A stretch of DNA of 64,000 nt, taken from Haliotis rufescens (lineage: Eukaryota). Positions 1-64,000 of this stretch are shown here, in pieces. Location: NCBI RefSeq assembly GCF_023055435.1, contig NW_025964235.1, positions 868,001 through 932,000 of the forward strand, given 5' to 3'. Made by a program: the position numbers and the translations under genes. Positions within the stretch are counted from its first letter, which is position 1, and each line of letters starts with the position of its first letter. Below the pieces are notes generated by a model. The model did no database searches. It was not told the origin of the DNA and was given only the letters and a program-made list of their open reading frames with translations.

Positions 1-150
1 AGACATAAAAGTGATGACGGAAAGATGAAGACATAAAGATGATGACATACAAACGTGATGACATAAACGTGATGCGATATGAACGTGATGACAAATGTAA
101 AGGCATATAAAGGTGACGACATATAACAGTGAAGACATAAACGTGAAGAC
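1..150. repeat. Degenerate 14-15-bp tandem repeat (GACATAAAcGTGAT)
   Basis: About 10 imperfect units. Confidence 0.7.
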
Positions 151-412
151 AACATGTCATTCGTTGTTCATTAGGTTACAGACGGTTTTGTGTGACTTGG
201 TTCCAAGAATAAACTGACAGCTGATGTTTCCTCTCGTGTGCCTGAAACTAACATATGTTTACATTCTCGCAGAGAAGAGACGACATCAAATCTATAGAAT
301 AATCTACCAGTACCAGAACATCCGGTTCTGACGCAATTCAAAATTGTATTATTGAATTGTAAACAACGACTATTATTCTGAAGCGGTCGTTTTATCCTTG
401 TGTGAATATCGT

Positions 413-630
413 TAGTTTGTTTGTTGTTTAACGCCACACTCAGCAATATTCCAGCTGTATGACGGCAGTCTGTAAATAATCGAGTCTGGACCAGACAATC
501 CAGTGATTGTCATCACGAGCATCCATCCACGTTATTTGGATACGATGACAAGCATCAATCAAGTCAGTGATCCTGACCACACGATCAGGTAAATCGCCTT
601 TTACGGCAAGCATGGGTTGACCTATTCCAC
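413..630 (-). mobile_element. Family C retroposon
   Basis: Similarity to the 30560 copy. Confidence 0.8.
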
Positions 631-1188
631 CCGTGTTAATATCTTTAGTTCAGTGCAGTTACGTCATCTAAATGTTTACATTGTCCATGGACATTGTTGT
701 GGATTACCATGTCACCAAAACGCAGCTGATAGTGTTGTACAATATATCCTAACTATATGCCTATTACACAGAATCGCGTTACGGTAAATTTATAAACATT
801 AAAACAAATGATATCGCACAATATGAACCCGGCAAAACCTTTCACTTAGTGATTTTAATCATTTTAGAAATTCATATTTTGAATATTCAGAATTATTTCT
901 TGATTTTCCAAGATAATTTCTTGAATTTTTAAGACATCGTGTCGCATATTTTACTTGATTTCTTTAATTCCTTGCTGGTCGTCGATAAAACCTGCGGGGC
1001 TTACACAGCGGCCATGCATACTTCCGTGTAATACAGCATGGTAACTGGACACATAGCTATATCCGAAAGTGTTACATTTCAGATATCAAATCATTAATAG
1101 GCTTTTTATTAGTTTGTCCACGATGTGTTTTTATTGACGTCCCCTAAATACGCATACGCACTCCCCCAAACACCCCTACAACCTACAA

Positions 1189-1196
<8 letters not shown>

Positions 1197-1249
<53 letters not shown>
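1197..1249. repeat. (CA)n microsatellite
   Basis: Direct reading. Confidence 0.95.
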
Positions 1250-1250
<1 letters not shown>

Positions 1251-1656
1251 CACCCATACAAACGCGCATTCACACACATCACTACTACACGCGCTGCACA
1301 TACACACATTCTAAGTTCAAACAAGTAACGTCAAACTTCCATAAACAATGTATTATCAGAAAAACAGATTAGTCATCGACAGACCTGCCGCTGAAAGGTA
1401 TATGCATTCGTCATGGCTTCACGTCAACTGCTAAAACGACTGTTCCTCTTACAAAATATGGAATATAAAATTCCACACATTACTAGAAGATAGGCTTCAG
1501 TAACTAAAAGAAAAGATTTCTGATTTTGTTTTTGAAGAAACTACTACAGTGAAACTATGTTCACAACCAAGGTGGTTTTGCCTAAACGCACCAGTTGTCA
1601 AAAGCGCGGACTTCCGGCAACAACAAACACACGTGTGTGACGCTGGTTCCTGGGCA

Positions 1657-4600
1657 ATGGACACCAGTCGCTTCCACGGAGGTGGACGTCTCAACATAAC
1701 ACAGGACTCGGCCCGAGATGTGGACGAAGATGAACCAAGAGACACGTCTTATACCGGCGTCCTGGTACAGCTCGCGATGGCGGCTGTTTGTGGCGGCTGT
1801 TTTGGGTATGCAGCAGAGAAGGGTAAAGGTACGTGTATAGTATCCCGTGTACTTAGATCCACAACCCACTACTACTACCATATACTAGTACTGCTGCTGC
1901 TACTGCTGCTACGTTTCCTCCTATGTTACTGCTGGTATTGGTTCTGCCACCACCACAACTACTACTACTACAACCCCTACTACTACTACTACTACAACCC
2001 CTACTACTACTACAACCCCAGCTACTACTACAACCCCAGCTACTATTACTACTACTATTACTACTACTATTACTACTACTACTACTACTACTACAACACC
2101 AGCTACTACTACTACTACTACTACACCGGCTACTACTACTACTACTACTTTACTACGGCTACTACAACCCCTGCTGCTGCTCCCACAACTACAGCTACCA
2201 CCACCACTACTACAACCACCACCACTACTACTTCTACTTCTCCAATTAAATCACCAACAACAACACCACTACTGCTTCTACTACTACACCCACCACCATC
2301 ACTCCCACAACTATTACAATCACCTCCACCTCTACTACTTCCTCTGCAACTAGCATTAATCTCTGCTCACTCACTTACTCATAAGCTACTACTACTACTA
2401 CTACTACTGCTACTACTACTGCTACGACGACTACTAAAATACCACCACTACCATTGTTCTACTCTAACATACACAGGCATATTACATATATTTTATGAGA
2501 ATAAACTGTTTACTGCAGTCACTATAAATTAATTTCAGAATCAATATGATGATCACTATGTACATGCAAGACATTTTGTTGTAGCGTTCGAACCTTCTGC
2601 CATCACGGCCCAGCTGACCTTGGAGAGATTCCTGCTGTTGAAAGTGTTGCTTGCCGCCACCGCAACAAGTATGTCTGCGTCTCTCTCAGTAATATACTCA
2701 GTGTGAACTCTAGGGAAGTGTAGGTCCTCGGTACCCATCTTCAGAGGATAGGATGTCAGACTCGGTGACTGATTGTGCTTCATCGCACCTTGATGGCATG
2801 GATGGTGGCTCATGCTTTCAGTCACTGGTTTGTCTGGTCCAGACTTGATTATTTTCAGGGCATATTTTTCCTTATTAATTAACCTTTGATAAACAGCTAT
2901 GATATATCTATATCTATAACAGGATAACTCATCTACATGGAGACATTTGATTTTTCTTTTCATATTAATCTGTACAAACACTCACAGCAGTCATATCTCA
3001 AAATAAATTACTCAAAGAATTCTGACCTGAATTCAACATGTGGTTTTGGCCATATTTAAGACATTCATTGATGTATTTGGAATGTATTATATGTAAAGTG
3101 TTTATTTGCAGTAAGTCTGTTGTATATGCAATAACCGTATGACGGCACATGTGGTATTCAAAAGTACCGAGATTATTCCAATGATATTTTTAACATGACA
3201 TCAATGGCAGCCATATTGAAAATATCCAACCAACATGTGACAGTCAGAGGAATATGGAGATGACTCATCTCCATGTGTCCCCTCATACTAAAGCAGTAGA
3301 CTGTAGAATGTAGAGTAGCAGATTATAGGGATATGTAGCATTTAGGCCAGACTTTATATTAAACATGGTTTACTATTCCAAAAAACTGAAAAGTGAAAAG
3401 TAAAGCAAAATTAAAAGCATTGTTTTTATTTGTATTTTTGTTCTACTTTTTCCACCTATCTGGCTAAAATTTTCAGCCCAAAAATCTGTAAACAATAAAA
3501 AAAAGAAAAAAACATTGATGGAAGTTGAACATGTAGACAGCTGCTTCAGCAGGTGTTGGCAGTAATTGCGGAGCTGTGGACTGCATGATCGTGATGCAGC
3601 TTGTAGCTCACCTTCCCTCCCTCTATGCCAGGTATGTTCTGCCTCTCCCTGCTGGCGATGGTCCCCGCAACAAGTCAACACTTCCAGCGAGCCAGGCAAC
3701 GCTTCCAGCTGCGCTTCCTTGACAAGGGTGTGGTCACAAGCATCGTGGGTGGAGGAATGCTCGGGGGAGGCATGGCCGTCTCAGGAGCGGTCAGCCACTT
3801 TGTGAACTCTACTATTTTAATATTTCTGTTCATCTCAGCCTTAATGTACTCTGGACCCATGGAGACACGGGGTAAAATAGGTCTTCAGCACCCCAGGCTT
3901 GTCGTAAGAAGCGACTACGCTTGTCGTAAGAAGCGACTACGCTTGTCGTAAGAAGCGAGTACGCTTGTCGTAAGAAGCGAGTACGCTTGTCGTAAGAAGT
4001 GACTACGCTTGTCGTAAGAAGCGACTGCTTGTTGTAAGAAGCGACTACGCTTGTCGTAAGAAGCGATCAGCTTGTGGTAAGAAGCGACTACGCTTGTTGT
4101 AAGAAGCGACTACGCTTGTTGTAAGAGAGGAATAAAGGAATCAGGTGGTCAAGCTCTCTGACCTGCTTGATGCAGGTCATCGAATCACAATTGTGTAGAT
4201 GTCATGATATCAATCACTGGATTGTATCGTTACCAGTACCTCTGATAACATTGATTCTCTAGCTGTAACTGTAGGACTGTTATCAGTTCATTAACAATGA
4301 ACAACTAAACTTGTTGTTATTTTGTGAAGTATATATGAGCCAATACTTGTCTGTTGTAGGGCCCTGCCATGGTGGTGGTGCAGCTGGGAGCAGGAGTCAG
4401 CTCAGCCGGTGAGATGTGGGGGTGGGTGGTGGGGGGGGAGGGTCTGTGTATTGTATCCTGAGATATGGACTACACACAGATAGGTCAGTGGAAGGACCCT
4501 CAAGCTGTGCAAGGCTGAGATAGGAAGGAAACTGTTGATAATCATGCCTCATGAATATATAGGATTATCTACTGTATTCAGTGATGTAATATGTTAATAC

Positions 4601-7600
4601 AATGTTCTTAGATGCAGCAATCTTAGTGTTTCAGGGACTTAACATTACACTGATGGTCGACTTAGTTCATTGGACTTCATTTTCAAGTTCTCTAAAGTGG
4701 ATTACCTGTCAACTTAATAAAGTTCTCATCTTCTAATACGTTTGTGACAGATCTTTTTTGTTTTTATCCACTGTGCCACTCTGTCGTCAGGCTTCACACT
4801 GGCAGGATGCCTGGTGGGGGTCGTTCTGTACGGCTGTCTGGAGCCATTTCTCACAAACATCTTGAAGCCAAGACAACCATACCTGCAATACTTGTGAGTA
4901 TTTTAAGAATATTTGTGGCATTGTGTGAATTGTTTATATGGCTTTTCATGTTTGCTCAATGAGATTTAAGACATTTAAGATGGTACAGATGGTACTTGTT
5001 GTTACCCTGCCTGGCACTCGGCATTAAGGGGCTAAAACAAGGACTGGTCATCTTGGGGTCAGTATACTGTGTCTGAGAGGGGTATTCATGTTAAACTGCG
5101 GCAGTATTAAGGGGGACAGATTAAGGCACAATAGCACAACTAAAAATTGGTCAGTATTTGTCTCAGCCACAAGGGGACAATGTCAGTATTGTCAGATCAT
5201 TTGATGAGATAAACATGTTCTGTTTGACAAGAAAAGATAGATTTTGAGGCTGGAAGTGGTTCCAACAAAATTGTTTGATAGGCATTACTTAGAAGTTGAC
5301 GGATGACAAGATAGACACAATTTTTATGGATAACAACTTCTTTAATACTGTGAAAAGCGACGTTTCGGTATAGATCCTTATACCGTTGTCAAGCAAGACT
5401 GAATGAGGGTCATAGTGCAGAATATATATAGTAGGTGGCTTCCAGCTGTGTTTTTTGTCCATCGTGTTGTGACAGCACCATCCCTTTGTTGTCACACCTA
5501 CCAATGTTACCCCACTCATGTATGCTGTTGTTGTTACTGTTAATCCTCCACCTACTATATATATTCTGCACTATGACCCTCATTCAGTCTTGCTTGACAA
5601 CGGTATAAGGATCTATACCGAAACGTCGCTTTTCACAGCATTGAAGAAGTTGTTATCCATAAAAATTGTGTCTATCTTTCCAACAAAATGTTAATAATTA
5701 AATACATACCATAAAGACATACTGCACCTTCATGGCCTGTACTTTCAATATATACAGTAGCAAGGTATTACTACATGCTGCACTGACACCCTCACTCACT
5801 GACAAGCACCACTGATTGTAGAGCCAGTTTGTGTAACATCACGTTTGTGTAGGCTCACTAAGCCTGTGTGAAGTTCTGGACCAGCATCTACTGTTTCAGT
5901 CTCCAGGACAGCCAGGGCGCCCCCTACTTCACGCTGTCACTCCCCCTAGCAGCCATGGTGTCCATGACGGTGTTTGCCCTGGAGCTGCTGGACCCCTGGG
6001 ACACGGAAGTCGATGTGCGTCTCCTGACTGTGGACATTAAACCACTATAAGTTGTTGCAGGATCACTCGGGGTACATGGGATTTTATGCATCTCATGGAG
6101 CTAGAAGCCGAAACCCCATGTGATCCTGCTGCAACAAATTTATCTTCCCAACATGTTTTAATATGACGCTGTAAAAGAATTCAAACAAATTCAAAATTGA
6201 TAGAAAACAGCTGTTCGATTGAAGTGAGGTTTGATGTCACGTGACTTCCATTGACTCGGAAAAAGTGTGCAGATTTTTGCTTTGAAGCGGGGTATAAGGG
6301 ATTTATTCTGTCTCTCAGAAATCCATGTACAGCCTGATTTGCTCATGGTGGGGTATAAGAGATTTATTACCCTCTTGAGAAATTTATTCCCCTCCAAGGC
6401 GAGTTGCACAGTATTTTATCAAGATCACGTGGACAAATGAGATCTCATCATCCTGACATGGAGGTATGATAATATTGTTTTGTGCCCAACTGCCCTAATT
6501 TGAGGATTTGACTGCTGCTTTGTCGTTCACACCATGTCGGTGTCTGTGGGGATTCTGAGGCAGAATAGGTCCCCAATATCGTGTGCTTATTGTTAGAGAC
6601 TAAATGGGGATTGGCTGACCAAAATGTAAACAGCTTTGCCTCACTCGTCGCCATGGAATCTTGATTGCAGCCTACATGAGAAACACAACAAATAGTACAA
6701 ACTGGTTCTTGTTTTTTTATTATAATGATTAATTTGCAAAGATATATAACAAAACTTCAAGATTGAATTGATTTTAAATCTAAATCTGCTAAATGACATA
6801 TTAAAAGTCAATTATATACAAATGTACAAAAAAGATTTGTTCAACAACATGTTTTATCACAATTTGAATTACTCGTGTTTTACAAGACTTTTACAAGACA
6901 AAGACAAGGTTTATCAGTACAACTAGATGTAAACTCACCTGGATCCGGGGCTGACAGTGAAGCTGATCCTATGTTGTAGTCCCAGAGCAGTGTGGAGTTG
7001 ATGTGGTCGCCCTACCTGTGTGGCGTAGTGATGGGGATGCTGCAGGTGCCCCTCGTGGTCATGCTCCAGGATACTCTAGGTGGGTGTGTCACAGTCTACT
7101 AAGTTTTAGTGAGCTACAGAGCTTCATAGAGAAGCGATACACTGTCTTCATATAGCAGAATGTATATTGTTGTGTCGAGACATTTAACGTTATTATTTCA
7201 GAGTGATATTTTATTTCTTAACAGTCAATTTGAGTTGCTTTGCCTGATGATTATTAAATGTTTTTTTTGTTTGTTTTTGTTTGTTGTTTAACACTGCACT
7301 ATATGACGACAGTCTGTAAATAATCGAATTCATTACTCAGAAATGCTGAGACTTCCAACATGCTCATTGGATATATTTCCCCTCCTAGGGGGCAGCACTA
7401 GCTTCTGCACTGTGATGTCCCAGGTGCTGATGTCAAGGTTGATGCGCAGGAAAATGCCATATCTTGCAAGGTTCCGATCAGGAATATCAAACTGGTGGCA
7501 GGTGAGTTTCTCAGTCAACAGCTGGTGGCAGCTGTAGAATTTTTCCAATTGATTTGACATATACAGATCCATAGATCACACACTCCACTCCACAAATCGT

Positions 7601-8564
7601 CATACCAGAGACCATATACCGGTATATGGTCTCTGGTCATACCTTTCGTTCCAATCGTCTCAAATTTCATTCCAGTCATCATAACTTTCATACCAGTTGC
7701 CAGTACTTTTGTTCTAATTGCCACAACTTTGGTAGAAGAAGACACTAAATGGGATGTTAAGGTCGATGACATTTTCATTTTTTGACGTAAAATGGTGAAA
7801 ATGTGGTCACAGTATATTATTATTAAAACACTTGTCTGAATGCTGATCATTATTATTTTTCAACCAAGCGAATATTTCTCTGCAATACAGTTTCAACTAT
7901 TATGGGTTGATTTGGAAAGTTAAAAATAGTTCTGATGCTGCTAACTTTTAGACATCAGAACATCATAAACATATGTGACAGCGACCAGCTGATGCTACAC
8001 AAACATGCCTTTAAATAGTCACATGTCGAAAGTTGGACTTGCAAAAGATACTTGGGGACAAATGCCCATTGTAATCTTTTCAATGTCATGTGTACTCCAT
8101 CCAGGTCCTGTTTATGCTGTTTGCTGTGATTGGAGCATACATTTCATCATCAACCAATCAGAATGTGCCAACAGGTGTCAGTGAAATCACTGGATTCATC
8201 GGAGGAATTCTAATCATATTTGGGGCAAGACTTGCTTCTGGATGTACAAGGTTAGCACATCTTCACTTATCTGTGAATATAAAGGTGAATACTGGTGAAT
8301 ATAAGGAGTGTTTTAGTGTTTGTTTCATACTGGACTACCTGTCATTACTCCATAGTAATGGATTTATCTTGATGACAAGAAGAAAGTATTCATTACCCGA
8401 TATGTTAGTGTCCCAATTAGAAGTCTGTTTGTTAATTGAATTATTATTTCTGTTTTAGTGATCACGTTATCTCTGGCGTAGGACTTTTATCTCTGCACTC
8501 CCTCATGTGTGTCCTGGCTGTAGTGGTTGGAGGTGTTGGCGCCGCCAGGCTGGTGCGCTCATAG
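1657..8564 (+). CDS. YeeE/YedE-family (TsuA-like) sulfur-compound transporter, 10 exons, about 381 aa
   Basis: Exons 1657-1828, 2585-2668, 3632-3789, 4360-4408, 4791-4893, 5900-6014, 6980-7079, 7389-7501, 8105-8250 and 8459-8564. All introns are GT-AG; total is 1146 nt in one frame ending TAG. The protein is hydrophobic and Gly-rich, with family-type motifs FGYAAEKGKAFEP, GGGMLGGGMAVSGA-GPAM, WSPYLCG, LGGSTSF and GGILIIFGARLASGCTSDH. Confidence 0.88.
1866..2452. repeat. (TAC)n/(CAC)n compound microsatellite in intron 1
   Basis: Direct reading. Confidence 0.92.
3897..4126. repeat. 22-bp tandem repeat amplified inside a family C retroposon
   Basis: GCTTGTCGTAAGAAGCGACTAC x about 10, flanked by the family C head and body. 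Confidence 0.9.
5272..5677. mobile_element. Penelope-like element remnant (inverted pseudo-LTRs)
   Basis: Near-perfect inverted arms of about 131 bp (5308-5438 / 5548-5678), one with a 3' extension. It is flanked by the direct repeat TTCCAACAAAAT (5260-5271, 5678-5689). Each arm holds a hammerhead-like motif. Confidence 0.7.
5592..5629 (+). ncRNA. Minimal hammerhead ribozyme variant (U3/A8), Penelope type
   Basis: GC-TTGACAA-C-GGTATA-aggatc-TATACC-GAAAC-GTC-GC: variant core, 6-bp stem II, GAAA, palindromic ACGT stem III and a GTC cleavage triplet. A mirror copy lies on the - strand at 5357-5394. Confidence 0.6.
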
Positions 8565-8706
8565 TACAGGATAACATGGGGAATGAAGGGAAGAACTGCG
8601 CATCGTGCAGACGAAGGTCTTGGTTGTCATGGTGATATCGGAACACATCTGTCTGAGCTGATGGTCCTGCAACTGCTGGTGTTAGGTCGATGATGTTGAG
8701 ACTGCT

Positions 8707-9110
8707 ATCCATGTAATGGTGCTCGTGTGTGCACACCGATGCTGTGATGGATGACAGTCCTGTAGGTTCTGATGCTGAGGTCATCAGTGCAGGTAATTCA
8801 AGGATGTTGACGATCGTTGAGACAGATATCCATGTAATGGTGCTCGTGTGTGCACACCGATGCTGTGATGGATGACAGTCCTGTAGGTTCTGATGCTGAG
8901 GTCATCAGTGCAGGTAATTCAAGGATGTTGACGATCGTTGAGACAGATATGCATGTAATGGTGCTCGTGTGTGCACACCGATGCTGTGATGGATGACAGT
9001 CCTGTAGGTTCTGATGCTGAGGTCATCAGTGCAGGTAATTCAAGGATGTTGACGATCGTTGAGACAGATATGCATGTAATGGTGCTTGTGTTTGCACACC
9101 GATGCTGTGC
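8707..9110. repeat. 121-bp tandem repeat x about 3.3
   Basis: Units start at 8707, 8828, 8949 and 9070. Confidence 0.9.
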
Positions 9111-9393
9111 AAGGACGGCAGGGGAAGTGGGACAAGTACCAAGGGATAAATAACCCAGGATTGTGTGTGCCGATCAATGTGTATGAGCAGAAATGAACAA
9201 GATATAAATGCTCAGGGATTGTGTGTCCATGGAGGGGAGGGGAGGGGAGGGGAGGGGAGGTGAAATGAATCAAAGACCATGCCCCCAAACAATCAAGTCG
9301 ATAGATGTCCACATAGAGAACCTTATTTCTATGCCTGAGAATTGTGTGTATCAATGGAAGTGTATGCTGGTGTAAGAGTTAATAAAAATTGCT

Positions 9394-10141
9394 GTTGGCT
9401 GTCAGAACCTTAGTAGTAACATTGAATGCAGTTGTTAGAACCTCAGTGGTAACATTGAACTTGGCTGTTAGAACCTTAGTGGCAACATTTAACTTGGCTG
9501 TTAGAACCTTAGTGGTAACATTGAACTTGGCTGTTAGAACCTCAGTGGCAACATTGAACTCAGCTGTTAGAACCTCAGTGGCAACATTGAACTTGGCTGT
9601 TAGAACCTTAGTGGTAACATTGAACTTGGCTGTTAGAACCTTAGCGGCAACATTGAACTTGGCTGTTAGAACATCAGTAGTAACATTGAACTTGGCTGTT
9701 AGAACCTTAGTGGCAACATTGAACTTGGCTGTTAGAACCTCAGTGGTAACATTGAACTTGGCTGTTAGAACCTTAGTTGTAACATTGAACTTGGCTGTTA
9801 GAACCTTAGTGGTAACATTGAACTTGGCTGTTAGAACCTTAGTGGCAACATTGAACTTGGCTGTTAGAACATCAGTAGTAACATTGAACTTGGCTGTTAG
9901 AACCTTAGTGGCAACATTGAACTTGGCTGTTAGAACCTCAGTGGTAACATTGAACTTGGCTGTTAGAACCTTAGTTGTAACATTGAAATTGGCTGTTAGA
10001 ACCTTAGTGGTAACATTGAACTTGGCTGTTAGAACCTTAGTGGTAACATTGAACTCAGCTGCTGCAACCTTAGTGGTAACATTCAACTTGGCTGTTAGAA
10101 CCTTAGTGATAACATTGAACTTGGCTGTTAGAGCCTCAGTA
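9394..10141. repeat. 33-bp minisatellite x about 22
   Basis: TTGGCTGTTAGAACCTTAGTGGTAACATTGAAC. Confidence 0.95.
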
Positions 10142-12725
10142 TTTGAGGTTACCGTATGTTTAATATAACCTGTGTGATTTATGATGTATGTTCAAAACTG
10201 TCAGTGCATACATCACAGTCAATGGTGTACAATTCAGAATTGCAGTGTTACTTATTACTTGTTGTCCAGGACAAGTGTAGTCACTGATCCACCATGACCA
10301 GCTGATTTCTCCAAGTTTGCACTAAAAAGAAGTCGTCTCCCAGGGACCACATTGTACATCATGCTGTCTTGCAACTCGTTGGTTGGGCACCAAGCAGACC
10401 CAGATCCAAACAACGTTGTGGACAGTTACTTGGCTGCAGACACAGTGTGAGCCTTGTATCTTTCACCTTCCAATCATAAGCAACATAAATCACAAATAAT
10501 GACGTTGCTGGAAAGACAAAACAGTGAGGATGCAGAAGCTGTTTTATTGATGTAGGGGTATGACATGATCACTACTGAACACATGAAATTGAGTAAGATA
10601 CTAATAAAATCATAAAACCAGGTAAATTGCACCAATCTTTAATTATCAAGGAATCACTATCCTACAACTATCTAAGGTTTCATTGCAATATCATTTCTGC
10701 AAGGTCAGCACATTATCCTATCCAAGGCCAGCCAACACCTTCGGCACAATGGACTCTACGACACTGTTGGTTACTCTCAGCACCAATAAGCATAGTCCCT
10801 GTAGGGATGAGAAAATACGGAGGCTGCATGCGGAGCATTGTCATACAACAAATACAATACATCCAAATTAAGTTATGTAACTTAAACAAAGTATCCCACT
10901 GGATAATGAGCAAATTAAAAACTATTTTTGACTTAAATGAATGTTCTGAGAGAAATTCTTGATGTTATCTGATGTATCCATGTTGTATGTTATATGATCA
11001 TTGCTAATGATCAACATATTCTTTTCTACTTTCAGAAAAGCATATACGTCTCTTTGGTGAATTACATTGTGATATTATATGGTACTCCCTGTGCCAATGT
11101 ATACTCAGATCCTACTGAAGAGGTCGAGCACTTTCATTCAACAGTGATGTGTGTATTAATGCAAAGGAGAAAAATATGTTAAAATTGTATTTTCCGATTA
11201 AACAGTATATAAAATAGCTGCCTTCCTTGTGGGGAAACTTCTGTGAAATTGGCATGATGACCAAGAGTGACATGTATGGGACTTTAGATGCTTAAAAATC
11301 ATGGGAGTAAAACAAGTAAGTAATAACAGGAGTATAATCACAAGACATCTCAGGACATAACATTACAATGGTCGCAAAGAATGATAGATCTAGACACAGT
11401 ATATTAAGTACTACCTTGACTCTAAAGACATGATAATACAATATTACACACACAGTCCAATAATGTTTTTAAAACTCATCTCACATACGACATGTAAAAA
11501 GAACTGACAAAACCAGAAGCATGCATTGATATTTATGGTAGGGTCAAACCCGATGACAAGTGTCCATGAATACAGGTTTCTACACAGGATGGGGAGCAAG
11601 GAAATGGGCTGGTCCCACAATATCTAGATGAACGCTGCTGATGGCGTTCAGTAACTGATATGCATAATACAACGTTGATGACAAACAAGGCAGAGGAAAG
11701 AGCAATTTTGTACTGTCCGATATTGTTCAAGATAAATGAACAGATACCCTTTAACCAGGAGGTATAATAAGCAGATAAACTGATTGTCAACAAGAACATG
11801 GAAGTGTGCAGCAACTGGTGCCTGTGTTCTAACAATGCCTTGGCAAAGGCTCCATAACGAGATTTAATGACAGCAGCATCTACAGACAATGGACAGAGAG
11901 AAGCTATGGTTTTCTTCATCCGCTTCCCTAACACAAGGATAACTAGTCATTCCAAACAGAACATAGAATTGTGGGCAAACTGACAGAAAATATGAAATGT
12001 CTACTTGTTTGAAGGGTAGCATGGGTACTTCTCTATTAATACATGTACACATTCATTGAGATGTCAATACAGCAATGTTACAACTTACATTTTCATTTTA
12101 TTCAACTGGTGTAGCATAGGAACAGAAGCTCTTGTGTGTGATGATGTGTAAAGACTGATAACAAGGTTTGGTGTCGTATAACAGAATCAAAATGCCTAGA
12201 TATATATATCTCATAAAATAATAAGAAACAAATATTGAACTAGGGAGGTGTGAAGGTTGTGTAATTTAACCATTAAAGTGAGTTAGTATGCTTTTATGCA
12301 TACAGTATTCCAGTCATATCACTGTGTGTCAGCTTAATGTGGGGGAAATGCCTGAAGTGATGCAGGTCTCGGACGTCTATGAGCACAGGTATGGTGCAAA
12401 TCGGGATTCGAACCCACAATCATAGGATACAACTCTGCACAGCAAATTGTAGCGAATTGGATGATGGGGCACCCATGCTCTCTTAACCATTACATATGAA
12501 CCTTATCATATACAGGGAATTATTAAATGCATTTCTTGGAAGGAGAGAGTTTAAAGCACTTATGTAATGAGATGGAAAAAAATACATTGCAGTCATCAAT
12601 CATTCAAAAGCACAATGCACAGAGATGTCCTCATATAGTTTATAGCACTAAAGAGTTTTGCAAATATTCATGATTATTTCCATTCATTTTTCTGACAACC
12701 TTGCCCTTTCATGGTCAATCTGTCT

Positions 12726-12908
12726 GGGGGTGGTTGGGGAGCCTAGTGGTTAAAGTGTTCGGTTAAAGTGTTCGCTCGTCACGCGGAAGACCCGGGTTCG
12801 ATTCCTGACATGGGTACAATGTGTGAAGCCCATTTCTGGTGTCCCCTGCCGTGATATTGCTGGAATATTGCTAAAAGCGGCATAAAACCATAAACACTCA
12901 CTCACTCA
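12726..12908 (+). mobile_element. SINE family A
   Basis: Same head, body and (ACTC)n tail, with a small internal duplication of GGTTAAAGTGTTC. Confidence 0.85.
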
Positions 12909-14866
12909 CAATCTGTTTGTCCTATGTACTATAGACTTATCTAGGAGCTTGTTTATGTCTGGTTAAGAGATAATCCTATCATAAAAGCTCAAGTTTTTGG
13001 GGCAACAAATTGTATGATTATTTTGGGAATTGACTGGCACATCATGTGCCAGGTAGATCACAAAAATATATTTTGGGCATATTTCAAGAATGAAAACTTA
13101 GTCTTACAAGTACAGTGAGCATGTGGTAGAAAAATGCTTCACATTCAACTGATTTCAAACATCCTTTCAGCAAACTAGAATAATACTGATTTGTTCAATG
13201 GTGTTGTGGAGAAGAGGTTATAGGTCAATCCAAACGGATGGATGAATGACAGATGGCAGACAAAGACCCCTTGTCAAAGTGATCCCAAAATTGCCCGAAC
13301 AAAGTATTGGATAACACCAATCTTCGCAGAAGATGATGTCAATCACTGGATTGTCTGGTTCTGAATTTTGCAACAAGCATGTGGACGTATTGCTTAATTT
13401 TAATCATTTTAATCATTGGATCTGGTTCCCATTTATTGCTAAAACATTATCATAATCTCCTGCATGTCCTGCGCTGTGTTTGGATACTTAAAACAGTTAC
13501 AATCTTATTCACATTCATTTTGTGTGTAACAGTGTAACTGTGGTTTCTGGTGGGAGTCTGCAGTGAAAGATGAGGTATGATGCTAGTCCTTATAATGCCC
13601 TATGCATGTAGGTTACAGTAGAGACAGGAGCTATCACTACTGGTTTATGATACACCACACATAGGATGACCATTATGAAGGAGTGCCCAGTGAAGTAACA
13701 TCAGGCATGTATGATGTGTTGTGATGAAATGTATAGTAATTCTGGGCACAATACAGTTTGTATATTCATTTCTCTCATTATAATGCCCCAAGCAATGCAG
13801 TATCTCTTGACACTGCTTGTCTGGTTAACTTCTCAATAGCAGAACAGACACTACTGTTTGTTTGTTGTTTAACACTGCACTCAGGAATATTCAAGCTATA
13901 TGACGACAGTCTGTAAATAATCAAGTCTGGCCCGGACAATCCAGTGATCGATAGCATGAGCATCGATCCACGCAATTGGGATATGATGACATGATGAAGC
14001 ATGGGTTGCTAAAGACCTATTCACCTTCACAGGTTACAGACACTACTGATCATGCTGATGATCCATATCACATAAAAAGTCATAATCTCATCATTACTCA
14101 GACTTGCGTAAAGAACATTATTATAATCAAATAAACAGCTACCAATGTTGGAAATTATGGGAAATCCAAGGGTCTTTGAAATTTGCTGCAATAGCATCTG
14201 AATGTAGACACCCCCCTTAAGTCTTTAATATTCAACATAAGGGTCATGACAACGATGCCTTAACTTTCATGGCTAATTTGAAACATTGCTGCACCAAGCA
14301 ATTGACGTACTGGTACATGTAATATTGACATCCAGTATCAGTGTTTTCAGAGCAAATTATGCTTGCAATTGATGTTGATAAAGACCAAGGTTACAATTGG
14401 TTTTCAGCAACCCATGATTGTCATAAGAGTCAACAGGTGGTCGGATGGTCAGACTTGCATCGTATCTCAATTTCATAGATCAATACTCATGATGTAAATC
14501 ACTGGATTGTCTGGTTCTGACTTAATTATTTAAAGACTGCCAATATTGCTGGGTGCAGCATTAAACAACAAACAAACAAATGATGTTGATAATACAGCCT
14601 ACAGTTCTGCAGCTCACCAATTCTATGTGGCGACGTCCAAGGCTGATCCTGGTGACATCATCATGTCCATATAATCCACATACCATTTATGGATATAAGT
14701 GAAGATTCACTCACATTCTAAAAATATGTTCTCCACAATATTAGCAAAGAGTTATTATCTTAAAACTTAAATCTACAATTTTTTAAATGAAGTTAAAGTG
14801 ATAATGCTTCGTAAGTCTACATAAGACCTATGATCAGATGAATGAAGATGAGATTGAGCTGCCACT

Positions 14867-19205
<4,339 letters not shown>

Positions 19206-20699
19206 CTGATTAACTTTTGTGTCAAACCCTGAAACAAACCCTGAAATATTTTACAAAAATATACAAAGATAGTGTGAGTATCTAAATCACGTAAACATGG
19301 AAAATATCATCTTTGAAATTTGACATACTGATATCATATATAAAGTCACTCTGAGCACTGTTTAGACATTAAAAAGTAAAGAATGAAATCTGTCAAAACT
19401 TTTACAGCTTCCCCCATGTTGATGTTGCAAAATCTGTACAATGTGTTGGCTAAACATGCTAAAGCTTAAACATTTATTAGGGCCTATAGACTTATTAACT
19501 GCATTTTAATTTGCAACAAATTGGTCACCTTGGTCATTTGTTGGTAAGGAATGTTTCATTGTTTTTCACCATGGTGACAGTTGTTCTTGATGTTTACACG
19601 GCACAATTTTGTTATTGGGAATGTTATTGGCAACATTAAAACATGCTAAATAATGAATATGTTAAAGGTATCATGTGAGTAGAAATAACTATGGATAATG
19701 GCAGATCAATAGAAATATATATCAATCAAAGTATTGTACTTCAAACAGTGTATCATTGGTACTCTCATAATGCTAATAACAGATTGGCATATGATGATTG
19801 TGAATAATGACAATTATTGTACTTTCAACAATGTTCAATATTACTCATTTCAGAGTTGTGGAAATTGTCTCCATAATACTTGTTTGTGTTGCACTCACAC
19901 GCAGATTTCGTGTTTAGGTTAATGTCTTCTCGAAATATTTGTTTGCTCAAATATTTTAAAGTGAGAATATGAATACATGGCAGATAGATATACAGTAAAA
20001 TACATCCAACCTTAGCATGATTATTAGAATTATCTGTTCTGATAATTTCTGAACATGACAAGACTGAAGAGAATATAGGATTGGCAACTGACATGTACTT
20101 TGCCAGTCCCTGGTATCCTTTGCATCAAACATAATACAAAAAAGAGGGAAACATGCCCCCTTCAAAACTCAGAAACATAAGATCGATCTATTTCAATGTA
20201 AATATATAAAATGCATAATTCGCTGTGGTACATAAAGATAAGGACTGTCAAAGTACATCCTACCAGTGCGAACATGGTGACGGCCACACTCAGCATGTTC
20301 AGCCACTGTGGTGTTGTTGTTTTTCTATTACTAGGCTAATCACTTACACTAGCATAGTTCAGTCAGTGGGAAAGAAACTTATGCCTGAAATCCCCTTTTA
20401 ATTCCAAACGGTGCTTTCTAAATGTGTTTATCAACCTCAGCTGACACAAAGATATGACCTGATGATGTCAGCAAGATCACTAGCCACTGTTTATCCTGTT
20501 CATAATCTGACAGTGACTGACAGGTCAAGATCTTCAACTGGTGGCAGACTGACGGGATATTCACAGCTTTAAACCTTCTGTTTCGCAGTTAATACGACAT
20601 AACTTTGTACTTACGGTATGCATAATTAAGAAAAACAGAATCTCGATGTCCGATTGCATTACTTGCGTGAACAATCACTGTCGAAAGAAAGTGACAATG

Positions 20700-20845
20700 A
20701 ACGCAGGCAACAAACGCACGCCATGATTGTTTTGGTATAAAGTCTCGTGAGATCACGTTTTCACATGTGACGACAGATTACCACGTGACCTCGTTTGTGT
20801 ATAAATCCCGAGCATTGAGAAGTTGGCTCGTAAAGCGAAACGACC
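20700..20845. promoter_or_regulatory. Compact bidirectional promoter between GPATCH2 and the TEX43-like gene
   Basis: The GPATCH2 first-exon donor (about 20614) and the TEX43 ATG (20846) are about 230 bp apart, head to head. The region is CpG-richer and contains palindromes TCTCGTGAGA (20743-20752), TCACATGTGA and the E-box CACGTG. Confidence 0.6.
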
Positions 20846-23800
20846 ATGTCCAAGAATATCGATACCAACTTCGCCAAGAACTGTTACACCAACAGTCGGG
20901 TGCGGTAAGTCAAAGTTTACACATAATTGAAACATAATGTTGCAAATGTACAATGAATCAACCAAGATTTATGTCAAAATAGAGAAAATGTAATGCGCGT
21001 TGCTAATGGCAACCATCATGCTTTAACTCGTGTGTTATGATTAATTGTCAGAGTTAATATGGGGATCTGTTTGGTCTGATTGGGAACAGCTGTGTATGCT
21101 ATGAGTATATCATAACGTACTGCTATCAATTAAATAGGAAAATATTTCAAAATTTCAAAACAAAATAGTAGATTACTAAAACTCGAAAACATCGGATCCA
21201 TCTCGATCACAGCGAGCTGTCTGCACATACCGGATATATTTAGAATACCTCGGCGACACAAATCCAAATTAATCCTCAACTTTCTGGAAAGGACGGCGTT
21301 CATTTGATGGTTATATTTGCAATCAAATACTTCCACATGAAAAGAAATGTCCTAGTAGGAGAACACACATTCCCTGATATTTTGACTAGGGAATTAATAC
21401 GCCTTATCTTACAGTGCAAGGGCTGGACAGGACATACGGACTGATATACTGTCTAAACTCAAAACCTTAGTCATGTGCCTACACGAAAATCATGAGAAGG
21501 GGTGATACATTAATTTGTAATACATTTAATTTTTGTGACAGGAATCCTATCAGTCACGACTATGAATGGGTTGGGCTACGATATTTCATTGTCCTGGGAA
21601 GAAAACAGTTTTTGTAACAGTTTGTAACTTACTTTGAATGCCTGTAATATACGCTTCATGTTTTTCCTTGATTACTTTGACGTCATCGTTGCCATGGTGA
21701 CATGCTGACTGATGTGATTGTCAGCCAACATGTGGATAATTGTTTACATCACTGGTTTGTCTATGTAAACAGTGTGCATGGTGTACGGCTGTCAGAGTGC
21801 ACACTATATGTTTCATATTGTCTAGTGGTAGCCGCGGCACGACTGTAGGGTAAACTAAGTACCGTATTTCCTCTATTAGACGCCCGGGATTCTATTTATT
21901 TCGGACAGGCCTTTGACCCGGCGTCAATTAGAGGCCCTGCGTCTATTCGAGGCCCGGCATCTATTAATACCCCCATTTCACTATGACCACGAATGTCCCG
22001 AATGTCAATTGATGGACCGGGCGTCTATTAGAGGTCCGGCTTCTATTTTTTGCACTGAACAATTGACCCGGCTTCTATTAGAGGCCGGCGTCTAATAGAG
22101 GAAATACGGTACAATTCTGATTTAGTCGTGTGTCCAGTTGTACAATAGCTGTGGTAGCAGTATCGCCTCTTCCTTGTTTTTATATCACGATATATAGAAG
22201 CATCTGATATATAACGAGGTAGGGGAAGGCAAGCTAGTTTTCCAAACTCTCTGGTTAAGGGCATCTCCTTAACGGAAACTGACTGGACCTAATTTATTGC
22301 AGGGTGCCCGACTACTCCCGTCTCCACCCGATGGTGCCCCGCCTATACACACAGGAGTGGAAGACAGACATGAAGAACAGGGAGCTCATCCTCAAGGTAG
22401 AGCAACACTGACAGCCGCTCACCAGCTTCCCCTGTCAATTCACGATCATGCATTTTTTGCGCCCAGGGCGCCGTTCCACTAAGCGATCTCAACGCTAACA
22501 CGATAGCGAATCCCATACTTTAACATAGGTTTACGGCATTGGGTGCCGTTGTACAGAGCCATCTTAGCGCCAAGGTGATCAGTAACTTCCATACCTCTAC
22601 ACAGACTTACGACAGGCGTAGCGCTAAGGTTGTTTTGTACAACGGCACCGATCTTTGAGCTAAGACGATCGTAACTCCCATACTTTGACATAGACTTACA
22701 AGAATCGTAGCGCTAAGATCACTTTGTGGAACAGGGCCCAAGACTGCCCGGTGTCGTTGTCAGTAACTATACAACAGGGAGGCTACTGACGACCGTATCC
22801 TTATTGTGTAGATCGATGCCCCTGATGTCATGCAATGGATTGTCTGGTCCAGACCCGAGTATTTACATACCATCGTCATATAGCTGGAATGTTGTTGAGT
22901 GCGGAGTTAGACAACGAACAAACACTATGTTTGACAGGATATGTAATCAGATTGAACTTGATATGACCCCATAGTGTCCCCGTTTCAAAAAAGCTTGGCG
23001 CTGCGACATTGGATTTACGATCTCCTTAGCTCTACGATCGCTCAGTGCAACCGAGCTCAGAAACTTATAATGTGACAAGTACTATGCCCAACCAAAGACG
23101 TATATATACGTATCCCTATATTCCTTTGGCCCAACGTAGAAGATATTTCCTCCCAGAGGCCTTAGAAGCCTGCATGCTTGTAATAGAGTCGACTCTAATG
23201 GGGATCGGGTGGTTAGGTGATAGAGCTGCACTATTGCTGCATGGTAAACACATTTAACTCTCACTCAGCCTTTCTCTCATCAGCAACATGGGTCGGCGTT
23301 GTTCACAAACAGGCCGAATGTTGTTAGGACCGCGGGTAAGTCAGGGGATAACTGGCCTGCCCATACCAACACAGGTGTTTGCTTATCGACTGAACAGTAC
23401 TTTTGAAAAACAAATGTAGAATGATGTAGGCAGTAAAATGATCTAAGAGTGGATTTTGATATTTTGTACCCCTCCCTTTTAAAAAAGCTGTATTCACCCT
23501 TGGTACATTCTAGATCATACTTTCGCATGTACATATTAACGTATGAGGTGACGTCAGCATAATCATTAGTTTATGCGTGTTATTTAAGGAGTGAGTGACT
23601 ATAATTGTACGTCACTTTTGGCACTGTTCCAGCAGTGACAGGGACGCCAAGGATTGTCTTTATGTATTGTACGTATAGTCATGGGGGAAATACAATGCGG
23701 AAACATCGTTGATGGAGTGTCATCGTACTGGACGACGTATGAGTCTCTAGATTGTCTGGTCCAGATTGGATTATTTACAGGTCGCCGTCATGTAGCTGGA

Positions 23801-24162
23801 ATACTGAGTGTTGCGTTAAGCAACAAACAATCAATACTTTGTTGCCAGTGCTTCTATTGTAGGCTACTGAATCTACATGCGTTTTCACACGATGGTTAAT
23901 TACAAAAGCGCTATGTCATGTTTGATTAAATGGCATGTTTCAGAATGCTGACTTGGGAGGCATCCCCCATTACGAGCACGACGAGAACATGTTCCTTGAG
24001 AAACGAGAACAAATGGCCTACAACGTGGAGGTACGGAACCGCGTGGAGAGCAAGTGCCCGCTGCCAGACCGCGCCCACCTCCTCCGCCCCCCCTTCCACC
24101 ACGAGGCGTCCAAGTACCAGAGCTCGCTCATGTACAGAAGCGATAACAAAGACTTCGCCTGA
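20846..24162 (+). CDS. TEX43: TEX43/SPMIP10-like small sperm/cilia microtubule protein, 3 exons, 123 aa
   Basis: Exons 20846-20904, 22303-22396 and 23944-24162 (372 nt, phases match). The translation MSKNIDTNFAKNCYTNSRVRVPDYSRLHPMVPRLYTQEWKTDMKNRELILKNADLGGIPHYEHDENMFLEKREQM...PPFHHEASKYQSS aligns by eye to my recollection of the TEX43 pattern (P.FS....MIPR.YV.PWK.NM..R...LK.A...GI......SLFL...ERL...P.HS..S.YQS). Confidence 0.75.
20999..21013. promoter_or_regulatory. RFX X-box
   Basis: GTTGCTAATGGCAAC matches the palindromic X-box consensus and lies about 95 bp into intron 1 of a cilia/sperm-type gene. Confidence 0.55.
21862..22109. mobile_element. Tc1/mariner(pogo)-type MITE
   Basis: TIR CCGTATTTCCTCTATTAGACGCC, TA target duplication, internal GCGTCTATTAGAGGCC repeats. 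Confidence 0.82.
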
Positions 24163-25218
24163 TTCATAACATGGTGCTGAGAAAAATGTGAAATTGATTT
24201 AAATTATGTTCTGATAAATAATTAAGATCAAGAAATACTTGTCTCTGTTGTGCACGTTTAGGCCTTTATTTGAGTCCCTATAAACCGGTGTTGTGGTCAT
24301 AACACGTGAACGTCTGAGTTTATACATTTGAAATTCGGTGATAATTCGTTTATCAAAGTTATGTGTGTATATAAACACTTTATGTTTGTCACATATGGCA
24401 TTATTTTATGTCATGTATCTATATATGACAATGTTGTGTTTGTTTATGAGTGTGTTTTTTTATTTTTCACGAATTAGTCCCGATTGTCTAGCGTTTGGCC
24501 ATGTCAGTATTATGATTGCACAGCAGTATTATATGTTGAATGTGTTAGGGGAGAGTGTGTGTTTCATCTAGTGTCTTTAAAACAATCATGTGTATTACAT
24601 CAAAATACGTTATGCATTATGAATTATATTTCTTGGAGATAAACACTTTTACAAACTTGTCATATAGTTGTTGTTTTTATCATTAATGGACACAGTATTA
24701 ACTCTCTATTTAATTGAACAACAAATATGAAATATAACATAATTAATAATCAGTGTTCCTTTATGCCTTACTCAGCAAAATTCCAGGAAAATGACGGAGG
24801 CCTGTAAATAATCGAGTCTGGATCTAGTGATTGATATTATTATTGTGCAACTTGTCACGCCGTCGGAGTACGATGACGCAATCAACCGCATCGACCAGCG
24901 TTATCACCCATCCATTAAGTCGCCTCCGCGAAAAGAATTGGTTGTTGGGGACTTATTTTAATCCGGAATCCTCACGATTATTAAGCGAGCGACCGAGATT
25001 TCACTGCCTTAAAGTTACATCACAGCCAGTCGGATTAATTTAATTCTGAAGTGATGCAGGCAGGTCCTGGGCCTCTAGCACTCCATTGATGGTACTATAG
25101 TAACGCCAGCCCTACGCCGATCTAGCCTCATTAGAGTCCGATTTGAATTTACGAGTTGCCGTCCAATCAAATTACACACATGTGCGAGGGGAATGATGTG
25201 CAGCGATTACTGATAAGG

Positions 25219-25352
25219 GTGTGAGTGTATAAGGTTTTACGCCGCTTTTAGCAATGTCCCAGCAATATCACGGCGGGGGACACAAGAAATGGGCTTCACA
25301 TATTGTACCCATGTTGGGAATCGAACTCGGGTCTTCGGCGTGACGAGCGAAC
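25219..25352 (-). mobile_element. SINE family A, 5'-truncated
   Basis: Sequence similarity to the 54087 copy. Confidence 0.8.
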
Positions 25353-25497
25353 ATTTTGTTTAAAAAGATTATTTTTGTCATTTAATTATAGAACAAAAAT
25401 CAAAAACCTATTCGTTTATCAAATGAACAGAAATTTTGCTTTCCGAAAACTCTCACATGCATATCCAATGCTATGAATCTTGAATAAGACCCCCACC

Positions 25498-25734
25498 TAT
25501 GGAATACTGTAAGGGACATTCTCGCGATATCGCATTCTCGCGATCTCGACCTTTGGAAATGAGGTAAATATGCCCAAAACACGAGAATGCGAGATCGCGA
25601 GAACGCGAGATTTTGGCCAAATCTCGCGTTCTCGCGATCTCGCATTCTCGTGTTTTGGGCATATTTACCTCGTTTCCAAAGGTCGAGATCGCGAGAATAC
25701 GAGATCGCGAGAATGTCCCTTACAGTATTCCATA
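25498..25734. mobile_element. Fully palindromic MITE, IS3EU-like termini
   Basis: 237-bp near-perfect hairpin with termini TATGG...CCATA and 6-bp TSD CCCACC. Confidence 0.8.
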
Positions 25735-26578
25735 CCCACCCCTACCTCTAAACCAGTCAAGCCACGTACACCGAATGACAGCATATACGAACATGCAATT
25801 TAGCACCTACGTAATACTATGAGTTGTCATGACGACCAAGCCACACGTGTTGCAGGGTAGGAATATATTTACTAGCCATGGCATACAGATTGAAAGAGCC
25901 AAAGAAATTATACCTCTCAGATGAGATTATATGGTCGACTGTTTCTGACTGACTGTTGTTTAACGCCGCACTCGGCAATATTCCAGCTATATGGCGGCGG
26001 TCTATAAATAATCGAGTCTGGACCAGAGAATCCACGCAATAGTCGCCTCTTACGACAAGTATGTTTGATGTCCAACTGAAAATATCTTAAGATAGAGATA
26101 TCATGTGTCCAGAAAATGAACTGTAATGGCGCATAGTTCGAACTCAATACTTGTCCATGGTGTTATTTTTATCAATATAATTCATTTTAAAACTAAAATA
26201 AAATAATAATAATTAGATTAATACACAACTGGTGATAGGTATCTTAGATTTCCTATTTTTGAAAATCAATACTTTTACATTTTTCGGAACACATTTGCTG
26301 CAAACATGGTAGGGGTCACGTGGTTGCCATTTCATTTCCTACCCCAGTCTTCATTGAACTAATATATTTTCACACACAATTGCCCAGCCACAAATTGCTT
26401 TTTACAAACTCTTCCTGAAATGAGTGATGGTAAAATATACATGATCAAAGTTAACAGTTCTTTCAATTTTCAATTACTTAAAAAACAAACTCGGTCTACT
26501 CATCTTTTGCCCTGTGTAAACGTAGTGCTTCAAGGATCATCAAATTCACCTTAATGTATAAAGATTGGGATACATAAT

Positions 26579-26820
26579 TACGGTGGCGCATAAGGGACAT
26601 GGAGTTTTTCCATATTTTGATATTTCACTTACTTTTATCGTAACCTTTTTGCAAATTAACACGATTTGTCTTACAAATATGCGATAAATCATGTGTAAAG
26701 AAGATATTGAATCGCTGAAAAGTGAAACGAAAATGTCAAAAACTAAAATGAAAATACAGAAAAACTATTTTCAACGCGGTGGAAATATTATAGACTCCAT
26801 GTCCCTTATAGGCTGCCGTA
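26579..26820. mobile_element. MITE, IS3EU-like termini
   Basis: TIRs TACGG..CATAAGGGACATGGAG / CTCCATGTCCCTTATA..CCGTA; 6-bp TSD CATAAT/CATAGT. Confidence 0.72.
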
Positions 26821-28832
26821 CATAGTCATGAGGCTGTAAAATAAATTATAACTATTACAGGGTGTGTACATACCATCCTGTATTCGCCAGACCCCTTAGG
26901 TTGAGATATAAGGCCCCCGGGTGTCGCCAGGGACGTCCTCGCTCCTATACCTGTCACCGTCAGCTCACTACAATAGGTGTGAAGCCAGACAAAGTGCCAG
27001 ACACCTAGTCCCTGACTGTCCACATCCCAGTATTAAGTTATCACACTTGAATTTGTTGCCAGGAAACGATATATATACACACTTGTTTAAACGTCTCGGC
27101 CCAAACTTGTCTTTTGTAGTTGACTCAGCACAGATAAAGGCTACTGAGGTTATGATGAAACTCGGGACTTCAGTCCAACAAGGAGCGGTCGGTCGGCAGG
27201 TCAGAAAGCTGGTTCCCGGCTCCCGATGCGCGTCGTCCAAACGCCTGTCTCCCATATACTTAGGACTTAATTCATATGCCAGACTTTTTTCCGAACCCTG
27301 GCGACAGAACAGTCATTTTCTGATGCGTAAACAATGTCAATTTGCTGTTTCAGCAAACAAAACACAGAAGTGTCTAAATCGATCGAGTAACGAGTTAATG
27401 CACATTTTAGAGCATTAACTCTATTCAACATTGGAGTGTTACGAAGGTGTCACATCCTGGGAAGGAGCTTGTTATGACGCGTCAAGCAGATGGCGTCATG
27501 AAAAACTATGACGTCATCATGTCTGTATAGAGAGCTCCGCGAACGGGCTATCGCTGTGAGGAGCATGACCCTGTTCACATTTTGAGTTACCATTTAAAAC
27601 CCTGGTGGACGCAAGGCACGTCAGACACTGAAAGATGGTACTAGGTAAATTTGCACTTAGTTTTACACGTGACCTATGGCAGAGATCGTCCTCACGAGAA
27701 GTTGTGGTACTGTATTCTAAAGGTGCTCCACTTATTGTTACCCTGCCTGGCTTGGCATTTTGGGTACAAAGCAGGGACTGGTTGGCTTGTAAAGTGTATC
27801 TGAGTGGGGTATCTATAATAAACTGCTGCATGGTATCTCAGTGGTCTACCACGATAAAACCGGCTTATATCGGGACTAGTACAAACAACTACATACACAC
27901 GTGCAGGCAGTGTGTGAAATCAACACTACTAACCACCCAGGCAAGCTATATGATTTTTACTTGCCAGTTTTAGATTTAGGTAGCATGTTTTATTTTATAT
28001 ACAAAGTGCAAAGAGATATCTGGTAGAAGAGAAAGAAAATGTATTTCAAGTTTCAATAAGTATAAAACGTCAATATTTTATATCAAACATTCTGAACTAG
28101 ACCATCACATGCACATTCCTGAAATCAACCACTTAGAATCTAGATACTGACTCTTTTAAAGGAAGCACTCGTTTCGAACTATCATATTTGACACCAAAAA
28201 GACAATATTATAGCTCATTTGATAGAAAATCAAGTCAGTCCGCCTGACCACTTTGAGTTTATTTTAACTTGCCAGAAAGAAAATATAGTAGCTACTGGCG
28301 ACCGGACAGATGGGCCCCCGTGCATGCACGCCTGTATAGGAGATAATCTTGAACGCGACGTTTAACCCTATTTATAGTCACAGTCACAATGGTATTGACG
28401 TCATAGACGTCCATTGTGCATTATCAACATACATGGAGTACTAAACGAGTCCCCGTTAGATACCCCCTTACTACATCGAGTGTATTTCAAAACCTACCGA
28501 ACGAGGGACAACCACGATGCTTGCACTACCACAATACAAAATAGAAAGCCGTATACTATGTTTCTAACTTAATTTTCGCGAGTTGAGTGATATATCCCAG
28601 TCAACTGAAAACTCTTGACTAGACTCCAGTTAAATGTGTCAACAATACAGTTTTGAGATGCATGCCCAGTGAAAAAAATAGCGGGGTAGGTTAGGTGCTA
28701 CCAACTTCTCCATTATGCGTGATAAAGGTGTGTTGCTATTAAACGGGCGGGGGCGTGTTTTTATCGACGAGTGTTGATATATTTAATATTAAAAGACACG
28801 GGAGTAAGGTTAAATTTTATCATCCAAAACGT

Positions 28833-30456
28833 TTTTTATATGATTTTATTTCTTTTTGGGGTACACAAACAATATGTTTACAGAATATAGTTCACATGCA
28901 AACTTAAATGCATACAAGTTACAAAGTATATATCTATAGATGATAACAAAAACAAAACAAACTATTCCAGTGTCATATTGTTGGATTGTGCAAGTTCGTG
29001 GTTTTAAACGAATAGGTGGTGACAGAGAGACCAAAATGTCATGAACTGTGTGTATTTACATTGTGAATATGATATATTTCTGTCGATGTAATATGAATCG
29101 GTTATTTCTTGTTTGATGCGTGGGAAGTTTGGTATGGTGTAGGAAATGTTTGATTTGAATATGTGTTGCTTTGTTACAGTTATAATATGATTTAATACAT
29201 CATTTCGTTTTTGTTGATTTCCTAATAAAATTGTCAATTTTGGAAATTCTAGTTCTATTCCAGTTTTGTTTTTGATATATTGTATAAGGTTGTTCCAGCA
29301 GGGTCTAGTAATTAACATGCATTCCAAAAAAAAGATAAACCAAAGCAGCACTTAAAAAATTGGAGACCAATTTCGCTATTAAATGTTTCCTATAAGATAA
29401 CATCAGCAACAATAGCAAATAGAATAAAAAAAGTTCTGCCAACAATAATTAACGAAGATCAAAGAGGTTTTATGTCAAAACGATACATTGGAGAATGCAC
29501 TAGATTAATTTATGATATTATGGACTTTACTGAATCATGCATGGAAATCCCATGGTTGTTGTTATTTATAGACTTTGAAAAGGCGTTGATTCAGTAGACT
29601 GGGTTTTCATCCAAGAAGCTTTGACCTTTTTATATATTTTGGACCTTCTAAGTTAAGCACTGGATAAGAACATTCTATCACCATATAAAATCTAGTGTTT
29701 AAGTTAACGGTTTAATGCTACGCACTAATAAAAATATAAACGGAATTAGGATCGACGAGATAGAATATCTAATTTCCCAATTCGCAGACGACACATCTCT
29801 CATATAAGATGGAACTGAAAATTGTCTCCAAAACACCATGACAACTCTTCAAACATATGCGTCTTTTTCAGGCCTAAAAATTTACACAAGCAAAACGCAA
29901 GTGTTGTGGGTTGGCTCACAACGCTTCTCTGATAAATCTCTGTGCAAAAGTAGGAATATCGATTGGTCAAGAAAAAGTTTTACTCTTCTCGGTATCATTT
30001 TTACTCACAATTTGGCAGAAATGGTAGAGTGAGTAAGTGAGTATGGTTTTACGCCGCTTTTAGCAATATTCCAGCAATATCACGGCGGGGGATACCAGAA
30101 ATGGGCTTCACACATTGTAGCCATGTCGGGAATCGAACCCGGGTCTTCTGCGTGACGAGCGAAAGAAATGGTAGAAAGAAAATACAAAGATAAACTTAAA
30201 AGTTTAAAAATCATCATGAACTCATGGTTATCACGTGACCTGACCCCATTAGGTAGAATTACTGTACTAAAAAGTCTTATTTTACCTAAACTAACCCACC
30301 TTTTCTCAACCCTACCTAATCCAAGTGAAAGGTTTATAAAAGAACTCGAAACACTGTGTTTTCGTTTTATATGGAAAAATAAACCAGACGATATAAGTAG
30401 AAATATTATGATGAAACCTTATGAAGAGGGAGGTTTAAGAGTGCCTGATTTTAAAA
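28833..30456. mobile_element. L1/Tx1-clade LINE, 5'-truncated and 5'-inverted, degenerate
   Basis: The ORF2 C-terminus, AATAAA and A-tail lie on - (28833-about 29333). The RT segment (KNWRPISLLN..YKI, QRGF, DFEKA, SQFADD, EGGLRVP) lies on + (about 29325-30456). A 14-bp TSD ATCATCCAAAACGT sits at 28819-28832 and 30457-30470. Confidence 0.88.
30029..30162 (-). mobile_element. tRNA-derived SINE family A, 5'-truncated, nested in the LINE
   Basis: Matches the 54087 copy; TSD AGAAATGGTAGA on both sides. Confidence 0.85.
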
Positions 30457-30559
30457 ATCATCCAAAACGTGCCTCCACAGGAGAAATCACTTTGCAGAAT
30501 ATTGTGACGTCATCGATTACCATGACGTCACCATCTCTGCAATTGAGGCAGGTTAGTTA

Positions 30560-30798
30560 TGTTTGTTTGTTGTTTAACGCCGTACTCAGCAATATTCCAG
30601 CTGTATGACGGCGGTCTGTAAATAATCGAGTATGGACCAGACATCCAATGATTGACTTCATGAATATCGATCCCTGCAATTAGGATACGATGACATGCAT
30701 CAACCAAGTCAGCGAGCCTGACCACCCGATCCCGTTACCCGCCTCTTACGGAAAGCTTAGGTTGCTGAAGACCAATTCTACCCCAGAACTTCACGGGC
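30560..30798 (-). mobile_element. Short retroposon family C (no tRNA head, (AAAC)n tail)
   Basis: Consensus CCCGTGAAGATCCGGGTTAGAAT..GTCTTCAGCAACCCATGCTTGTCGTAAGAGGCGACTAACGGGATCGGGTGG...GCTGGAATATTGCTGAGTGCGGCGTTAAACAACAAAC. There are at least 15 copies or fragments in the window. Confidence 0.85.
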
Positions 30799-30857
30799 TA
30801 GTTCTAAATTTGACACTCGAGATTATTTACTCTTTACAAACTGAAAAACTGGAAGAA

Positions 30858-31368
30858 TGATTTTGGATGATAAATATAATCTTACGCGTGTGTCTTTTAT
30901 AACAAATATATCAACACGAGTCGATAAAAAGTTAAAGCCTCGGATGTTTAAACTTGTATTGACGCGTTGATATATTTTATATCAAAAGACACCGGGTGAT
31001 ATTCTCTATTTCATCCTTCTTTTTCAGTTTGTAAACAAACAAGTGTCCTGTGTGTAAAAATTACAACGTCGCCTCTTTCAATAACAGCACAGAGAGGTAT
31101 ATTTTCACTGAAAGAACCGGTCGTGTTCAGAGTTAACCAGAATCAGTAGCGGTGGGATTAGTGACGTAATTTGTTTGTGACAACATAATAACTGGTGGCA
31201 TCATAACGGTCTCACCAGAGATAAGCAAGTTTTGGATGATAAATGGAGAATCTCACCCAAGTGTCTTCTGATATGAAATATATCTACATGAGTCGATAAA
31301 CGTTTAAACTTTTATTGGCGAGTGTTGATATATTTGATATCAAAAGGCACAAGGGTGAGATTCTAGTT
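30858..31368. mobile_element. Hairpin-ended non-autonomous element family (unclassified)
   Basis: Two imperfect palindromes of about 140 bp starting TTTTGGATGATAAAT (30860-31018, 31230-31368). Related sequence lies at 28760-28832, 30457-30530 and 32220-32460. Confidence 0.5.
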
Positions 31369-33234
31369 ATTATTACTTGCCCGTGAAGAGATCACCCGTT
31401 TAATAAACATACAGCTGTATTACACATTGTGTAATACCAAAATGCGTGCTTATGTACTCTCGCAACACGTTTCACGAACAAATATTGAACGCTCTCAACA
31501 TACCTTGGCTTATTCAACGACGTTGTGTGTGGAGATGATAGATCACTGAGGGGAACTTATGCACACCCGATGACCCCAGCAACCTTGTTGCTAGGCTGAC
31601 GTCACATGGCATTGTTTCGCCGAAGGATCTTGCAACAAAATTCCACAAATTACGTCATCGGGTATTGTGACGTGATTGTAAACTTTGAGGTGCAAGGCCC
31701 CGTTCCACAAGGCGATCGTACTGTAGCGCAACGACAGTCGTTGGTCTAAGTAAAGTATGTGAGTTGCGATAACCTTAACGCTACGATAATTTTGTGGAAC
31801 GGACGCCTGAATTCTAAAGGTGGACCATTGTATGGTATTAAATTCATACGTTTCAACTTTTGACGTGTTTGAAGTATTACTCAACTCAATCCAACTCAAT
31901 TGTATTATGCCGTGGATCGTGTAGGTGTCAGCCTATTCACACTCGACAGTATAATTCTAAAAACGTTATAAATGGCAAGTAAAAAATAAAATACTAAACT
32001 CGCACCCGTGTAAAACCAATTTTATGAAACTCGTGAATCGCTTTCGCTCGTCAGATACCACAACTATTCACTCGTTTCATAAGATTGGTATTACACGGAA
32101 GCTCGTTTAGTATTCTATATTTATCCAACATCATTCTTTCAACTTTTTCTGTTTAGACATTAATAAGCAGTGTCTTGGGTGTAAAAAGTACTGCTAACAG
32201 CTTCAGTAGCAGCGCCGTTAGTGATGTCACTTGATTGTGATGTCATGGTAACAAATGACATCACAATGGTCTGCAAAGCATTGTGATGCAATTTCATTGT
32301 AATGATATCTACAATGTAGATATCGCTTGATCTCACCCAAGCGATATCTCCCGTGGGAGCCAGTTTTGGATGATAAATGACATTCGCGTATATTAATCTA
32401 TGTATGTAATTATATATACTTAGGTGACACATCCATTGCTCCATTGATCTAGATATCAAACGTTGTTTGAATATGAATATTTTGATCTGAAGGTGATGAA
32501 CCTAGCCAGCCACTCTTTAGCCATATAGTATGATATACTATTTTACATTTAAATCACCTACAATAAAAGACATGGTCTGTGGTATTAGAATTCACGCTTT
32601 CTCATTCTTGGTGAAAAATTGGATAACAAAATGTTTGATATAAGTTTAGCAGTTGGACACAATTCCAGGGCGGGGAAGACCTTCATTTGGCTTGGATCTA
32701 ACAAATAGCGATTATTCGTCAAACATCTCTACGAAAGGATTATACTAGTGTTTTACTACAGTTAGTTTCACATGTTATCCTTATTCAAGTTTCATGACAC
32801 GTTTGGCTACATTTATTTTCTTAGCTTGCTCAGGCAGAGACCATAAACTAGTCTATTGTATGGTCTCTGCACTTAGGTGAACCCACTGTCACGTTATAAT
32901 GTTCACCATATAATCTTTGTATGAAGTTCATTCCGGGCGTGGTAATGTGTTCAAACACATATGGTGATTCACTACAACTCTACCCTTCGCTCACTCCGAT
33001 GTAATATCCCTGTCCAAGATATGCATAACGAATGTGTGCCGCCCATAACATGAACCTGTGGCTGAATAGTGTTGTGGCTGGCTGGTAATCAATAAATATA
33101 TTGTGTCCTCCTCCCGCTGGTTCTAGTATTATAAACTACATATTACAAATTCATGTCAGGGGTTCACACAAGGGTTCTGTGTTCGCCATCACTGCATGCA
33201 TGAGTAGGAAAACTACGAAAATATCACAGCCATT

Positions 33235-33246
33235 TGCGCAGGCGCA
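33235..33246. promoter_or_regulatory. NRF1-type motif in the TMX1 promoter
   Basis: TGCGCAGGCGCA lies about 80 bp upstream of the TMX1 ATG. Confidence 0.5.
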
Positions 33247-33324
33247 TTTTATCCCGGTGGGCGGAACAAATCGTCAAGGGGCACAACCTCACCGTGCACC
33301 TGTTTGTGACCGAAGTTTTTAAAC

Positions 33325-36300
33325 ATGGACGTGGGAAATGCTTGGAAAGTTTTGCTGCTTTTCTGCATCTGCAGCCTTGTTTGTGGAAAGACAGCAGACA
33401 AGCCGATAGAACTTACCGAGGACAACTGGCAGGACATATTGGAAGGAGAATGGATGGTTGAATTGTGAGTTGTCTCATGCGGAAGTTATCTGGTGGATCG
33501 CGTGACCCCTATTTTCGTTATAGATCACACGTCTCAAATCATTGACTTTAGTTGCTCACACGGTGGTTTGTTTATTTACAGTGAGTCTGTTTTTGATTTG
33601 TGATTTTGTATTATTTTTCATTGCATAATTTGAAAATGATGTAGATCTGTTTTTGATTAACGTATTATATAGCATCAATGACGTGTGTGGCTACACTTAG
33701 AAGAACGCTATGTCATAATTTTAAGTTCCTTGTGGAGTTCTTCAGTGTGCACACAGTGGATGCATCGTGGCAGTAGATGATTGAGCGAGGATGTTGTAGA
33801 ACAAACTAGCACCACAGTCCCTATCCCATTCATGTCTGCAGCTTCTCAATGGGCGTACTGAACAAATGGATAATTGGGAGACATGTATAATAAAGATCTA
33901 GATTCTTAGCTGTTGCTGACAAACTTAGAAAAATTAGGTTGAACTTCGTCATTTGGGACAGTACTGAAGACGTTTCGTGTGCAGTGAGAGATTCCTGTCC
34001 ATGAATGTTGAACTGCGGTGAGGGTGACGTGAATATGTGGTGTTCATGCTCTATATGTCATTTATGTCGACTTGCCACGTCTATTGGCCCACATCCACTG
34101 ACCCGTGAGTAAACCTTCCACCCCTGCTGTTATTATCTCAACATACACCTTGATTATGTTTCTTGGTTTGTCGCAAACCTTTCCAGATTTCACTGACTGA
34201 TATACAGTATATGTCCGCATATTAGCCGAATTTTGAGGATACTATTTACAACATCATAAACCCAATTCACTCACTCACTCATACTTGTATGGCATTTATT
34301 TATAGACCGATGGACAGAAATGAATTTAATGACATTAAAGAATTTCACTGATAGACCAATTGTTAACCTATGTGAAGGATGCCAACTGCAAGCATCGTCA
34401 CAAACAGTCAGCCAGTGTTGGACAGTGAGCTGCTATTTAAACACTTAAAGTGAGAGTGAATATTGCTTGTATTTGACCAGTGTCGAAATAAGTGCCTGCC
34501 TGCGGTTGGTGACGTTTTTGTCGGGCTGCATGAAATTTGCCTCCACCTGCCCAACTATCTGGCAGATAATTTTAAGACTACTTAGGCATTAAGTTATATC
34601 ATAAGTCCTTGTAGATTCTCATGTAGTTGTTTGCCTTATTTCAACTGAATCAAGACACGATTTGTCTCTTATCTTTCGTGATTTTTCTCATAGTGTCGTT
34701 GGTGATCCATTATTAACATGAATGAAAGGAAGTAACTGCGCCTTCATTGGTCAATCTAGTCTTAGTTATAGTGTATTAGGATTGATATTAAGACACATAA
34801 TAATCAGACATACTTTTTTTTATAGGGCTGGAAAACATAATACGCAAGGTTTCATTTAAATTTAATATTGTCTGAATGAGGGCAGGTAACTTTCAAGATA
34901 GGCAGGCAACATTTATGGGTCACCTGCCCGACTGCCTTGTTGGGTTATGAAATTATTTCAAACACTGGAGATGACCCAGCTTTATGACAACATCCCCAAA
35001 GTGCAAGCCCCTAATATCCCATGGTGTTATTCAGGAAAACTCAGTTTGTTTTGGCTAGGTTGTTAAATGCTCACTGTTGTATGTAAATCAGTACACACAT
35101 GTTTTTTATAGGACATATAAATCGTCTCATTGTTTGACATTTTGCTCAATCATTGTTCCGCAGGCATCATGTAAACAAACGGTTGAGATATGACAGTGGT
35201 ATGTCAGTAAACAAACGATTGAGATATGACAGTGGTATATTAGTAAACAAATGATTATGATAGGACAATGGTATGTCTGTAAACAAACGATTATGATAGG
35301 ACAATGGTATGTCAGTAAACAAACAATTAAGATAGGACAATGGTATGTCAGTAAACAAACGATTGAGATATGACAATGGTATGTCAGTAAACAAACAATT
35401 AAGATAGGATAATTGTATGTCAGTAAACAAACGATTTAGATATGACAATGGTTTTTCTGTAGTCAAACGATTAAGATAGGACAATCATATGTCAGTATAT
35501 GACGATGGTTAAAGATAGGAGATTGGTTTGTCTGTAAACAAACGATTAAGATAGGACAATGGTGTGTCAGTAAACAAACGATTAAGATAGGAGATTGGTA
35601 TGGCAGTATACAGACTGCGTGGTCTGCTTCAGCATGGCGCCGTGGTGCCCGGCATGCCGGTCCTTCAAGGAGACGTGGGACAGTTTTGCCAAATGGAGCA
35701 AGGATCTGGATGTAAATGTTGGCATAATCGACGTCACCGAGAACCCAGGTATGGAAGTAACATGTTCACATTAAAAACAGAGTTTATGTACCACTGTGTG
35801 ATCTCTGTATGCTGTGGTCAATGTTTCCTGCTGCTTGGGGTCGTTCATACTGTCGGCCACTGGTTTGTATGACAAAGGCGTATTCATCGTCAGGCCACAA
35901 TGATTATGTAAAGTCATCATTGATTGACTGCTAACATGCTGTGTTAAATTGTGGCATGGTATCACATGGCAACCGACATTACTCCAAGCTAGTACAACCA
36001 GACACACACATAATATGAGGTAGAAATTGGCACTAGTCCTATAGTCCTTGCCGAACTGTCCAATAGTTAGGTATCATAAGGACTAGTATACCCATGAAGT
36101 TCCAGGTAGAGAATAAGTCTTCAGCAACCCATGCTTGTCGTAGGAGGCGACTAACAGGATTGGGTGGTCAGGCTCGCTATTTGGTTGATGTATGACATCA
36201 TTATTGCAGTTGCGTAGATCGATGCTCATGATGTCATTCACTGGATTGCCTGGTCCAGATCGCCGTAATATAGCTGGAATATAGCTGAGTGCGGCATTAA

Positions 36301-39300
36301 ACAATAAACAACCAAAAATAGTAGATAAAAACTAGCACCGATATACATGCACACATGTGATGCACATCTCCATTTACATGATATAAGTGCACTCATCCTG
36401 AACGCGATGTTAAACCCTCGTCTGAATGACTGATGTACAATGAGGTGAAATCGGGTTTGATGTCGCCTTCAGAATCATTGCACTTGTATAACAATGTGTT
36501 TGTCTGTCTGTGTGTGTATGTATGTGTGTGTGTTGCTGCTTGTACTAGCCCGGACTAGTGCAGGTTTTATTGTACTGGCCCAGTGAGATACAATGCCACA
36601 GTTTGACATGGATACCTCACCCAGCTGTGGGCCTCTTTGCATATCAATGAAAACAGTTAGAATTTTTATTAGCATTAAGCGAACATTTTAACAATTTGAG
36701 AATTACTGGGGAAAAAGGAGATTTCATGTATCCTCTCGCCCTTATTGGTAATATATGCATATTATGTCCTTTGTCAGCAGAAGGTGCACCTCCAGAACTT
36801 CATTGCTGCTTTGTTGTTTATACGTGCCTAATCTCTTTTTGTGCAATTTGACATCAATTTCATTTTGTCTGCAGGTCTGAGTGGTCGTTTTTTTGTGACA
36901 GCACTACCAACCCTTTATCAGTAAGTGTGACCAGATGATCAATCTTCTCGGCATTCTGTCTGATATCAGTAGAAAGATAATATGGTCCAGAGCTCCGAAC
37001 TACGACTGGAAGTAGTTAGTATCTAATTTCCATCATCAACATGTAAAAACTTGAATGCCAAAACTATCAAGATTTTAAAAATTATTTTGCACTGGAATGA
37101 AATAAGAATATTATTGGCATAATGCTAAACTAAAGGGTGAGGTAATAGCCCAGTAGTGAGAGTGTTTGCCTGCCTGGGTGTCAGGTTCTATTCCCACCAT
37201 GGATACAGTGTGTGATGTGCACACATGACCAGGTTATTTCTTCATCCCTAGTGTCCGAGATGGAGTGTTCCGCCAGTATCACGGCTCCAGGAAAGAATCT
37301 GACCTCATCAGCTTCGTCGATGACTACAAGTGGAGGGACATTGATCCAGTGTCGGGCTGGCTTGCTCCCAACTCTATACAGTAAGCTACACTGGTCAACT
37401 TACAGCTAACAACCAGTTGATATATGACATTGAAGTCTCTCCACCTAGTGTTGTGTCATTCCTAATTTGCATGTGATTAATAATTACGAGCTACTGAATA
37501 TGCATACTGTTCCGCCCCCCCCCCCCCCCCCCCCCTAATTTTGAAAACCATATGTAGTATGTTGTAGGCAGTAAAATTATCTGAGAGAGGATTTTGGAAC
37601 CCTCCCTCTTAAAAATGCTGGATCTGCCCTTGTTTCACAACTTAATTGTTGTGACTATTACATTTTCACAAATATGTCTGTTCAGCTGATGTAACAGCCA
37701 GTGGCTCTTACATTTAGTTTACTTACAGTCTTTTTTTATCAACTAAGATGCATGTTGAATATAATAAGATGCTGAATACATTAGTCTGTGAATGATTTAT
37801 TTTCTATTTTGACACAAACAAAACATAAAGGAACAAGAATTCACAACAAAATGCAAACTTTAAAGTTTTAAGTTGTCATGTTTACATCGTGTCACTGTGT
37901 GACCTTGCCCTTGAAATCAAATGTAGCAGCATGATCGGAGTCACTGTGACAGTTCGTCTCCCTCACTACTGACATTGTTGAGGTGGAAGTGGATCTTTGA
38001 TAATTTATGTGTCCTGTGACGGACATTATTTCGGATGTATCCATACTGACCCCGCAGATTCCTCTCTCACCAGGGGTGGGTCAAGAAACAACTGGAGCTG
38101 TATCTGTGCTTGTTAGATGATGGGTGGCGTCTTTAGTTTTAGGCCATTAGTCCTTATGATGATAACAGATAGCGAAACCTTTAGAAATGGAAAATTTCTG
38201 CTTGTGCATATAATACCTTAACTGTTGGACAGTTTGTCAAGGACCAAAGGACTAGGGCCAATTTCTAATGCTGCTATGCTGGTCATAAGAGGCGACCAAA
38301 TTGATCAAGTGATCAGACTCTTTGACTTGTTGATTGTGTGTCTTCGTACCCCGATAACAGGGATCGTTGCTCACAATATCAATCACTGAATTGGCATATT
38401 GGGGCGTCATACAGCTGGACTATTACTGAGTGGGCATTCAACAACAAACACATCATTTCCAATCTTTACTTTGCAGGATGTCCACTGTCGGGTTATTCTT
38501 CAAGGCTGCCATGGTTATTCGTGTAAGTTGTCCACGTTGGTTGTCGAGGGGTCGGGTCACTCGGGTGTCCAGGCAAGATGCAGATACTAGATATTATCAG
38601 AGACTTGTGCACAGAAAGCAATGTCATACTCTGTGCCAAGGTTTTTCCTTTGGCCTTGCGATGATATGCTAGCCATGGATATCATAAGTGGATCCTGAGA
38701 GGGTGTCTAGGGGGTCCGGACACCCCACCCCACCCCACCTTGAAAACCAAATGTAGTATGCTGCTGGAGGCAGTAAAATTGACTGAGAGAGGCTTTTGAT
38801 ATTTTAGACCCCTCCCTGTTTTGATTCATTGGTATTTCTAACAGATCTTTCCCATGTAACTTTGCACATCTCATATGCAATCTTCGAAATTCACACAAGC
38901 CTGAGACTACTGAATGTTGTTGATGGCAGTATATCTTATTGAATAGTAGCATTTGATGGCTAGAATTCTAAAACACTTCTCAAAACTTCCAATTTTATCT
39001 GCAAATTGGAGCTAAATAAAACTGATAGAACTTGTAAACATAGTAAACATTTGTCTACAAGCTTCTAACACTGTGTGTAAGTGAAATCAGGTTTCCACTT
39101 TTCCTGGAATAGTCTTTAAAAGAAGACTTAATTTATGGATAACTTCTTTAATACTGTAAAGGCGATGGTTCGGTATAGATCCTTACTGTTTTGCTTGACA
39201 ACGCTTAAAGATCTATACCGAAACGTCTCATTTACAGTATTAAAGAAGTTGTTATCCATTAATTGAGTCTACTTTGTCATCCGTCAACTTCTAAGTAATG

Positions 39301-41696
39301 CCTATCAAACAATTTTGTCTTAAAAATCCTAAATTTCTAAGGCTGCCCCAATGATGTATCCGAGCCAAAATGTCACATAAGTGTGAAATAGGAAGTTGTC
39401 CTTGCTGTTTATGAAATGTGTGCTGTCTCCGCTCCAGTCCTTCTACACGACCATGACCTCGGAGTACGGCATCCCGGAGTGGGGGTGCTACCTCATCTTC
39501 GCTGTCCTCACCATTGTCTCAGGCCTCCTCCTCGGGCTGGTGAGTAGCGGGGGACATATTGGGCAACAAACAGGTTGGGAAAATCTGATTGGTTGCAAAT
39601 GATGTTTAATCTGATTCGAAACTTGTAACTTTTCTTCAGGATCTATACCAAAACAGGGTGTTGGGGTAACGTAGTTGTTAAAGCGTTCACTTCTCATCCT
39701 GAAGACCCGGGTTCAATTCTCCACTTGGGTAGTGTGAATCCCATTGCTGGTGTCCCCTGCCGTGATATTGCTGAAATATTGCTAAAAGTGGCATAAAACC
39801 ATACTCACTCACTCATTCTTTCACATTACAGTAGGAGAAAGAAGTTGTTATCCATAAGTTTTTGGTCTACTTTAACTCTTCTGGACTTATTCTTCTGGAG
39901 TACATTTCTGAATAAGAGTGACAAATGTGTCATTTAGCCTGGTGAACTATGTATTGTTTTTAGATTGCAGATAAATATGTGTTTTCAGAATTTTCCATGT
40001 TATTGTGCATTTGACAGGACATTTTGCATGTATATCTATGGCTAATATTTTTTATTTTATTTTCAAAAACATTTTGCGCCCATCAAGTATTCAGTTTGAG
40101 AAAACCTGAAAGTAGTTTATTTGTGGACGTCATTATTATAAGCTGAATAACTGAAACACAGCTGCGGGAGATCACATTGAAGTCGCTGATCATTTTGATT
40201 ATTCGTGTAAGAAACCTTCTAAATATGAGTGGGGCTGCAGGGTAACCCTAGTGTTTAAAGCATTTGCTCGTGATGCTGAAGGCGTGGGTTTGATTTGAGT
40301 CAGTTCTACTTTTCCGATGGATATGTAACATATCAGTTCAATCTGTGGAACTTCTTGAGACAGCTCGGTTTGTCACTACTTTGAAGTTTTTTAAATGCCA
40401 AATATATATGCCTCTTTAAATAGTGGTGGTATGTATCTCTAAAGCATTGCCCCGTGACTTGCTGCTACAGCTCATCGTGTGTTGCTGTGATGTGCTGTTT
40501 CCGCCCAAATACCAAAGTGTGAGAGTCATTCAGGAGCAGCCTCAAGGGATGGGAGATACTATGGACAGGGAGGACAAGGTAGGTTTGTCATGACACAGGT
40601 GTACTCCGGACAGGGAGGACAAGGTAGGTCGTCCTGACACAGGTGTACTCTGGACAGGGAGGACAAGGTAGGTCGTCATGACACAGGTGTACTCCGGACA
40701 AGGAGGATAAGGTAGGTCGTGATGACACAGGTGTACTCCGGACAGGGAGGACAAGGTAGGTCATCCTGACACAGGTGTACTCCGGACAGGGAGGACAAGG
40801 TAGGTCGTCCTGACACAGGTGTACTCTGGACAGGGAGGACAAGGTAGGTCGTCATGACACAGGTATACTCCGGACAGGGAGGACAAGGTAGGTCGTGATG
40901 ACACAGGTGTACTCCGGACAGGGAGGACAAGGTAGGTCATCCTGACACAGGTATACTCCGGACAGGGAGGACAAGGTAGGTCGTCATGACACAGGTGTAC
41001 TCCGGACAGGGAGGATAAGGTAGGTCGTGATGACACAGGTGTACTCCGGACAGGGAGGACAAGGTAGGTCATCCTGACACAGGTATACTCCGGACAGGGA
41101 GGACAAGGTAGGTCGTCATGACACAGGTGTACTCCGGACAGGGAGGACAAGGTAGGTCGTCATGACACAGGTATACTCCGGACAGGGAGGACAAGGTAGG
41201 TCATCCTGACACAGGTGTACTCCGGACAGGGAGGACAAGGTAGGTCGTCATGACACAGGTGTACTCCGGACAGGGAGGACAAGGTAGGTCGTCATGACAC
41301 AGGTGTACTCCGGCCAGGGAGGACAAGGTAGGTCGTCATGACACAGGTGTACTCCGGACAGGGAGGACAAGGCAGGTCGTCATGACACAGGTGTACTCCG
41401 GACAGGGAGGGCAAGGCAGGTCGTCATGACAAAGGTGTACTCCGGACAGGGAGGGCAAAGTAGGTCGTCATGACACAGGTGCACTCCAGACACAAGCCGA
41501 GGTAGGTCGTCATGACACAGGTGTGTGGACGCATTATTCAACAACATCTGAACGGAATGGCGAATGCTGTATCTGACACACAGTATTGTACTTGCAGGAT
41601 GATGATATCATTGATGACACAAAACAAACAGATAGTGATGATGATGATGAAACTTCTTCAACCACACGACGGAGACAAGTACAGAAGGCGGAATGA
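33325..41696 (+). CDS. TMX1: Thioredoxin-related transmembrane protein 1, 8 exons, about 261 aa
   Basis: Exons 33325-33464, 35633-35748, 36875-36920, 37252-37380, 38477-38522, 39438-39539, 40471-40578 and 41598-41696 (786 nt in frame). Has a signal peptide, GEWMVEFMAPWCPAC active site, GLSGRFFVTALPTLYH, a TM helix with juxtamembrane CCC, and an acidic tail with RRR. Confidence 0.93.
34478..34967. mobile_element. hAT-like MITE
   Basis: CAGTGTCGAAATAA / TTATTTCAAACACTG termini and subterminal CCTGCCC repeats; TSD degraded. Confidence 0.5.
35170..35608. repeat. 36-bp minisatellite x about 12
   Basis: GTAAACAAACGATTRAGATAKGACAATGGTATGTCA. Confidence 0.9.
36089..36312 (+). mobile_element. Family C retroposon
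   Basis: Near full-length copy. Confidence 0.8.
39120..39319. mobile_element. Second, shorter Penelope-like inverted remnant (TMX1 intron 5)
   Basis: Same family as 5272-5677, including the tail CATCCGTCAACTTCTAAGTAATGCCTATCAAACAATTTTGT and the motif TTGACAAC...TATACCGAAACGTC at 39195-39227. Confidence 0.7.
39655..39815 (+). mobile_element. SINE family A, diverged
   Basis: Sequence similarity to the 54087 copy; (ACTC)n tail. Confidence 0.8.
40563..41523. repeat. 44-bp minisatellite x about 21 spanning the TMX1 exon 7 / intron 7 junction
   Basis: GGACAGGGAGGACAAG|GTAGGTCGTCATGACACAGGTGTACTCC. Confidence 0.95.
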
Positions 41697-44600
41697 GAGG
41701 CCATCAGATCGTGGGTGTCTGCAGCGAGTGTGTGTGGTATAAGGTAGTGTGGCTGCTCATTGTACGAGTGAGGGAAGCAAGATTCGCAACATGCAGTAGT
41801 GTCTGTTTTATGAATGATGGATGCATGTTTTCTTGTGTCATGTAATAATTCAAATTCAAAGGGACATAACTCTGTACCCATAATTTCTTTATCTGAAAGT
41901 TTGATCACTGCTTTCACTTGGAATGGTATCTAGGCAAACAGGGTTTAGTGTAGAGGTTAGAATGATATATGAATTTTAGACATTATATTTAAATAAGGAA
42001 ATGGGAAATTTATTTCAAATAGCTAGTATGTTTGACATTCACTGATCAATGTCGGTGAAACTTCACAATCAAAAGTTGTCATAAAACATGTGAACCATGG
42101 CTGGAGGGCTGTCACCCCAAGTAGTCCACCAACAATGTAGATTGTTGTCTGAAAAAATGGGCTTTGATTAGTTCATCTTCCTTGACCAAAGCCGTGGACT
42201 TCAGTAACTTGTTGGTGATTGTTGAGTAACTGATCGTTTGACAGTATCCAGCGCATGGGGAGACTGATGGTTGTTATAGTTGTCGATCAAAGACGTTGTC
42301 ATGATCTCAGTGCCAACAATGTCAGGGGCTGACCATACCTATATTATATTATCAAAACTACAAATTATACTTTTATTAAAAGTGTGATTGGGAAGAGCTT
42401 TATTCAGTTAGAAGGAGTTGTTTGGTGAGTAGTTTTTGAACGATTATAGATTTGCCTGTCTTTTTTCAGGCTAAGTTATTGTTTTATCAATAATTTAGAT
42501 TTTAATGTGTTGCAAATATTCTGCCCACGTCAGAGGTACAATTTGATCAGTGTTCAGTATTAGCAATGAATAGTTTATTTAAATTTGCATCATAATTAAA
42601 ACTGTTTTAGTTGCTAGAGAGCAGTGAATATTGATTACAGTACGAAACGGTTCAGTGGATTTAAATACTAGTATGGTATGTGAAAAACAGTGCAAGTAGT
42701 TCCAAGGAGATTGACGTAAGTAGTTGCCATGGTTACAGGATTCCTGTCGTCCAACACAACCCTTGTATTGAATTATTTATGTAGATCAACAATGGTCTTT
42801 TACATTCAGCATCATGACCTCGCTGTTACACAGTTTATAGCCAACACACGCAGGGATGACTGGGACACCGTACTATTGCAGAGTTGTGTCCCTTAGTTGT
42901 GCCAGAATCTGATGATCTGGGACTAGAATTCCAGATTTGTTTTGATTGTGATTCTTGGTTTGTCAGCACCATCCCTGGGCTTGTGGGTGTCACCAATGTG
43001 GTAAAAGTGTTGGGCCTGCATCACCTTGAGCCCCCCCCGCCCCCCCCCCCCCCTCCGACATGGACGTTCCGTGATGTGACTGAAAAGCAGTTCAAAGCTC
43101 AAAGCAATGGTGAACTGATCTGGTTTCCCGTTAATTACCTTTTTAACAGTATAGCCACATGTGTATGTTATGCCACACCCTCTTTACATATCATTTCATT
43201 CCTGATAGTAGAATCGGTTAAGATTGTTGCTCAAGGCTGCAAGTGATCCGTTATCTGGGTGTGCAAGTCTTTGTCAGTTATTTCGATTTTTTTCTTCTTC
43301 CTGGCTGTGTGTGTGTTGATCATTTCATAAGTTTGGGATGAATAGGTTAAAAAAAGCATGAATCATAGTTCAGTGAACCCTGAAAGGTTTGTTTTAATAT
43401 ATGTCTCCTGCCTATCGAATTTAGATGAAAATGTGATAATTAATGTAGAGAGGCCTAAGTGACTCCCTCCTCACATGTTGGCTAATAAGTTGGGTGCGTG
43501 TGTCTTGTGTGAGTGTGAAGTCTGTGAGTGAGTGAGTGAGTGAGTTGGGCGTCCGCTGCTTTGGGTTGATGTGCAGCTTGTACACAGCATTCCTCTGTAG
43601 TATGTATATAGATGAATTGTGTGTATTCCTAATGTAGCAGACCAGGGGATGACATGTCCCCTATGTGCCTGTGTGTACTTTTATTAATAACACTGGTGGG
43701 GTTTTAAAGTTGCCTTTTTCGTGTGGAATATTATGTGCACAGTCAAAGATCGTTGTGTCAAACTCTGATGTGTCGAACTTATGATTGTCTCAAGGTAAAA
43801 GCTTGGTCCCTACGTATTCCTTCTTTATTCATCATTTTCGATTGTGTCAAACCTCGGATAACTTGAAATAACAGTGTTTGACTGTATTTGGGGTTGAGAT
43901 ACAGCAATGATGCAAGAATTAACTTAATCTTTTGAATAGTAGATTGCTTATATAGTGCTAAAATCATCACAAAATCAGTGATTTCCCAATGACAAACCTG
44001 ACATCATTTTTATCATTTTAAAAAAACTTTTCAAAGAATGTTTGTGTAATTAATACTTGGTATGTGGATGGGCAATGCAATCCAAGGTTATTTGAAGATA
44101 TTGGTTAAAGCAGCGCAAAACCATACTCACTCACTCACTCACAGTAATTGATCGTCTTTGACAGGTGTATTAATGATGCCAACACGAGAATGTGGTGCTT
44201 ATGTGTTGTCTTTCTAGTAGAAACATCAGTCCATGGTAGAAGACACTAAAATTTGCTGTGCAGAGTTACATCCCTTAGCTTTACCAGGATGTACTGATCT
44301 TTGGTAAGAATCTCAAATTCACACCGAATTTTGATCGTTGGTCTCAGCACCATATTTGTGCTGATTATTTCAACCAAGTGGTGAACATCTCTGCTTCGAG
44401 TTGGACTTCCCTCCATCATCAACATGACACCATCCCATGACTGAAGTACGACTCACTGTGACACAGAACGGCAGCATATTGCCAGCTGTAGTTAATGTGA
44501 AGGAAATGAGATTGTTTTGGTTAGAATTGATGACGATGCTGGTTTTGAAAAATAACCAACCTTTCGCTGTTCCTTTGATTTTATGATTGCCTGTTCAAGT

Positions 44601-45329
44601 TGTGAGTTAAGTCTGACGCACTGAAATATTGTTTATTAATCTATATTGTGTTAATTGCGCACCATGATATTGTCATACTGGAATTACCATATGCCATCGA
44701 TTGTGTATGAATGATATACAAAGTTCTGTTTAATTTATGATTTACCATGTAATTGTATAACTTCCACATGGAGATAAAGCGTGCAACTTTTACATGTACC
44801 CCACTTGTCCTATGATTCTGCTTTTACAAGACATGATTCACGATGCATGTTTTTAATGTCCTTGACACTTACAATAACTTTAGTTCAATTAATTAGTGTT
44901 CCTATGTGTCTGTTGACCAAACACTGCCCAGATAGAGTTGGAGGGAAATGGGTATACCGATACTGGTTGATGAACTCGTTACGAAAGGAGTTCACAGAAA
45001 TGGTTTGCACAGCAGCGAAATCTATGCATTAATTAATGTTCAGTTACATGTTTTTTTATAAGAAAAGCGCAACTAGTTTTAGATTGAAAGCTTCAACCAT
45101 TCCTGCTACATGTTTGCCATTTTGACATACTTCCTCTGTTGATGAAGCCTAACAGCTGAGATGATGTTCTCATTAATAAGCAATAGCTCTGAAAGTCATC
45201 ACAGAAAAGTTTAATTCAGCAGCTATGTTGTGCCAACTGCCTCAAGTGGCATGGTCATCAGTGCTTTTAATGCTATTTTTGTAAATAAAAATATTTTCTA
45301 TTTTCGATCTGTTGCTCCTTTCCACCCAT

Positions 45330-47645
45330 TGTGGTGAAGCAGGTGCAGAGGGAGTCCTGAGAGTGGAGATTGGAAGGGTACAATGGCCGCTTTGTGTGGT
45401 GAAGCAGGTGCAGAGGGAGTCCTGAGAGTGGGGATTGGAAGGGTACAATGGCTGCTGTTTGGTGAAGCAGGTGCAGAAGGAGTCCTGAGAGAGGGGATTG
45501 GAAGGGTACAATGGCTGCTGTGTGGTGAAGTGTGAGTACAATGGCCGCTGTGTGGTGAAGCAGGTGCAGAGGGAGTCCTGAGAGTGGGGATTGGAAGGGT
45601 ACAATGGCCATTGTGTGGTGAAGCAGGTGCAGAGAGAGTCCTGAGAGTGGGGATTGGAAGGGTACAATGGCTGCTGTGTGGTGAAGCAGGTGCAGAAGGA
45701 GTCCTGAGAGAGGGGATTGGAAGGGTACAATGGCTGCTGTGTGGTGAAGCAGGTGCAAAAGGAGTCCTGAGAGTGGGGATTGGAAGGGTACAATGGCTGC
45801 TGTGTGGTGAAGCAGGTGCAGAGAGAGTCCTGAGAGAGGGGATTGGAAGGGTACAATGGCTGCTGTGTGGTGAAGCAGGTGCAAAAGGAGTCCTGAGAGT
45901 GGGGATTGGAAGGGTACAATGGCTGCTGTGTGGTGAAGCAGGTGCAGAAGGAGTCCTGAGAGTGGGGATTGGAAGGGTACAATGGCTGCTGTGTGGTGAA
46001 GTGTGAGTACAATGGCCGCTGTGTGGTGAAGCAGGTGCAGAGGGAGTCCTGAGAGTGGGGATTGGAAGGGTACAATGGCCATTGTGTGGTGAAGCAGGTG
46101 CAGAGAGAGTCCTGAGAGTGGGGATTGGAAGGGTACAATGGCTGCTGTGTGGTGAAGCAGGTGCAGAAGGAGTCCTGAGAGAGGGGATTGGAAGGGTACA
46201 ATGGCTGCTGTGTGGTGAAGCAGGTGCAGAAGGAGTCCTGAGAGTGGGGATTGGAAGGGTACAATGGCTGCTGTGTGGTGAAGCAGGTGCAAAAGGAGTC
46301 CTGAGAGTGGGGATTGGAAGGGTACAATGGCTGCTGTGTGGTGAAGCAGGTGCAGAGAGAGTCCTGAGAGAGGGGATTGGAAGGGTACAATGGCTGCTGT
46401 GTGGTGAAGCAGGTGCAAAAGGAGTCCTGAGAGTGGGGATTGGAAGGGTACAATGGCTGCTGTGTGGTGAAGCAGGTGCAGAAGGAGTCCTGAGAGTGGG
46501 GATTGGAAGGGTACAATGGCTGCTGTGTGGTGAAGTGTGAGTACAATGGCCGCTGTGTGGTGAAGCAGGTGCAGAGAGAGTCCTGAGAGTGGGGATTGGA
46601 AGGGTACAATGGCTGCTGTGTGGTGAAGCAGGTGCAGAAGGAGCCCTGAGAGAGGGGATTGGAAGGGTACAATGGCTGCTGTGTGGTGAAGCAGGTGCAA
46701 AAGGAGTCCTGAGAGTAGGGATTGGAAGGGTCCAATGGCTGCTGTGTGGTGAAGCAGGTGCAGAAGGAGTCCTGAGAGTGGGGATTGGAAGGGTACAATG
46801 GCTGCTGTGTGGTGAAGCAGGTGCAAAAGGAGTCCTGAGAGTGGGGATTGGAAGGGTACAATGGTTGCTTTGTGGTGAAGCTGGTGGAGAGGGAGTCCTG
46901 AGAGTGGGGATTGGAAGGGTACAATGGCCGTTGTGTGGTGAAGCTGGTGGAGAGGGAGTCCTGAGAGTGGGGATTGGAAGGGTACAATGGCTGCTGTGTG
47001 GTGAAGCAGGTGCAGAGGGAGTCCTGCGAGTGGGGATTGGAAGGGTACAATGGCTGCTGTGTGATGAAGCAGGTGCAAAAGGAGTCCTGAGAGTGGGGAT
47101 TGGAAGGGTACAATGGTTGCTGTGTATGGTGAAGCAGGTGCAGAGGGGGTCCTGAGAGTGGGGATTTGAAGGGTTCAATGGCCGCTTTGTGTGGTGAAGC
47201 AGGCGTAGAGGGAGTCATGAGAGTGGTGATTGGATGGGTTACGACGGCTGTTGTGTGGTGAAGAGGCGCAGAGGGAGTCATGAGAGTGGAGATTGAATGG
47301 GTACAATGGCCGTTTTGTTGAAGTGTGAGTACAATGGCTGCTGTGTGGTGAAGCAGGTGCAGAGGGAGTCATGAGAGTGGAGATTGGATGGGTACAATAG
47401 CCGTTGTGTGGTGAAGTGTGAGTACAATGGCTGCTGTGTATTGTGAAGCAGGGATTGGGTGGGTACAATGGCCGCTGTGTGTTGTGAAGCAGGGATAGGG
47501 TGGGGATTGCGTGGGTACAATAGCCGCTGTGTATTGTGAAGCAGTGATATGGTGGGGATTGGCTGGGTACAATGGCCTGTGTGTATTGTGAAGCAGGGAA
47601 AAGGATGGGGATTGGCTGGGTACAATGGCCGCTGTGTATTGTGAA
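45330..47645. repeat. 63-bp minisatellite with higher-order structure
   Basis: TGTGGTGAAGCAGGTGCAGAGGGAGTCCTGAGAGTGGGGATTGGAAGGGTACAATGGCTGCTG x about 30, punctuated by 30-bp short units and decaying at the right end. Confidence 0.95.
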
Positions 47646-48831
47646 GGAAAGGGGTAGAGTGGAGATTGAGAGAGGTGATTCTGTATCTATGTCCATGTGC
47701 GAAATCGGCACCCCCGGAAGCACTCGTTAAGTCTCCAAGATCGTCATCACCATGTTAATGTATGAGAATTGTGATCCCTTCGCGCTAAGATCGCTTTGTA
47801 GCACAGGATCCAGGTCCAGGACATGACGGATGCCATTCATGTAGTTCCATAGGGCCGTAAAAGGGTTGGCAGTCCTTGCTTCAGGTTCACAATTCCTTTA
47901 ACTGAAACGAAGAGAAACCTGTAAGTGGTGGATTATAACCTTTCGTCACACGACCTGTAAAGATAGAATAGGTCATCAGCAAAAGGCGACTAACAATTGT
48001 GTGGATTGATGCTCATGATGTCAATCACTGGATCCAGACTCGATGATTTACAGACCGCCGTCATATAGCTGGAATATTGCTGAGTACGGCGTTAAACAAC
48101 AAACAAACAAACGAATAAACACAAAGGACACAAATTGTCATCAGCAGCTGGCATATGCCGGTACAATATGTAGAAAGTTGTTTGACAGCCCTTCACTTGT
48201 TGTGGGGTTGGGACTCACGACACACTGACCAATTACGTTTTACAAAAATACATTGTTTCAAATCCTCGGCCCCACAGCAAGTCAAGTCCCTGGGCAAACG
48301 TTGCTGGCAAACGTTGCTGCCCAGCCGCGGTAGGATGTGTGTTTGTTTGTTCGTTGTTTGAGCATCAATTCACTCAATTTGGATACGATGACATGTACAA
48401 CCAAATCAGCGAGCCTTATCCCGTTATTCGCATAGTTGCCTTTTAGGACAAGCATGGACTAGGAGAAACAATTATATTCTTTATGATGTTTCAGAAGGAG
48501 ATTGTGAATCCCATGAAGCATGCAGAGATAAGCATGTTTTAGATACTATTAACAGAGCTAGAAATATTCCAGCTATATGACGGCTGTCTGTAAAAAATCG
48601 AGACTGGACCAGACAATCCAGCGATTGATATCGTGAGAATAGATCCACGCAACTGGGATACGATGACATGCATCAAACCGAGCTGCCCACCCGATCCCGT
48701 TAGTCGCCTTTAAAGCAAGTTAGGTTGCTGAAGAGATATTCTAACCCGGATCTTCACGAGTCGACCTAACATATAAACAACGGCGTGTACTTAAATCCTA
48801 TATTTTTATTCGGTGATTTTACCATATACAC

Positions 48832-49341
48832 CTATCTCATTAAAATCAGATCTTAGTTTTCGCTACCGCTAAACAAAGATCTGAGGACACCCCATTACGG
48901 GTCACGTCAGAACGACCTTTCGCGAATTTTGACCGATCAATGAAATGACTGACAAGAAATCGACATTAGCCAATCAGAGGGCAGCTTTCTCGAGCTTTAC
49001 GACACCAGTTTCAAACTGGCGACTACGCTTCGAAACATATTTTGACGTTTTCTCAATTAAATCTTTTTAAACTGATAAGATGAACATTCGGGAATGGCTT
49101 ATAGATGGCCTAGATTGTATGGATATAATCATAAAACCCGTAACTTTCGTTCGGAATACCCCGTGTTAAATATTTTGTGGTTGCATGATTAGAAAACACA
49201 TTCCGACTGTCACTTTCATGATCTGGTAAGCGACGCTTTGATTGGTTGGATGAAAGGTCGTTCTGACGTGACCCTTAATCGGATGTCCTCAGATCTTTGT
49301 TCGGCGATAGCGAGAACTAAGATCAGATTTTAATGAGATTG
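48832..49341. mobile_element. MITE with about 90-bp TIRs, Mutator-like TSD length
   Basis: ATCTCATTAAAATCAGATCTTAG...CTAAGATCAGATTTTAATGAGAT; 10-bp TSD CCATATACAC. Confidence 0.78.
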
Positions 49342-49354
49342 CCATATACACCAG

Positions 49355-50645
49355 ATCACGTGAGATTGCGAGTGAGGAATTGGCTTCAGTCTTTAGCGGG
49401 TAGTGTGGACTAGAGTGAGTGAGTGAGTATGGTTTAACGCCGCTTTTAACAGTATTCCAGTTATATCACGGCGTGTCAGCTTGTTGTGGGAGGAAAGCCC
49501 GAAGTGATGCAGGTCTCAGACGTTTACCACTTCGGTGAAACCCACGAGCACGGGTATGGAGCTGACAAACCTAGAAACAATTGGGGCGAAGCGGGATTCG
49601 AACCCACAATCATAGGGTTCTGGCGTACCCAAGGGACGCAACTCTGCACAGCGAATCGCGGCGCCTTAGACGACTGGGCCACCCGTGCCCCCAGTGTGGA
49701 CTAGAACTAGACTTGATAACAAGCCAGGGAGGGATATGGCACGTGGTCCTACTTGTTCCCTGGTGCCTAGGGGAATCCCAATCAAACTTCAACTTCCCGG
49801 TAAGTTTAATCTATCCATTCTCCTTCAGCACCAGGTCACGTGAGACCCCGCGAGATTTAAAAGCAGGTCCACAGTACACACCTGATAAAACAGAACAGTT
49901 CTTTATAAAACATCATGTTTAATACTAAATACTAAAAACAATACAAAATGCTAAATACACACATGAAGAAAAAACTTGTTATAATCATTCTGAAATTTCA
50001 AATGTTGAGCTCATTGAGCTCAATACCCAGAGGAAACATGTTTCACGGGCTTACAATAAAACTTTGTAAACACATTCACAGAAAACCACCCAGCAGCTGC
50101 CATGACTGTTTGAATGGGTGCACCTATACAACTGGCTGCGCTGGTAGCAGCTGCCATGACTGTTTGAATGGGTGCACCTAGACTACTGGCTGTGCTGGCC
50201 TACTGCTATGTCCTAAAAACACAGTAATGTCAATATCAGCCTTTTGGGGTGGGTGGGTGGGTGGGGTGGGGGGTGGGGGTGTATTCTTTTACGACCCTGA
50301 CACAGTCTCTCTGCTTACGGTCCTTAAGTGACTCAACAGCAGTTGGTCATGGACACACATGGATCTGCCCGGTATACACTAGTCCTCTCACTCACCACAC
50401 ACAGTCTCTCATTCTCAAATCTCTCTAATTCTATAGGTTTTAAATGACTACCTGGTCCAGACTGCTTAACTAAATCAGTGAGAATAACAACTACTTTGTT
50501 GTTTGATTCTGACATATATTTCAATTTCAGCAAATGTAATGACTGAGCTCTTTGGCCAGAAACCAATGCTAATAACACATTAAATTTAAACGTCAAATCT
50601 TTGCGTGAGAGCTCAAAATTTTCTCCCAGTCTTTCCAAGTAAACT
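49355..50645 (-). mobile_element. DIRS-type retroelement relic (tyrosine recombinase fragment plus terminal region)
   Basis: LSRKDLTFK..LLALVSGQRAQSLHLL...DLVKQSGPGSHLKPIEL..F.NERLCVV, followed by a frameshifted IDITVF.GHS segment, which is typical of DIRS tyrosine recombinases. The terminal boundary is approximate. Confidence 0.72.
49413..49692 (-). mobile_element. tRNA-derived SINE family B
   Basis: Reverse-complement head GGGGCACGGGTGGCCCAGTCGTCTAAGGCGC...GGTTCGAATCCC; (ACTC)n tail; TSD AGTGTGGACTAGA. Confidence 0.85.
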
Positions 50646-51529
50646 TCGTTTTGGTGGACGATTTCGCCTGACGTTTTTATCGTCTGTTTTAGGCTATTTC
50701 CGTTTTTAAATTTGATTTTGGTCAAACATTTGTGATTAAGTATGCTCTATATTATTATAATCTGCAAAGTTGCTCTGTTGACTTTACTTGCCCTTTAATG
50801 TCCAATTACAATATAGCAACGAAACAACTGCCAACGTACACATTGAATTCAATGAACCTAAGGAGTTCCAAATATGCTACCTTATAATTGTATATACACC
50901 CATTACTATATGACATGAACTAGTAGGCCTATGGCGGGTTTTTTAGCTTTATGTGTCCTATTAACACTCTTGTATCATTTTACTCTTGACACAAACGTTT
51001 ACTTTTTTGTATTGTATTCAAATCATTCTCAAATGAAAATCCTATTTCTATATTGACTTCACTAATGATTTGCAAAAGGAAAACACTTAGTTTATCTGTA
51101 AGTCTTAAGTAGTTAATTTCAGATTGGTTATTACTTATAGTTTCATTTAAACAACAAAGTACCAAGGGATAAATCTGTTTAACTCTTTTAACCTTAGCAA
51201 AACTAGTGTGTACTAGAAAACATATATAAAAATACTTAGATCTTTAAAATAGGATACTATGGCTGTTTCTTAGAGGTAAACATTAATTTATTCAGTGCGG
51301 CCATTTCCGATTTTCAAGTGGTCAACCTGTTTTTTTAACAAGCATTCCAAGGCGATAAGTCATACTAATGTTGCTGCTTGTTTCTTTATTTGAACGATTC
51401 TTAGCTAAAAAGGCTCCAATATGCACGGCTATGATGGCTTCATTTGCTTCACTGCCTTAAGTATCATCCTCTGTTCATCCTTTGTTTATGTTCATGCTAC
51501 GTATTTGCACATCTAAGAGTAAATTTATG

Positions 51530-53646
51530 TGTTGCATTGAACCTCATACACACCGCAGTGGCCATACGCCTCAGTGGCGTACAGAAGTCACGACTCATCC
51601 AGCAGGACACAGATGGGTTTACCAACGCCATCAGGAGCAGTCCGATATTCTAAGAGAAATGTTCCTTTCTTATCAAACACACAGGCTCCTGCAAAGTCAT
51701 AGTCTGCAACAAACACGGTGCCATCCTCCGAGACACAAACATCATTGGGTTTCCAGGTTGCTGTGCTAAAACATTTTGTTTGAACTTTGTTCTTGCTGGC
51801 CGTGACCCGGACACATGATCCACCCCATTCACACAAGGCAATATGGCCGCTGGGGGTGAAACTAGAGCTGATACTGGAGAGACAGCATAATATCGTTCAG
51901 TCCCATCTGTAAAGTAATATTGGAGATTCTTTTTATTGGGAATGTTTCCAACTACGAACCCCTGTTCTTTGGAACCAGTCAGACAATAAGTGAAGATAAG
52001 ACTTTCACTTGGGACCTTGTGGTGCAAAAGGATCTTCTTCATGATCTGCAATGAATTGTCAAATATAAAGAGGTAGTTCTCATGGATAACACCAATACTT
52101 TCATTTGCGATTGCAACAGCAATCGGTTTAAATGCATCCATTTTAATCTTCCTTTAAAAATCCCCATCAGTGGTAGAGAATTTGACTTTTTCATTAGCCA
52201 TGTCGGCAAATACCCGCCCTACCTATGGACTGTAGGCTCCACCCCTGATGTCTGGTCTCTCTTTGTCAGATTAGCACCGGGCAATGAATAGTCTTGTCAG
52301 GTTTAATCTAACTGTGGGACGAACTTCAACGTTTTCACACTGGTCCCGTTGGTATGAAACCTTGAAATTTCAAGAAGTTCTGTCATAGTCTCAGGTTTTT
52401 CTGTGCTGACATCTTTATCTGACTGTAAAGCAGATTGTGTAATTTCAGCTGAGATACTGAGTTCTTTCCCATCATCATTCAGACCTGGCTCGCTTTTTTC
52501 CCAAGGACTCCAGTTCACATTCATCTCCAAGAGGATGCCCCTGGAGTTGCCTGAGTCTCTCAGTCATCATTGTCTCCAGCATCAGAACCTCGACGTCCCT
52601 ACCCTCCGCTAGGATGTGGTCACAGAAGTCGACACAGCTGCTTATCACACCTTTCTGAAGGCGTACATCTCCAAGCTTGCTCTCTTGTTCCTTTGTGGCA
52701 GCTTTTGTTTGATAATGTTGTCAGTATATCCTCCTTCATTTTGAGTATCTTAGAAATGTTGAGTTTGGCATTTTGTTCGGTTTCAATCTTTTTATTCTTT
52801 TCTTTGTTTTTAATGGTTTGGATCACTGATACTATCTTTCCTTCAGCTTCTGATAATGTTGTCATATTTCACCTAATCTTTTCAGTTATTGCGATGATGA
52901 TTATCCGTTTTCTTGTTACAGCTTCCGATATTGTTTGACATCTGTGGTCCCTGCGTTCAATGAGGACACAAGTCAAACAGACGGGTTGCTTGCAAGACTC
53001 GCAATAAAACTCCACTTCTTTGTTCTCATGCTTCTGGCATGTTATTTTCTGTAGTTCTCTCAACTTCCTATCATACGTTCCTTCTTTCAGATCACCAAGG
53101 GCTATTCTTTCGTGCTTCCATGTAAGGAATGAAGAATTGTGACCATCAGAGCAGATGGTACAAAGAAGATCTGCACAATCAAGGCACTTCACTTCTGCAG
53201 TTGAATCTCTCCCTCTGAGGCCACAAGCTGTACATTTCAAAGTTTTGGTTGACATGAGTTTCACTATTTCAGTGAGTCCATTGATGAAGAAATTTGTCTT
53301 GATGGAGGTGACATCACCCAGTACAGATTCGTGACAATCAGGGCAGACGACAGGTCTTCCATCAGTTTTGGCAGTGTGCGCATAGGTACAGATTCCCGAC
53401 AAGCAGGGCAGACGACAGGTCTTCCATCAGTTATGGCAGTGTGCCCATAGGTACAGATTCCCGACAATCAGGGCAGACGACAGGTCTACCATCAGTTTTG
53501 GCAGTGTGCGCATAGGAAAACATGCACAGGAAGCAGTAGGTGTGGAGACAAGGCAGGGTCCGAGGATCTGTGAACACCTCAAAGCAGATGTGGCAGGTGA
53601 GGAACTCATCTCGGATTGACTCTGTCCCAGATGTCCCAGATGCCAT
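51530..53646 (-). pseudogene. Disrupted TRIM (RING-Bbox-Bbox-coiled-coil-NHL) E3 ligase paralogue
   Basis: RING (FLTCHICFEVFTDPRTLPCLHTYCFLC), two B-boxes, coiled coil and NHL-like segments (WKPNDVCVSEDGTVFVADY) are split over at least 5 ORFs by frameshifts and stops. It is collinear with the gene at 62457. Confidence 0.85.
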
Positions 53647-53710
53647 TCTCTCAGACTGGAAATTACAAAAACAATTAATGTCTATTGCCGATACCTAACG
53701 AACATGTCAA

Positions 53711-53900
53711 ACCCCCTAGTCAAACTAAAACAACTTGGCAAACACCTGTATCTATGTGACGTACGAAACATCCCCCCCCCCCCCCCCCCCCCCCCTCTCC
53801 CTAGTCAAACTAAAACAACTTGGCAAACACATGTATCTATGTGACGTACAAAACACCCCTACCCCCCTTGTCAAACTAAAACAACTTGGCAAACTGTATC
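53711..53900. repeat. About 65-85-bp repeat x3 with poly-C
   Basis: CCCCTAGTCAAACTAAAACAACTTGGCAAAC occurs three times. Confidence 0.8.
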
Positions 53901-54086
53901 TACTAAGTCATCCTTTATAATATTTCTCACCACAAAGTGAAATCGTTGTAATTATAACAAACTACAACTGCTTCAATATTGACACAATGATCACAGTGTT
54001 CCTGAGAGTCGGATTGTCACCTGCACTGCAACATTACAAGTTCATTTTGCTAGCGGCTTGGCTATACTCCCACTTCTGATGCTGCA

Positions 54087-54256
54087 GGGGCGGTCGGGTA
54101 GCCTAGTGGTTAAAGCGTTCGCTCGACACGCCGAAGACCCGGGTTCGATTCCCGACATGGGTACAATGTGTGAAGCCCATTTCTGGTGTCCCCCGCCGTG
54201 ATATTGCTGGAATATTGCTAAAAGGGGCGTAAAACCATATTCACTCACTCACTCAC
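54087..54256 (+). mobile_element. tRNA(Asp-like)-derived SINE family A, full length
   Basis: A box TAGCCTAGTGG, B box GGTTCGATTCC, 3' (ACTC)n tail, TSD TCTGATGCTGCA. Confidence 0.9.
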
Positions 54257-54629
54257 TCTGATGCTGCAAGGATCAACGCAGGCTGGTCTTCTTTGTACGG
54301 AATATTTTAGCTGTCATGGTATAGAAATAATATCGCCTTCTCTTGCAATACTATCCCGCTCCCTCGCAATGGTTTTCTCATTCCCTCGCTATACCATGGC
54401 GAACCCTCGACAGATGGCCTACTTCTAACTTCCGCGTTCCCTCGCTGTACAATAGCTCGTATAAACCCGTGCAAAACTTCCGCATCACCAATAAGTTTTA
54501 TAACTGTGTTATCTTAACATTGTAAATCTTAAACGTTGTATGAAGAGTGTGGTGTTTATTTGCACCACACCTCCATAAAAAGTTACCTGAACAGTATCCC
54601 ACACATTTACTGACTTTTTAGTCATTATC

Positions 54630-56648
54630 CAGGTAGACCGCAGACGGGGGGGGGGGGGGGAACTAATACTTCCAAGTAGGTCGTCATGACACAGGTATAC
54701 TCCAGACAGTGGGGACTATTACTTCCAAGTAGGTCGTCATGACACAGGTATACTCCAGAGAGGGGGGACTAATACTTCCAAGTAGGTCGTCTTGACACAG
54801 GTATACCCCAGACAGGAAGAAGGACTATTACTTCCAAGTAGGTCGTCATGTCACAGGTAGACCGCAGACAGTGGGGACTATTACTTCCAAGTAGGTCGTC
54901 ATGACACAGGTATACCCCAGACAGGAAGGACTATTATTTCCAAGTAGGTCGTCATGACAGAGATATACTCCAGACAGGGAGGACTATTACTTCCAAGTAG
55001 GTCGTCATGACACAGATATACTCCAGACAGTGGGGACTATTACTTCCAAGTGGGTCATCATGACACAGATATACTCCAGACAGAGGGGACTATTACTTCC
55101 AAGTAGGTCGTCATGACACAGATATACTCCAGACAGAGGGGACTATTACTTCCAAGTAGGTCATCATGACACAGGTATACTCCAGACAGGGGGGACTATT
55201 ACTTCCAAGTAGGTCATCATGACACAGATATACTCCAGACAGAGGGGACTATTACTTCCAAGTAGGTCGTCATGACACAGATATACTCCAGACAGAGGGG
55301 ACTATTACTTCCAAGTAGGTCATCATGACACAGGTATACTCCAGACAGGGGGGACTATTACTTCCAAGTAGGTCATCATGACACAGGTATACTCCAGACG
55401 GGAGGGGCTATTACTTCCAAGTAGGTCGTCATGTCACAGGTAGACCGCAGACAGTGGGGACTATTACTTCCAAGTAGGTCGTCATGACACAGGTATACCC
55501 CAGACAGGAAGGACTATTATTTCCAAGTAGGTCGTCATGACACAGGTATACCCCAGACAGGAAGGACTATTATTTCCAAGTAGGTCATCATGACACAGAT
55601 ATACTCCAGACAGAGGGGACTATTACTTCCAAGTAGGTCATCATGACACAGATATACTCCAGACAGAGGGGACTATTACTTCCAAGTAGGTCATCATGAC
55701 ACAGGTATACTCCAGACAGGGAGGACTATTACTTCCAAGTAGGTCATCATGACACAGATATACTCCAGACAGAGGGGACTATTACTTCCAAGTAGGTCGT
55801 CATGACACAGATATACTCCAGACAGAGGGGACTATTACTTCCAAGTAGGTCATCATGACACAGGTATACTCCAGACAGGGGGGACTATTACTTCCAAGTA
55901 GGTCATCATGACACAGGTATACTCCAGACGGGAGGGGCTATTACTTCCAAGTAGGTCGTCATGACACAGGTATACTCCAGACAGAGGGGACTATTACTTC
56001 CAAGTAGGTCGTCATGACACAGGTAGACCGCAGACAGTGGGGACTAATACTTCCAAGTAGGTCGTCATGACACAGGTATACTCCAGACGGGAGGGGCTAT
56101 TACTTCCAAGTAGGTCGTCATGACACAGGTATACTCCAGACAGAGGGGACTATTACTTCCAAGTAGGTCGTCATGACACAGGTAGACCGCAGACAGTGGG
56201 GACTAATACTTCCAAGTAGGTCGTCATGACACAGGTATACTCCAGACAGTGGGGACTAATACTTCCAAGTAGGTCGCCATGACACAGGTATACACCAGAC
56301 AGTTGGGACTCATACTTCCAAGTAGGTCGTCATGACACAGGTATACTCCAGACTGGGGGGACTATTACTTCCAAGTAGGTCATCATGACACAGGTATACT
56401 CCAGACAGGGAGCACTAATACTTCCAAGTAGGTCGTCATGACACAGGTAGACCCCAGACAGGGGGGGACTATTACTTCCAAGTAGGTCGCCATGACCCAG
56501 ATATACTCCAGACAGTGGGGACTAATACTTCCAAGTAGGTCGTCATGACACAGATATACTCCAGACAGTGGGGACTAATACTTCCAAGTAGGTCGTCATG
56601 ACCCACGTAGTCTTCACGGAGGTCAGGGTAGATTGTCATGACACAGGC
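54630..56648. repeat. About 53-bp minisatellite x about 37
   Basis: GGGGACTATTACTTCCAAGTAGGTCRTCATGACACAGRTATACTCCAGACAGA. Confidence 0.95.
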
Positions 56649-56933
56649 GACCATGTTAAATCAGCAGCCACTACGGCCTCCCAGTCCCCGTCCTCTCGAC
56701 GTCCAGTGGGAAAGCCATGCTGACCTATATCTTGCAGTGACACATGGCCCTGGGATTCATTTGTAATGCTGGCGTTTAACAAGACATGTGACATGTCTTG
56801 AGGTTTTGAGTCCCAGTCTGCAGTTGCACGTTATTTTAACGTACACCAACGTTTACGGGATCGGTATATCTGCCTCAATTTAACCCAAGATCGCCCGAGA
56901 AATGGTGGACCAAGAGTCACCAACCCTGCACAA

Positions 56934-57572
56934 GATGGCTACGTGTCTACCGACGTCGACATGAACGTTTTGCACCAAACTACGCAGAGATGGAAGACAG
57001 CGTGTCTACCAACGTCGACATGAACGTTTTGTACCGAACTGTGCCGAGATGGGAAACATTGTGTCTACCGACATCGACATGAATGTTTTACACCGAATTA
57101 CGCCGAGATGGGAGACAGCGTGTCTACCAACATCGACATGAACGTTTTGTACTGAACTGTGCCGAGATGGGAAACATTGTGTCTACCGACATCGACATGA
57201 ATGTTTTACACCGAATTACGCCGAGATGGGAGACAGCGTGTCTACCAACATCGACATGAACGTTTTGTACCGAACTGTGCCGAGATGGGAAACATTGTGT
57301 CTACCGACATCGACATGAATGTTTTACACCGAATTACGCCGAGATGGGAGACAGCGTGTCTACGGACGTTGACATGAACGTTTTGCACCGAACTGTGCCG
57401 AGATGGGAAACATCGTGTCTACCGACATCGACATGAATGTTTTACACCGAATTACGCCGAGATGGGAGACAGCGTGTCTACGGACGTTGACATGAACGTT
57501 TTGCACCGAACTGTGCCGAGATGGGAAACATCGTATCTACCGACGTCGAAATAAAAGTTTTGCACCGAACTG
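56934..57572. repeat. 59-bp tandem repeat (alternating A/B units) x about 11
   Basis: GTGTCTACC recurs at 56943, 57002, 57061, 57120 and onward. Confidence 0.92.
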
Positions 57573-57636
57573 CTTTGATCAGGTCCACAGATTCAGTGCC
57601 AGAAGTGTGATGGTGTGGGGTGCCATATCCTACACA

Positions 57637-58169
57637 CATCTTCCCGAGGCAAGGGAGTTAACTGACTTTAAAAGTCCAAATTCCACCTGAATGAGGCGGA
57701 AATTTCTGGGCTCGATCGTAGCGCCACCAGTGGCTATTCCAAGTTAGGTCCCTTCTTTGTCCCTCCTATTGACCAATCAGATTCTACCTATTATATCACT
57801 TGCATTTACTTCAAACAAAATGGCGATGCCCGCCAGGACGATCTGATCGATAATCAAGATCTATATCGTAATAAAACGGATCTTACTTCGCAAAGCCCAC
57901 CAAATCACATGAGCACCTTATTCAAAAACAGATTTTGAAAATATCTGTTGACGCCGAGTTGGCGGTACACCTACATTGCAAATCCTGCAATTGATCAAAA
58001 TCTGCAAGGTAGTTTATGAACCGTATGTCTAGTCCGCTAGGCGATTTTGATTGAACTATGCACAGACTCGTTAGTCCAGCCAAAATATAACTCCACAATT
58101 CCAGCCTAGTTCGGCAAGGGTGAAAACTGGACTTTTATAGTCAGTTAACTCCCTTGCCTCGGGAAGGCG
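57637..58169. mobile_element. MITE of the same family as 15821, inserted in Tc1 transposase
   Basis: TIR CATCTTCCCGAGGCAAGGGAGTTAACTGAC; 8-bp TSD CCTACACA; opposite orientation to the 15821 copy. Confidence 0.85.
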
Positions 58170-58544
58170 CCTACACACGGGGATCTGACTTGGTAGTGGT
58201 TCAGGGGAATCTGAAGGCAAATCGGTACATCGACTAAATTCTCGATTATCAACCGACAGAGGGAGTTGTTTCAACATGACACCGCTACACCACACACAGC
58301 TCGTGTAACTGTTGTCTTCCTTCAAAATATAAACGTCAGTGTGTTGCCATGGCCTTCCAGATCTCCGGATCTGAACCCGATTGAGCATCTGTGGGATGAA
58401 CTCAATAGACGTGTACGTCAACCTCAACATACGCCACAGACACTTGCACTACTTCAAGGGAGTTGCAGGAAGAATGGAGGAGAATTCCACAGGACAGCAT
58501 CCGCAGACTTATTCAGTCTGTGCCAAGCAGTGTAGAGCAGTGAT

Positions 58545-59410
58545 AACAAAATGTTTTCATTTCGTGTATTAAAGAATATACAAATCCTTGGTGATGTAAG
58601 TTACAAGTCATTCTTTAAGCTTTTAGAAGTTAAAATTTACCAACTTTTACTTTACGGTGCTGAAATATGGGGATTAAACAATTCAATGATAACGAAGAGG
58701 TTCACATGTATTCACGTAAAATATTTTTTGGTGTAAAAACCAACACATCTAGCGCAATGGTTTATGGCGAATGTATTCACAGGTAAAAGTTATTAAGTAC
58801 TGTCTGAAACTCCTTAAAATGGGTTCATCGAGAAACCAAAAGAAATGTTACAATGTGAAGATTTTATATGACACGAATAGAAAGCGGGTGAGTGAGTATG
58901 GTTTTACGCCGCTTTTAGCAATATTCCAGCAATATCACGGCGGGGGACACCAGAAATGGGCTTCACACATTGTACCCACGTCGGGAATCGAACCCGGGTC
59001 TTCGGCGTGACGAGCGATCGCTTTAACCACTAGGCTACCCGACCGCCCCACGAATGGAAAGAATAACTGGGTAACTGATGTGAAAAATATGATTATTCAA
59101 TAGCGGTTTTGGAAATGTTTGGGTTGAACAATCTGAAAGTGTATTCATCAGTTCTTTTCTACAGAGGCTAAACGATATTTATTTGCAATCGTGGTCTTTT
59201 CTGTTGACATTATCGAACACATGTTCGTGTTATAGAATGTTGAAAACTCATATATACTCGGAAAAAGTATCTGTTTTACGTAAAGATAAAGATATACAGT
59301 ATTTCATTAGCAAGATTTCGATGTTCATTCCATTATTTATTGTATGTCCATCGTACTCCACTGGGAGAACAAAATATAATCGGTATACTACTTTAATGAA
59401 ACAAATATTG
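58545..59410 (+). mobile_element. Degenerate LINE 3' fragment (post-RT region; clade uncertain)
   Basis: LLYGAEIWG, LGVK..TS..MVYGE and YCLKLL motifs spread across frames. Confidence 0.6.
58888..59049 (-). mobile_element. SINE family A, full length
   Basis: Near-identical to the 54087 copy; imperfect TSD ACGAAT(A/G)GAAAG; inserted in a LINE relic. Confidence 0.88.
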
Positions 59411-60566
59411 TGAAATTCCGGCAATTGTTGCACAGTCTAGATAAATTAATAAACCAAATTTATAAATAATTGTTAAAATTGCGTGAAACACCTCTGACAT
59501 ATGTACTATAGGCCTGTGGCCTCTTCAGTGCTTGGATGACGATTGACTGATTGATAACAGCACACAGTGGTCACACAAAGGGCTGGAGCTGCGGGAATAC
59601 TGCCCGACTTGAAGGGACAGTTACTTGTTGTTACTCTGAATCTTAATGCATGGATCTAAACATGAAACAGACGAGGCGGTCTCACTGGTCTCCCTTATAT
59701 CTAGTTGGGGGGGGGGGGGGCAATCAGTGGTAATTGACCATGTCGATATATCCGAAGGACCAAAATTGAAACTGCCCCCCACTGTGTTGCAAATAAATAT
59801 ATTTCTTGAACGTTTTTTCTTTACTTATAAAGCAGCACTTGTACACAGCAGACGTAATTCAAAATTAACTTATCGTTTTTTATTAGTTTCACTATGGAGT
59901 CACTGTGTTTTCTAGGTCTCCATGACTTGCTTGGTCAAAGGCCGCTGCCGCGTGGCAGGAGTACTGTTGTGCCGCCTCAGGCAATTATTTACTTTTTTTT
60001 ATGCAAATTGTGTGACTGGCGGGTGCACAGGTATGACAGGACATGGTTACACTGTTCGCGAACACCTGGTGTCATCACTGATTTTCAGTGGCCTAGTCAT
60101 ATAGTTTCACAGCTATTTTGACCTTTACCAGTCAGATCATGTGATTGTGCAGCACACAACGCTTCTTCTTTATTTGACCTACTTCCCTTCTAGCTGGGTC
60201 TCGGTACGATTAAGTAGAGTTGTGTAATCTAAACTCGGGTAGGAAGGCTGACAGGGCGAGGGCTGGTTGACACAAGAGCGTGACCCTTGGATCACTTCAC
60301 CAGGGTTGGCCTCCTTACATGGCTGCGGCATCCAACCGTTGTTCCTAAAGCGAGTGGACCAATGAAGCTGAAAACTTGCTACCATCAACAATGATACATC
60401 ATAGTACGGGCTGATTTGTACTTTCGTTGGCATTTTCTCACAAGTTTGAGATTTAGCTGAAAGGCTAGACCAGACCAAAAAAGCTGAAATTTCACATACT
60501 TATTCAAACCGTTAAAGCTGAATTTTGGCATATTTTACGATGACATCACATTTTGTTCAAATCATT

Positions 60567-60853
60567 AGTGAGTGAGTGAGTTGGGTTTAACGCAGCTATT
60601 AACATTATTCCAGTTATATCACGGCGTGTCAGCTTAATGTGGGAGGAAAGCCCGAAGTGATGCAGGTCTCAGACGTTTACTACTTCGGTGAAACCCACGA
60701 GCCGGGTATGGTGCTGGCAAACCTAGAAACATAATTGGGGCGAACCGGGATTCGATCCCACAATCATAGGTTTCTGGCGTGCCCAAGGGACGCAACTCTG
60801 CACAGCGAATCGCGGCGCCTTAGACGACTGGGCCACCCGTGCCCCCGTGCCCC
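60567..60853 (-). mobile_element. SINE family B
   Basis: Near-identical to the 49413 copy; imperfect TSD ending TCATTAG. Older relatives lie at about 12277-12480, 42860-43010 and 44240-44390. Confidence 0.85.
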
Positions 60854-62147
60854 CGTTTAAGTCATTAGGATTTAAGTGTTCTTTGTATGGCATTCTCATT
60901 AGAAGGTTTAACTACTATGCATTGCAACATGCTCTACAATAATACATTCATTTTCCCAGATTCACTGGAAATTCAGTTACTTGTTTATGTATCTAAATGT
61001 CTTTGTCTTCGGTATTTATGCAGAACATATTTGAACAGCAATGATGACTGCAGTTTTTGTTAAAGTGTCTGTTGAGTGAGTGAGTTAATATTTAACGTCA
61101 CACCGGCAGTATTTCAGCCATATCGTTACGAGAAGTTATACATTAAGAATACATACATTTATATTTATTTTAAAACTGTCATCGATGGACAGTAAAATAA
61201 CTACAATATCACAGATTAATATTTAAAACTAGCATACAACCAAAAAAAGATATCACTATATGTAACAGTGCAATATAAAAAGGGCTATAGGTCGTCAGCA
61301 GCTGAAGGTAGATCACCATGCTAGGAAAGTGTCTGTTGAATGTTGACTGTTGACTGTTGATCACATATCCAGGTGAGCTACAGTGCCGTGTTACTCTTTT
61401 TTTGTGCCTATTGCATCTTTTGAGCAATAGTTAATATTATACTGTAATTTAATACAGAAACAGGGCTAAATACAAGTTTTAATGTAAACATGCCAAACAA
61501 CAAAACAGTAAACTTATCGCCTTACATTACGAATATTAGATGTTCAAATGTGCATACCGAACTATCTGTCTGTAAATGAATGCATTTTTACTTTTCCAAA
61601 TTCATGAAGTCAACTTTGAAAAAGTAGGATGGTTATATTTAAAGGTTACTTATATAACCTGACTTTCAGGACCAAGTAAGGAAATAATATCAGGCAGCGA
61701 CAATTATTGTTTAATTCGCGAGTTCTATCGACATGTAACTTCGATCGGCCATTTTGAATGATAATTCTCGCGATATGTAACGAGACATTACGGTACCTGC
61801 GGCTTTGATATTCTGGCAACACCACTTTCATTTGCTTGGACCGCAAAATGCTTCGTGTCAAGTTACCAAACGTAAGTTATAGCTCATATTCAGCAGGCAA
61901 CTTCTTTTTTACCCTAGATCACTAATGTAACTTTATTAGCCCCAATAAAATGTCAATGGTAATAAATTCACACGTTGTAAATCGACGGCACACCTATCGT
62001 CTGCTTGTTTACTTTCCTGGTGTAAATGTCACATGACCTCGTCCAAATTTAAAACTATGGAAACAAGTATAAAGGGTCATTTCTTATAGAAAACTTAATG
62101 CTTGTTGAGAACTTCTGTCTTTGTAGTTTTTATGACATGAAAGATAA

Positions 62148-62345
62148 AGCTTGTCGTATGAGGCGACTAACGGGATCGGGTGGTCAGGCTCGCCGACTTG
62201 GTTGACGCATGTCATCGTATCCCAAATTGCGTGGATCGATGCTTATGATGTCATCACTGGTTTGTCTGGTCCAGACTCGATTATTTACAGACCGCCATCA
62301 TATAGCTGGAATATTGCTGAGTGCGGCGTAAAACAACAAACAAAC
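62148..62345 (+). mobile_element. Family C retroposon
   Basis: Well-conserved copy. Others lie at about 13855, 14395, 18108, 22780, 23710, 24765, 25950, 38275, 47953, 48340 and 48560. Confidence 0.8.
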
Positions 62346-62456
62346 AAGACAAACAATTCTTGCACATTACAAGCTGGAAATATCCTGATAGGCCACATCT
62401 GGAGACAATGTCAATATAGGCCAATGTTTTTATCTGTTTCAGTATTTTACAGATGG

Positions 62457-64000
62457 TTATTTCCTTTGGATATCATACACACATACACGATCCTTTCCCG
62501 CAACACATAGCAGACCCTTGTCAGTAGTAACAAGGCACTTGGGGTTTTTCAAGCCGTCAGATGTGGTTCTGTACTGTAGAACACTCTCACCACTTTTATT
62601 GTACGCACGCAGACCTCCCCAGATATAGTCAGCTACAAATATTGTTCCATCCTCTACCACACAAGTGCCATTTGGTTTCCAGCCAGGACTAGAGCCCCGC
62701 CATCTTAATCTTCCTTTGGCGGATAAAATGGTGACACTCCCGCTTCCCCATTCACTGAGGATGATGTCCGCTGACGGACTGAGCGACAGAGCCGCAAGGG
62801 GAAAATGTACCTGAAAGTAAACAAATGTTCGCTGAGTTCCATCCAAATTATAGAGATAAAGTCCTTTCACTCCAGGAATATTTCCCACAACATACCCAAC
62901 TCTCTCAGAAGCAGCAAGGCAATATGTGAAGCATTGACTTTCATCGGGTTTCTCTTTATCAACTTGGATCTTCTCCTTTAGACACCCAGATGCTGTTATC
63001 AACCAAAGACAGTTTCCACTGATGGCTCGTATCTCATCCCCAGCAGCAGAAACAGCAAATGGATTAAATCCCTCAAAGATGATTTCTCGCTGTAAGTCAC
63101 CACGAGTGTTCAGGACTTTAAGCTTCTTGTTGGCTCTATCTGAGAGTATCAGTCCGATCCTAGAGCTGTAGGTCATATCTTTGATGTCAGGTTTTTTCAT
63201 ATCATGTTTTGACTTCCCACTGAAGACACTTCTCAGTGCAGGTGTGGTGTATATGCTCTTCTGGGAAGTTCCATGAGTTAACACAACATCCGATGATTTG
63301 CCACCTTTTGGGGAACTTATCTGAGAAACAACTTGACAGTGCTTTTCTTGCTCAACCTGGTTTGGTCTAATCCCAGGCAGCAGGCTCTGTATTGTCTGTA
63401 GTCTCTCTATGATCACTGTTTCCAGCATCACCACTTCATAGTCCTTGCCCTTCTCTAGGATGCGCCCACAGAAGTCAACACAACTGCTTGCCACAGCTTT
63501 CTGGCACACAACCTTCTCCAACTTGCTCTCCTGTTCCTTTACTGCAAATTTCCAGTCATCATTAACTTTTTTCAATAACTCACATTTTCTGGCATTTATT
63601 ACAGCAATTTCTTGTTGAGCGTTATCTTCAATTAAACGTTTCTTTGCTTCCTTTTTCGCTTTGCCTGCTTTTACCAAGGACAATATATTCTGCTCTTGAA
63701 CCTTTATTGTTGTCATGTCTTCTCTAATGGTTTCCACCAAACACTTCATTGTTGATTGGAGCTGGTGTGCAGCTTCAGCTATTGGTTGAATGGTATGACC
63801 CTTGTGACCAATTACAACACATGATATGCAGGCCGGCTGACAGCACGATTGACAAAGGTACACCACATCTTTTTCCTTGTGGTGCTGGCAGGGAATCCTC
63901 TGCAACTGTCTAAGTTTTGCGTCATATTTCCCTTGTCTGATTTCTATCAGAGGTACTGTCTGGTGGTGGAGTGTTAGAGAGGAAGCAGTGTGCCCACCAG
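62457..64000 (-). CDS. TRIM-family protein (B-box, coiled coil, NHL beta-propeller), 5' end beyond window
   Basis: Uninterrupted ORF that continues to the window edge (GGHTASSLTLHHQTVPL...CQHHKEKDVVYLCQSCCQPACISCVVIGHKGH), followed by a coiled coil and NHL-like repeats (LILSDRANKKLKV, WKPNGTCVVEDGTIFVADY). Confidence 0.88.
   Translation of the reverse strand, partial: GGHTASSLTLHHQTVPLIEIRQGKYDAKLRQLQRIPCQHHKEKDVVYLCQSCCQPACISCVVIGHKGHTIQPIAEAAHQLQSTMKCLVETIREDMTTIKVQEQNILSLVKAGKAKKEAKKRLIEDNAQQEIAVINARKCELLKKVNDDWKFAVKEQESKLEKVVCQKAVASSCVDFCGRILEKGKDYEVVMLETVIIERLQTIQSLLPGIRPNQVEQEKHCQVVSQISSPKGGKSSDVVLTHGTSQKSIYTTPALRSVFSGKSKHDMKKPDIKDMTYSSRIGLILSDRANKKLKVLNTRGDLQREIIFEGFNPFAVSAAGDEIRAISGNCLWLITASGCLKEKIQVDKEKPDESQCFTYCLAASERVGYVVGNIPGVKGLYLYNLDGTQRTFVYFQVHFPLAALSLSPSADIILSEWGSGSVTILSAKGRLRWRGSSPGWKPNGTCVVEDGTIFVADYIWGGLRAYNKSGESVLQYRTTSDGLKNPKCLVTTDKGLLCVAGKDRVCVYDIQRK

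What the first reader, a model, noticed from the sequence alone, without database searches (positions are those of the whole stretch)
1657..8564. Intron-rich animal gene for a YeeE/YedE (thiosulfate-transporter-type) protein
Seen: a clean 10-exon gene with phase-compatible junctions, so it is a resident animal gene and not bacterial contamination. Known: the YeeE/YedE family is characterised mainly in bacteria (TsuA/YeeE thiosulfate uptake; paired small YeeE/YedE proteins). Inference: this invertebrate may have a little-studied sulfur-oxyanion transport route. The protein looks like a fusion of a 'CPG'-type half and a 'GCTSGH'-type half.
Basis: partly seen in the sequence, partly recalled or inferred. 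Interest (0 to 1): 0.7.

Follow-up and report, generated by a model that had tools for sequence, protein, structure and literature searches.

The report
Abalone sulfur channel missing key cysteine
This is a real, spliced abalone gene for a YeeE-type sulfur-channel protein, one of two copies that many invertebrates carry, but this copy has lost the central cysteine that tested bacterial relatives need, so it likely no longer moves sulfur the usual way, while a second, intact abalone copy likely does.

Summary
Ten GT..AG exons (1657-8564, +) give a 381-aa protein identical to Haliotis rufescens XP_046364332.2 (RefSeq 'uncharacterized'). Spliced contigs from three studies fit all nine junctions. 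It passes Pfam PF04143 and folds like bacterial YeeE (Z 33.5, rmsd 2.4 A).

The family is not special to this animal. Molluscs, annelids, brachiopods, echinoderms, hemichordates, amphioxus, a sponge, choanoflagellates, fungi and protists have it, and many bilaterians have two old paralogs. The scan found eukaryotic YeeE genes before on other DNA (Naegleria, protists), but no look-alike of this one.

This copy has no 'CPG' and no 'GCTSGH'. All four abalone orthologs lack the Cys91-equivalent (Gly/Ala139), which 71 of 71 other named homologs keep and which is essential in bacterial members, and the second loop reads GCTSDH. The scaffold is still under purifying selection. Abalone keeps an intact second paralog.

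The closest bacterial relatives found are split two-gene pairs matching its two halves. Function is untested. The best reading is a Cys-less, remodelled paralog, not a working thiosulfate importer.

The parts
1657..1828 (+). exon 1: ATG, low-confidence N-terminal tail (about aa 1-30), first helix, start of loop A (aa 1-57)
   Evidence: spliced contigs begin at 1607-1621
2585..2668 (+). exon 2 (aa 58-85): loop A without the Cys22-equivalent (absent in the whole eukaryotic clade); abalone-specific M75L and F79L
3632..3789 (+). exon 3 (aa 86-138), ends just before the central-Cys position
4360..4408 (+). exon 4 (aa 139-155): loop B; codon 4360-4362 is GGC (Gly139) where the family has the Cys91-equivalent; also G141A
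   Evidence: both flanking joints seen in X19 and X20
4791..4893 (+). exon 5 (aa 155-189)
5900..6014 (+). exon 6 (aa 189-227), end of the N-terminal half that matches the bacterial CPG-half gene
6980..7079 (+). exon 7 (aa 228-261), start of the C-terminal half that matches the bacterial GCTSGH-half gene
7389..7501 (+). exon 8 (aa 261-298)
8105..8250 (+). exon 9 (aa 299-347): holds Arg340 and the one retained relay cysteine, Cys345 (8243-8245, Cys293-equivalent)
8459..8564 (+). exon 10 coding part (aa 347-381, stop): G348D (8460-8462), G350V, M368V, F369V against the family consensus
8565..8811 (+). 3' untranslated sequence carried on the same spliced contigs (true end not shown)
   Evidence: table 8

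Best explanation
The gene is a spliced, expressed abalone copy (class A) of an old two-copy invertebrate YeeE family; its protein is predicted to keep the YeeE hourglass fold but has lost the central relay cysteine, so it likely no longer passes sulfur by the cysteine relay and likely survives as a remodelled, Cys-independent membrane protein, while the intact class B copy likely does the family's ancestral job. Shown: exon structure, splicing, family, paralogy, motif loss in four abalone species, conservative substitution pattern. Predicted: the fold. Inferred: (1) the ancestral job of the eukaryotic two-Cys clade is moving sulfane sulfur (polysulfide/persulfide) or thiosulfate across a membrane for the SQOR/persulfide-dioxygenase detoxification route, as bacterial YedE1E2 does, not sulfur uptake for cysteine synthesis; (2) with B covering this, A was released in the abalone lineage; (3) the changes fall in the pore-forming loops B and D and the helices beside them (139, 141, 348, 350, also 75, 79, 368, 369), and a new Asp three residues from the last Cys would disfavour anions at the entry.
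For: Loss of the central Cys in 4 of 4 Haliotis orthologs (Gly in 2, Ala in 2), against Cys in 144 of 153 other hits, 139 of 142 in alignment A3 and 71 of 71 other named rows of the tree. Position mapped to StYeeE Cys91 by alignment. C91A/C94S abolish function in StYeeE and E. coli YeeE (PMC7449682); Cys-to-Ser abolishes SoxT1B (PMC11582611) and YedE1E2 (PMC10812762). AF2 pLDDT 93, pTM 0.91; VIA Z 33.5, rmsd 2.4 A over 303 residues to 8J4C, next unrelated Z 5.5. 51 of 67 family-conserved positions are unchanged in all four abalones; 8 are changed in all four. The 80 replacements between H. rufescens and H. asinina have mean BLOSUM62 +0.56, against -0.61 +/- 0.17 (max -0.09 in 1000 runs) for neutral simulation; only 2.2% of 2000 neutral runs stay stop-free at that distance. 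Intact paralog P0263/P0183/P0188. Class A (SH-aLRT 98) and lophotrochozoan class B (99) are separate, and Haliotis A+B as one clade is rejected, p-AU 5.9e-182. A sponge host YeeE gene rises by day together with an H2S-detoxification gene; the paper names SQOR as up by day (PMC12879404).
Against: No functional data exist for any animal member, so both the ancestral substrate and the loss of activity are carried over from bacterial mutants at about 20% identity. Cys345 is kept in 3 of 4 abalones, so a one-Cys activity is not excluded. The exon differences listed for run X19 are 11 nonsynonymous to 4 synonymous, about omega 1 (a small count, partly polymorphisms, and the table left out 46 rows), and A evolves about twice as fast as B (95.3 vs 98.0% and 78.9 vs 88.8% identity); both fit relaxation or slow decay as well as a new role. 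The bacterial pairs have no conserved sulfur-gene neighbours (no neighbour family in more than 9 of 80 loci). None of 16 long eukaryotic homologs scanned carried a rhodanese or dioxygenase domain. Monophyly of class A was open in the 28-row tree. I could not inspect side-chain positions in the model.
Confidence: 0.6

Rival explanations
1. The protein is still a working sulfur-compound channel, using Cys345 alone or no cysteine.
For: Fold and most conserved positions kept, including Lys55, Lys77, Arg340, His349. Cys345 is present in 3 of 4 abalones. StYeeE tolerates loss of Cys22. A few other homologs lack the central Cys (9 of 153 incl. 1 gap).
Against: The central Cys is essential in YeeE and SoxT1B, and both conserved Cys in YedE1E2. 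G348D and G350V/I hit positions 99% conserved. The H. rubra record has Ser at 345 too (that record also has a short frameshift-like stretch, so it may hold errors).
Confidence: 0.2
2. The gene is a slowly decaying duplicate on its way to becoming a pseudogene, still transcribed but dispensable.
For: Long stem (0.60-0.81 changes per site), twice the rate of B, 11N:4S in the listed X19 differences, low contig depth (not a measure of level).
Against: Full-length frame in four species, intact splicing, strongly conservative replacements, 51 of 67 conserved sites untouched. The motif changes predate the split of the four species.
Confidence: 0.12
3. The missing Cys is an assembly or gene-model error, or an alternative exon supplies it.
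For: GGC is one base from a Cys codon and sits at the first base of exon 4.
Against: Three other species' records also lack it. RNA contigs join 3788>4359 with no difference listed at 4360-4362, and a DNA contig of organism B spans the site with none listed there. tblastn with 7 homologs finds no alternative exon or second copy in the window.
Confidence: 0.02
4. The gene is a recent bacterial transfer into abalone or molluscs.
For: The family is characterised only in bacteria; bacterial split pairs match the clade's profile at E about 1e-55 per half.
Against: Nine introns. Animal sequences from sponge to amphioxus form a clade (support 0.96) with a choanoflagellate as sister (0.90), far from the bacterial pairs. 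Homologs across eukaryote supergroups.
Confidence: 0.01

Closest known systems
TsuA/YeeE thiosulfate transporter (Spirochaeta thermophila, PDB 6LEO/6LEP/8J4C/8K1R; E. coli YeeE)
   Same: Same Pfam family, same half order in one chain, same predicted fold (Z 33.5, rmsd 2.4 A; Foldseek E 9.9e-08), Cys293-equivalent kept.
   Different: 18-20% identity; 18.6 bits vs a cut-off of 400 for NF052577; no Cys22- or Cys91-equivalent; no YeeD-like partner noticed nearby; animals do not build cysteine from thiosulfate (own knowledge).
YedE1E2 / PmpAB (two small proteins, one essential Cys each; zero-valent sulfur import coupled to persulfide dioxygenase, PMC10812762)
   Same: The eukaryotic clade has the same two-Cys design (Cys91- and Cys293-equivalents only), as PMC11582611 maps for PmpB and PmpA.
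   Different: Those are about 130-aa proteins on two genes; here one 381-aa chain, and this copy lacks one of the two Cys. No direct sequence comparison with YedE1E2 was made.
Uncharacterised bacterial split pair, mostly Alphaproteobacteria (loci L001-L080)
   Same: Closest prokaryotic relatives found: a gene of about 172 aa matching the C-half and one of about 206 aa matching the N-half, with the clade's full motifs.
   Different: Two genes, C-half first (79 of 80 loci; L064 is cut by its contig end); 0 of 80 fused; both Cys intact in nearly all.
Invertebrate 'TsuA-like / UPF0394 YeeE-like' proteins (automatic RefSeq names), including H. rufescens LOC124131263 and class A orthologs of Babylonia, Littorina, Aplysia, Pecten
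   Same: Same clade; 39-48% identity.
   Different: They keep GxCPG and GC(T/S)SGHG; none found studied by experiment.

Membership tests
YeeE/YedE family (PF04143) | Pfam Sulf_transp above gathering score over most of the model | tested here: met
   92.6 bits vs 27; residues 61-373 on model 7-309/310
YeeE/YedE family (PF04143) | Hourglass fold of nine membrane helices with four buried loops | tested here: met
   Predicted model, pLDDT 93; Z 33.5, rmsd 2.4 A, 303 aligned to 8J4C
TsuA/YeeE thiosulfate importer | NCBIfam TsuA model above cut-off | tested here: not met
   NF052577 18.6 bits vs 400; NF041049 not hit at E 0.01
TsuA/YeeE thiosulfate importer | Central cysteine (Cys91), essential | tested here: not met
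   Gly139; essential per PMC7449682
TsuA/YeeE thiosulfate importer | Outer cysteine (Cys293), essential | tested here: met
   Cys345, but with G348D and G350V beside it
TsuA/YeeE thiosulfate importer | Inner cysteine (Cys22) | tested here: not met
   Aligns to Phe59; Phe/Tyr in most of the clade
TsuA/YeeE thiosulfate importer | YeeD/TsuB partner | not testable with these tools
   No whole genome is held for this window
TsuA/YeeE thiosulfate importer | Thiosulfate transport | not testable with these tools
   Needs an assay
YedE1E2/PmpAB-like two-Cys sulfane-sulfur channel | Both conserved Cys present | tested here: not met
   One of two in this copy; both in paralog P0263
YedE1E2/PmpAB-like two-Cys sulfane-sulfur channel | Link to persulfide dioxygenase or rhodanese genes | tested here: inconclusive
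   None among the commonest neighbours of 80 bacterial loci or in 16 long homologs; searches were limited in length and number
Selenium-linked YedE/FdhT | NF033796 above cut-off | tested here: not met
   28.9 bits vs 350
Bilaterian class A YeeE paralog | Groups with class A, not with class B | tested here: met
   SH-aLRT 98 in the 20-row tree, A+B clade rejected; class A open in the 28-row tree

The most novel reading that the evidence does not exclude
Abalones have turned one of two ancient animal YeeE channels into a cysteine-independent transporter with a new cargo: the scaffold is held by selection while the sulfur-relay loops were rebuilt (Cys to Gly/Ala, Gly to Asp). It would be the first YeeE protein working without the relay, and the A/B pair in one genome would be a ready natural experiment on the YeeE mechanism and on an unstudied sulfur-handling pathway of invertebrates.
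Probability: 0.25. Interest if true: 0.65.

Novelty: new variant of a known kind. Interest (0 to 1): 0.42.

Why it matters
The gene itself is already in RefSeq, and eukaryotic YeeE-like proteins are mentioned in print (abstract of PMC11073785), so an animal YeeE gene is no surprise. Two things are worth a specialist's time. First, many invertebrate phyla carry two old YeeE paralogs that I found tested nowhere; they are candidates for how sediment and symbiotic animals move sulfane sulfur or thiosulfate. Second, abalones keep one intact and one Cys-less copy, which makes the role of the cysteine relay directly testable and warns that the automatic label 'thiosulfate transporter TsuA-like' (given to the H. 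asinina ortholog) is likely wrong for this copy.

Tried and rejected
Whole-genome search: no genome held, so paralogs came from protein searches only. My first exon guess misplaced the ends of exons 5-7 (fixed). Single exons: only exon 9 of 9 tested hit PF04143, below cut-off. Tandem paralog or alternative exon 4 in the window: none. No listed holder is on record as RNA; I used only the spliced structure of the contigs, not depth. X17 showed only an unspliced piece among the rows listed. Mitochondrial origin of the eukaryotic clade: 71 of 80 kept loci bear alphaproteobacterial names, but the scan used one motif and read 16 of 64 parts, and the tree leaves the bacterial pairs as their own clade with an unsure root; not shown. 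Function from bacterial neighbours: nothing conserved. A fused bacterial form: 0 of 80 loci; the intronless candidate P0108 lies beside a TMEM231 gene, so it is eukaryotic. P0018 (unnamed, both Cys lost) as sister of the abalone copy: seen, not; left open. The model of paralog B (pLDDT 88.7) has the same helix layout and added nothing decisive. No complex prediction was run. Literature: ten searches gave no study of an animal YeeE protein beyond one mention in a sponge transcriptome; most were judged from listings only. The oyster paper concerns a Vibrio gene and the C. elegans hit was a peptide string.
Full report
1. Observation. The window holds ten exons on the + strand from 1657 to 8564. 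All nine introns are GT..AG, and the joined frame is 1146 nt, 381 aa, with no internal stop. A search with exon 9 returned three Haliotis proteins; P0001, H. rufescens XP_046364332.2 (LOC124140686, 'uncharacterized'), differs at 0 of 381 positions. Runs with a 0.13-0.16 share of the region, about the coding share, carry spliced contigs. In X15 and X19 exon 1 and exon 3 are 86 contig letters apart (2+84); in X15 and X18 exons 3 and 6 are 153 apart (1+49+103) and exons 6 and 8 are 96 apart; exons 8, 9 and 10 abut. X19 and X20 show GT..AG joints on both sides of exon 4. These runs come from three studies and two organism labels; their RNA status is a guess by the tool, but the splicing is direct. 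The gene is real and transcribed.

2. Family. P0001 scores 92.6 bits on PF04143 (cut-off 27) but only 18.6 on the TsuA model NF052577 (cut-off 400) and 28.9 on YedE/FdhT (350). The AlphaFold2 model from a 146-row alignment has pLDDT 93. Its only clear matches are StYeeE structures (Foldseek: 5 hits with E below 0.001, all StYeeE; VIA Z 33.5 and 32.8, next 5.5).

3. Spread. phmmer found 1330 representatives at E up to 0.001, 179 at 1e-30. Named hits include bivalves, gastropods, annelids, a brachiopod, a bryozoan, echinoderms, hemichordates, amphioxus, choanoflagellates, a chytrid, a foraminiferan, cryptophytes and amoebae (genus names for EukProt rows as given in the accessions; P0249 read as the sponge Ephydatia from its gene id, my recall). 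An Atlas cluster of 312 eukaryotic members is commonest in rotifers. No vertebrate, arthropod or nematode name appears among the 120 rows listed of 157; this is a lead, not a test. In an 80-row tree the animal rows form a clade (0.96) with Salpingoeca as sister (0.90), which fits vertical descent.

4. Two paralogs. Several species have two distant copies. A 20-row IQ-TREE gives class A (SH-aLRT 98; the window gene, Babylonia 1, Littorina, Aplysia, Lymnaea, Pecten, Crassostrea 1, Lingula 1, Ptychodera) and a lophotrochozoan class B (99). Forcing the two Haliotis copies together costs 85 log units, p-AU 5.9e-182; forcing Haliotis A with other gastropod A copies is not rejected, p 0.44. In a 28-row tree (quick search only) class B held and class A was open. 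H. rufescens class B is LOC124131263 (P0263), 38.6% identical, with intact GACPG and GCTSGHG.

5. What is odd about this copy. It reads GAGPA and GCTSDHV. Position 139 aligns with StYeeE Cys91 and 345 with Cys293. Cys139 is present in 144 of 153 other hits and in 71 of 71 other named rows of the 115-row tree, including every named class A ortholog outside Haliotis. It is Gly in H. rufescens and H. cracherodii and Ala in H. rubra and H. asinina. Of 67 positions at least 80% conserved among 142 other homologs, 51 are unchanged in all four abalones, 8 vary, and 8 are changed in all four: M75L, F79L, C139G/A, G141A, G348D, G350V/I, M368V/I, F369V/I. Four of the eight lie in loops B and D, which form the centre of the YeeE pore (PMC7449682, section 8 read). 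StYeeE C91A and C293A do not complement, C22A does, and all three E. coli Cys are essential (section 11 read). Cys-to-Ser kills SoxT1B (PMC11582611, passages) and either half of YedE1E2 (PMC10812762, passages). The Cys22 position is Phe/Tyr in most of the eukaryotic clade, so the clade is a two-Cys type and this copy a one-Cys type. A few unnamed homologs (P0018, P0029, P0069) also lack the central Cys, so such loss has parallels.

6. Selection. For: intact frames in four species; mean BLOSUM62 of the 80 rufescens-asinina replacements +0.56 against -0.61 +/- 0.17 under neutral simulation; 2.2% of neutral runs stop-free at 79% identity. Against: A evolves about twice as fast as B, and the exon differences listed for X19 are 11 nonsynonymous to 4 synonymous, omega about 1. 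That count comes from cut tables, and at least three of the sites differ in organism A runs too. I read this as relaxed but real constraint.

7. The 'fusion'. A scan of bacterial and archaeal genomes with one motif (16 of 64 parts read, 600 confirmed, best 80 kept) returned split pairs: a gene of about 172 aa matching the C-half followed by one of about 206 aa matching the N-half, each at E about 1e-50 to 1e-60 to the clade's profile in the proteobacterial loci; both were seen in 79 of 80 loci and none was fused. Full-length bacterial YeeE genes in the same loci score only 1e-9 to 1e-13. So the eukaryotic chain corresponds to such a pair joined in the reverse of the operon order. The seam lies near residues 228-235, at intron 6, which may be chance. 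TsuA has the same half order, and PMC11582611 already proposes a PmpB+PmpA fusion origin for long YeeE proteins, so the fusion is a family trait. Direction and donor are not settled. Neighbours give no clue.

8. Mechanism. Inferred for the clade: a two-Cys relay that moves sulfane sulfur or thiosulfate across a membrane within sulfide detoxification. Basis: YedE1E2 imports zero-valent sulfur and forms GSSH for persulfide dioxygenase; yeeE-yedE-pdo2 is a detoxification operon in Acinetobacter (PMC7315123, passages) and is induced under sulfane-sulfur stress in Cupriavidus (PMC9959259, passages); a sponge host YeeE gene is up by day with an H2S-detoxification gene (PMC12879404, passages; its supplementary Fig. 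S10 not seen); animals do not assimilate thiosulfate into cysteine (own knowledge). Inferred for this gene: relay broken, scaffold kept, so a Cys-independent or transport-dead role, with paralog B as the working channel (0.6). Rivals: still a sulfur channel (0.2), decaying duplicate (0.12), error or recent transfer (0.03 together).

9. Known or new. The gene model is public, and eukaryotic YeeE-like proteins are mentioned in PMC11073785 (passages) and listed in a fungal proteome table (PMC12565617); PMC8310684 (passages) calls thiosulfate uptake in fission yeast obscure. Ten searches found no study of animal members, of the two paralog classes or of the abalone Cys loss; the library lacks most subscription papers, and supplements of the YeeE papers (alignments, fig. 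S1 of PMC7449682) were not seen. Earlier scan notes cover Naegleria and protist YeeE genes; none matched this sequence. Verdict: a new variant of a known kind, interest 0.42.

Noticed in passing
window 18468-19250 (-): 260-aa open exon with basic and Ser/Asp-rich tracts; resembles the N-terminal part of GPATCH2/GPATCH2L from recall only. No Pfam or Atlas hit.
   Followed up: partly
window 52869-53426 (-), perhaps continuing at 51650-52153 (-): Two B-box zinc fingers (PF00643, E 9.9e-11), a TRIM-like gene; a 65-bp tandem repeat at 53321-53516 overlaps its upstream end.
   Followed up: partly
window 5308-5438 and 5548-5678 (intron 5): 131-nt inverted repeat, 98% complementary, 109 nt apart; high-copy in laid contigs, MITE-like.
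   Followed up: partly
window 8695-9109: 121-bp tandem repeat, 3.4 copies, 98% matches, overlapping the gene's 3' untranslated region.
   Followed up: no
window 9395-10140, 40563-41524, 45330-47310, 54656-56609, 56942-57573: Long minisatellite arrays (periods 33, 44, 63, 53, 59); the long ORFs over them look like repeat artefacts.
   Followed up: no
window 30156-30608 (+) and 29004-29351 (-): Short ORFs that look like LINE retrotransposon remnants (recalled resemblance; no Pfam hit).
   Followed up: partly
L001-L080: Undescribed-looking bacterial split YeeE pair (C-half gene then N-half gene), mostly Alphaproteobacteria, the nearest prokaryotic match to the eukaryotic clade; about 2500 stretches estimated to hold the motif.
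   Followed up: partly
L074 (also L008, L050, L079): Several YeeE genes clustered: L074 has two full-length YeeE genes beside a split pair; L079 has two split pairs.
   Followed up: no
P0032 (Phlyctochytrium, 689 aa), P0030 (Elphidium, 593 aa): Two YeeE stretches in one chain.
   Followed up: no
P0018, P0020, P0029 (unnamed, animal-like): Other degenerate copies that lost one or both relay cysteines, apparently independently.
   Followed up: partly
P0002 (H. rubra), about aa 216-228: Short frameshift-like stretch and Ser at the Cys345 position; record error or further decay.
   Followed up: no

What the first reader, a model, noticed from the sequence alone, without database searches (positions are those of the whole stretch)
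5260..5689. Penelope-like inverted repeat carrying two variant minimal hammerhead ribozymes inside an intron
Seen: 131-bp inverted arms, each with TTGACAA-C-GGTATA(6-nt loop)TATACC-GAAACGTC, inside a 12-bp direct repeat. Known: Penelope-like elements carry minimal hammerheads in their pseudo-LTRs, with a palindromic stem III (here ACGT) that allows dimeric folding, and often insert with inverted pLTRs. The core has the compensatory C3-G8 to U3-A8 swap plus an extra nucleotide before stem II. Stem I is only about 2 bp here, so activity is uncertain. One copy is sense to the YeeE pre-mRNA, and the arms can also form long dsRNA (possible editing or small-RNA substrate).
Basis: partly seen in the sequence, partly recalled or inferred. 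Interest (0 to 1): 0.75.

Follow-up and report, generated by a model that had tools for sequence, protein, structure and literature searches.

The report
Inverted Penelope ends, locked hammerheads
This hairpin in an abalone gene's intron is likely an ordinary short remnant of a very abundant Penelope-type jumping gene: two copies of its end lie head to head, each with an already described minimal self-cutting RNA motif that is predicted to be locked in the hairpin and so unlikely to cut the host RNA.

Summary
Observation confirmed. The 131-bp inverted arms (5308-5438, 5548-5678; 129 of 131 complementary) each carry the U3-A8 hammerhead-like motif. They lie between 12-bp direct repeats, in a GT-AG intron (4894-5899) of a YeeE/YedE-family gene matching Haliotis rufescens.

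The unit is not a symmetric foldback. One arm carries a 36-nt extension, and the 109-nt 'loop' is family sequence continuing the other arm. A second inverted copy with the same extension lies at 39119-39318, and public contigs show a very abundant family. Head-to-head ends, a one-sided 30-40-nt tail, a short duplication and TATATATA-20 bp-Inr all match published Penelope pLTR anatomy. The U3-A8 core, extra nucleotide, ACGT palindrome, 2-bp helix I and opposite-strand pairs are all in Cervera & De la Peña 2014.

No RT/GIY-YIG link could be obtained, so membership rests on non-coding anatomy. The two motifs are antisense to each other and cannot be dimer partners; in the pre-mRNA stem II has pair probability 0.000.

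One lead remains: inversion junctions of other copies cluster at the Inr-like site (25 of 28 ends), which hints at reverse-transcriptase run-off on short, uncleaved promoter transcripts. Ordinary; interest low.

The parts
4894..5899 (+). Host intron (GT..AG) of a YeeE/YedE-family (PF04143) gene
   Evidence: Contig X16 record 9 joins 4893 to 5900; exons 4784-4891 and 5901-6014 match P0001, H. rufescens LOC124140686, at 97% and 100%
5260..5271 (+). Left copy of the 12-bp direct repeat; likely target-site duplication of 9-12 bp, last ~3 nt shared with the element's 3' end
   Evidence: family loose ends at 5268-5270; empty site not seen
5272..5307 (-). 36-nt 'tail' extension of the left arm; holds the first ATG downstream of the Inr-like site
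   Evidence: Identical extension in the copy at 39276-39311; highest contig depth of the element
5308..5438 (-). Left arm: 5'-truncated pLTR-like fragment, antisense to the host gene
5357..5394 (-). Minimal type I hammerhead-like motif of the left arm (U3 5392, C17 5359)
5439..5547 (+). 'Loop' = upstream pLTR/3'UTR-like family sequence contiguous with the right arm
   Evidence: Contigs of other copies run across 5504-5637, 5504-5619 and 5511-5649; depth far above single-copy flanks
5548..5678 (+). Right arm: tail-less pLTR-like fragment, sense to the host gene
5556..5589 (+). TATATATA (5556-5563), 20 bp, Inr-like TCAGTC (5584-5589); putative core promoter, mirrored at 5430-5397 on minus
   Evidence: Sequence; the only 2 such arrangements in the window are the two arms; same layout reported for Pen2a_Av; junction ends of other copies cluster here
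5592..5629 (+). Minimal type I hammerhead-like motif: 2-bp stem I, U3-A8 core, extra C at 5601, 6-bp stem II, ACGT palindrome, predicted cut after 5627
5678..5689 (+). Right copy of the 12-bp direct repeat
39119..39318 (.). Second, more decayed inverted copy of the family: tail on the + arm, inversion centre at stem I, stem II broken
39638..39870 (+). Probable third, decayed copy interrupted by another repeat (39677-39818)
   Evidence: Short blastn hits at 39638-39654 and 39839-39857; sequence; weak

Best explanation
The 5272-5677 insert is likely a short, non-coding retrotransposition product of a high-copy Penelope-like element: two fragments of its end lie head to head between direct repeats, and the minimal hammerhead motif in each is predicted to be locked in the arm-to-arm duplex, so it would not cut the host pre-mRNA. 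Shown: the anatomy, the repetitive family, the two alternative 3' ends (with and without tail, the same in both inverted window copies), and the intron. Inferred, from PLE literature: a GIY-YIG endonuclease of an autonomous partner nicked both strands of an AT-rich target 9-12 bp apart. Each nick primed reverse transcription at one of two adjacent internal start sites of pLTR RNA, which gives one tail-bearing and one tail-less end. The two cDNAs stopped after about 170 and 240 nt and were joined at their truncated ends. Both arms share rare variants, so they likely came from one source copy in one event. The hammerhead belongs to the parent element's life cycle (tandem transcripts, possibly protein-assisted), not to this locus. 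Here it is a passenger in a spliced-out intron.
For: Anatomy matches published PLE insertions point by point: inverted 5'-truncated copy with a 30-40-bp tail at one end (PMC8557442); 31-bp tail, 9-bp TSD and TATATATA-20 bp-Inr in Pen2a_Av (PMC3846280; here); cleavage and extension of both strands, an ATT preference, and two RT start sites bounding the tail (PMC11167929). The minus-strand target here begins ATT. All motif features are in PMC4209133. The second window copy has the same two 3' ends but another inversion centre. Summed contig depth over the tail is 18,000-25,000 times the single-copy flank in 4 of 4 runs; this is not a copy number but shows high abundance. 14 of 15 listed joints (of 669) are arm-to-arm inversion junctions of other copies. 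Both arms carry 5569 C and 5576 A where most family depth reads T. With 4 hand-picked metagenome loci, 6 of 9 pairs show two-sided changes (0 of 500 shuffles reach the covariation score; slid controls 0.12 or less against 0.44). Folding: stem II probability 0.000 on either strand with both arms present, 0.85-1.0 without the partner arm; stem I 0.01-0.03; active dimer -13.5 against cofold MFE -31.3 kcal/mol.
Against: No RT or GIY-YIG was linked to the family. No genome is held. Exact family patterns found 0 in genome contigs and 0 in viral contigs. The tail reading frame had no homolog. The hammerhead-like metagenome loci are short contigs in whose ORF lists I saw no RT by eye. The window's only RT hit among the ORFs scanned is L1-type and 24 kb away. 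The empty site was not seen, so the duplication is inferred. The covariation set was chosen by eye (4 of 18 hits) and is cross-family; L003's downstream similarity is weak (48 of 2000 shuffles, 1 of 18 tests). Within the family, stem II covariation was not shown, and the second window copy has a broken stem II. Junction contigs reach only 23-30 nt into the element, below the tool's 31-letter bar. The internal junction at 5438/5439 is not covered by a listed contig. Rfam gave no hammerhead hit at E up to 10. Nearest-neighbour energies ignore tertiary contacts and proteins.
Confidence: 0.85

Rival explanations
1. Same Penelope origin, but the inversion arose by fold-back self-priming of one cDNA or RNA (Arkhipova 2013 model, antisense template) rather than by priming at both nicked strands.
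For: PMC3846280 explains head-to-head repeats with palindromic junctions this way. The arms share rare variants, and many family junctions are near-palindromic at stem I.
Against: The two outer ends differ (tail against no tail), the same two ends recur in the second copy, and both abut the direct repeats. This fits two separate priming events at the two start sites of PMC11167929 better. The junction here has at most 3 bp of fold-back complementarity (sequence).
Confidence: 0.3
2. A MITE or foldback DNA transposon (for example Mutator-like, with a 9-12 bp duplication) whose terminal inverted repeats contain a hammerhead-like motif by chance.
For: Long inverted arms, a 9-12-bp direct repeat, no ORF, high abundance; no RT link shown.
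Against: The arms are not terminal: one is offset by 36 nt. Arm length and inversion centre differ between copies. The spacer is the continuation of one arm. The motif has every PLE-hammerhead consensus trait.
Confidence: 0.06
3. The sense motif is a working intronic ribozyme, or the hairpin a regulatory dsRNA, that affects the YeeE-like transcript.
For: One motif is sense to the pre-mRNA with an intact core. No variant at 10% or more is listed in 5594-5627. The insertion junctions appear in runs of 4 studies and 2 organism labels (hint only). A 131-bp duplex is a plausible ADAR substrate (own knowledge).
Against: The antisense arm is transcribed first and is predicted to pair with the motif completely. 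There is no intact same-strand partner in the window. Stem I is 2 bp, and the extra C is predicted to pair with catalytic G12 (0.85-0.97). PLE minimal hammerheads are inactive as monomers and weak as dimers, and PAc's needs protein. A correctly spliced contig exists (genotype of that sample unknown).
Confidence: 0.05
4. An assembly fold-back artefact.
For: No listed contig spans the internal junction.
Against: The arms differ at 2 sites. Independent contigs enter the minus-oriented tail from the left flank (2 runs listed) and the plus-oriented arm from the right flank (4 of 4 runs). The same architecture recurs in other copies.
Confidence: 0.02

Closest known systems
Minimal hammerheads of metazoan Penelope-like elements (Cervera & De la Peña 2014, PMC4209133), including U3-A8 forms in S. 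mansoni(4) and Saccoglossus(1) and 2-bp helix I forms in Oikopleura, Culex and D. virilis
   Same: Type I motif, extra nucleotide between 9 and 10.1 (consensus H), G10.1-C11.1, long stem II, palindromic 15.2-16.2, U-rich 5' flank, mostly solo, pairs on opposite strands 100-700 bp apart.
   Different: The exact combination UUGACAAC core plus 2-bp GC stem I was not among the Fig. S3 rows I read; no Haliotis row; no ORF link shown here.
Inverted pLTR insertions with optional tail of EN+ PLEs: Pen2a_Av of Adineta vaga (PMC3846280); general scheme in PMC8557442
   Same: Head-to-head pLTR fragments, tail on one end only (36 against 31 nt), short TSD (9-12 against 9 bp), TATATATA-20 bp-TCA(G/C)T, ATG near the pLTR end.
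   Different: No ORF between the repeats here; the whole insert is about 406 bp.
PAc (Poseidon of Anolis), PMC11167929
   Same: Two alternative 3' ends bounding a tail downstream of the hammerhead; AT-rich target beginning ATT; hammerhead predicted not to fold unaided.
   Different: PAc has a C3-G8 core and its ORF starts at stem II; here the first ATG after the Inr-like site is in the tail. The clade (Penelope/Poseidon, Neptune, Nematis, Hydra) cannot be assigned without the ORF.
Non-LTR retrozymes of animals (bioRxiv 10.64898/2026.07.22.740005)
   Same: Non-autonomous, type I hammerhead, PLE-related.
   Different: Retrozymes are head-to-tail tandem repeats with same-strand hammerheads; this unit is head-to-head, so no cis dimer.

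Membership tests
Penelope-like elements (EN+) | Telomerase-related RT plus GIY-YIG ORF between pLTRs | tested here: inconclusive
   None at this locus, as expected for a truncated copy. None linked. No genome held, so an autonomous partner could not be sought properly.
Penelope-like elements (EN+) | Inverted, 5'-truncated pLTR copies, head to head, variable junction | tested here: met
Penelope-like elements (EN+) | 30-40-bp tail at one end only | tested here: met
   36 nt, 5272-5307; also on one arm only of the copy at 39119-39318
Penelope-like elements (EN+) | Short target-site duplication | tested here: inconclusive
   12-bp direct repeat at both ends; empty site not seen; only a degenerate candidate at the second copy
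Penelope-like elements (EN+) | Promoter motifs in the pLTR | tested here: inconclusive
   TATATATA-20-TCAGTC as in Pen2a_Av; D. virilis Penelope's promoter is TATA-less; activity untested
PLE minimal hammerhead | Core YUGANRA-H, stem II closed by G10.1-C11.1, GAAA, palindromic 15.2-16.2, UH | tested here: met
PLE minimal hammerhead | Covariation of stems and of the 3-8 pair | tested here: inconclusive
   Met across families in a hand-picked set of 8 rows; not shown within the family
PLE minimal hammerhead | Self-cleavage as a dimer | not testable with these tools
   Predicted unfavourable: -13.5 against -31.3 kcal/mol; L003 for comparison -24.7 against -29.1
Rfam hammerhead families | Match to a curated covariance model | tested here: not met
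   No hammerhead hit at E up to 10 in 5100-5850
MITE / foldback DNA transposon | Terminal, symmetric inverted repeats of fixed extent | tested here: not met
   36-nt offset; centre differs between copies
Non-LTR retrozyme | Head-to-tail tandem units with same-strand hammerheads | tested here: not met
   Opposite strands at this locus

The most novel reading that the evidence does not exclude
Most copies of this abalone family are SINE-like units of about 130 nt that run from a TATA/Inr start site through the uncleaved hammerhead to the tail. They would be made when RT starts at its internal site near the 5' end of any pLTR transcript and runs off the RNA's 5' end, often from both target strands. 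The genome would then hold a record, thousands of copies deep, of PLE start sites and RNA 5' ends, showing in vivo that uncleaved RNA is the template and explaining why solo minimal hammerheads are so numerous. Basis: 25 of 28 ends of the 14 listed inversion junctions map to 5584-5596 and none to the cut site 5627/5628. Caveats: only the 15 best-supported of 669 joints were shown; stalling at the stem II hairpin is an alternative; and some head-to-tail joints do end at 5627-5629.
Probability: 0.3. Interest if true: 0.45.

Novelty: new member of a known kind. Interest (0 to 1): 0.2.

Why it matters
As a locus it matters little: it is one of many Penelope-type remnants, with a published ribozyme variant that is predicted to be inert in its hairpin. 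As a family it could be a convenient natural data set. It is abundant, has sharp 3' ends and clustered 5' ends, and so could test in vivo whether PLE insertion uses uncleaved RNA and whether head-to-head repeats come from priming at both strands or from fold-back. Both questions are open in the papers read.

Tried and rejected
Whole-genome search: no genome held; the metagenome records are not searchable as handles. Rfam: only a chance mir-101 hit, E 6.1. Collection scans: the degenerate pattern gave 18 metagenome loci; I judged 4 hammerhead-like (L002, L003, L013, L017) and dropped 14 as chance or unclear before the alignment. It gave 4 viral loci: L019 was read and has no stem II, and L020-L022 have the same match length and were not read. 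Family-specific patterns gave 0 in genome contigs and viral contigs; blastn of the element against the 22 loci gave no hit. Protein search with the frame through the hammerhead and tail: 0 of 3 candidates. RT motif scan of six frames: no RT4 or RT5 motif of PLE type. Pfam was run on 30 chosen stretches, not on all 324 ORFs listed; the single RVT_1 hit is L1-like. Small-RNA runs X21 and X23 laid 0 reads, which is no test; no RNA holder was on record as RNA; so editing and small RNAs are untested. Empty site: no such joint among those listed, with 654 not shown. Supplement search of PMC8557442 for family motifs and 'Haliotis': no relevant hit. Lünse et al. 2017 is not held. L003's apparent sharing of the tail was dropped as evidence after the shuffle test. 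MITE, retrozyme and assembly-artefact readings were rejected as given under rivals.

Full report
Observation. The arms, the motif and the direct repeat are as described. Arms 5308-5438 and 5548-5678 are complementary at 129 of 131 positions, and the region folds far below shuffles (z -25). A scan for minimal hammerheads with either core finds only the two arms in 64 kb. The 12-bp repeat flanks the unit at 5260-5271 and 5678-5689; a 9-mer so placed arose in 9 of 20000 trials. The host is a PF04143 (YeeE/YedE-family) gene on +. An exon matches H. rufescens LOC124140686 at 100% over 91% of the query, that protein maps to ten exons at 1657-8561, and one RNA-labelled contig splices 4893 to 5900 at GT..AG.

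The unit is asymmetric. Read on minus, the left arm continues for 36 nt (5307 to 5272) before the direct repeat, whereas the right arm stops without this extension. A second inverted copy at 39119-39318 has the identical extension on one arm, and its other arm stops at the same tail-less point. A probable third copy is split by another repeat at 39638-39870. Laying contigs of four DNA-type runs from four studies at 85% likeness shows a very abundant family. Summed depth over the tail is 18,000-25,000 times the flank in 4 of 4 runs; the tool warns that this is no copy number, and overlapping contigs inflate it. Loose ends put the family's 3' end at about 5269 (211-253 contigs in 3 of 4 runs' listed rows), so about 3 nt of the left repeat are shared and the duplication is 9-12 bp. 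The 109-nt loop is family sequence contiguous with the right arm (pieces 5504-5637, 5504-5619, 5511-5649). Both arms carry 5569 C and 5576 A, where about 75-85% and 98-99% of family depth reads T, which points to one source and one event; later conversion between arms is not excluded. Contigs enter the element from the right flank in 4 of 4 runs and from the left in 2 listed. They reach only 23-30 nt in, below the tool's 31-letter bar, so this is a hint that the insertion is shared, not proof. No empty site was listed.

Comparison with print. I read parts 1-2 of 4 of Cervera & De la Peña 2014 (PMC4209133) and parts 1-2 of 3 of its supplement. It reports the U3-A8 core, the nucleotide between 9 and 10.1, the palindrome at 15.2-16.2, 2-bp helix I forms, pairs on opposite strands 100-700 bp apart, no monomer activity and low dimer activity. 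Passages of Craig et al. 2021 (PMC8557442) give the inverted 5'-truncated copy and the one-sided 30-40-bp tail. Passages of Arkhipova et al. 2013 (PMC3846280) give a 31-bp tail, a 9-bp TSD, TATATATA 20 bp before an Inr-like TCACT, and a self-priming model. Here TATATATA at 5556-5563 lies 20 bp before TCAGTC, and the only 2 such arrangements in the window are the arms. Passages of Schostak et al. 2008 (PMC2377424) describe D. virilis Penelope's promoter as TATA-less, which differs. Parts 1-2 of 4 of Frangieh et al. 2024 (PMC11167929) show nicking and extension of both strands, an ATT preference, two internal RT start sites bounding the tail, a protein-assisted hammerhead and no need for cleavage in vitro. 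I also saw passages of PMC6765202 and part 1 of 5 of bioRxiv 10.64898/2026.07.22.740005. Lünse et al. 2017 was seen only as a reference title. Searches listed no paper whose title or abstract start describes this abalone family or 5' ends clustered at an Inr. Repbase, Dfam and subscription papers were not available, the bioRxiv supplements are closed, and most listed papers were not opened, so this is weak evidence of absence.

Is the motif a conserved structure? A degenerate pattern (core, CGAAACGT, AAAGAAGTTG) found 2 places in the window against 0.00 expected and 18 metagenome loci. Four of the 18 (L002, L003, L013, L017) show 3-5-bp stem I and a paired stem II that the pattern did not ask for, and L013 is itself in an inverted arrangement. 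Aligned with the four window arms, 6 of 9 pairs change on both sides, including U3-A8 to C3-G8; 0 of 500 shuffles reach the covariation score of 0.44, and slid controls reach 0.12 at most. The four were picked by eye for looking like hammerheads and come from other families, so this supports the fold class, not selection on this family. L003's similarity downstream is weak (48 of 2000 shuffles, best of 18). Rfam has no matching model.

The missing link. No RT or GIY-YIG could be tied to the family. No genome is held, four family-pattern scans were blank, and the tail frame had no homolog. The window's one RT hit among 30 stretches scanned is L1-like, at 29316. Membership therefore rests on non-coding anatomy: five features agree, none alone is decisive, and the clade is unassigned.

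Does it cut? Probably not here. The two motifs are on opposite strands, so no transcript holds both in sense. With both arms present, stem II has pair probability 0.000 on either strand. Without the partner arm stem II forms (0.85-1.0), but the extra C pairs with catalytic G12 (0.85-0.97) and stem I hardly forms (0.01-0.03). The double-hammerhead fold of two strands scores -13.5 kcal/mol against a cofold minimum of -31.3, while L003 with a 5-bp stem I scores -24.7 against -29.1. In the host pre-mRNA the antisense arm is made first. The only other same-strand motif in the window is 33 kb away with a broken stem II. These are secondary-structure predictions and ignore protein help. The duplex could be an editing substrate (own knowledge), but the RNA runs gave no test.

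Mechanism. Most likely an endonuclease nicked both strands of the target a short distance apart, each 3' end primed RT at one of the two internal start sites, and the two truncated cDNAs were joined head to head. This accounts for the duplication, the outward-facing 3' ends and the one-sided tail. Every enzymatic step is inferred from PAc. Fold-back self-priming remains a rival.

The one lead. Of 669 joints, 15 were shown, and 14 of these join left-arm to right-arm sequence, that is, inversion junctions of other copies. Of their 28 ends, 25 map to 5584-5596 and 20 to 5584-5590, around the Inr-like A at 5586; none maps to the cut site. The second window copy also starts there. This suggests run-off at the 5' end of short, uncleaved promoter transcripts. 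Against it: the list is a top slice, stalling at the hairpin could mimic it, and head-to-tail joints ending at 5627-5629 exist (table 5c), though a variant downstream sequence plus microhomology may explain them.

Verdict. A real feature, a new member of a known kind, and likely inert. Interest 0.2. Two earlier AI notes on other genomes reached similar readings; they are not independent evidence, and my reading was recorded before I saw them.

Noticed in passing
window 39119-39318: Second inverted copy of the same family, tail on the + arm, stem II decayed, possible degenerate target duplication of about 11 bp.
   Followed up: yes
window 39638-39870: Probable third copy interrupted near the predicted cut site by a dispersed repeat (39677-39818) that recurs at about 12760, 25220, 30030, 54110 and 58890.
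   Followed up: partly
window 5589-5629 (other genomic copies, table 5c): Head-to-tail joints from 5627 back to 5589 with two letters between, in runs X7, X11 and X16: a tandem of about 41 nt of the hammerhead core exists elsewhere in the genome. It could be a mini-retrozyme-like array or a microhomology duplication.
   Followed up: no
window 4987-5103: Fragment of another, more abundant repeat in the same intron (summed depth above one million); similar to 27730-27830. SINE-like by recall, not tested.
   Followed up: no
window 1657-8561: Ten-exon animal gene of the YeeE/YedE sulfur-transport family (PF04143), annotated 'uncharacterized' in Haliotis; the family is mostly known from prokaryotes (own knowledge).
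   Followed up: partly
window 29007-30605: Broken L1/Tx1-type LINE pieces: RVT_1 hit at 29316-29594 (E 2.6e-10), best PDB match LINE-1 ORF2.
   Followed up: partly
window 25498-25734; 30833-31035; 31247-31364; 15192-15304: Other palindromic or foldback elements, including a 237-bp one at 96% (self-blast); none has the hammerhead motif.
   Followed up: no
window 52872-53426 and 62460-63998 (both -): B-box (TRIM/NHL-like) ORFs, the second 513 aa without a stop.
   Followed up: no
window 58215-58532 and 15821-16344 / 57637-58166: DDE_3 (Tc1-like) transposase fragment beside a 520-bp repeat shared with 15.8-16.3 kb.
   Followed up: no
window 3897-4126, 9395-10140, 35170-35615, 45242-47750: Minisatellites (about 22, 66/33, 36 and longer units) that give long repetitive ORFs.
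   Followed up: no
L002:931-993, L003:566-623, L013:154-212, L017:16-74: Hammerhead-like motifs followed by (A/T)ATAAAGAAGTTG in short, animal-looking metagenome contigs. L002 has a U3-G8 core and a 6-nt bulge in stem II; L013 is inverted. The AAAGAAGTTG block may be a shared pLTR signal, but it was part of the search pattern.
   Followed up: partly
window 42929-42976: 77% match over 48 nt to the spacer 5440-5485 (E 5e-4); possibly a distant relative.
   Followed up: no

What the first reader, a model, noticed from the sequence alone, without database searches (positions are those of the whole stretch)
28819..30470. Twin-priming-type 5'-inverted L1/Tx1 insertion in an invertebrate
Seen: one insertion bounded by a 14-bp TSD (ATCATCCAAAACGT). 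The 3' end with AATAAA and A-tail reads leftward and the more 5' RT segment reads rightward. They join head to head at about 29321-29333 (ATTCCAAAAAAAA), which reads IPKK on + and FLEC on -, consistent with microhomology. The ORF2 sequence between the two pieces is missing. Known: this geometry is the signature of twin priming, best documented for mammalian L1. Inference: the mechanism also operates in this lineage's L1/Tx1 clade.
Basis: partly seen in the sequence, partly recalled or inferred. Interest (0 to 1): 0.7.

Follow-up and report, generated by a model that had tools for sequence, protein, structure and literature searches.

The report
Front-flipped LINE insertion in an abalone
A dead jumping-gene (LINE) copy in what is likely an abalone genome lies between two copies of its 14-base landing site with its front part backwards, a layout likely made by the "twin priming" copying mishap known from human L1 elements; it is one old example of a known process in a new animal group.

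Summary
The layout is real. An exact 14-mer flanks the insertion (28819-32, 30457-70) and occurs once, not twice, in the three other host-repeat copies in the window. Against a full-length L1-group ORF2 (P0001), aa ~529-889 read on + and aa ~1172-end, 3'UTR, AATAAA and A5 read on -, joined 5' end to 5' end. The inverted piece abuts the TSD with a probable 2-nt overlap. The neighbouring gene matches Haliotis TMX1. Twin priming is the best explanation (0.75). Corrections: the + piece runs to 29313, and 'FLEC' is one codon out of register (59 of 59 motif matches in relatives are C-x6-W), so the 13-nt microhomology is at best an offset complementarity. About 850 nt are missing and the inverted piece is the longer one, unlike human twin priming (median gap 14.5 bp); a later deletion across the junction could explain both. 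The halves share a sub-clade; one family is not proven. A nested SINE and a 93-nt deletion were missed. No genome-wide count was possible. This scan noted the same layout on other DNA (a cartilaginous fish and another animal). Verdict: known mechanism, new lineage, single copy.

The parts
28759..28818 (.). left part of a high-copy, palindromic host repeat (unclassified)
   Evidence: 85% over 72 nt to the copy at 30930-30861 and 76% to 31300-31229; summed contig depth 32,865 in bin 28748-28834 against 26-61 in the four flank bins, run X1
28819..28832 (+). target-site duplication, copy at the element's 3' end (last T ambiguous with the tail)
28833..28837 (-). short poly(A) tail (A5)
   Evidence: sequence
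28838..29003 (-). 3' UTR with AATAAA at 28850-28845
   Evidence: sequence; stop codon at 29006-29004
29004..29312 (-). forward piece: ORF2 C-terminus just after the CCHC/zf-RVT cysteine (P0001 aa ~1172-1272)
   Evidence: tblastn; 79 hits
29313..29333 (.). inversion junction zone; break at about 29312-29315; 29319-29333 also resembles F-x-E-C on -, one codon out of register
29313..30456 (+). inverted piece: RT and thumb (P0001 aa ~529-889), with stops and frameshifts
29710..29713 (+). site of an in-frame 93-nt deletion (P0001 aa 660-690, includes the QGDPLSP motif); a GTTT overlap is inferred from the relative's codons
   Evidence: gap; family contigs depart at 29713-29734
30017..30175 (-). nested 5'-truncated tRNA-type SINE (30029-30163) with 12-bp TSD AGAAATGGTAGA (30017-28, 30164-75)
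   Evidence: loose-end consensus at 30163; A/B-box reading is from established knowledge
30457..30470 (+). target-site duplication, copy at the element's 5' end; first 2 nt (AT) probably shared with the L1 template
   Evidence: 4 of 32 listed contig pieces, one in each run and probably one paralog, align to 30458
30471..30535 (.). right part of the host repeat
   Evidence: 30457-30492 81% to 32374-32339 and 30490-30535 83% to 32278-32233

Best explanation
This is one old, 5'-truncated L1-group LINE insertion whose front piece is inverted, likely made by twin priming at the moment of insertion. Shown: single TSD, head-to-head pieces, inverted piece abutting the TSD. Inferred sequence of events: the element's endonuclease nicked the + strand after 28832 and reverse transcription began on the poly(A); a second nick 14 nt away on the - strand freed an end (...GGATGAT-3') that paired through about 2 nt (AT) with the RNA at codon ~889 and primed a second cDNA running to ~ITCIPK; the two cDNA ends were joined and gaps filled. 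The ~850-nt gap arose either because the first cDNA stopped early and was joined through the offset 11-13-nt complementarity between the CIPK codons and the F-x-E-C codons, or because a later deletion removed the original junction (after inversion those two motifs lie as near-direct repeats). A SINE later inserted into the inverted piece.
For: TSD exact and single in 3 of 3 other host copies. Orientation and order of pieces match the twin-priming product described in PMC2912911 and bioRxiv 2024.08.27.596794. TSD length 14 lies in the 10-20 bp range reported for human inversions (PMC4245944). Probable 2-nt overlap at the TSD junction; about 70% of human inverted L1s have 2-5 bp there. Window, P0001 and P0002 group together in all four segments; C-terminus 41-48% within the group, 22-34% outside. 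Both halves have ~90% identical paralogs in the same runs, the 3' piece about 6-8 times deeper than the RT piece, as 5' truncation predicts. A single-copy contig spans flank, TSD and tail (28400-28868) in 4 of 4 runs from 4 studies. F-x-[DE]-C occurs at 2 per 15,556 nt on the antisense strand of four related loci, so one near the expected register is unlikely by chance (about 0.002, post hoc).
Against: Gap ~850 nt against a human median of 14.5 bp; forward piece 480 nt against ~1,090 nt of template for the inverted piece, whereas in human tumours the forward piece is 2.6-fold longer. A 2-nt AT overlap has about a 1 in 11 chance by itself and rests on probably one paralog. The first nick site (CGT/GC) is not the TTTT/A of human L1 and offers one T to pair with the tail. 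In RT segments the window is nearer P0001 than P0002 is (85 v 66, 62 v 58, 76 v 61%) but in the C-terminus it is not (47 v 48%), so one family is not proven. No listed contig piece spans the inversion junction or the right TSD junction, and at some private sites no contig in X1 showed the window's letter; SINE matches swamped those tables.
Confidence: 0.75

Rival explanations
1. Same single insertion event, but the inverted piece was copied from a second template (another L1 RNA in the particle, or a genomic L1 copy used during end-joining repair), not from the same RNA.
For: Uncouples the two break points and so explains the ~850-nt gap and the reversed length ratio; the C-terminus is not nearer P0001 than P0002 is. 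Templated insertions and two-RNA events are described for human L1.
Against: Both halves fall in the same sub-clade and show similar ~10% distance from paralogs; a later deletion explains the gap without a second template.
Confidence: 0.12
2. An ordinary collinear insertion was later inverted and partly deleted by DNA repair or recombination.
For: The copy is old and has been rearranged since (SINE, 93-nt deletion, frameshifts); short inverted similarity exists between the two break regions; the host repeat is palindromic.
Against: Needs a deletion that ends exactly at the edge of the TSD and leaves all 14 bp intact.
Confidence: 0.07
3. Two independent insertions of related LINEs lie head to head and the 14-mer pair is fortuitous or part of the host repeat.
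For: The 11-nt core of the 14-mer is a host-repeat motif, present in 3 other places in the window.
Against: Host copies have it once; left and right flanks continue the host repeat across the insertion; the + piece has no 3' end, tail or TSD of its own.
Confidence: 0.03
4. Assembly artefact joining two collapsed repeat copies.
For: The internal junction was not seen in an independent contig.
Against: Left junction present in 4 of 4 runs; at many private sites inside both pieces a residue of about single-copy depth lacks the family letter (my subtraction, table 3); a mis-join would not produce an exact TSD.
Confidence: 0.03

Closest known systems
Twin-primed (5'-deleted + 5'-inverted + internally deleted) human L1 insertions; model of Ostertag and Kazazian 2001 (not held; as described in PMC2912911 and bioRxiv 10.1101/2024.08.27.596794)
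   Same: One TSD of 10-20 bp, poly(A) piece in sense, upstream piece inverted and flush with the TSD, 5' ends joined, short overlap at the TSD junction, total length about 1.5 kb.
   Different: Mollusc host; gap ~850 nt versus median 14.5 bp; inverted piece longer than the forward piece; first nick not at TTTT/A; tail only A5.
Single inverted Nimb-2_DR insert in chicken DT40 cells (PMC4245944, passages)
   Same: Shows that a non-mammalian LINE in non-mammalian cells can give a 5' inversion.
   Different: Engineered assay, a different clade, vertebrate cells; that paper found no inversions for human L1 in DT40 or for ZfL2-1.
L1/Tx1-group ORF2 (P0001: APE endonuclease, RT, zf-RVT)
   Same: P0001 matches human L1 ORF2p at E 2e-99 and R2 proteins at about 1e-25; domains PF03372, PF00078, PF13966.
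   Different: The window copy holds only two fragments; L1 versus Tx1 clade was not resolved.
R2 'snap-back' junctions (PMC11371274, passages)
   Same: Antisense element sequence at the 5' junction.
   Different: Snap-back recopies sequence already in the cDNA; here the inverted piece lies upstream of everything in the forward piece.

Membership tests
twin-primed LINE insertion | one TSD enclosing both pieces, single at the empty site | tested here: met
   (paralogous host copies, 3 of 3 single; no orthologous empty site seen)
twin-primed LINE insertion | 3' piece in sense with poly(A) against one TSD | tested here: met
   tail only A5
twin-primed LINE insertion | upstream piece inverted, its 3'-most base flush with the other TSD, 5' ends joined | tested here: met
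twin-primed LINE insertion | complementarity between the second target end and the RNA (overlap at the TSD junction) | tested here: inconclusive
   2 nt, from 4 contig pieces ending at 30458 that are probably one paralog; near chance level
twin-primed LINE insertion | microcomplementarity at the inversion junction | tested here: inconclusive
   0-3 nt at the break, plus an offset 11-13-nt likeness inferred from protein motifs; family DNA across the break not obtained
twin-primed LINE insertion | both pieces from the same RNA / family | tested here: inconclusive
   same sub-clade in all four segments; no record links both halves at nucleotide level
twin-primed LINE insertion (typical of human L1, not defining) | small gap at the inversion point; forward piece longer than inverted piece | tested here: not met
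   ~850 nt and 480 v ~1,090 nt against 14.5 bp and 2.6-fold
L1/Tx1 group of non-LTR retrotransposons | ORF2 with N-terminal APE endonuclease, RT and C-terminal CCHC/zf-RVT, closest to L1 ORF2p | tested here: met
   on the full-length relative P0001; the window pieces are 47-85% identical to it
L1/Tx1 group of non-LTR retrotransposons | poly(A) 3' end and TSD of variable length | tested here: met
Tx1 clade as distinct from L1 clade | placement on an RT tree with labelled Tx1 and L1 references; often target-site specificity | not testable with these tools
   no labelled Tx1 reference sequence came from any call; one insertion cannot show target preference
mammalian L1 endonuclease target | first nick at 5'-TTTT/A-3' | tested here: not met
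   site reads CGT/GC; not filed as mammalian-type L1

The most novel reading that the evidence does not exclude
Twin priming is an ancestral ability of L1/Tx1-group ORF2 proteins that works in mollusc germlines without mammalian host factors or a T-rich primer, and in abalone the two cDNAs are joined across gaps of hundreds of bases through longer, offset complementarity; inverted copies would form a regular fraction of this family.
Probability: 0.3. Interest if true: 0.5.

Novelty: new member of a known kind. Interest (0 to 1): 0.3.

Why it matters
In cell assays 5' inversion was seen almost only for human L1 in human cells and was put down to element and host factors together (PMC4245944, passages). 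A natural example in a mollusc suggests that the capacity is older and wider, and mollusc assemblies would allow the rate, TSD length and gap size to be compared with the human figures. It also matters for repeat annotation, where such copies are split into two insertions (PMC11484939, passages). As one decayed copy it does not establish a rate and has no evident function.

Tried and rejected
No whole genome was held, so inverted versus truncated copies could not be counted; the window holds no second copy of the family. The short-word protein search with the C-terminal piece found nothing (33 candidates); the full HMMER search then found 79 relatives. The metagenome scan gave 4 loci at 47-63% identity, other families, collinear with P0001 and of no use for junction nucleotides. 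In one search two SINE families swamped the joint and loose-end tables, so absence of junction-spanning rows is uninformative. Rejected: the exact 13-nt IPKK/FLEC microhomology; cDNA snap-back (the inverted piece is not part of the forward piece); the 14-mer as a natively doubled host motif. Look-ups in this scan's notes by place and by sequence returned nothing. Paper searches returned nothing relevant by their listings.

Full report
Setting. The exon starting at 33325 translates to a signal peptide plus thioredoxin start; its only hit among 2 candidates is a TMX1-like protein of Haliotis asinina at 83%, whose 4 cluster members are all Haliotis. The window is therefore likely from an abalone. 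No whole genome was held.

The TSD. ATCATCCAAAACGT is exact at 28819 and 30457; two further near-matches lie at 31227 and 32361. Its 11-nt core occurs 5 times in the window: the two TSD copies and 3 host-repeat copies (30861, 31230, 32364), each once. The 70 nt left of the first TSD match the upstream sides of the 30861 and 31230 copies (scores 68 and 45, 0 of 500 shuffles as high) but not that of the 32364 copy (221 of 500). The 100 nt right of the second TSD match the downstream side of the 32364 copy (1 of 500 without the core; 81% over 36 nt with it and 83% over a further 46 nt) but not the other two (474 and 65 of 500). No single host copy matches both flanks at length, so this is a paralog test, not an orthologous empty site. 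The host repeat is palindromic (z -8.9) and high-copy.

The element. A search with the thumb piece gave 7 proteins among 247 candidates, the best a 1272-aa ORF2, P0001, with APE endonuclease, RT and zf-RVT domains and human L1 ORF2p as best solved relative (E 2e-99; R2 proteins about 1e-25). P0001 aa 533-889 align on + at 29328-30458 and aa 1166-1272 on - at 29333-29010; there are no other hits in the window. The - piece continues through a stop (29006-29004), a 3' UTR, AATAAA and A5 into the TSD. The + piece has stops and frameshifts, lacks aa 660-690 in frame, and holds a 135-bp SINE with a 12-bp TSD. Read in the element's sense: TSD, inverted piece (aa 889 back to ~529), junction, aa ~1172 to the end, tail, TSD. 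This is the 5'-deleted, 5'-inverted, internally deleted class described for human L1 (bioRxiv 10.1101/2024.08.27.596794, section 4 part 1 of 2).

Junctions. At the right TSD, 4 of 32 listed contig pieces (one in each run, probably one paralog) align to 30458, two bases into the TSD, and P0001 has the matching Asn: a probable 2-nt overlap, in the 2-5 bp range of about 70% of human inverted L1s (PMC2912911 section 12) but also about 1 in 11 by chance. At the inversion junction the + strand reads (I)TCIPK from 29313, as in P0001, P0002 and P0005, and one family contig aligns from 29313 and departs. On -, taking FLEC as the zinc-finger cysteine gives C-x7-W, while all 59 motif matches found among the 86 proteins held give C-x6-W. 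The break thus lies near 29312-29315 with 0-3 shared bases. Yet F-x-[DE]-C is rare on antisense strands (2 in 15,556 nt of four related loci), so its presence one codon from the expected place (about 0.002, post hoc) suggests that an offset 11-13-nt likeness guided the join. Family nucleotides upstream of the - piece were not obtained, so this stays inferred.

Same family? Window, P0001 and P0002 form one group in all four segments; for the C-terminus 41-48% within and 22-34% outside (P0001, P0002, P0005, P0037 and L002-L004 compared, L001 left out because its frame is broken, L002 lacks the first segment). Against this, the C-terminus is no nearer P0001 (47%) than P0002 is (48%), whereas the RT pieces are (85 v 66, 62 v 58, 76 v 61). 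In the four laid runs both halves have paralogs about 90% identical, and in X1 summed depth is 1,300-1,750 over the 3' coding piece and about 170-260 over the RT piece, against about 12 for a single-copy contig, as 5' truncation in one family would give. This is consistent with, not proof of, one family.

Reality and age. A single-copy contig covers 28400-28868 (flank, TSD, tail) in 4 of 4 runs from 4 studies, with 0, 4, 0 and 4 differences; one of these may be the assembly's source. No listed piece spans the inner junction or the right TSD, but the tables were cut by SINE matches. About 10% divergence, lesions and a nested SINE indicate an old insertion.

Mechanism. The inverted piece being flush with an intact TSD is what twin priming predicts and what later rearrangement would rarely give. 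Two features differ from human data: the ~850-nt gap (median 14.5 bp; 66% of 1,703 inversions have some deletion) and the inverted piece being over twice the forward piece (human forward 2.6-fold longer) (that preprint's supplementary size distribution could not be seen and bears on how unusual 850 nt is). Either the first cDNA stopped early, or a later deletion removed the original junction: after inversion the antisense CIPK codons and the F-x-E-C codons lie on one strand as near-direct repeats, and the copy has a second deletion with an inferred 4-nt overlap. Restoring the gap in thought gives about 1,330 nt forward and at least 1,090 nt inverted, closer to the human pattern. A second template is the main rival. 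The first nick (CGT/GC) is unlike human TTTT/A, which is unsurprising for a non-mammalian L1/Tx1 endonuclease (own knowledge).

What is known. PMC4245944 (passages) reports inversions only for human L1 in human cells, bar one Nimb-2_DR insert in chicken DT40, with TSDs of 10-20 bp. Ten full-text searches listed no paper whose title or abstract start describes twin-primed L1/Tx1 copies in an invertebrate. Passages read in PMC5389967, PMC6007223, PMC6895275, PMC11484939, PMC11371274, PMC13174262 and PMC12350158 cite the model only in references or for mammalian L1 and R2. The library lacks most subscription papers: Ostertag and Kazazian 2001 and Kojima and Okada 2009 were not held, so absence from print is not established. 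This scan's notes record the same layout in a cartilaginous fish and in another animal genome (unchecked AI notes).

Verdict. Real feature; a known mechanism most likely at work in a new lineage; one decayed copy. New member of a known kind, interest 0.3.

Noticed in passing
window 33325-33465 (+): First exon of a TMX1-like gene (83% to Haliotis asinina); the insertion lies about 2.9 kb upstream of its start codon.
   Followed up: partly
window 30017-30175: 5'-truncated tRNA-type SINE with (ACTC)n-like tail and 12-bp TSD nested in the LINE; very high copy, at least eight other matches in the window.
   Followed up: partly
window 30552-30797: Second very abundant SINE-like repeat directly right of the insertion, sharing its tail-side segment with the nested SINE.
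   Followed up: no
window 30861-31035, 31220-31390, 31982-32122, 32233-32378: Cluster of palindromic, MITE-like repeats sharing the TTTATCATCCAAAA motif; one folds with z -8.9. Family not identified.
   Followed up: partly
window 29710-29713: In-frame 93-nt deletion that removes the RT QGDPLSP motif; a GTTT overlap is inferred from the relative's codons.
   Followed up: partly
window 52869-53426 (-): ORF with two Cys/His-rich B-box-like motifs (TRIM-like by eye).
   Followed up: no
window 18468-19250 (-): 260-aa open exon of an unidentified, low-complexity-free protein.
   Followed up: no
window 50333-50746 (-): Fragment resembling a tyrosine-recombinase-type transposon protein by eye (LLALVSGQRAQSLHLL), not tested.
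   Followed up: no
window 9379-10191, 40761-41159, 45242-47754, 1857-2353: Long tandem-repeat arrays that give spurious ORFs.
   Followed up: no

Follow-up and report, generated by a model that had tools for sequence, protein, structure and literature searches.

The original account of amphioxus mirage minisatellites is reportedly that of Canestro et al. in 2002. These arrays lie in Adh3 and in the globin genes BflGb6 and BflGb9, where regular splicing is undisturbed and the units at the edges are diverged, being excluded from homogenisation (PMC3087553). Variation in length between alleles or individuals is a further trait of such arrays, and that of Adh3 is unstable in length in somatic tissue as well. 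In human F7, a 37-bp VNTR is carried in intron 7, and minigenes with 1-12 copies used only the most upstream working donor, a positional choice examined in mammalian cells rather than molluscan ones (PMC1557585). The same source lists IFI6, CBS, LMNB2 and PDGF alongside F7 as similar repeats: in F7, LMNB2 and PDGF the first site only is used, and splicing of IFI6 and CBS draws on two pseudo-sites as well as the true donor (PMC1557585). A 25-bp VNTR in intron 18 of human ABCA7 leads to retention of one unit at about 2%, independent of array size, and array size affects expression and skipping of the downstream exon (PMC5954066).

We analyzed a 64,000-nucleotide stretch of Haliotis rufescens DNA (NW_025964235.1, positions 868,001 to 932,000; the window) in which a 44-bp array, array A, overlies the exon 7/intron 7 boundary of an intact TMX1 gene. 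Array A is a real splice-donor minisatellite of the mirage or F7-intron-7 type, and it adds a mollusc example, with stacked perfect decoy donors tolerated, to a pattern with precedents in human and lancelet genes. The TMX1 array shares with F7 a unit 1 that straddles the end of the exon, a series of identical donors continuing into the intron, and transcripts in which the first of these donors is used; unlike F7, TMX1 has 22 copies (5-9 in F7) and an exon part of 22 nt (4 in F7), and its array fills 93% of the intron, sits in a mollusc host and has a related array elsewhere in the locus (PMC1557585). Compared with the amphioxus mirages, the TMX1 array is found in another phylum and another gene, and length polymorphism is here just hinted at (PMC3087553). 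With respect to the features by which mirages are recognized, the splice signal survives in many units, though not in all, and splicing at the authentic site persists in 2/2 RNA runs. A search conducted mostly without subscription journals found no published account of the TMX1 array in Haliotis; the Haliotis minisatellite literature includes an intronic array with a 27-bp unit, in a different gene (PMC6905558). On the evidence below, we consider it probable that the array is neutral intron filler, spliced at its first donor and derived from a duplication of the junction itself.

The TMX1 gene and its array of donors

The host gene was modeled on the plus strand as eight exons with coding sequence at 33325-41696, GT-AG introns and no internal stops (Table 1). 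The initial annotation had named it TMX1, and the spliced model bears this out, being identical to H. rufescens XP_046364337.1 at 261/261 residues and matching the proteins of H. cracherodii (256/261), H. rubra (228/265) and H. asinina (228/262). A thioredoxin domain was detected (PF00085, E 1.7e-16) with its CPAC site present. Like the TMX1 family, the abalone protein has a signal peptide, a thioredoxin domain with CPAC, a hydrophobic stretch followed by cysteines, and an acidic tail with an arginine motif (PMC7563315). This motif, RRR in the cytosolic tail, is encoded by exon 8, which is apparently terminal and contains the stop codon. Two arginines and two aspartates of the tail are invariant in all 13 aligned homologs, 11 of which are named mollusc proteins, and judging from these residues the tail is under constraint. 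In human TMX1, a di-arginine motif confers ER retention (PMC7563315); roles in ER retention and palmitoylation are assumed for abalone TMX1 by analogy with the human protein.

Table 1. Positions of TMX1 and array features in the window
Feature	Positions	Strand	Basis or remark
TMX1 coding exon 1 (ATG, signal peptide)	33325..33464	+	gene model, match to XP_046364337.1
TMX1 exon 2 (CPAC active site)	35633..35748	+	gene model, match to XP_046364337.1
TMX1 exon 3	36875..36920	+	gene model, match to XP_046364337.1
TMX1 exon 4	37252..37380	+	gene model, match to XP_046364337.1
TMX1 exon 5	38477..38522	+	gene model, match to XP_046364337.1
TMX1 exon 6 (bulk of the hydrophobic segment, presumably transmembrane)	39438..39539	+	gene model; RNA contigs join it to exon 7
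TMX1 exon 7 (last 22 nt are the start of array A)	40471..40578	+	gene model, RNA contigs
Array A (44-bp unit x 22, unit 1 with 45 bp; per unit, 22 nt resemble the exon and 22 nt the intron)	40557..41524	+	
True 5' splice site of intron 7 (donor 1)	40576..40584	+	used in RNA contigs of X12 and X9
TMX1 intron 7	40579..41597	+	gene model
In-frame TGA met by read-through of donor 1	40591..40593	+	conditional on the additional base in unit 1
21 downstream donor-like sites (17 exact, 1 GAG, 1 AAA, 2 GC)	40621..41507	+	
Unique 3' end of intron 7, including acceptor	41525..41597	+	gene model
Exon 8, coding part (acidic tail, RRR, stop)	41598..41696	+	gene model, RNA contigs
Array B (53-bp unit, about 37 copies; unit homologous to that of array A)	54656..56609	+	

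Tandem Repeats Finder (TRF) reported the array at 40563-41524, with a period of 44, 21.9 copies and 93% matches. Its existence had been annotated with about 21 copies at 40563..41523 and a unit of 16 exon and 28 intron nucleotides; the 44-bp period stands, but similarity to the exon reaches 22 nt (20/22 matching) rather than 16, so the array runs over 40557-41524 as 968 nt, or 22.0 units, each with 22 exon-like and 22 intron-like nucleotides, apart from a first unit of 45 nt. The description of a ladder of donors filling almost all of intron 7 was accurate (93% occupied), as was the placement of the end of exon 7 no earlier than 40563, since the model and the RefSeq protein put this exon at 40471-40578. 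The 22 donor-like sites comprise 18 AAG/GTAGGT (the true donor and 17 exact decoys), two AAG/GCAGGT, one AAA/GTAGGT and one GAG/GTAGGT, such that GT is kept in 20/22; they are spaced by 45 nt, then 44 nt nineteen times, then 42 nt. TTG follows at site 1 alone, as had been noticed before. The most diverged units are those at the edges, 1 and 19-22, likewise a feature of the amphioxus mirages (PMC3087553). A 20-nt pattern derived from the unit matched 59 times in the window against a mean of 0.01 in shuffled sequence, which excludes chance as its source.

Sequencing runs gave an independent view of the array: four of the 24 listed runs were compared over 40330-40650, two of DNA (X6 and X20) and two, X12 and X9, whose RNA type is a guess although both are spliced. 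X6, from another study, yielded a contig that agrees with 40330-40614 at every position, down to the additional base in unit 1; its unit contigs have about 14-15 times the depth of the flank, compared with a mean of 6-8 occurrences of these words in the window. X20, which carries another species label and differs at five listed positions of intron 6, enters the array from exon 7; the extra base is missing from the contig anchored in its flank, the depths of 35, 147 and 40.7 adding up to the 222.7 recorded for omission of the base at 40585, and its unit contigs reach only about 4 times the flank depth. That the array might be a product of misassembly is scarcely credible given these contigs, which come from an independent study in the case of X6 and enter from the same flank in the case of X20, and given that the units bear patterned variants; coverage by independent DNA extends to the junction, the first unit and unit contigs. 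The array thus survived the artefact objection that had accompanied its annotation.

Two other repeats lie within introns of TMX1. In intron 1, a 36-bp x 12 array at 35171-35612 ends 20 nt upstream of the exon 2 acceptor, and the branch point of this intron is probably in the array or at its end. In intron 5, an inverted repeat at 39119-39275 has 45-nt arms and is MITE-like.

Donor choice and the product of read-through

In RNA runs X12 and X9, which derive from two studies, contigs ran from exon 6 through exon 7 to exon 8 by way of donor 1 (2/2), with depths of 53 and 13.7 for the contig carrying exon 7. The main contigs of both crossed the donor 1 junction unbroken, with loose ends of 255 letters; as contigs, they lose rare variants and give no isoform levels. 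Among the listed pieces of X12 and X9 there was no loose end at 40623 and no read-through sequence of unit 1 that would mark a decoy junction; since contigs drop rare variants, this does not speak against decoy use. Each run also produced an array-only contig, at a depth of 3.36 in X12 and 7.24 in X9, or 6% and 53% of the mRNA contig when uncorrected for collapsed units. The X12 contig contains a GC-type unit as at the 3' end of the array, without exon 8 sequence. These array-only contigs fit the presence of some unspliced RNA or DNA carry-over. At the protein level, the four Haliotis RefSeq members of the TMX1 cluster all read DREDK followed by the full tail (4/4), and no truncated TMX1 isoform was found among the 120 listed of 970 matches or among these four cluster members.

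Why donor 1 is selected was addressed by prediction. The computed U1 duplex energy was -10.3 kcal/mol for donor 1 and for all 17 exact decoys, and the TTG at donor 1 offers one isolated extra U1 pair at +8 that leaves the energy unchanged. Predicted accessibility of donor 1 against the other sites was 0.048 vs 0.006-0.103, 0.062 vs 0.006-0.053 and 0.017 vs 0.003-0.050 at three window sizes of the calculation; RNA structure as a cause of donor choice was set aside, as the difference was not stable over the three. Within intron 7, no AG is preceded by at least 10 pyrimidines in 14 nt, but the true acceptor likewise fails this test, which therefore says nothing about internal acceptors in the array. 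With equal U1 energy and no stable difference in accessibility, position likely decides: by these predictions and by analogy with F7, donor 1 would be chosen for its place rather than for sequence strength or RNA structure, as the site that defines the shortest exon and the first to be met in transcription. The value of the locus for studying donor choice, which the initial annotation had proposed, is underlined by decoys whose U1 energy equals that of the true donor; such an experiment has been done for human F7, and the abalone array could serve as a cheap natural test of positional choice outside mammals.

Splicing at any of the 21 downstream sites would have the consequence that had been foreseen, a reading of REDK-VGLS-stop, giving a protein of 233 aa with the last 32 residues lost. 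Under the usual rule for junction-dependent NMD, a stop must lie more than 50-55 nt upstream of the last exon junction. The distance from stop to junction is 30 nt for donor 2 and at least 74 nt for donors 3-22, so by this rule the donor 2 product alone would escape NMD; the earlier alternative of a tail-less product or an NMD target is therefore divided between the sites, with donor 2 unfit for NMD and donors 3-22 fit for it. The predicted 44-nt cDNA ladder likewise needed adjustment: because unit 1 measures 45 nt, decoy use would yield +45, +89 and +133, with steps of 44 only after the first. The in-frame stop itself hangs on the extra base of unit 1, which is present in X6 and absent from X20, arguing that early termination is not a conserved design.

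A reading that is largely compatible with positional choice and differs from it in degree only is that the array leaks without function: donor 2, perhaps also donor 3, would be used in a few percent of transcripts regardless of copy number, so that small amounts of a 233-aa TMX1 without its tail would come from donor 2, and transcripts from later donors would be substrates for NMD. Identical donor 9-mers with identical U1 energy are what such leakage would call for, exon 7 would measure only 153 nt with donor 2, and the donor 2 stop is close enough to the junction for its product to persist. There are precedents in CBS and IFI6 (PMC1557585) and in ABCA7, where, as in TMX1, each unit has a donor dinucleotide and use of the second donor leads to a premature stop (PMC5954066). 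By this analogy, low-level use of donor 2 in abalone TMX1 is plausible. Against it, the main contigs of both RNA runs are unbroken over the donor 1 junction, and F7, LMNB2 and PDGF use the first site only (PMC1557585); as a full account, leakage into a few percent of transcripts strikes us as possible but somewhat doubtful.

Array length and TMX1 output

The initial annotation had also raised the idea of a copy-number rheostat, in which longer arrays would bring more decoy splicing or slower removal of the last intron, and hence less full-length TMX1 or more of a form without the di-arginine ER signal. A hint of length variation comes from the ratio of unit to flank depth, about 14 in X6 and about 4 in X20, although depth is no copy number. 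Array length in ABCA7 alters expression and downstream exon skipping (PMC5954066), and the retention of human TMX1 in the ER by its di-arginine motif (PMC7563315) would give loss of the tail a consequence. These precedents are outweighed by others: donor choice in F7 was the same from 1 to 12 copies (PMC1557585), and in ABCA7 unit retention is independent of size, the length effect acting through skipping of the next exon (PMC5954066), whereas the next exon of TMX1 carries the stop codon and appears terminal. Moreover, the early stop is not common to X20, and each added unit lies farther from exon 7. Taken with the use of donor 1 in 2/2 RNA runs and the full tail in 4/4 proteins, this leads us to reject the rheostat as very unlikely.

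We give equally little credence to its most specific form, in which array length would set the use of donor 2 and so the amount of a 233-aa TMX1 that escapes NMD and lacks the arginine ER signal. Such a protein would keep the redox domain, the membrane anchor and the juxtamembrane cysteines, and, if this were true, a polymorphic intron repeat would tune a reductase leaving the ER in abalone, unlike anything in the F7 minigenes. The array would gain in importance only if its length changed the output or location of TMX1. The reading of neutral filler assigns it no such effect; it may have persisted because its layout leaves the protein intact.

Origin of the array and its relation to array B

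The proposed history begins with a 44-bp stretch over the exon 7/intron 7 junction that would have been duplicated locally, likely followed by unequal exchange that expanded it to 22 units. For a 44-nt seed falling at random in the TMX1 gene, the chance of covering one of the seven donors is about 3%, and TRF reported 40 rows in the window; given this chance, we infer that selection is not needed to explain such an array in a repeat-rich genome. In the frame of the exon, the consensus array A unit reads T-P-D-R-E-D-K, identical to the exon in H. asinina and H. rubra, with N-P in H. cracherodii; H. rufescens exon 7 reads T-M where the units read T-P. The array is thus inferred to be older than the Pro-to-Met change in exon 7, its units keeping the older state of the exon.

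Array B lies 13 kb downstream of array A, away from known exons, and is present in X20 too. The two units are homologous over their whole length, with a net 9-nt insertion in B; their local score is 67, where 2000 shuffles gave at most 25, and 38 of the 59 unit pattern matches fall at 54676-56647, in and just after array B. Internal divergence is 3.5% in array A and 5.6% in array B. Array B is likely a daughter of array A, seeded when a copy of the unit moved downstream: we read it this way because in 4/4 abalones the exon has the A form, and because depth suggests no large dispersed family. On the latter point, summed depth in X6 peaked at 71 times the flank against 59 units in the window, a hint against many loci of the repeat genome-wide. 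Should the seeding be true, a satellite family would have been born from a splice junction. Derivation of array B from a partial duplication of the gene was considered and dropped, there being no homology to exons or unique intron sequence near B; in a BLAST comparison of the gene with the 48-64 kb region, every match lay outside the arrays.

The opposite direction of descent would start from an older repeat family like array B, a member of which entered the exon 7 end of an ancestral Haliotis and was exonised, supplying the last codons of exon 7 and its donor. The homology over the whole unit is as expected of this, as are the greater divergence of array B, its distance from TMX1 exons and its presence in X20. 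It is countered by the exon end itself, which has the A form without the B insertion in all four abalones, and by the insertion, which resembles a second copy of part of array B's own unit. Further, arrays A and B share no flank (flank scores 16-25), and the X6 unit depth of 14-15 lies no more than about a factor of two above the multiplicity of 6-8 that the words have in the window alone. An acidic D/E-K-D-D-like sequence at the exon end in other gastropods argues weakly in the same direction, the end of exon 7 being too low in complexity for alignment outside Haliotis. We regard an insertion origin as unlikely and favor the junction as the source of both arrays.

Several other features of the window were recorded. 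Directly downstream of array B is a 59/118-bp array (56942-57573). On the minus strand at about 52550-53650 lies a TRIM-like gene with a B-box (PF00643) and a cysteine pattern that we take to be RING-like; the two parts of this gene are in different frames owing to a 65-bp triplication at 53321-53516. A 63-bp array with strong G skew at 45330-47310 leaves all three minus-strand frames open for 630-708 codons, probably as a by-product of composition. Also on the minus strand, a 260-codon open frame at 18468-19250 has no Pfam match and presumably resembles the large early exon of GPATCH2. Finally, at 8075-10140 a hydrophobic coding-like stretch is followed by 121-bp x 3.4 and 33-bp x 22.6 arrays.
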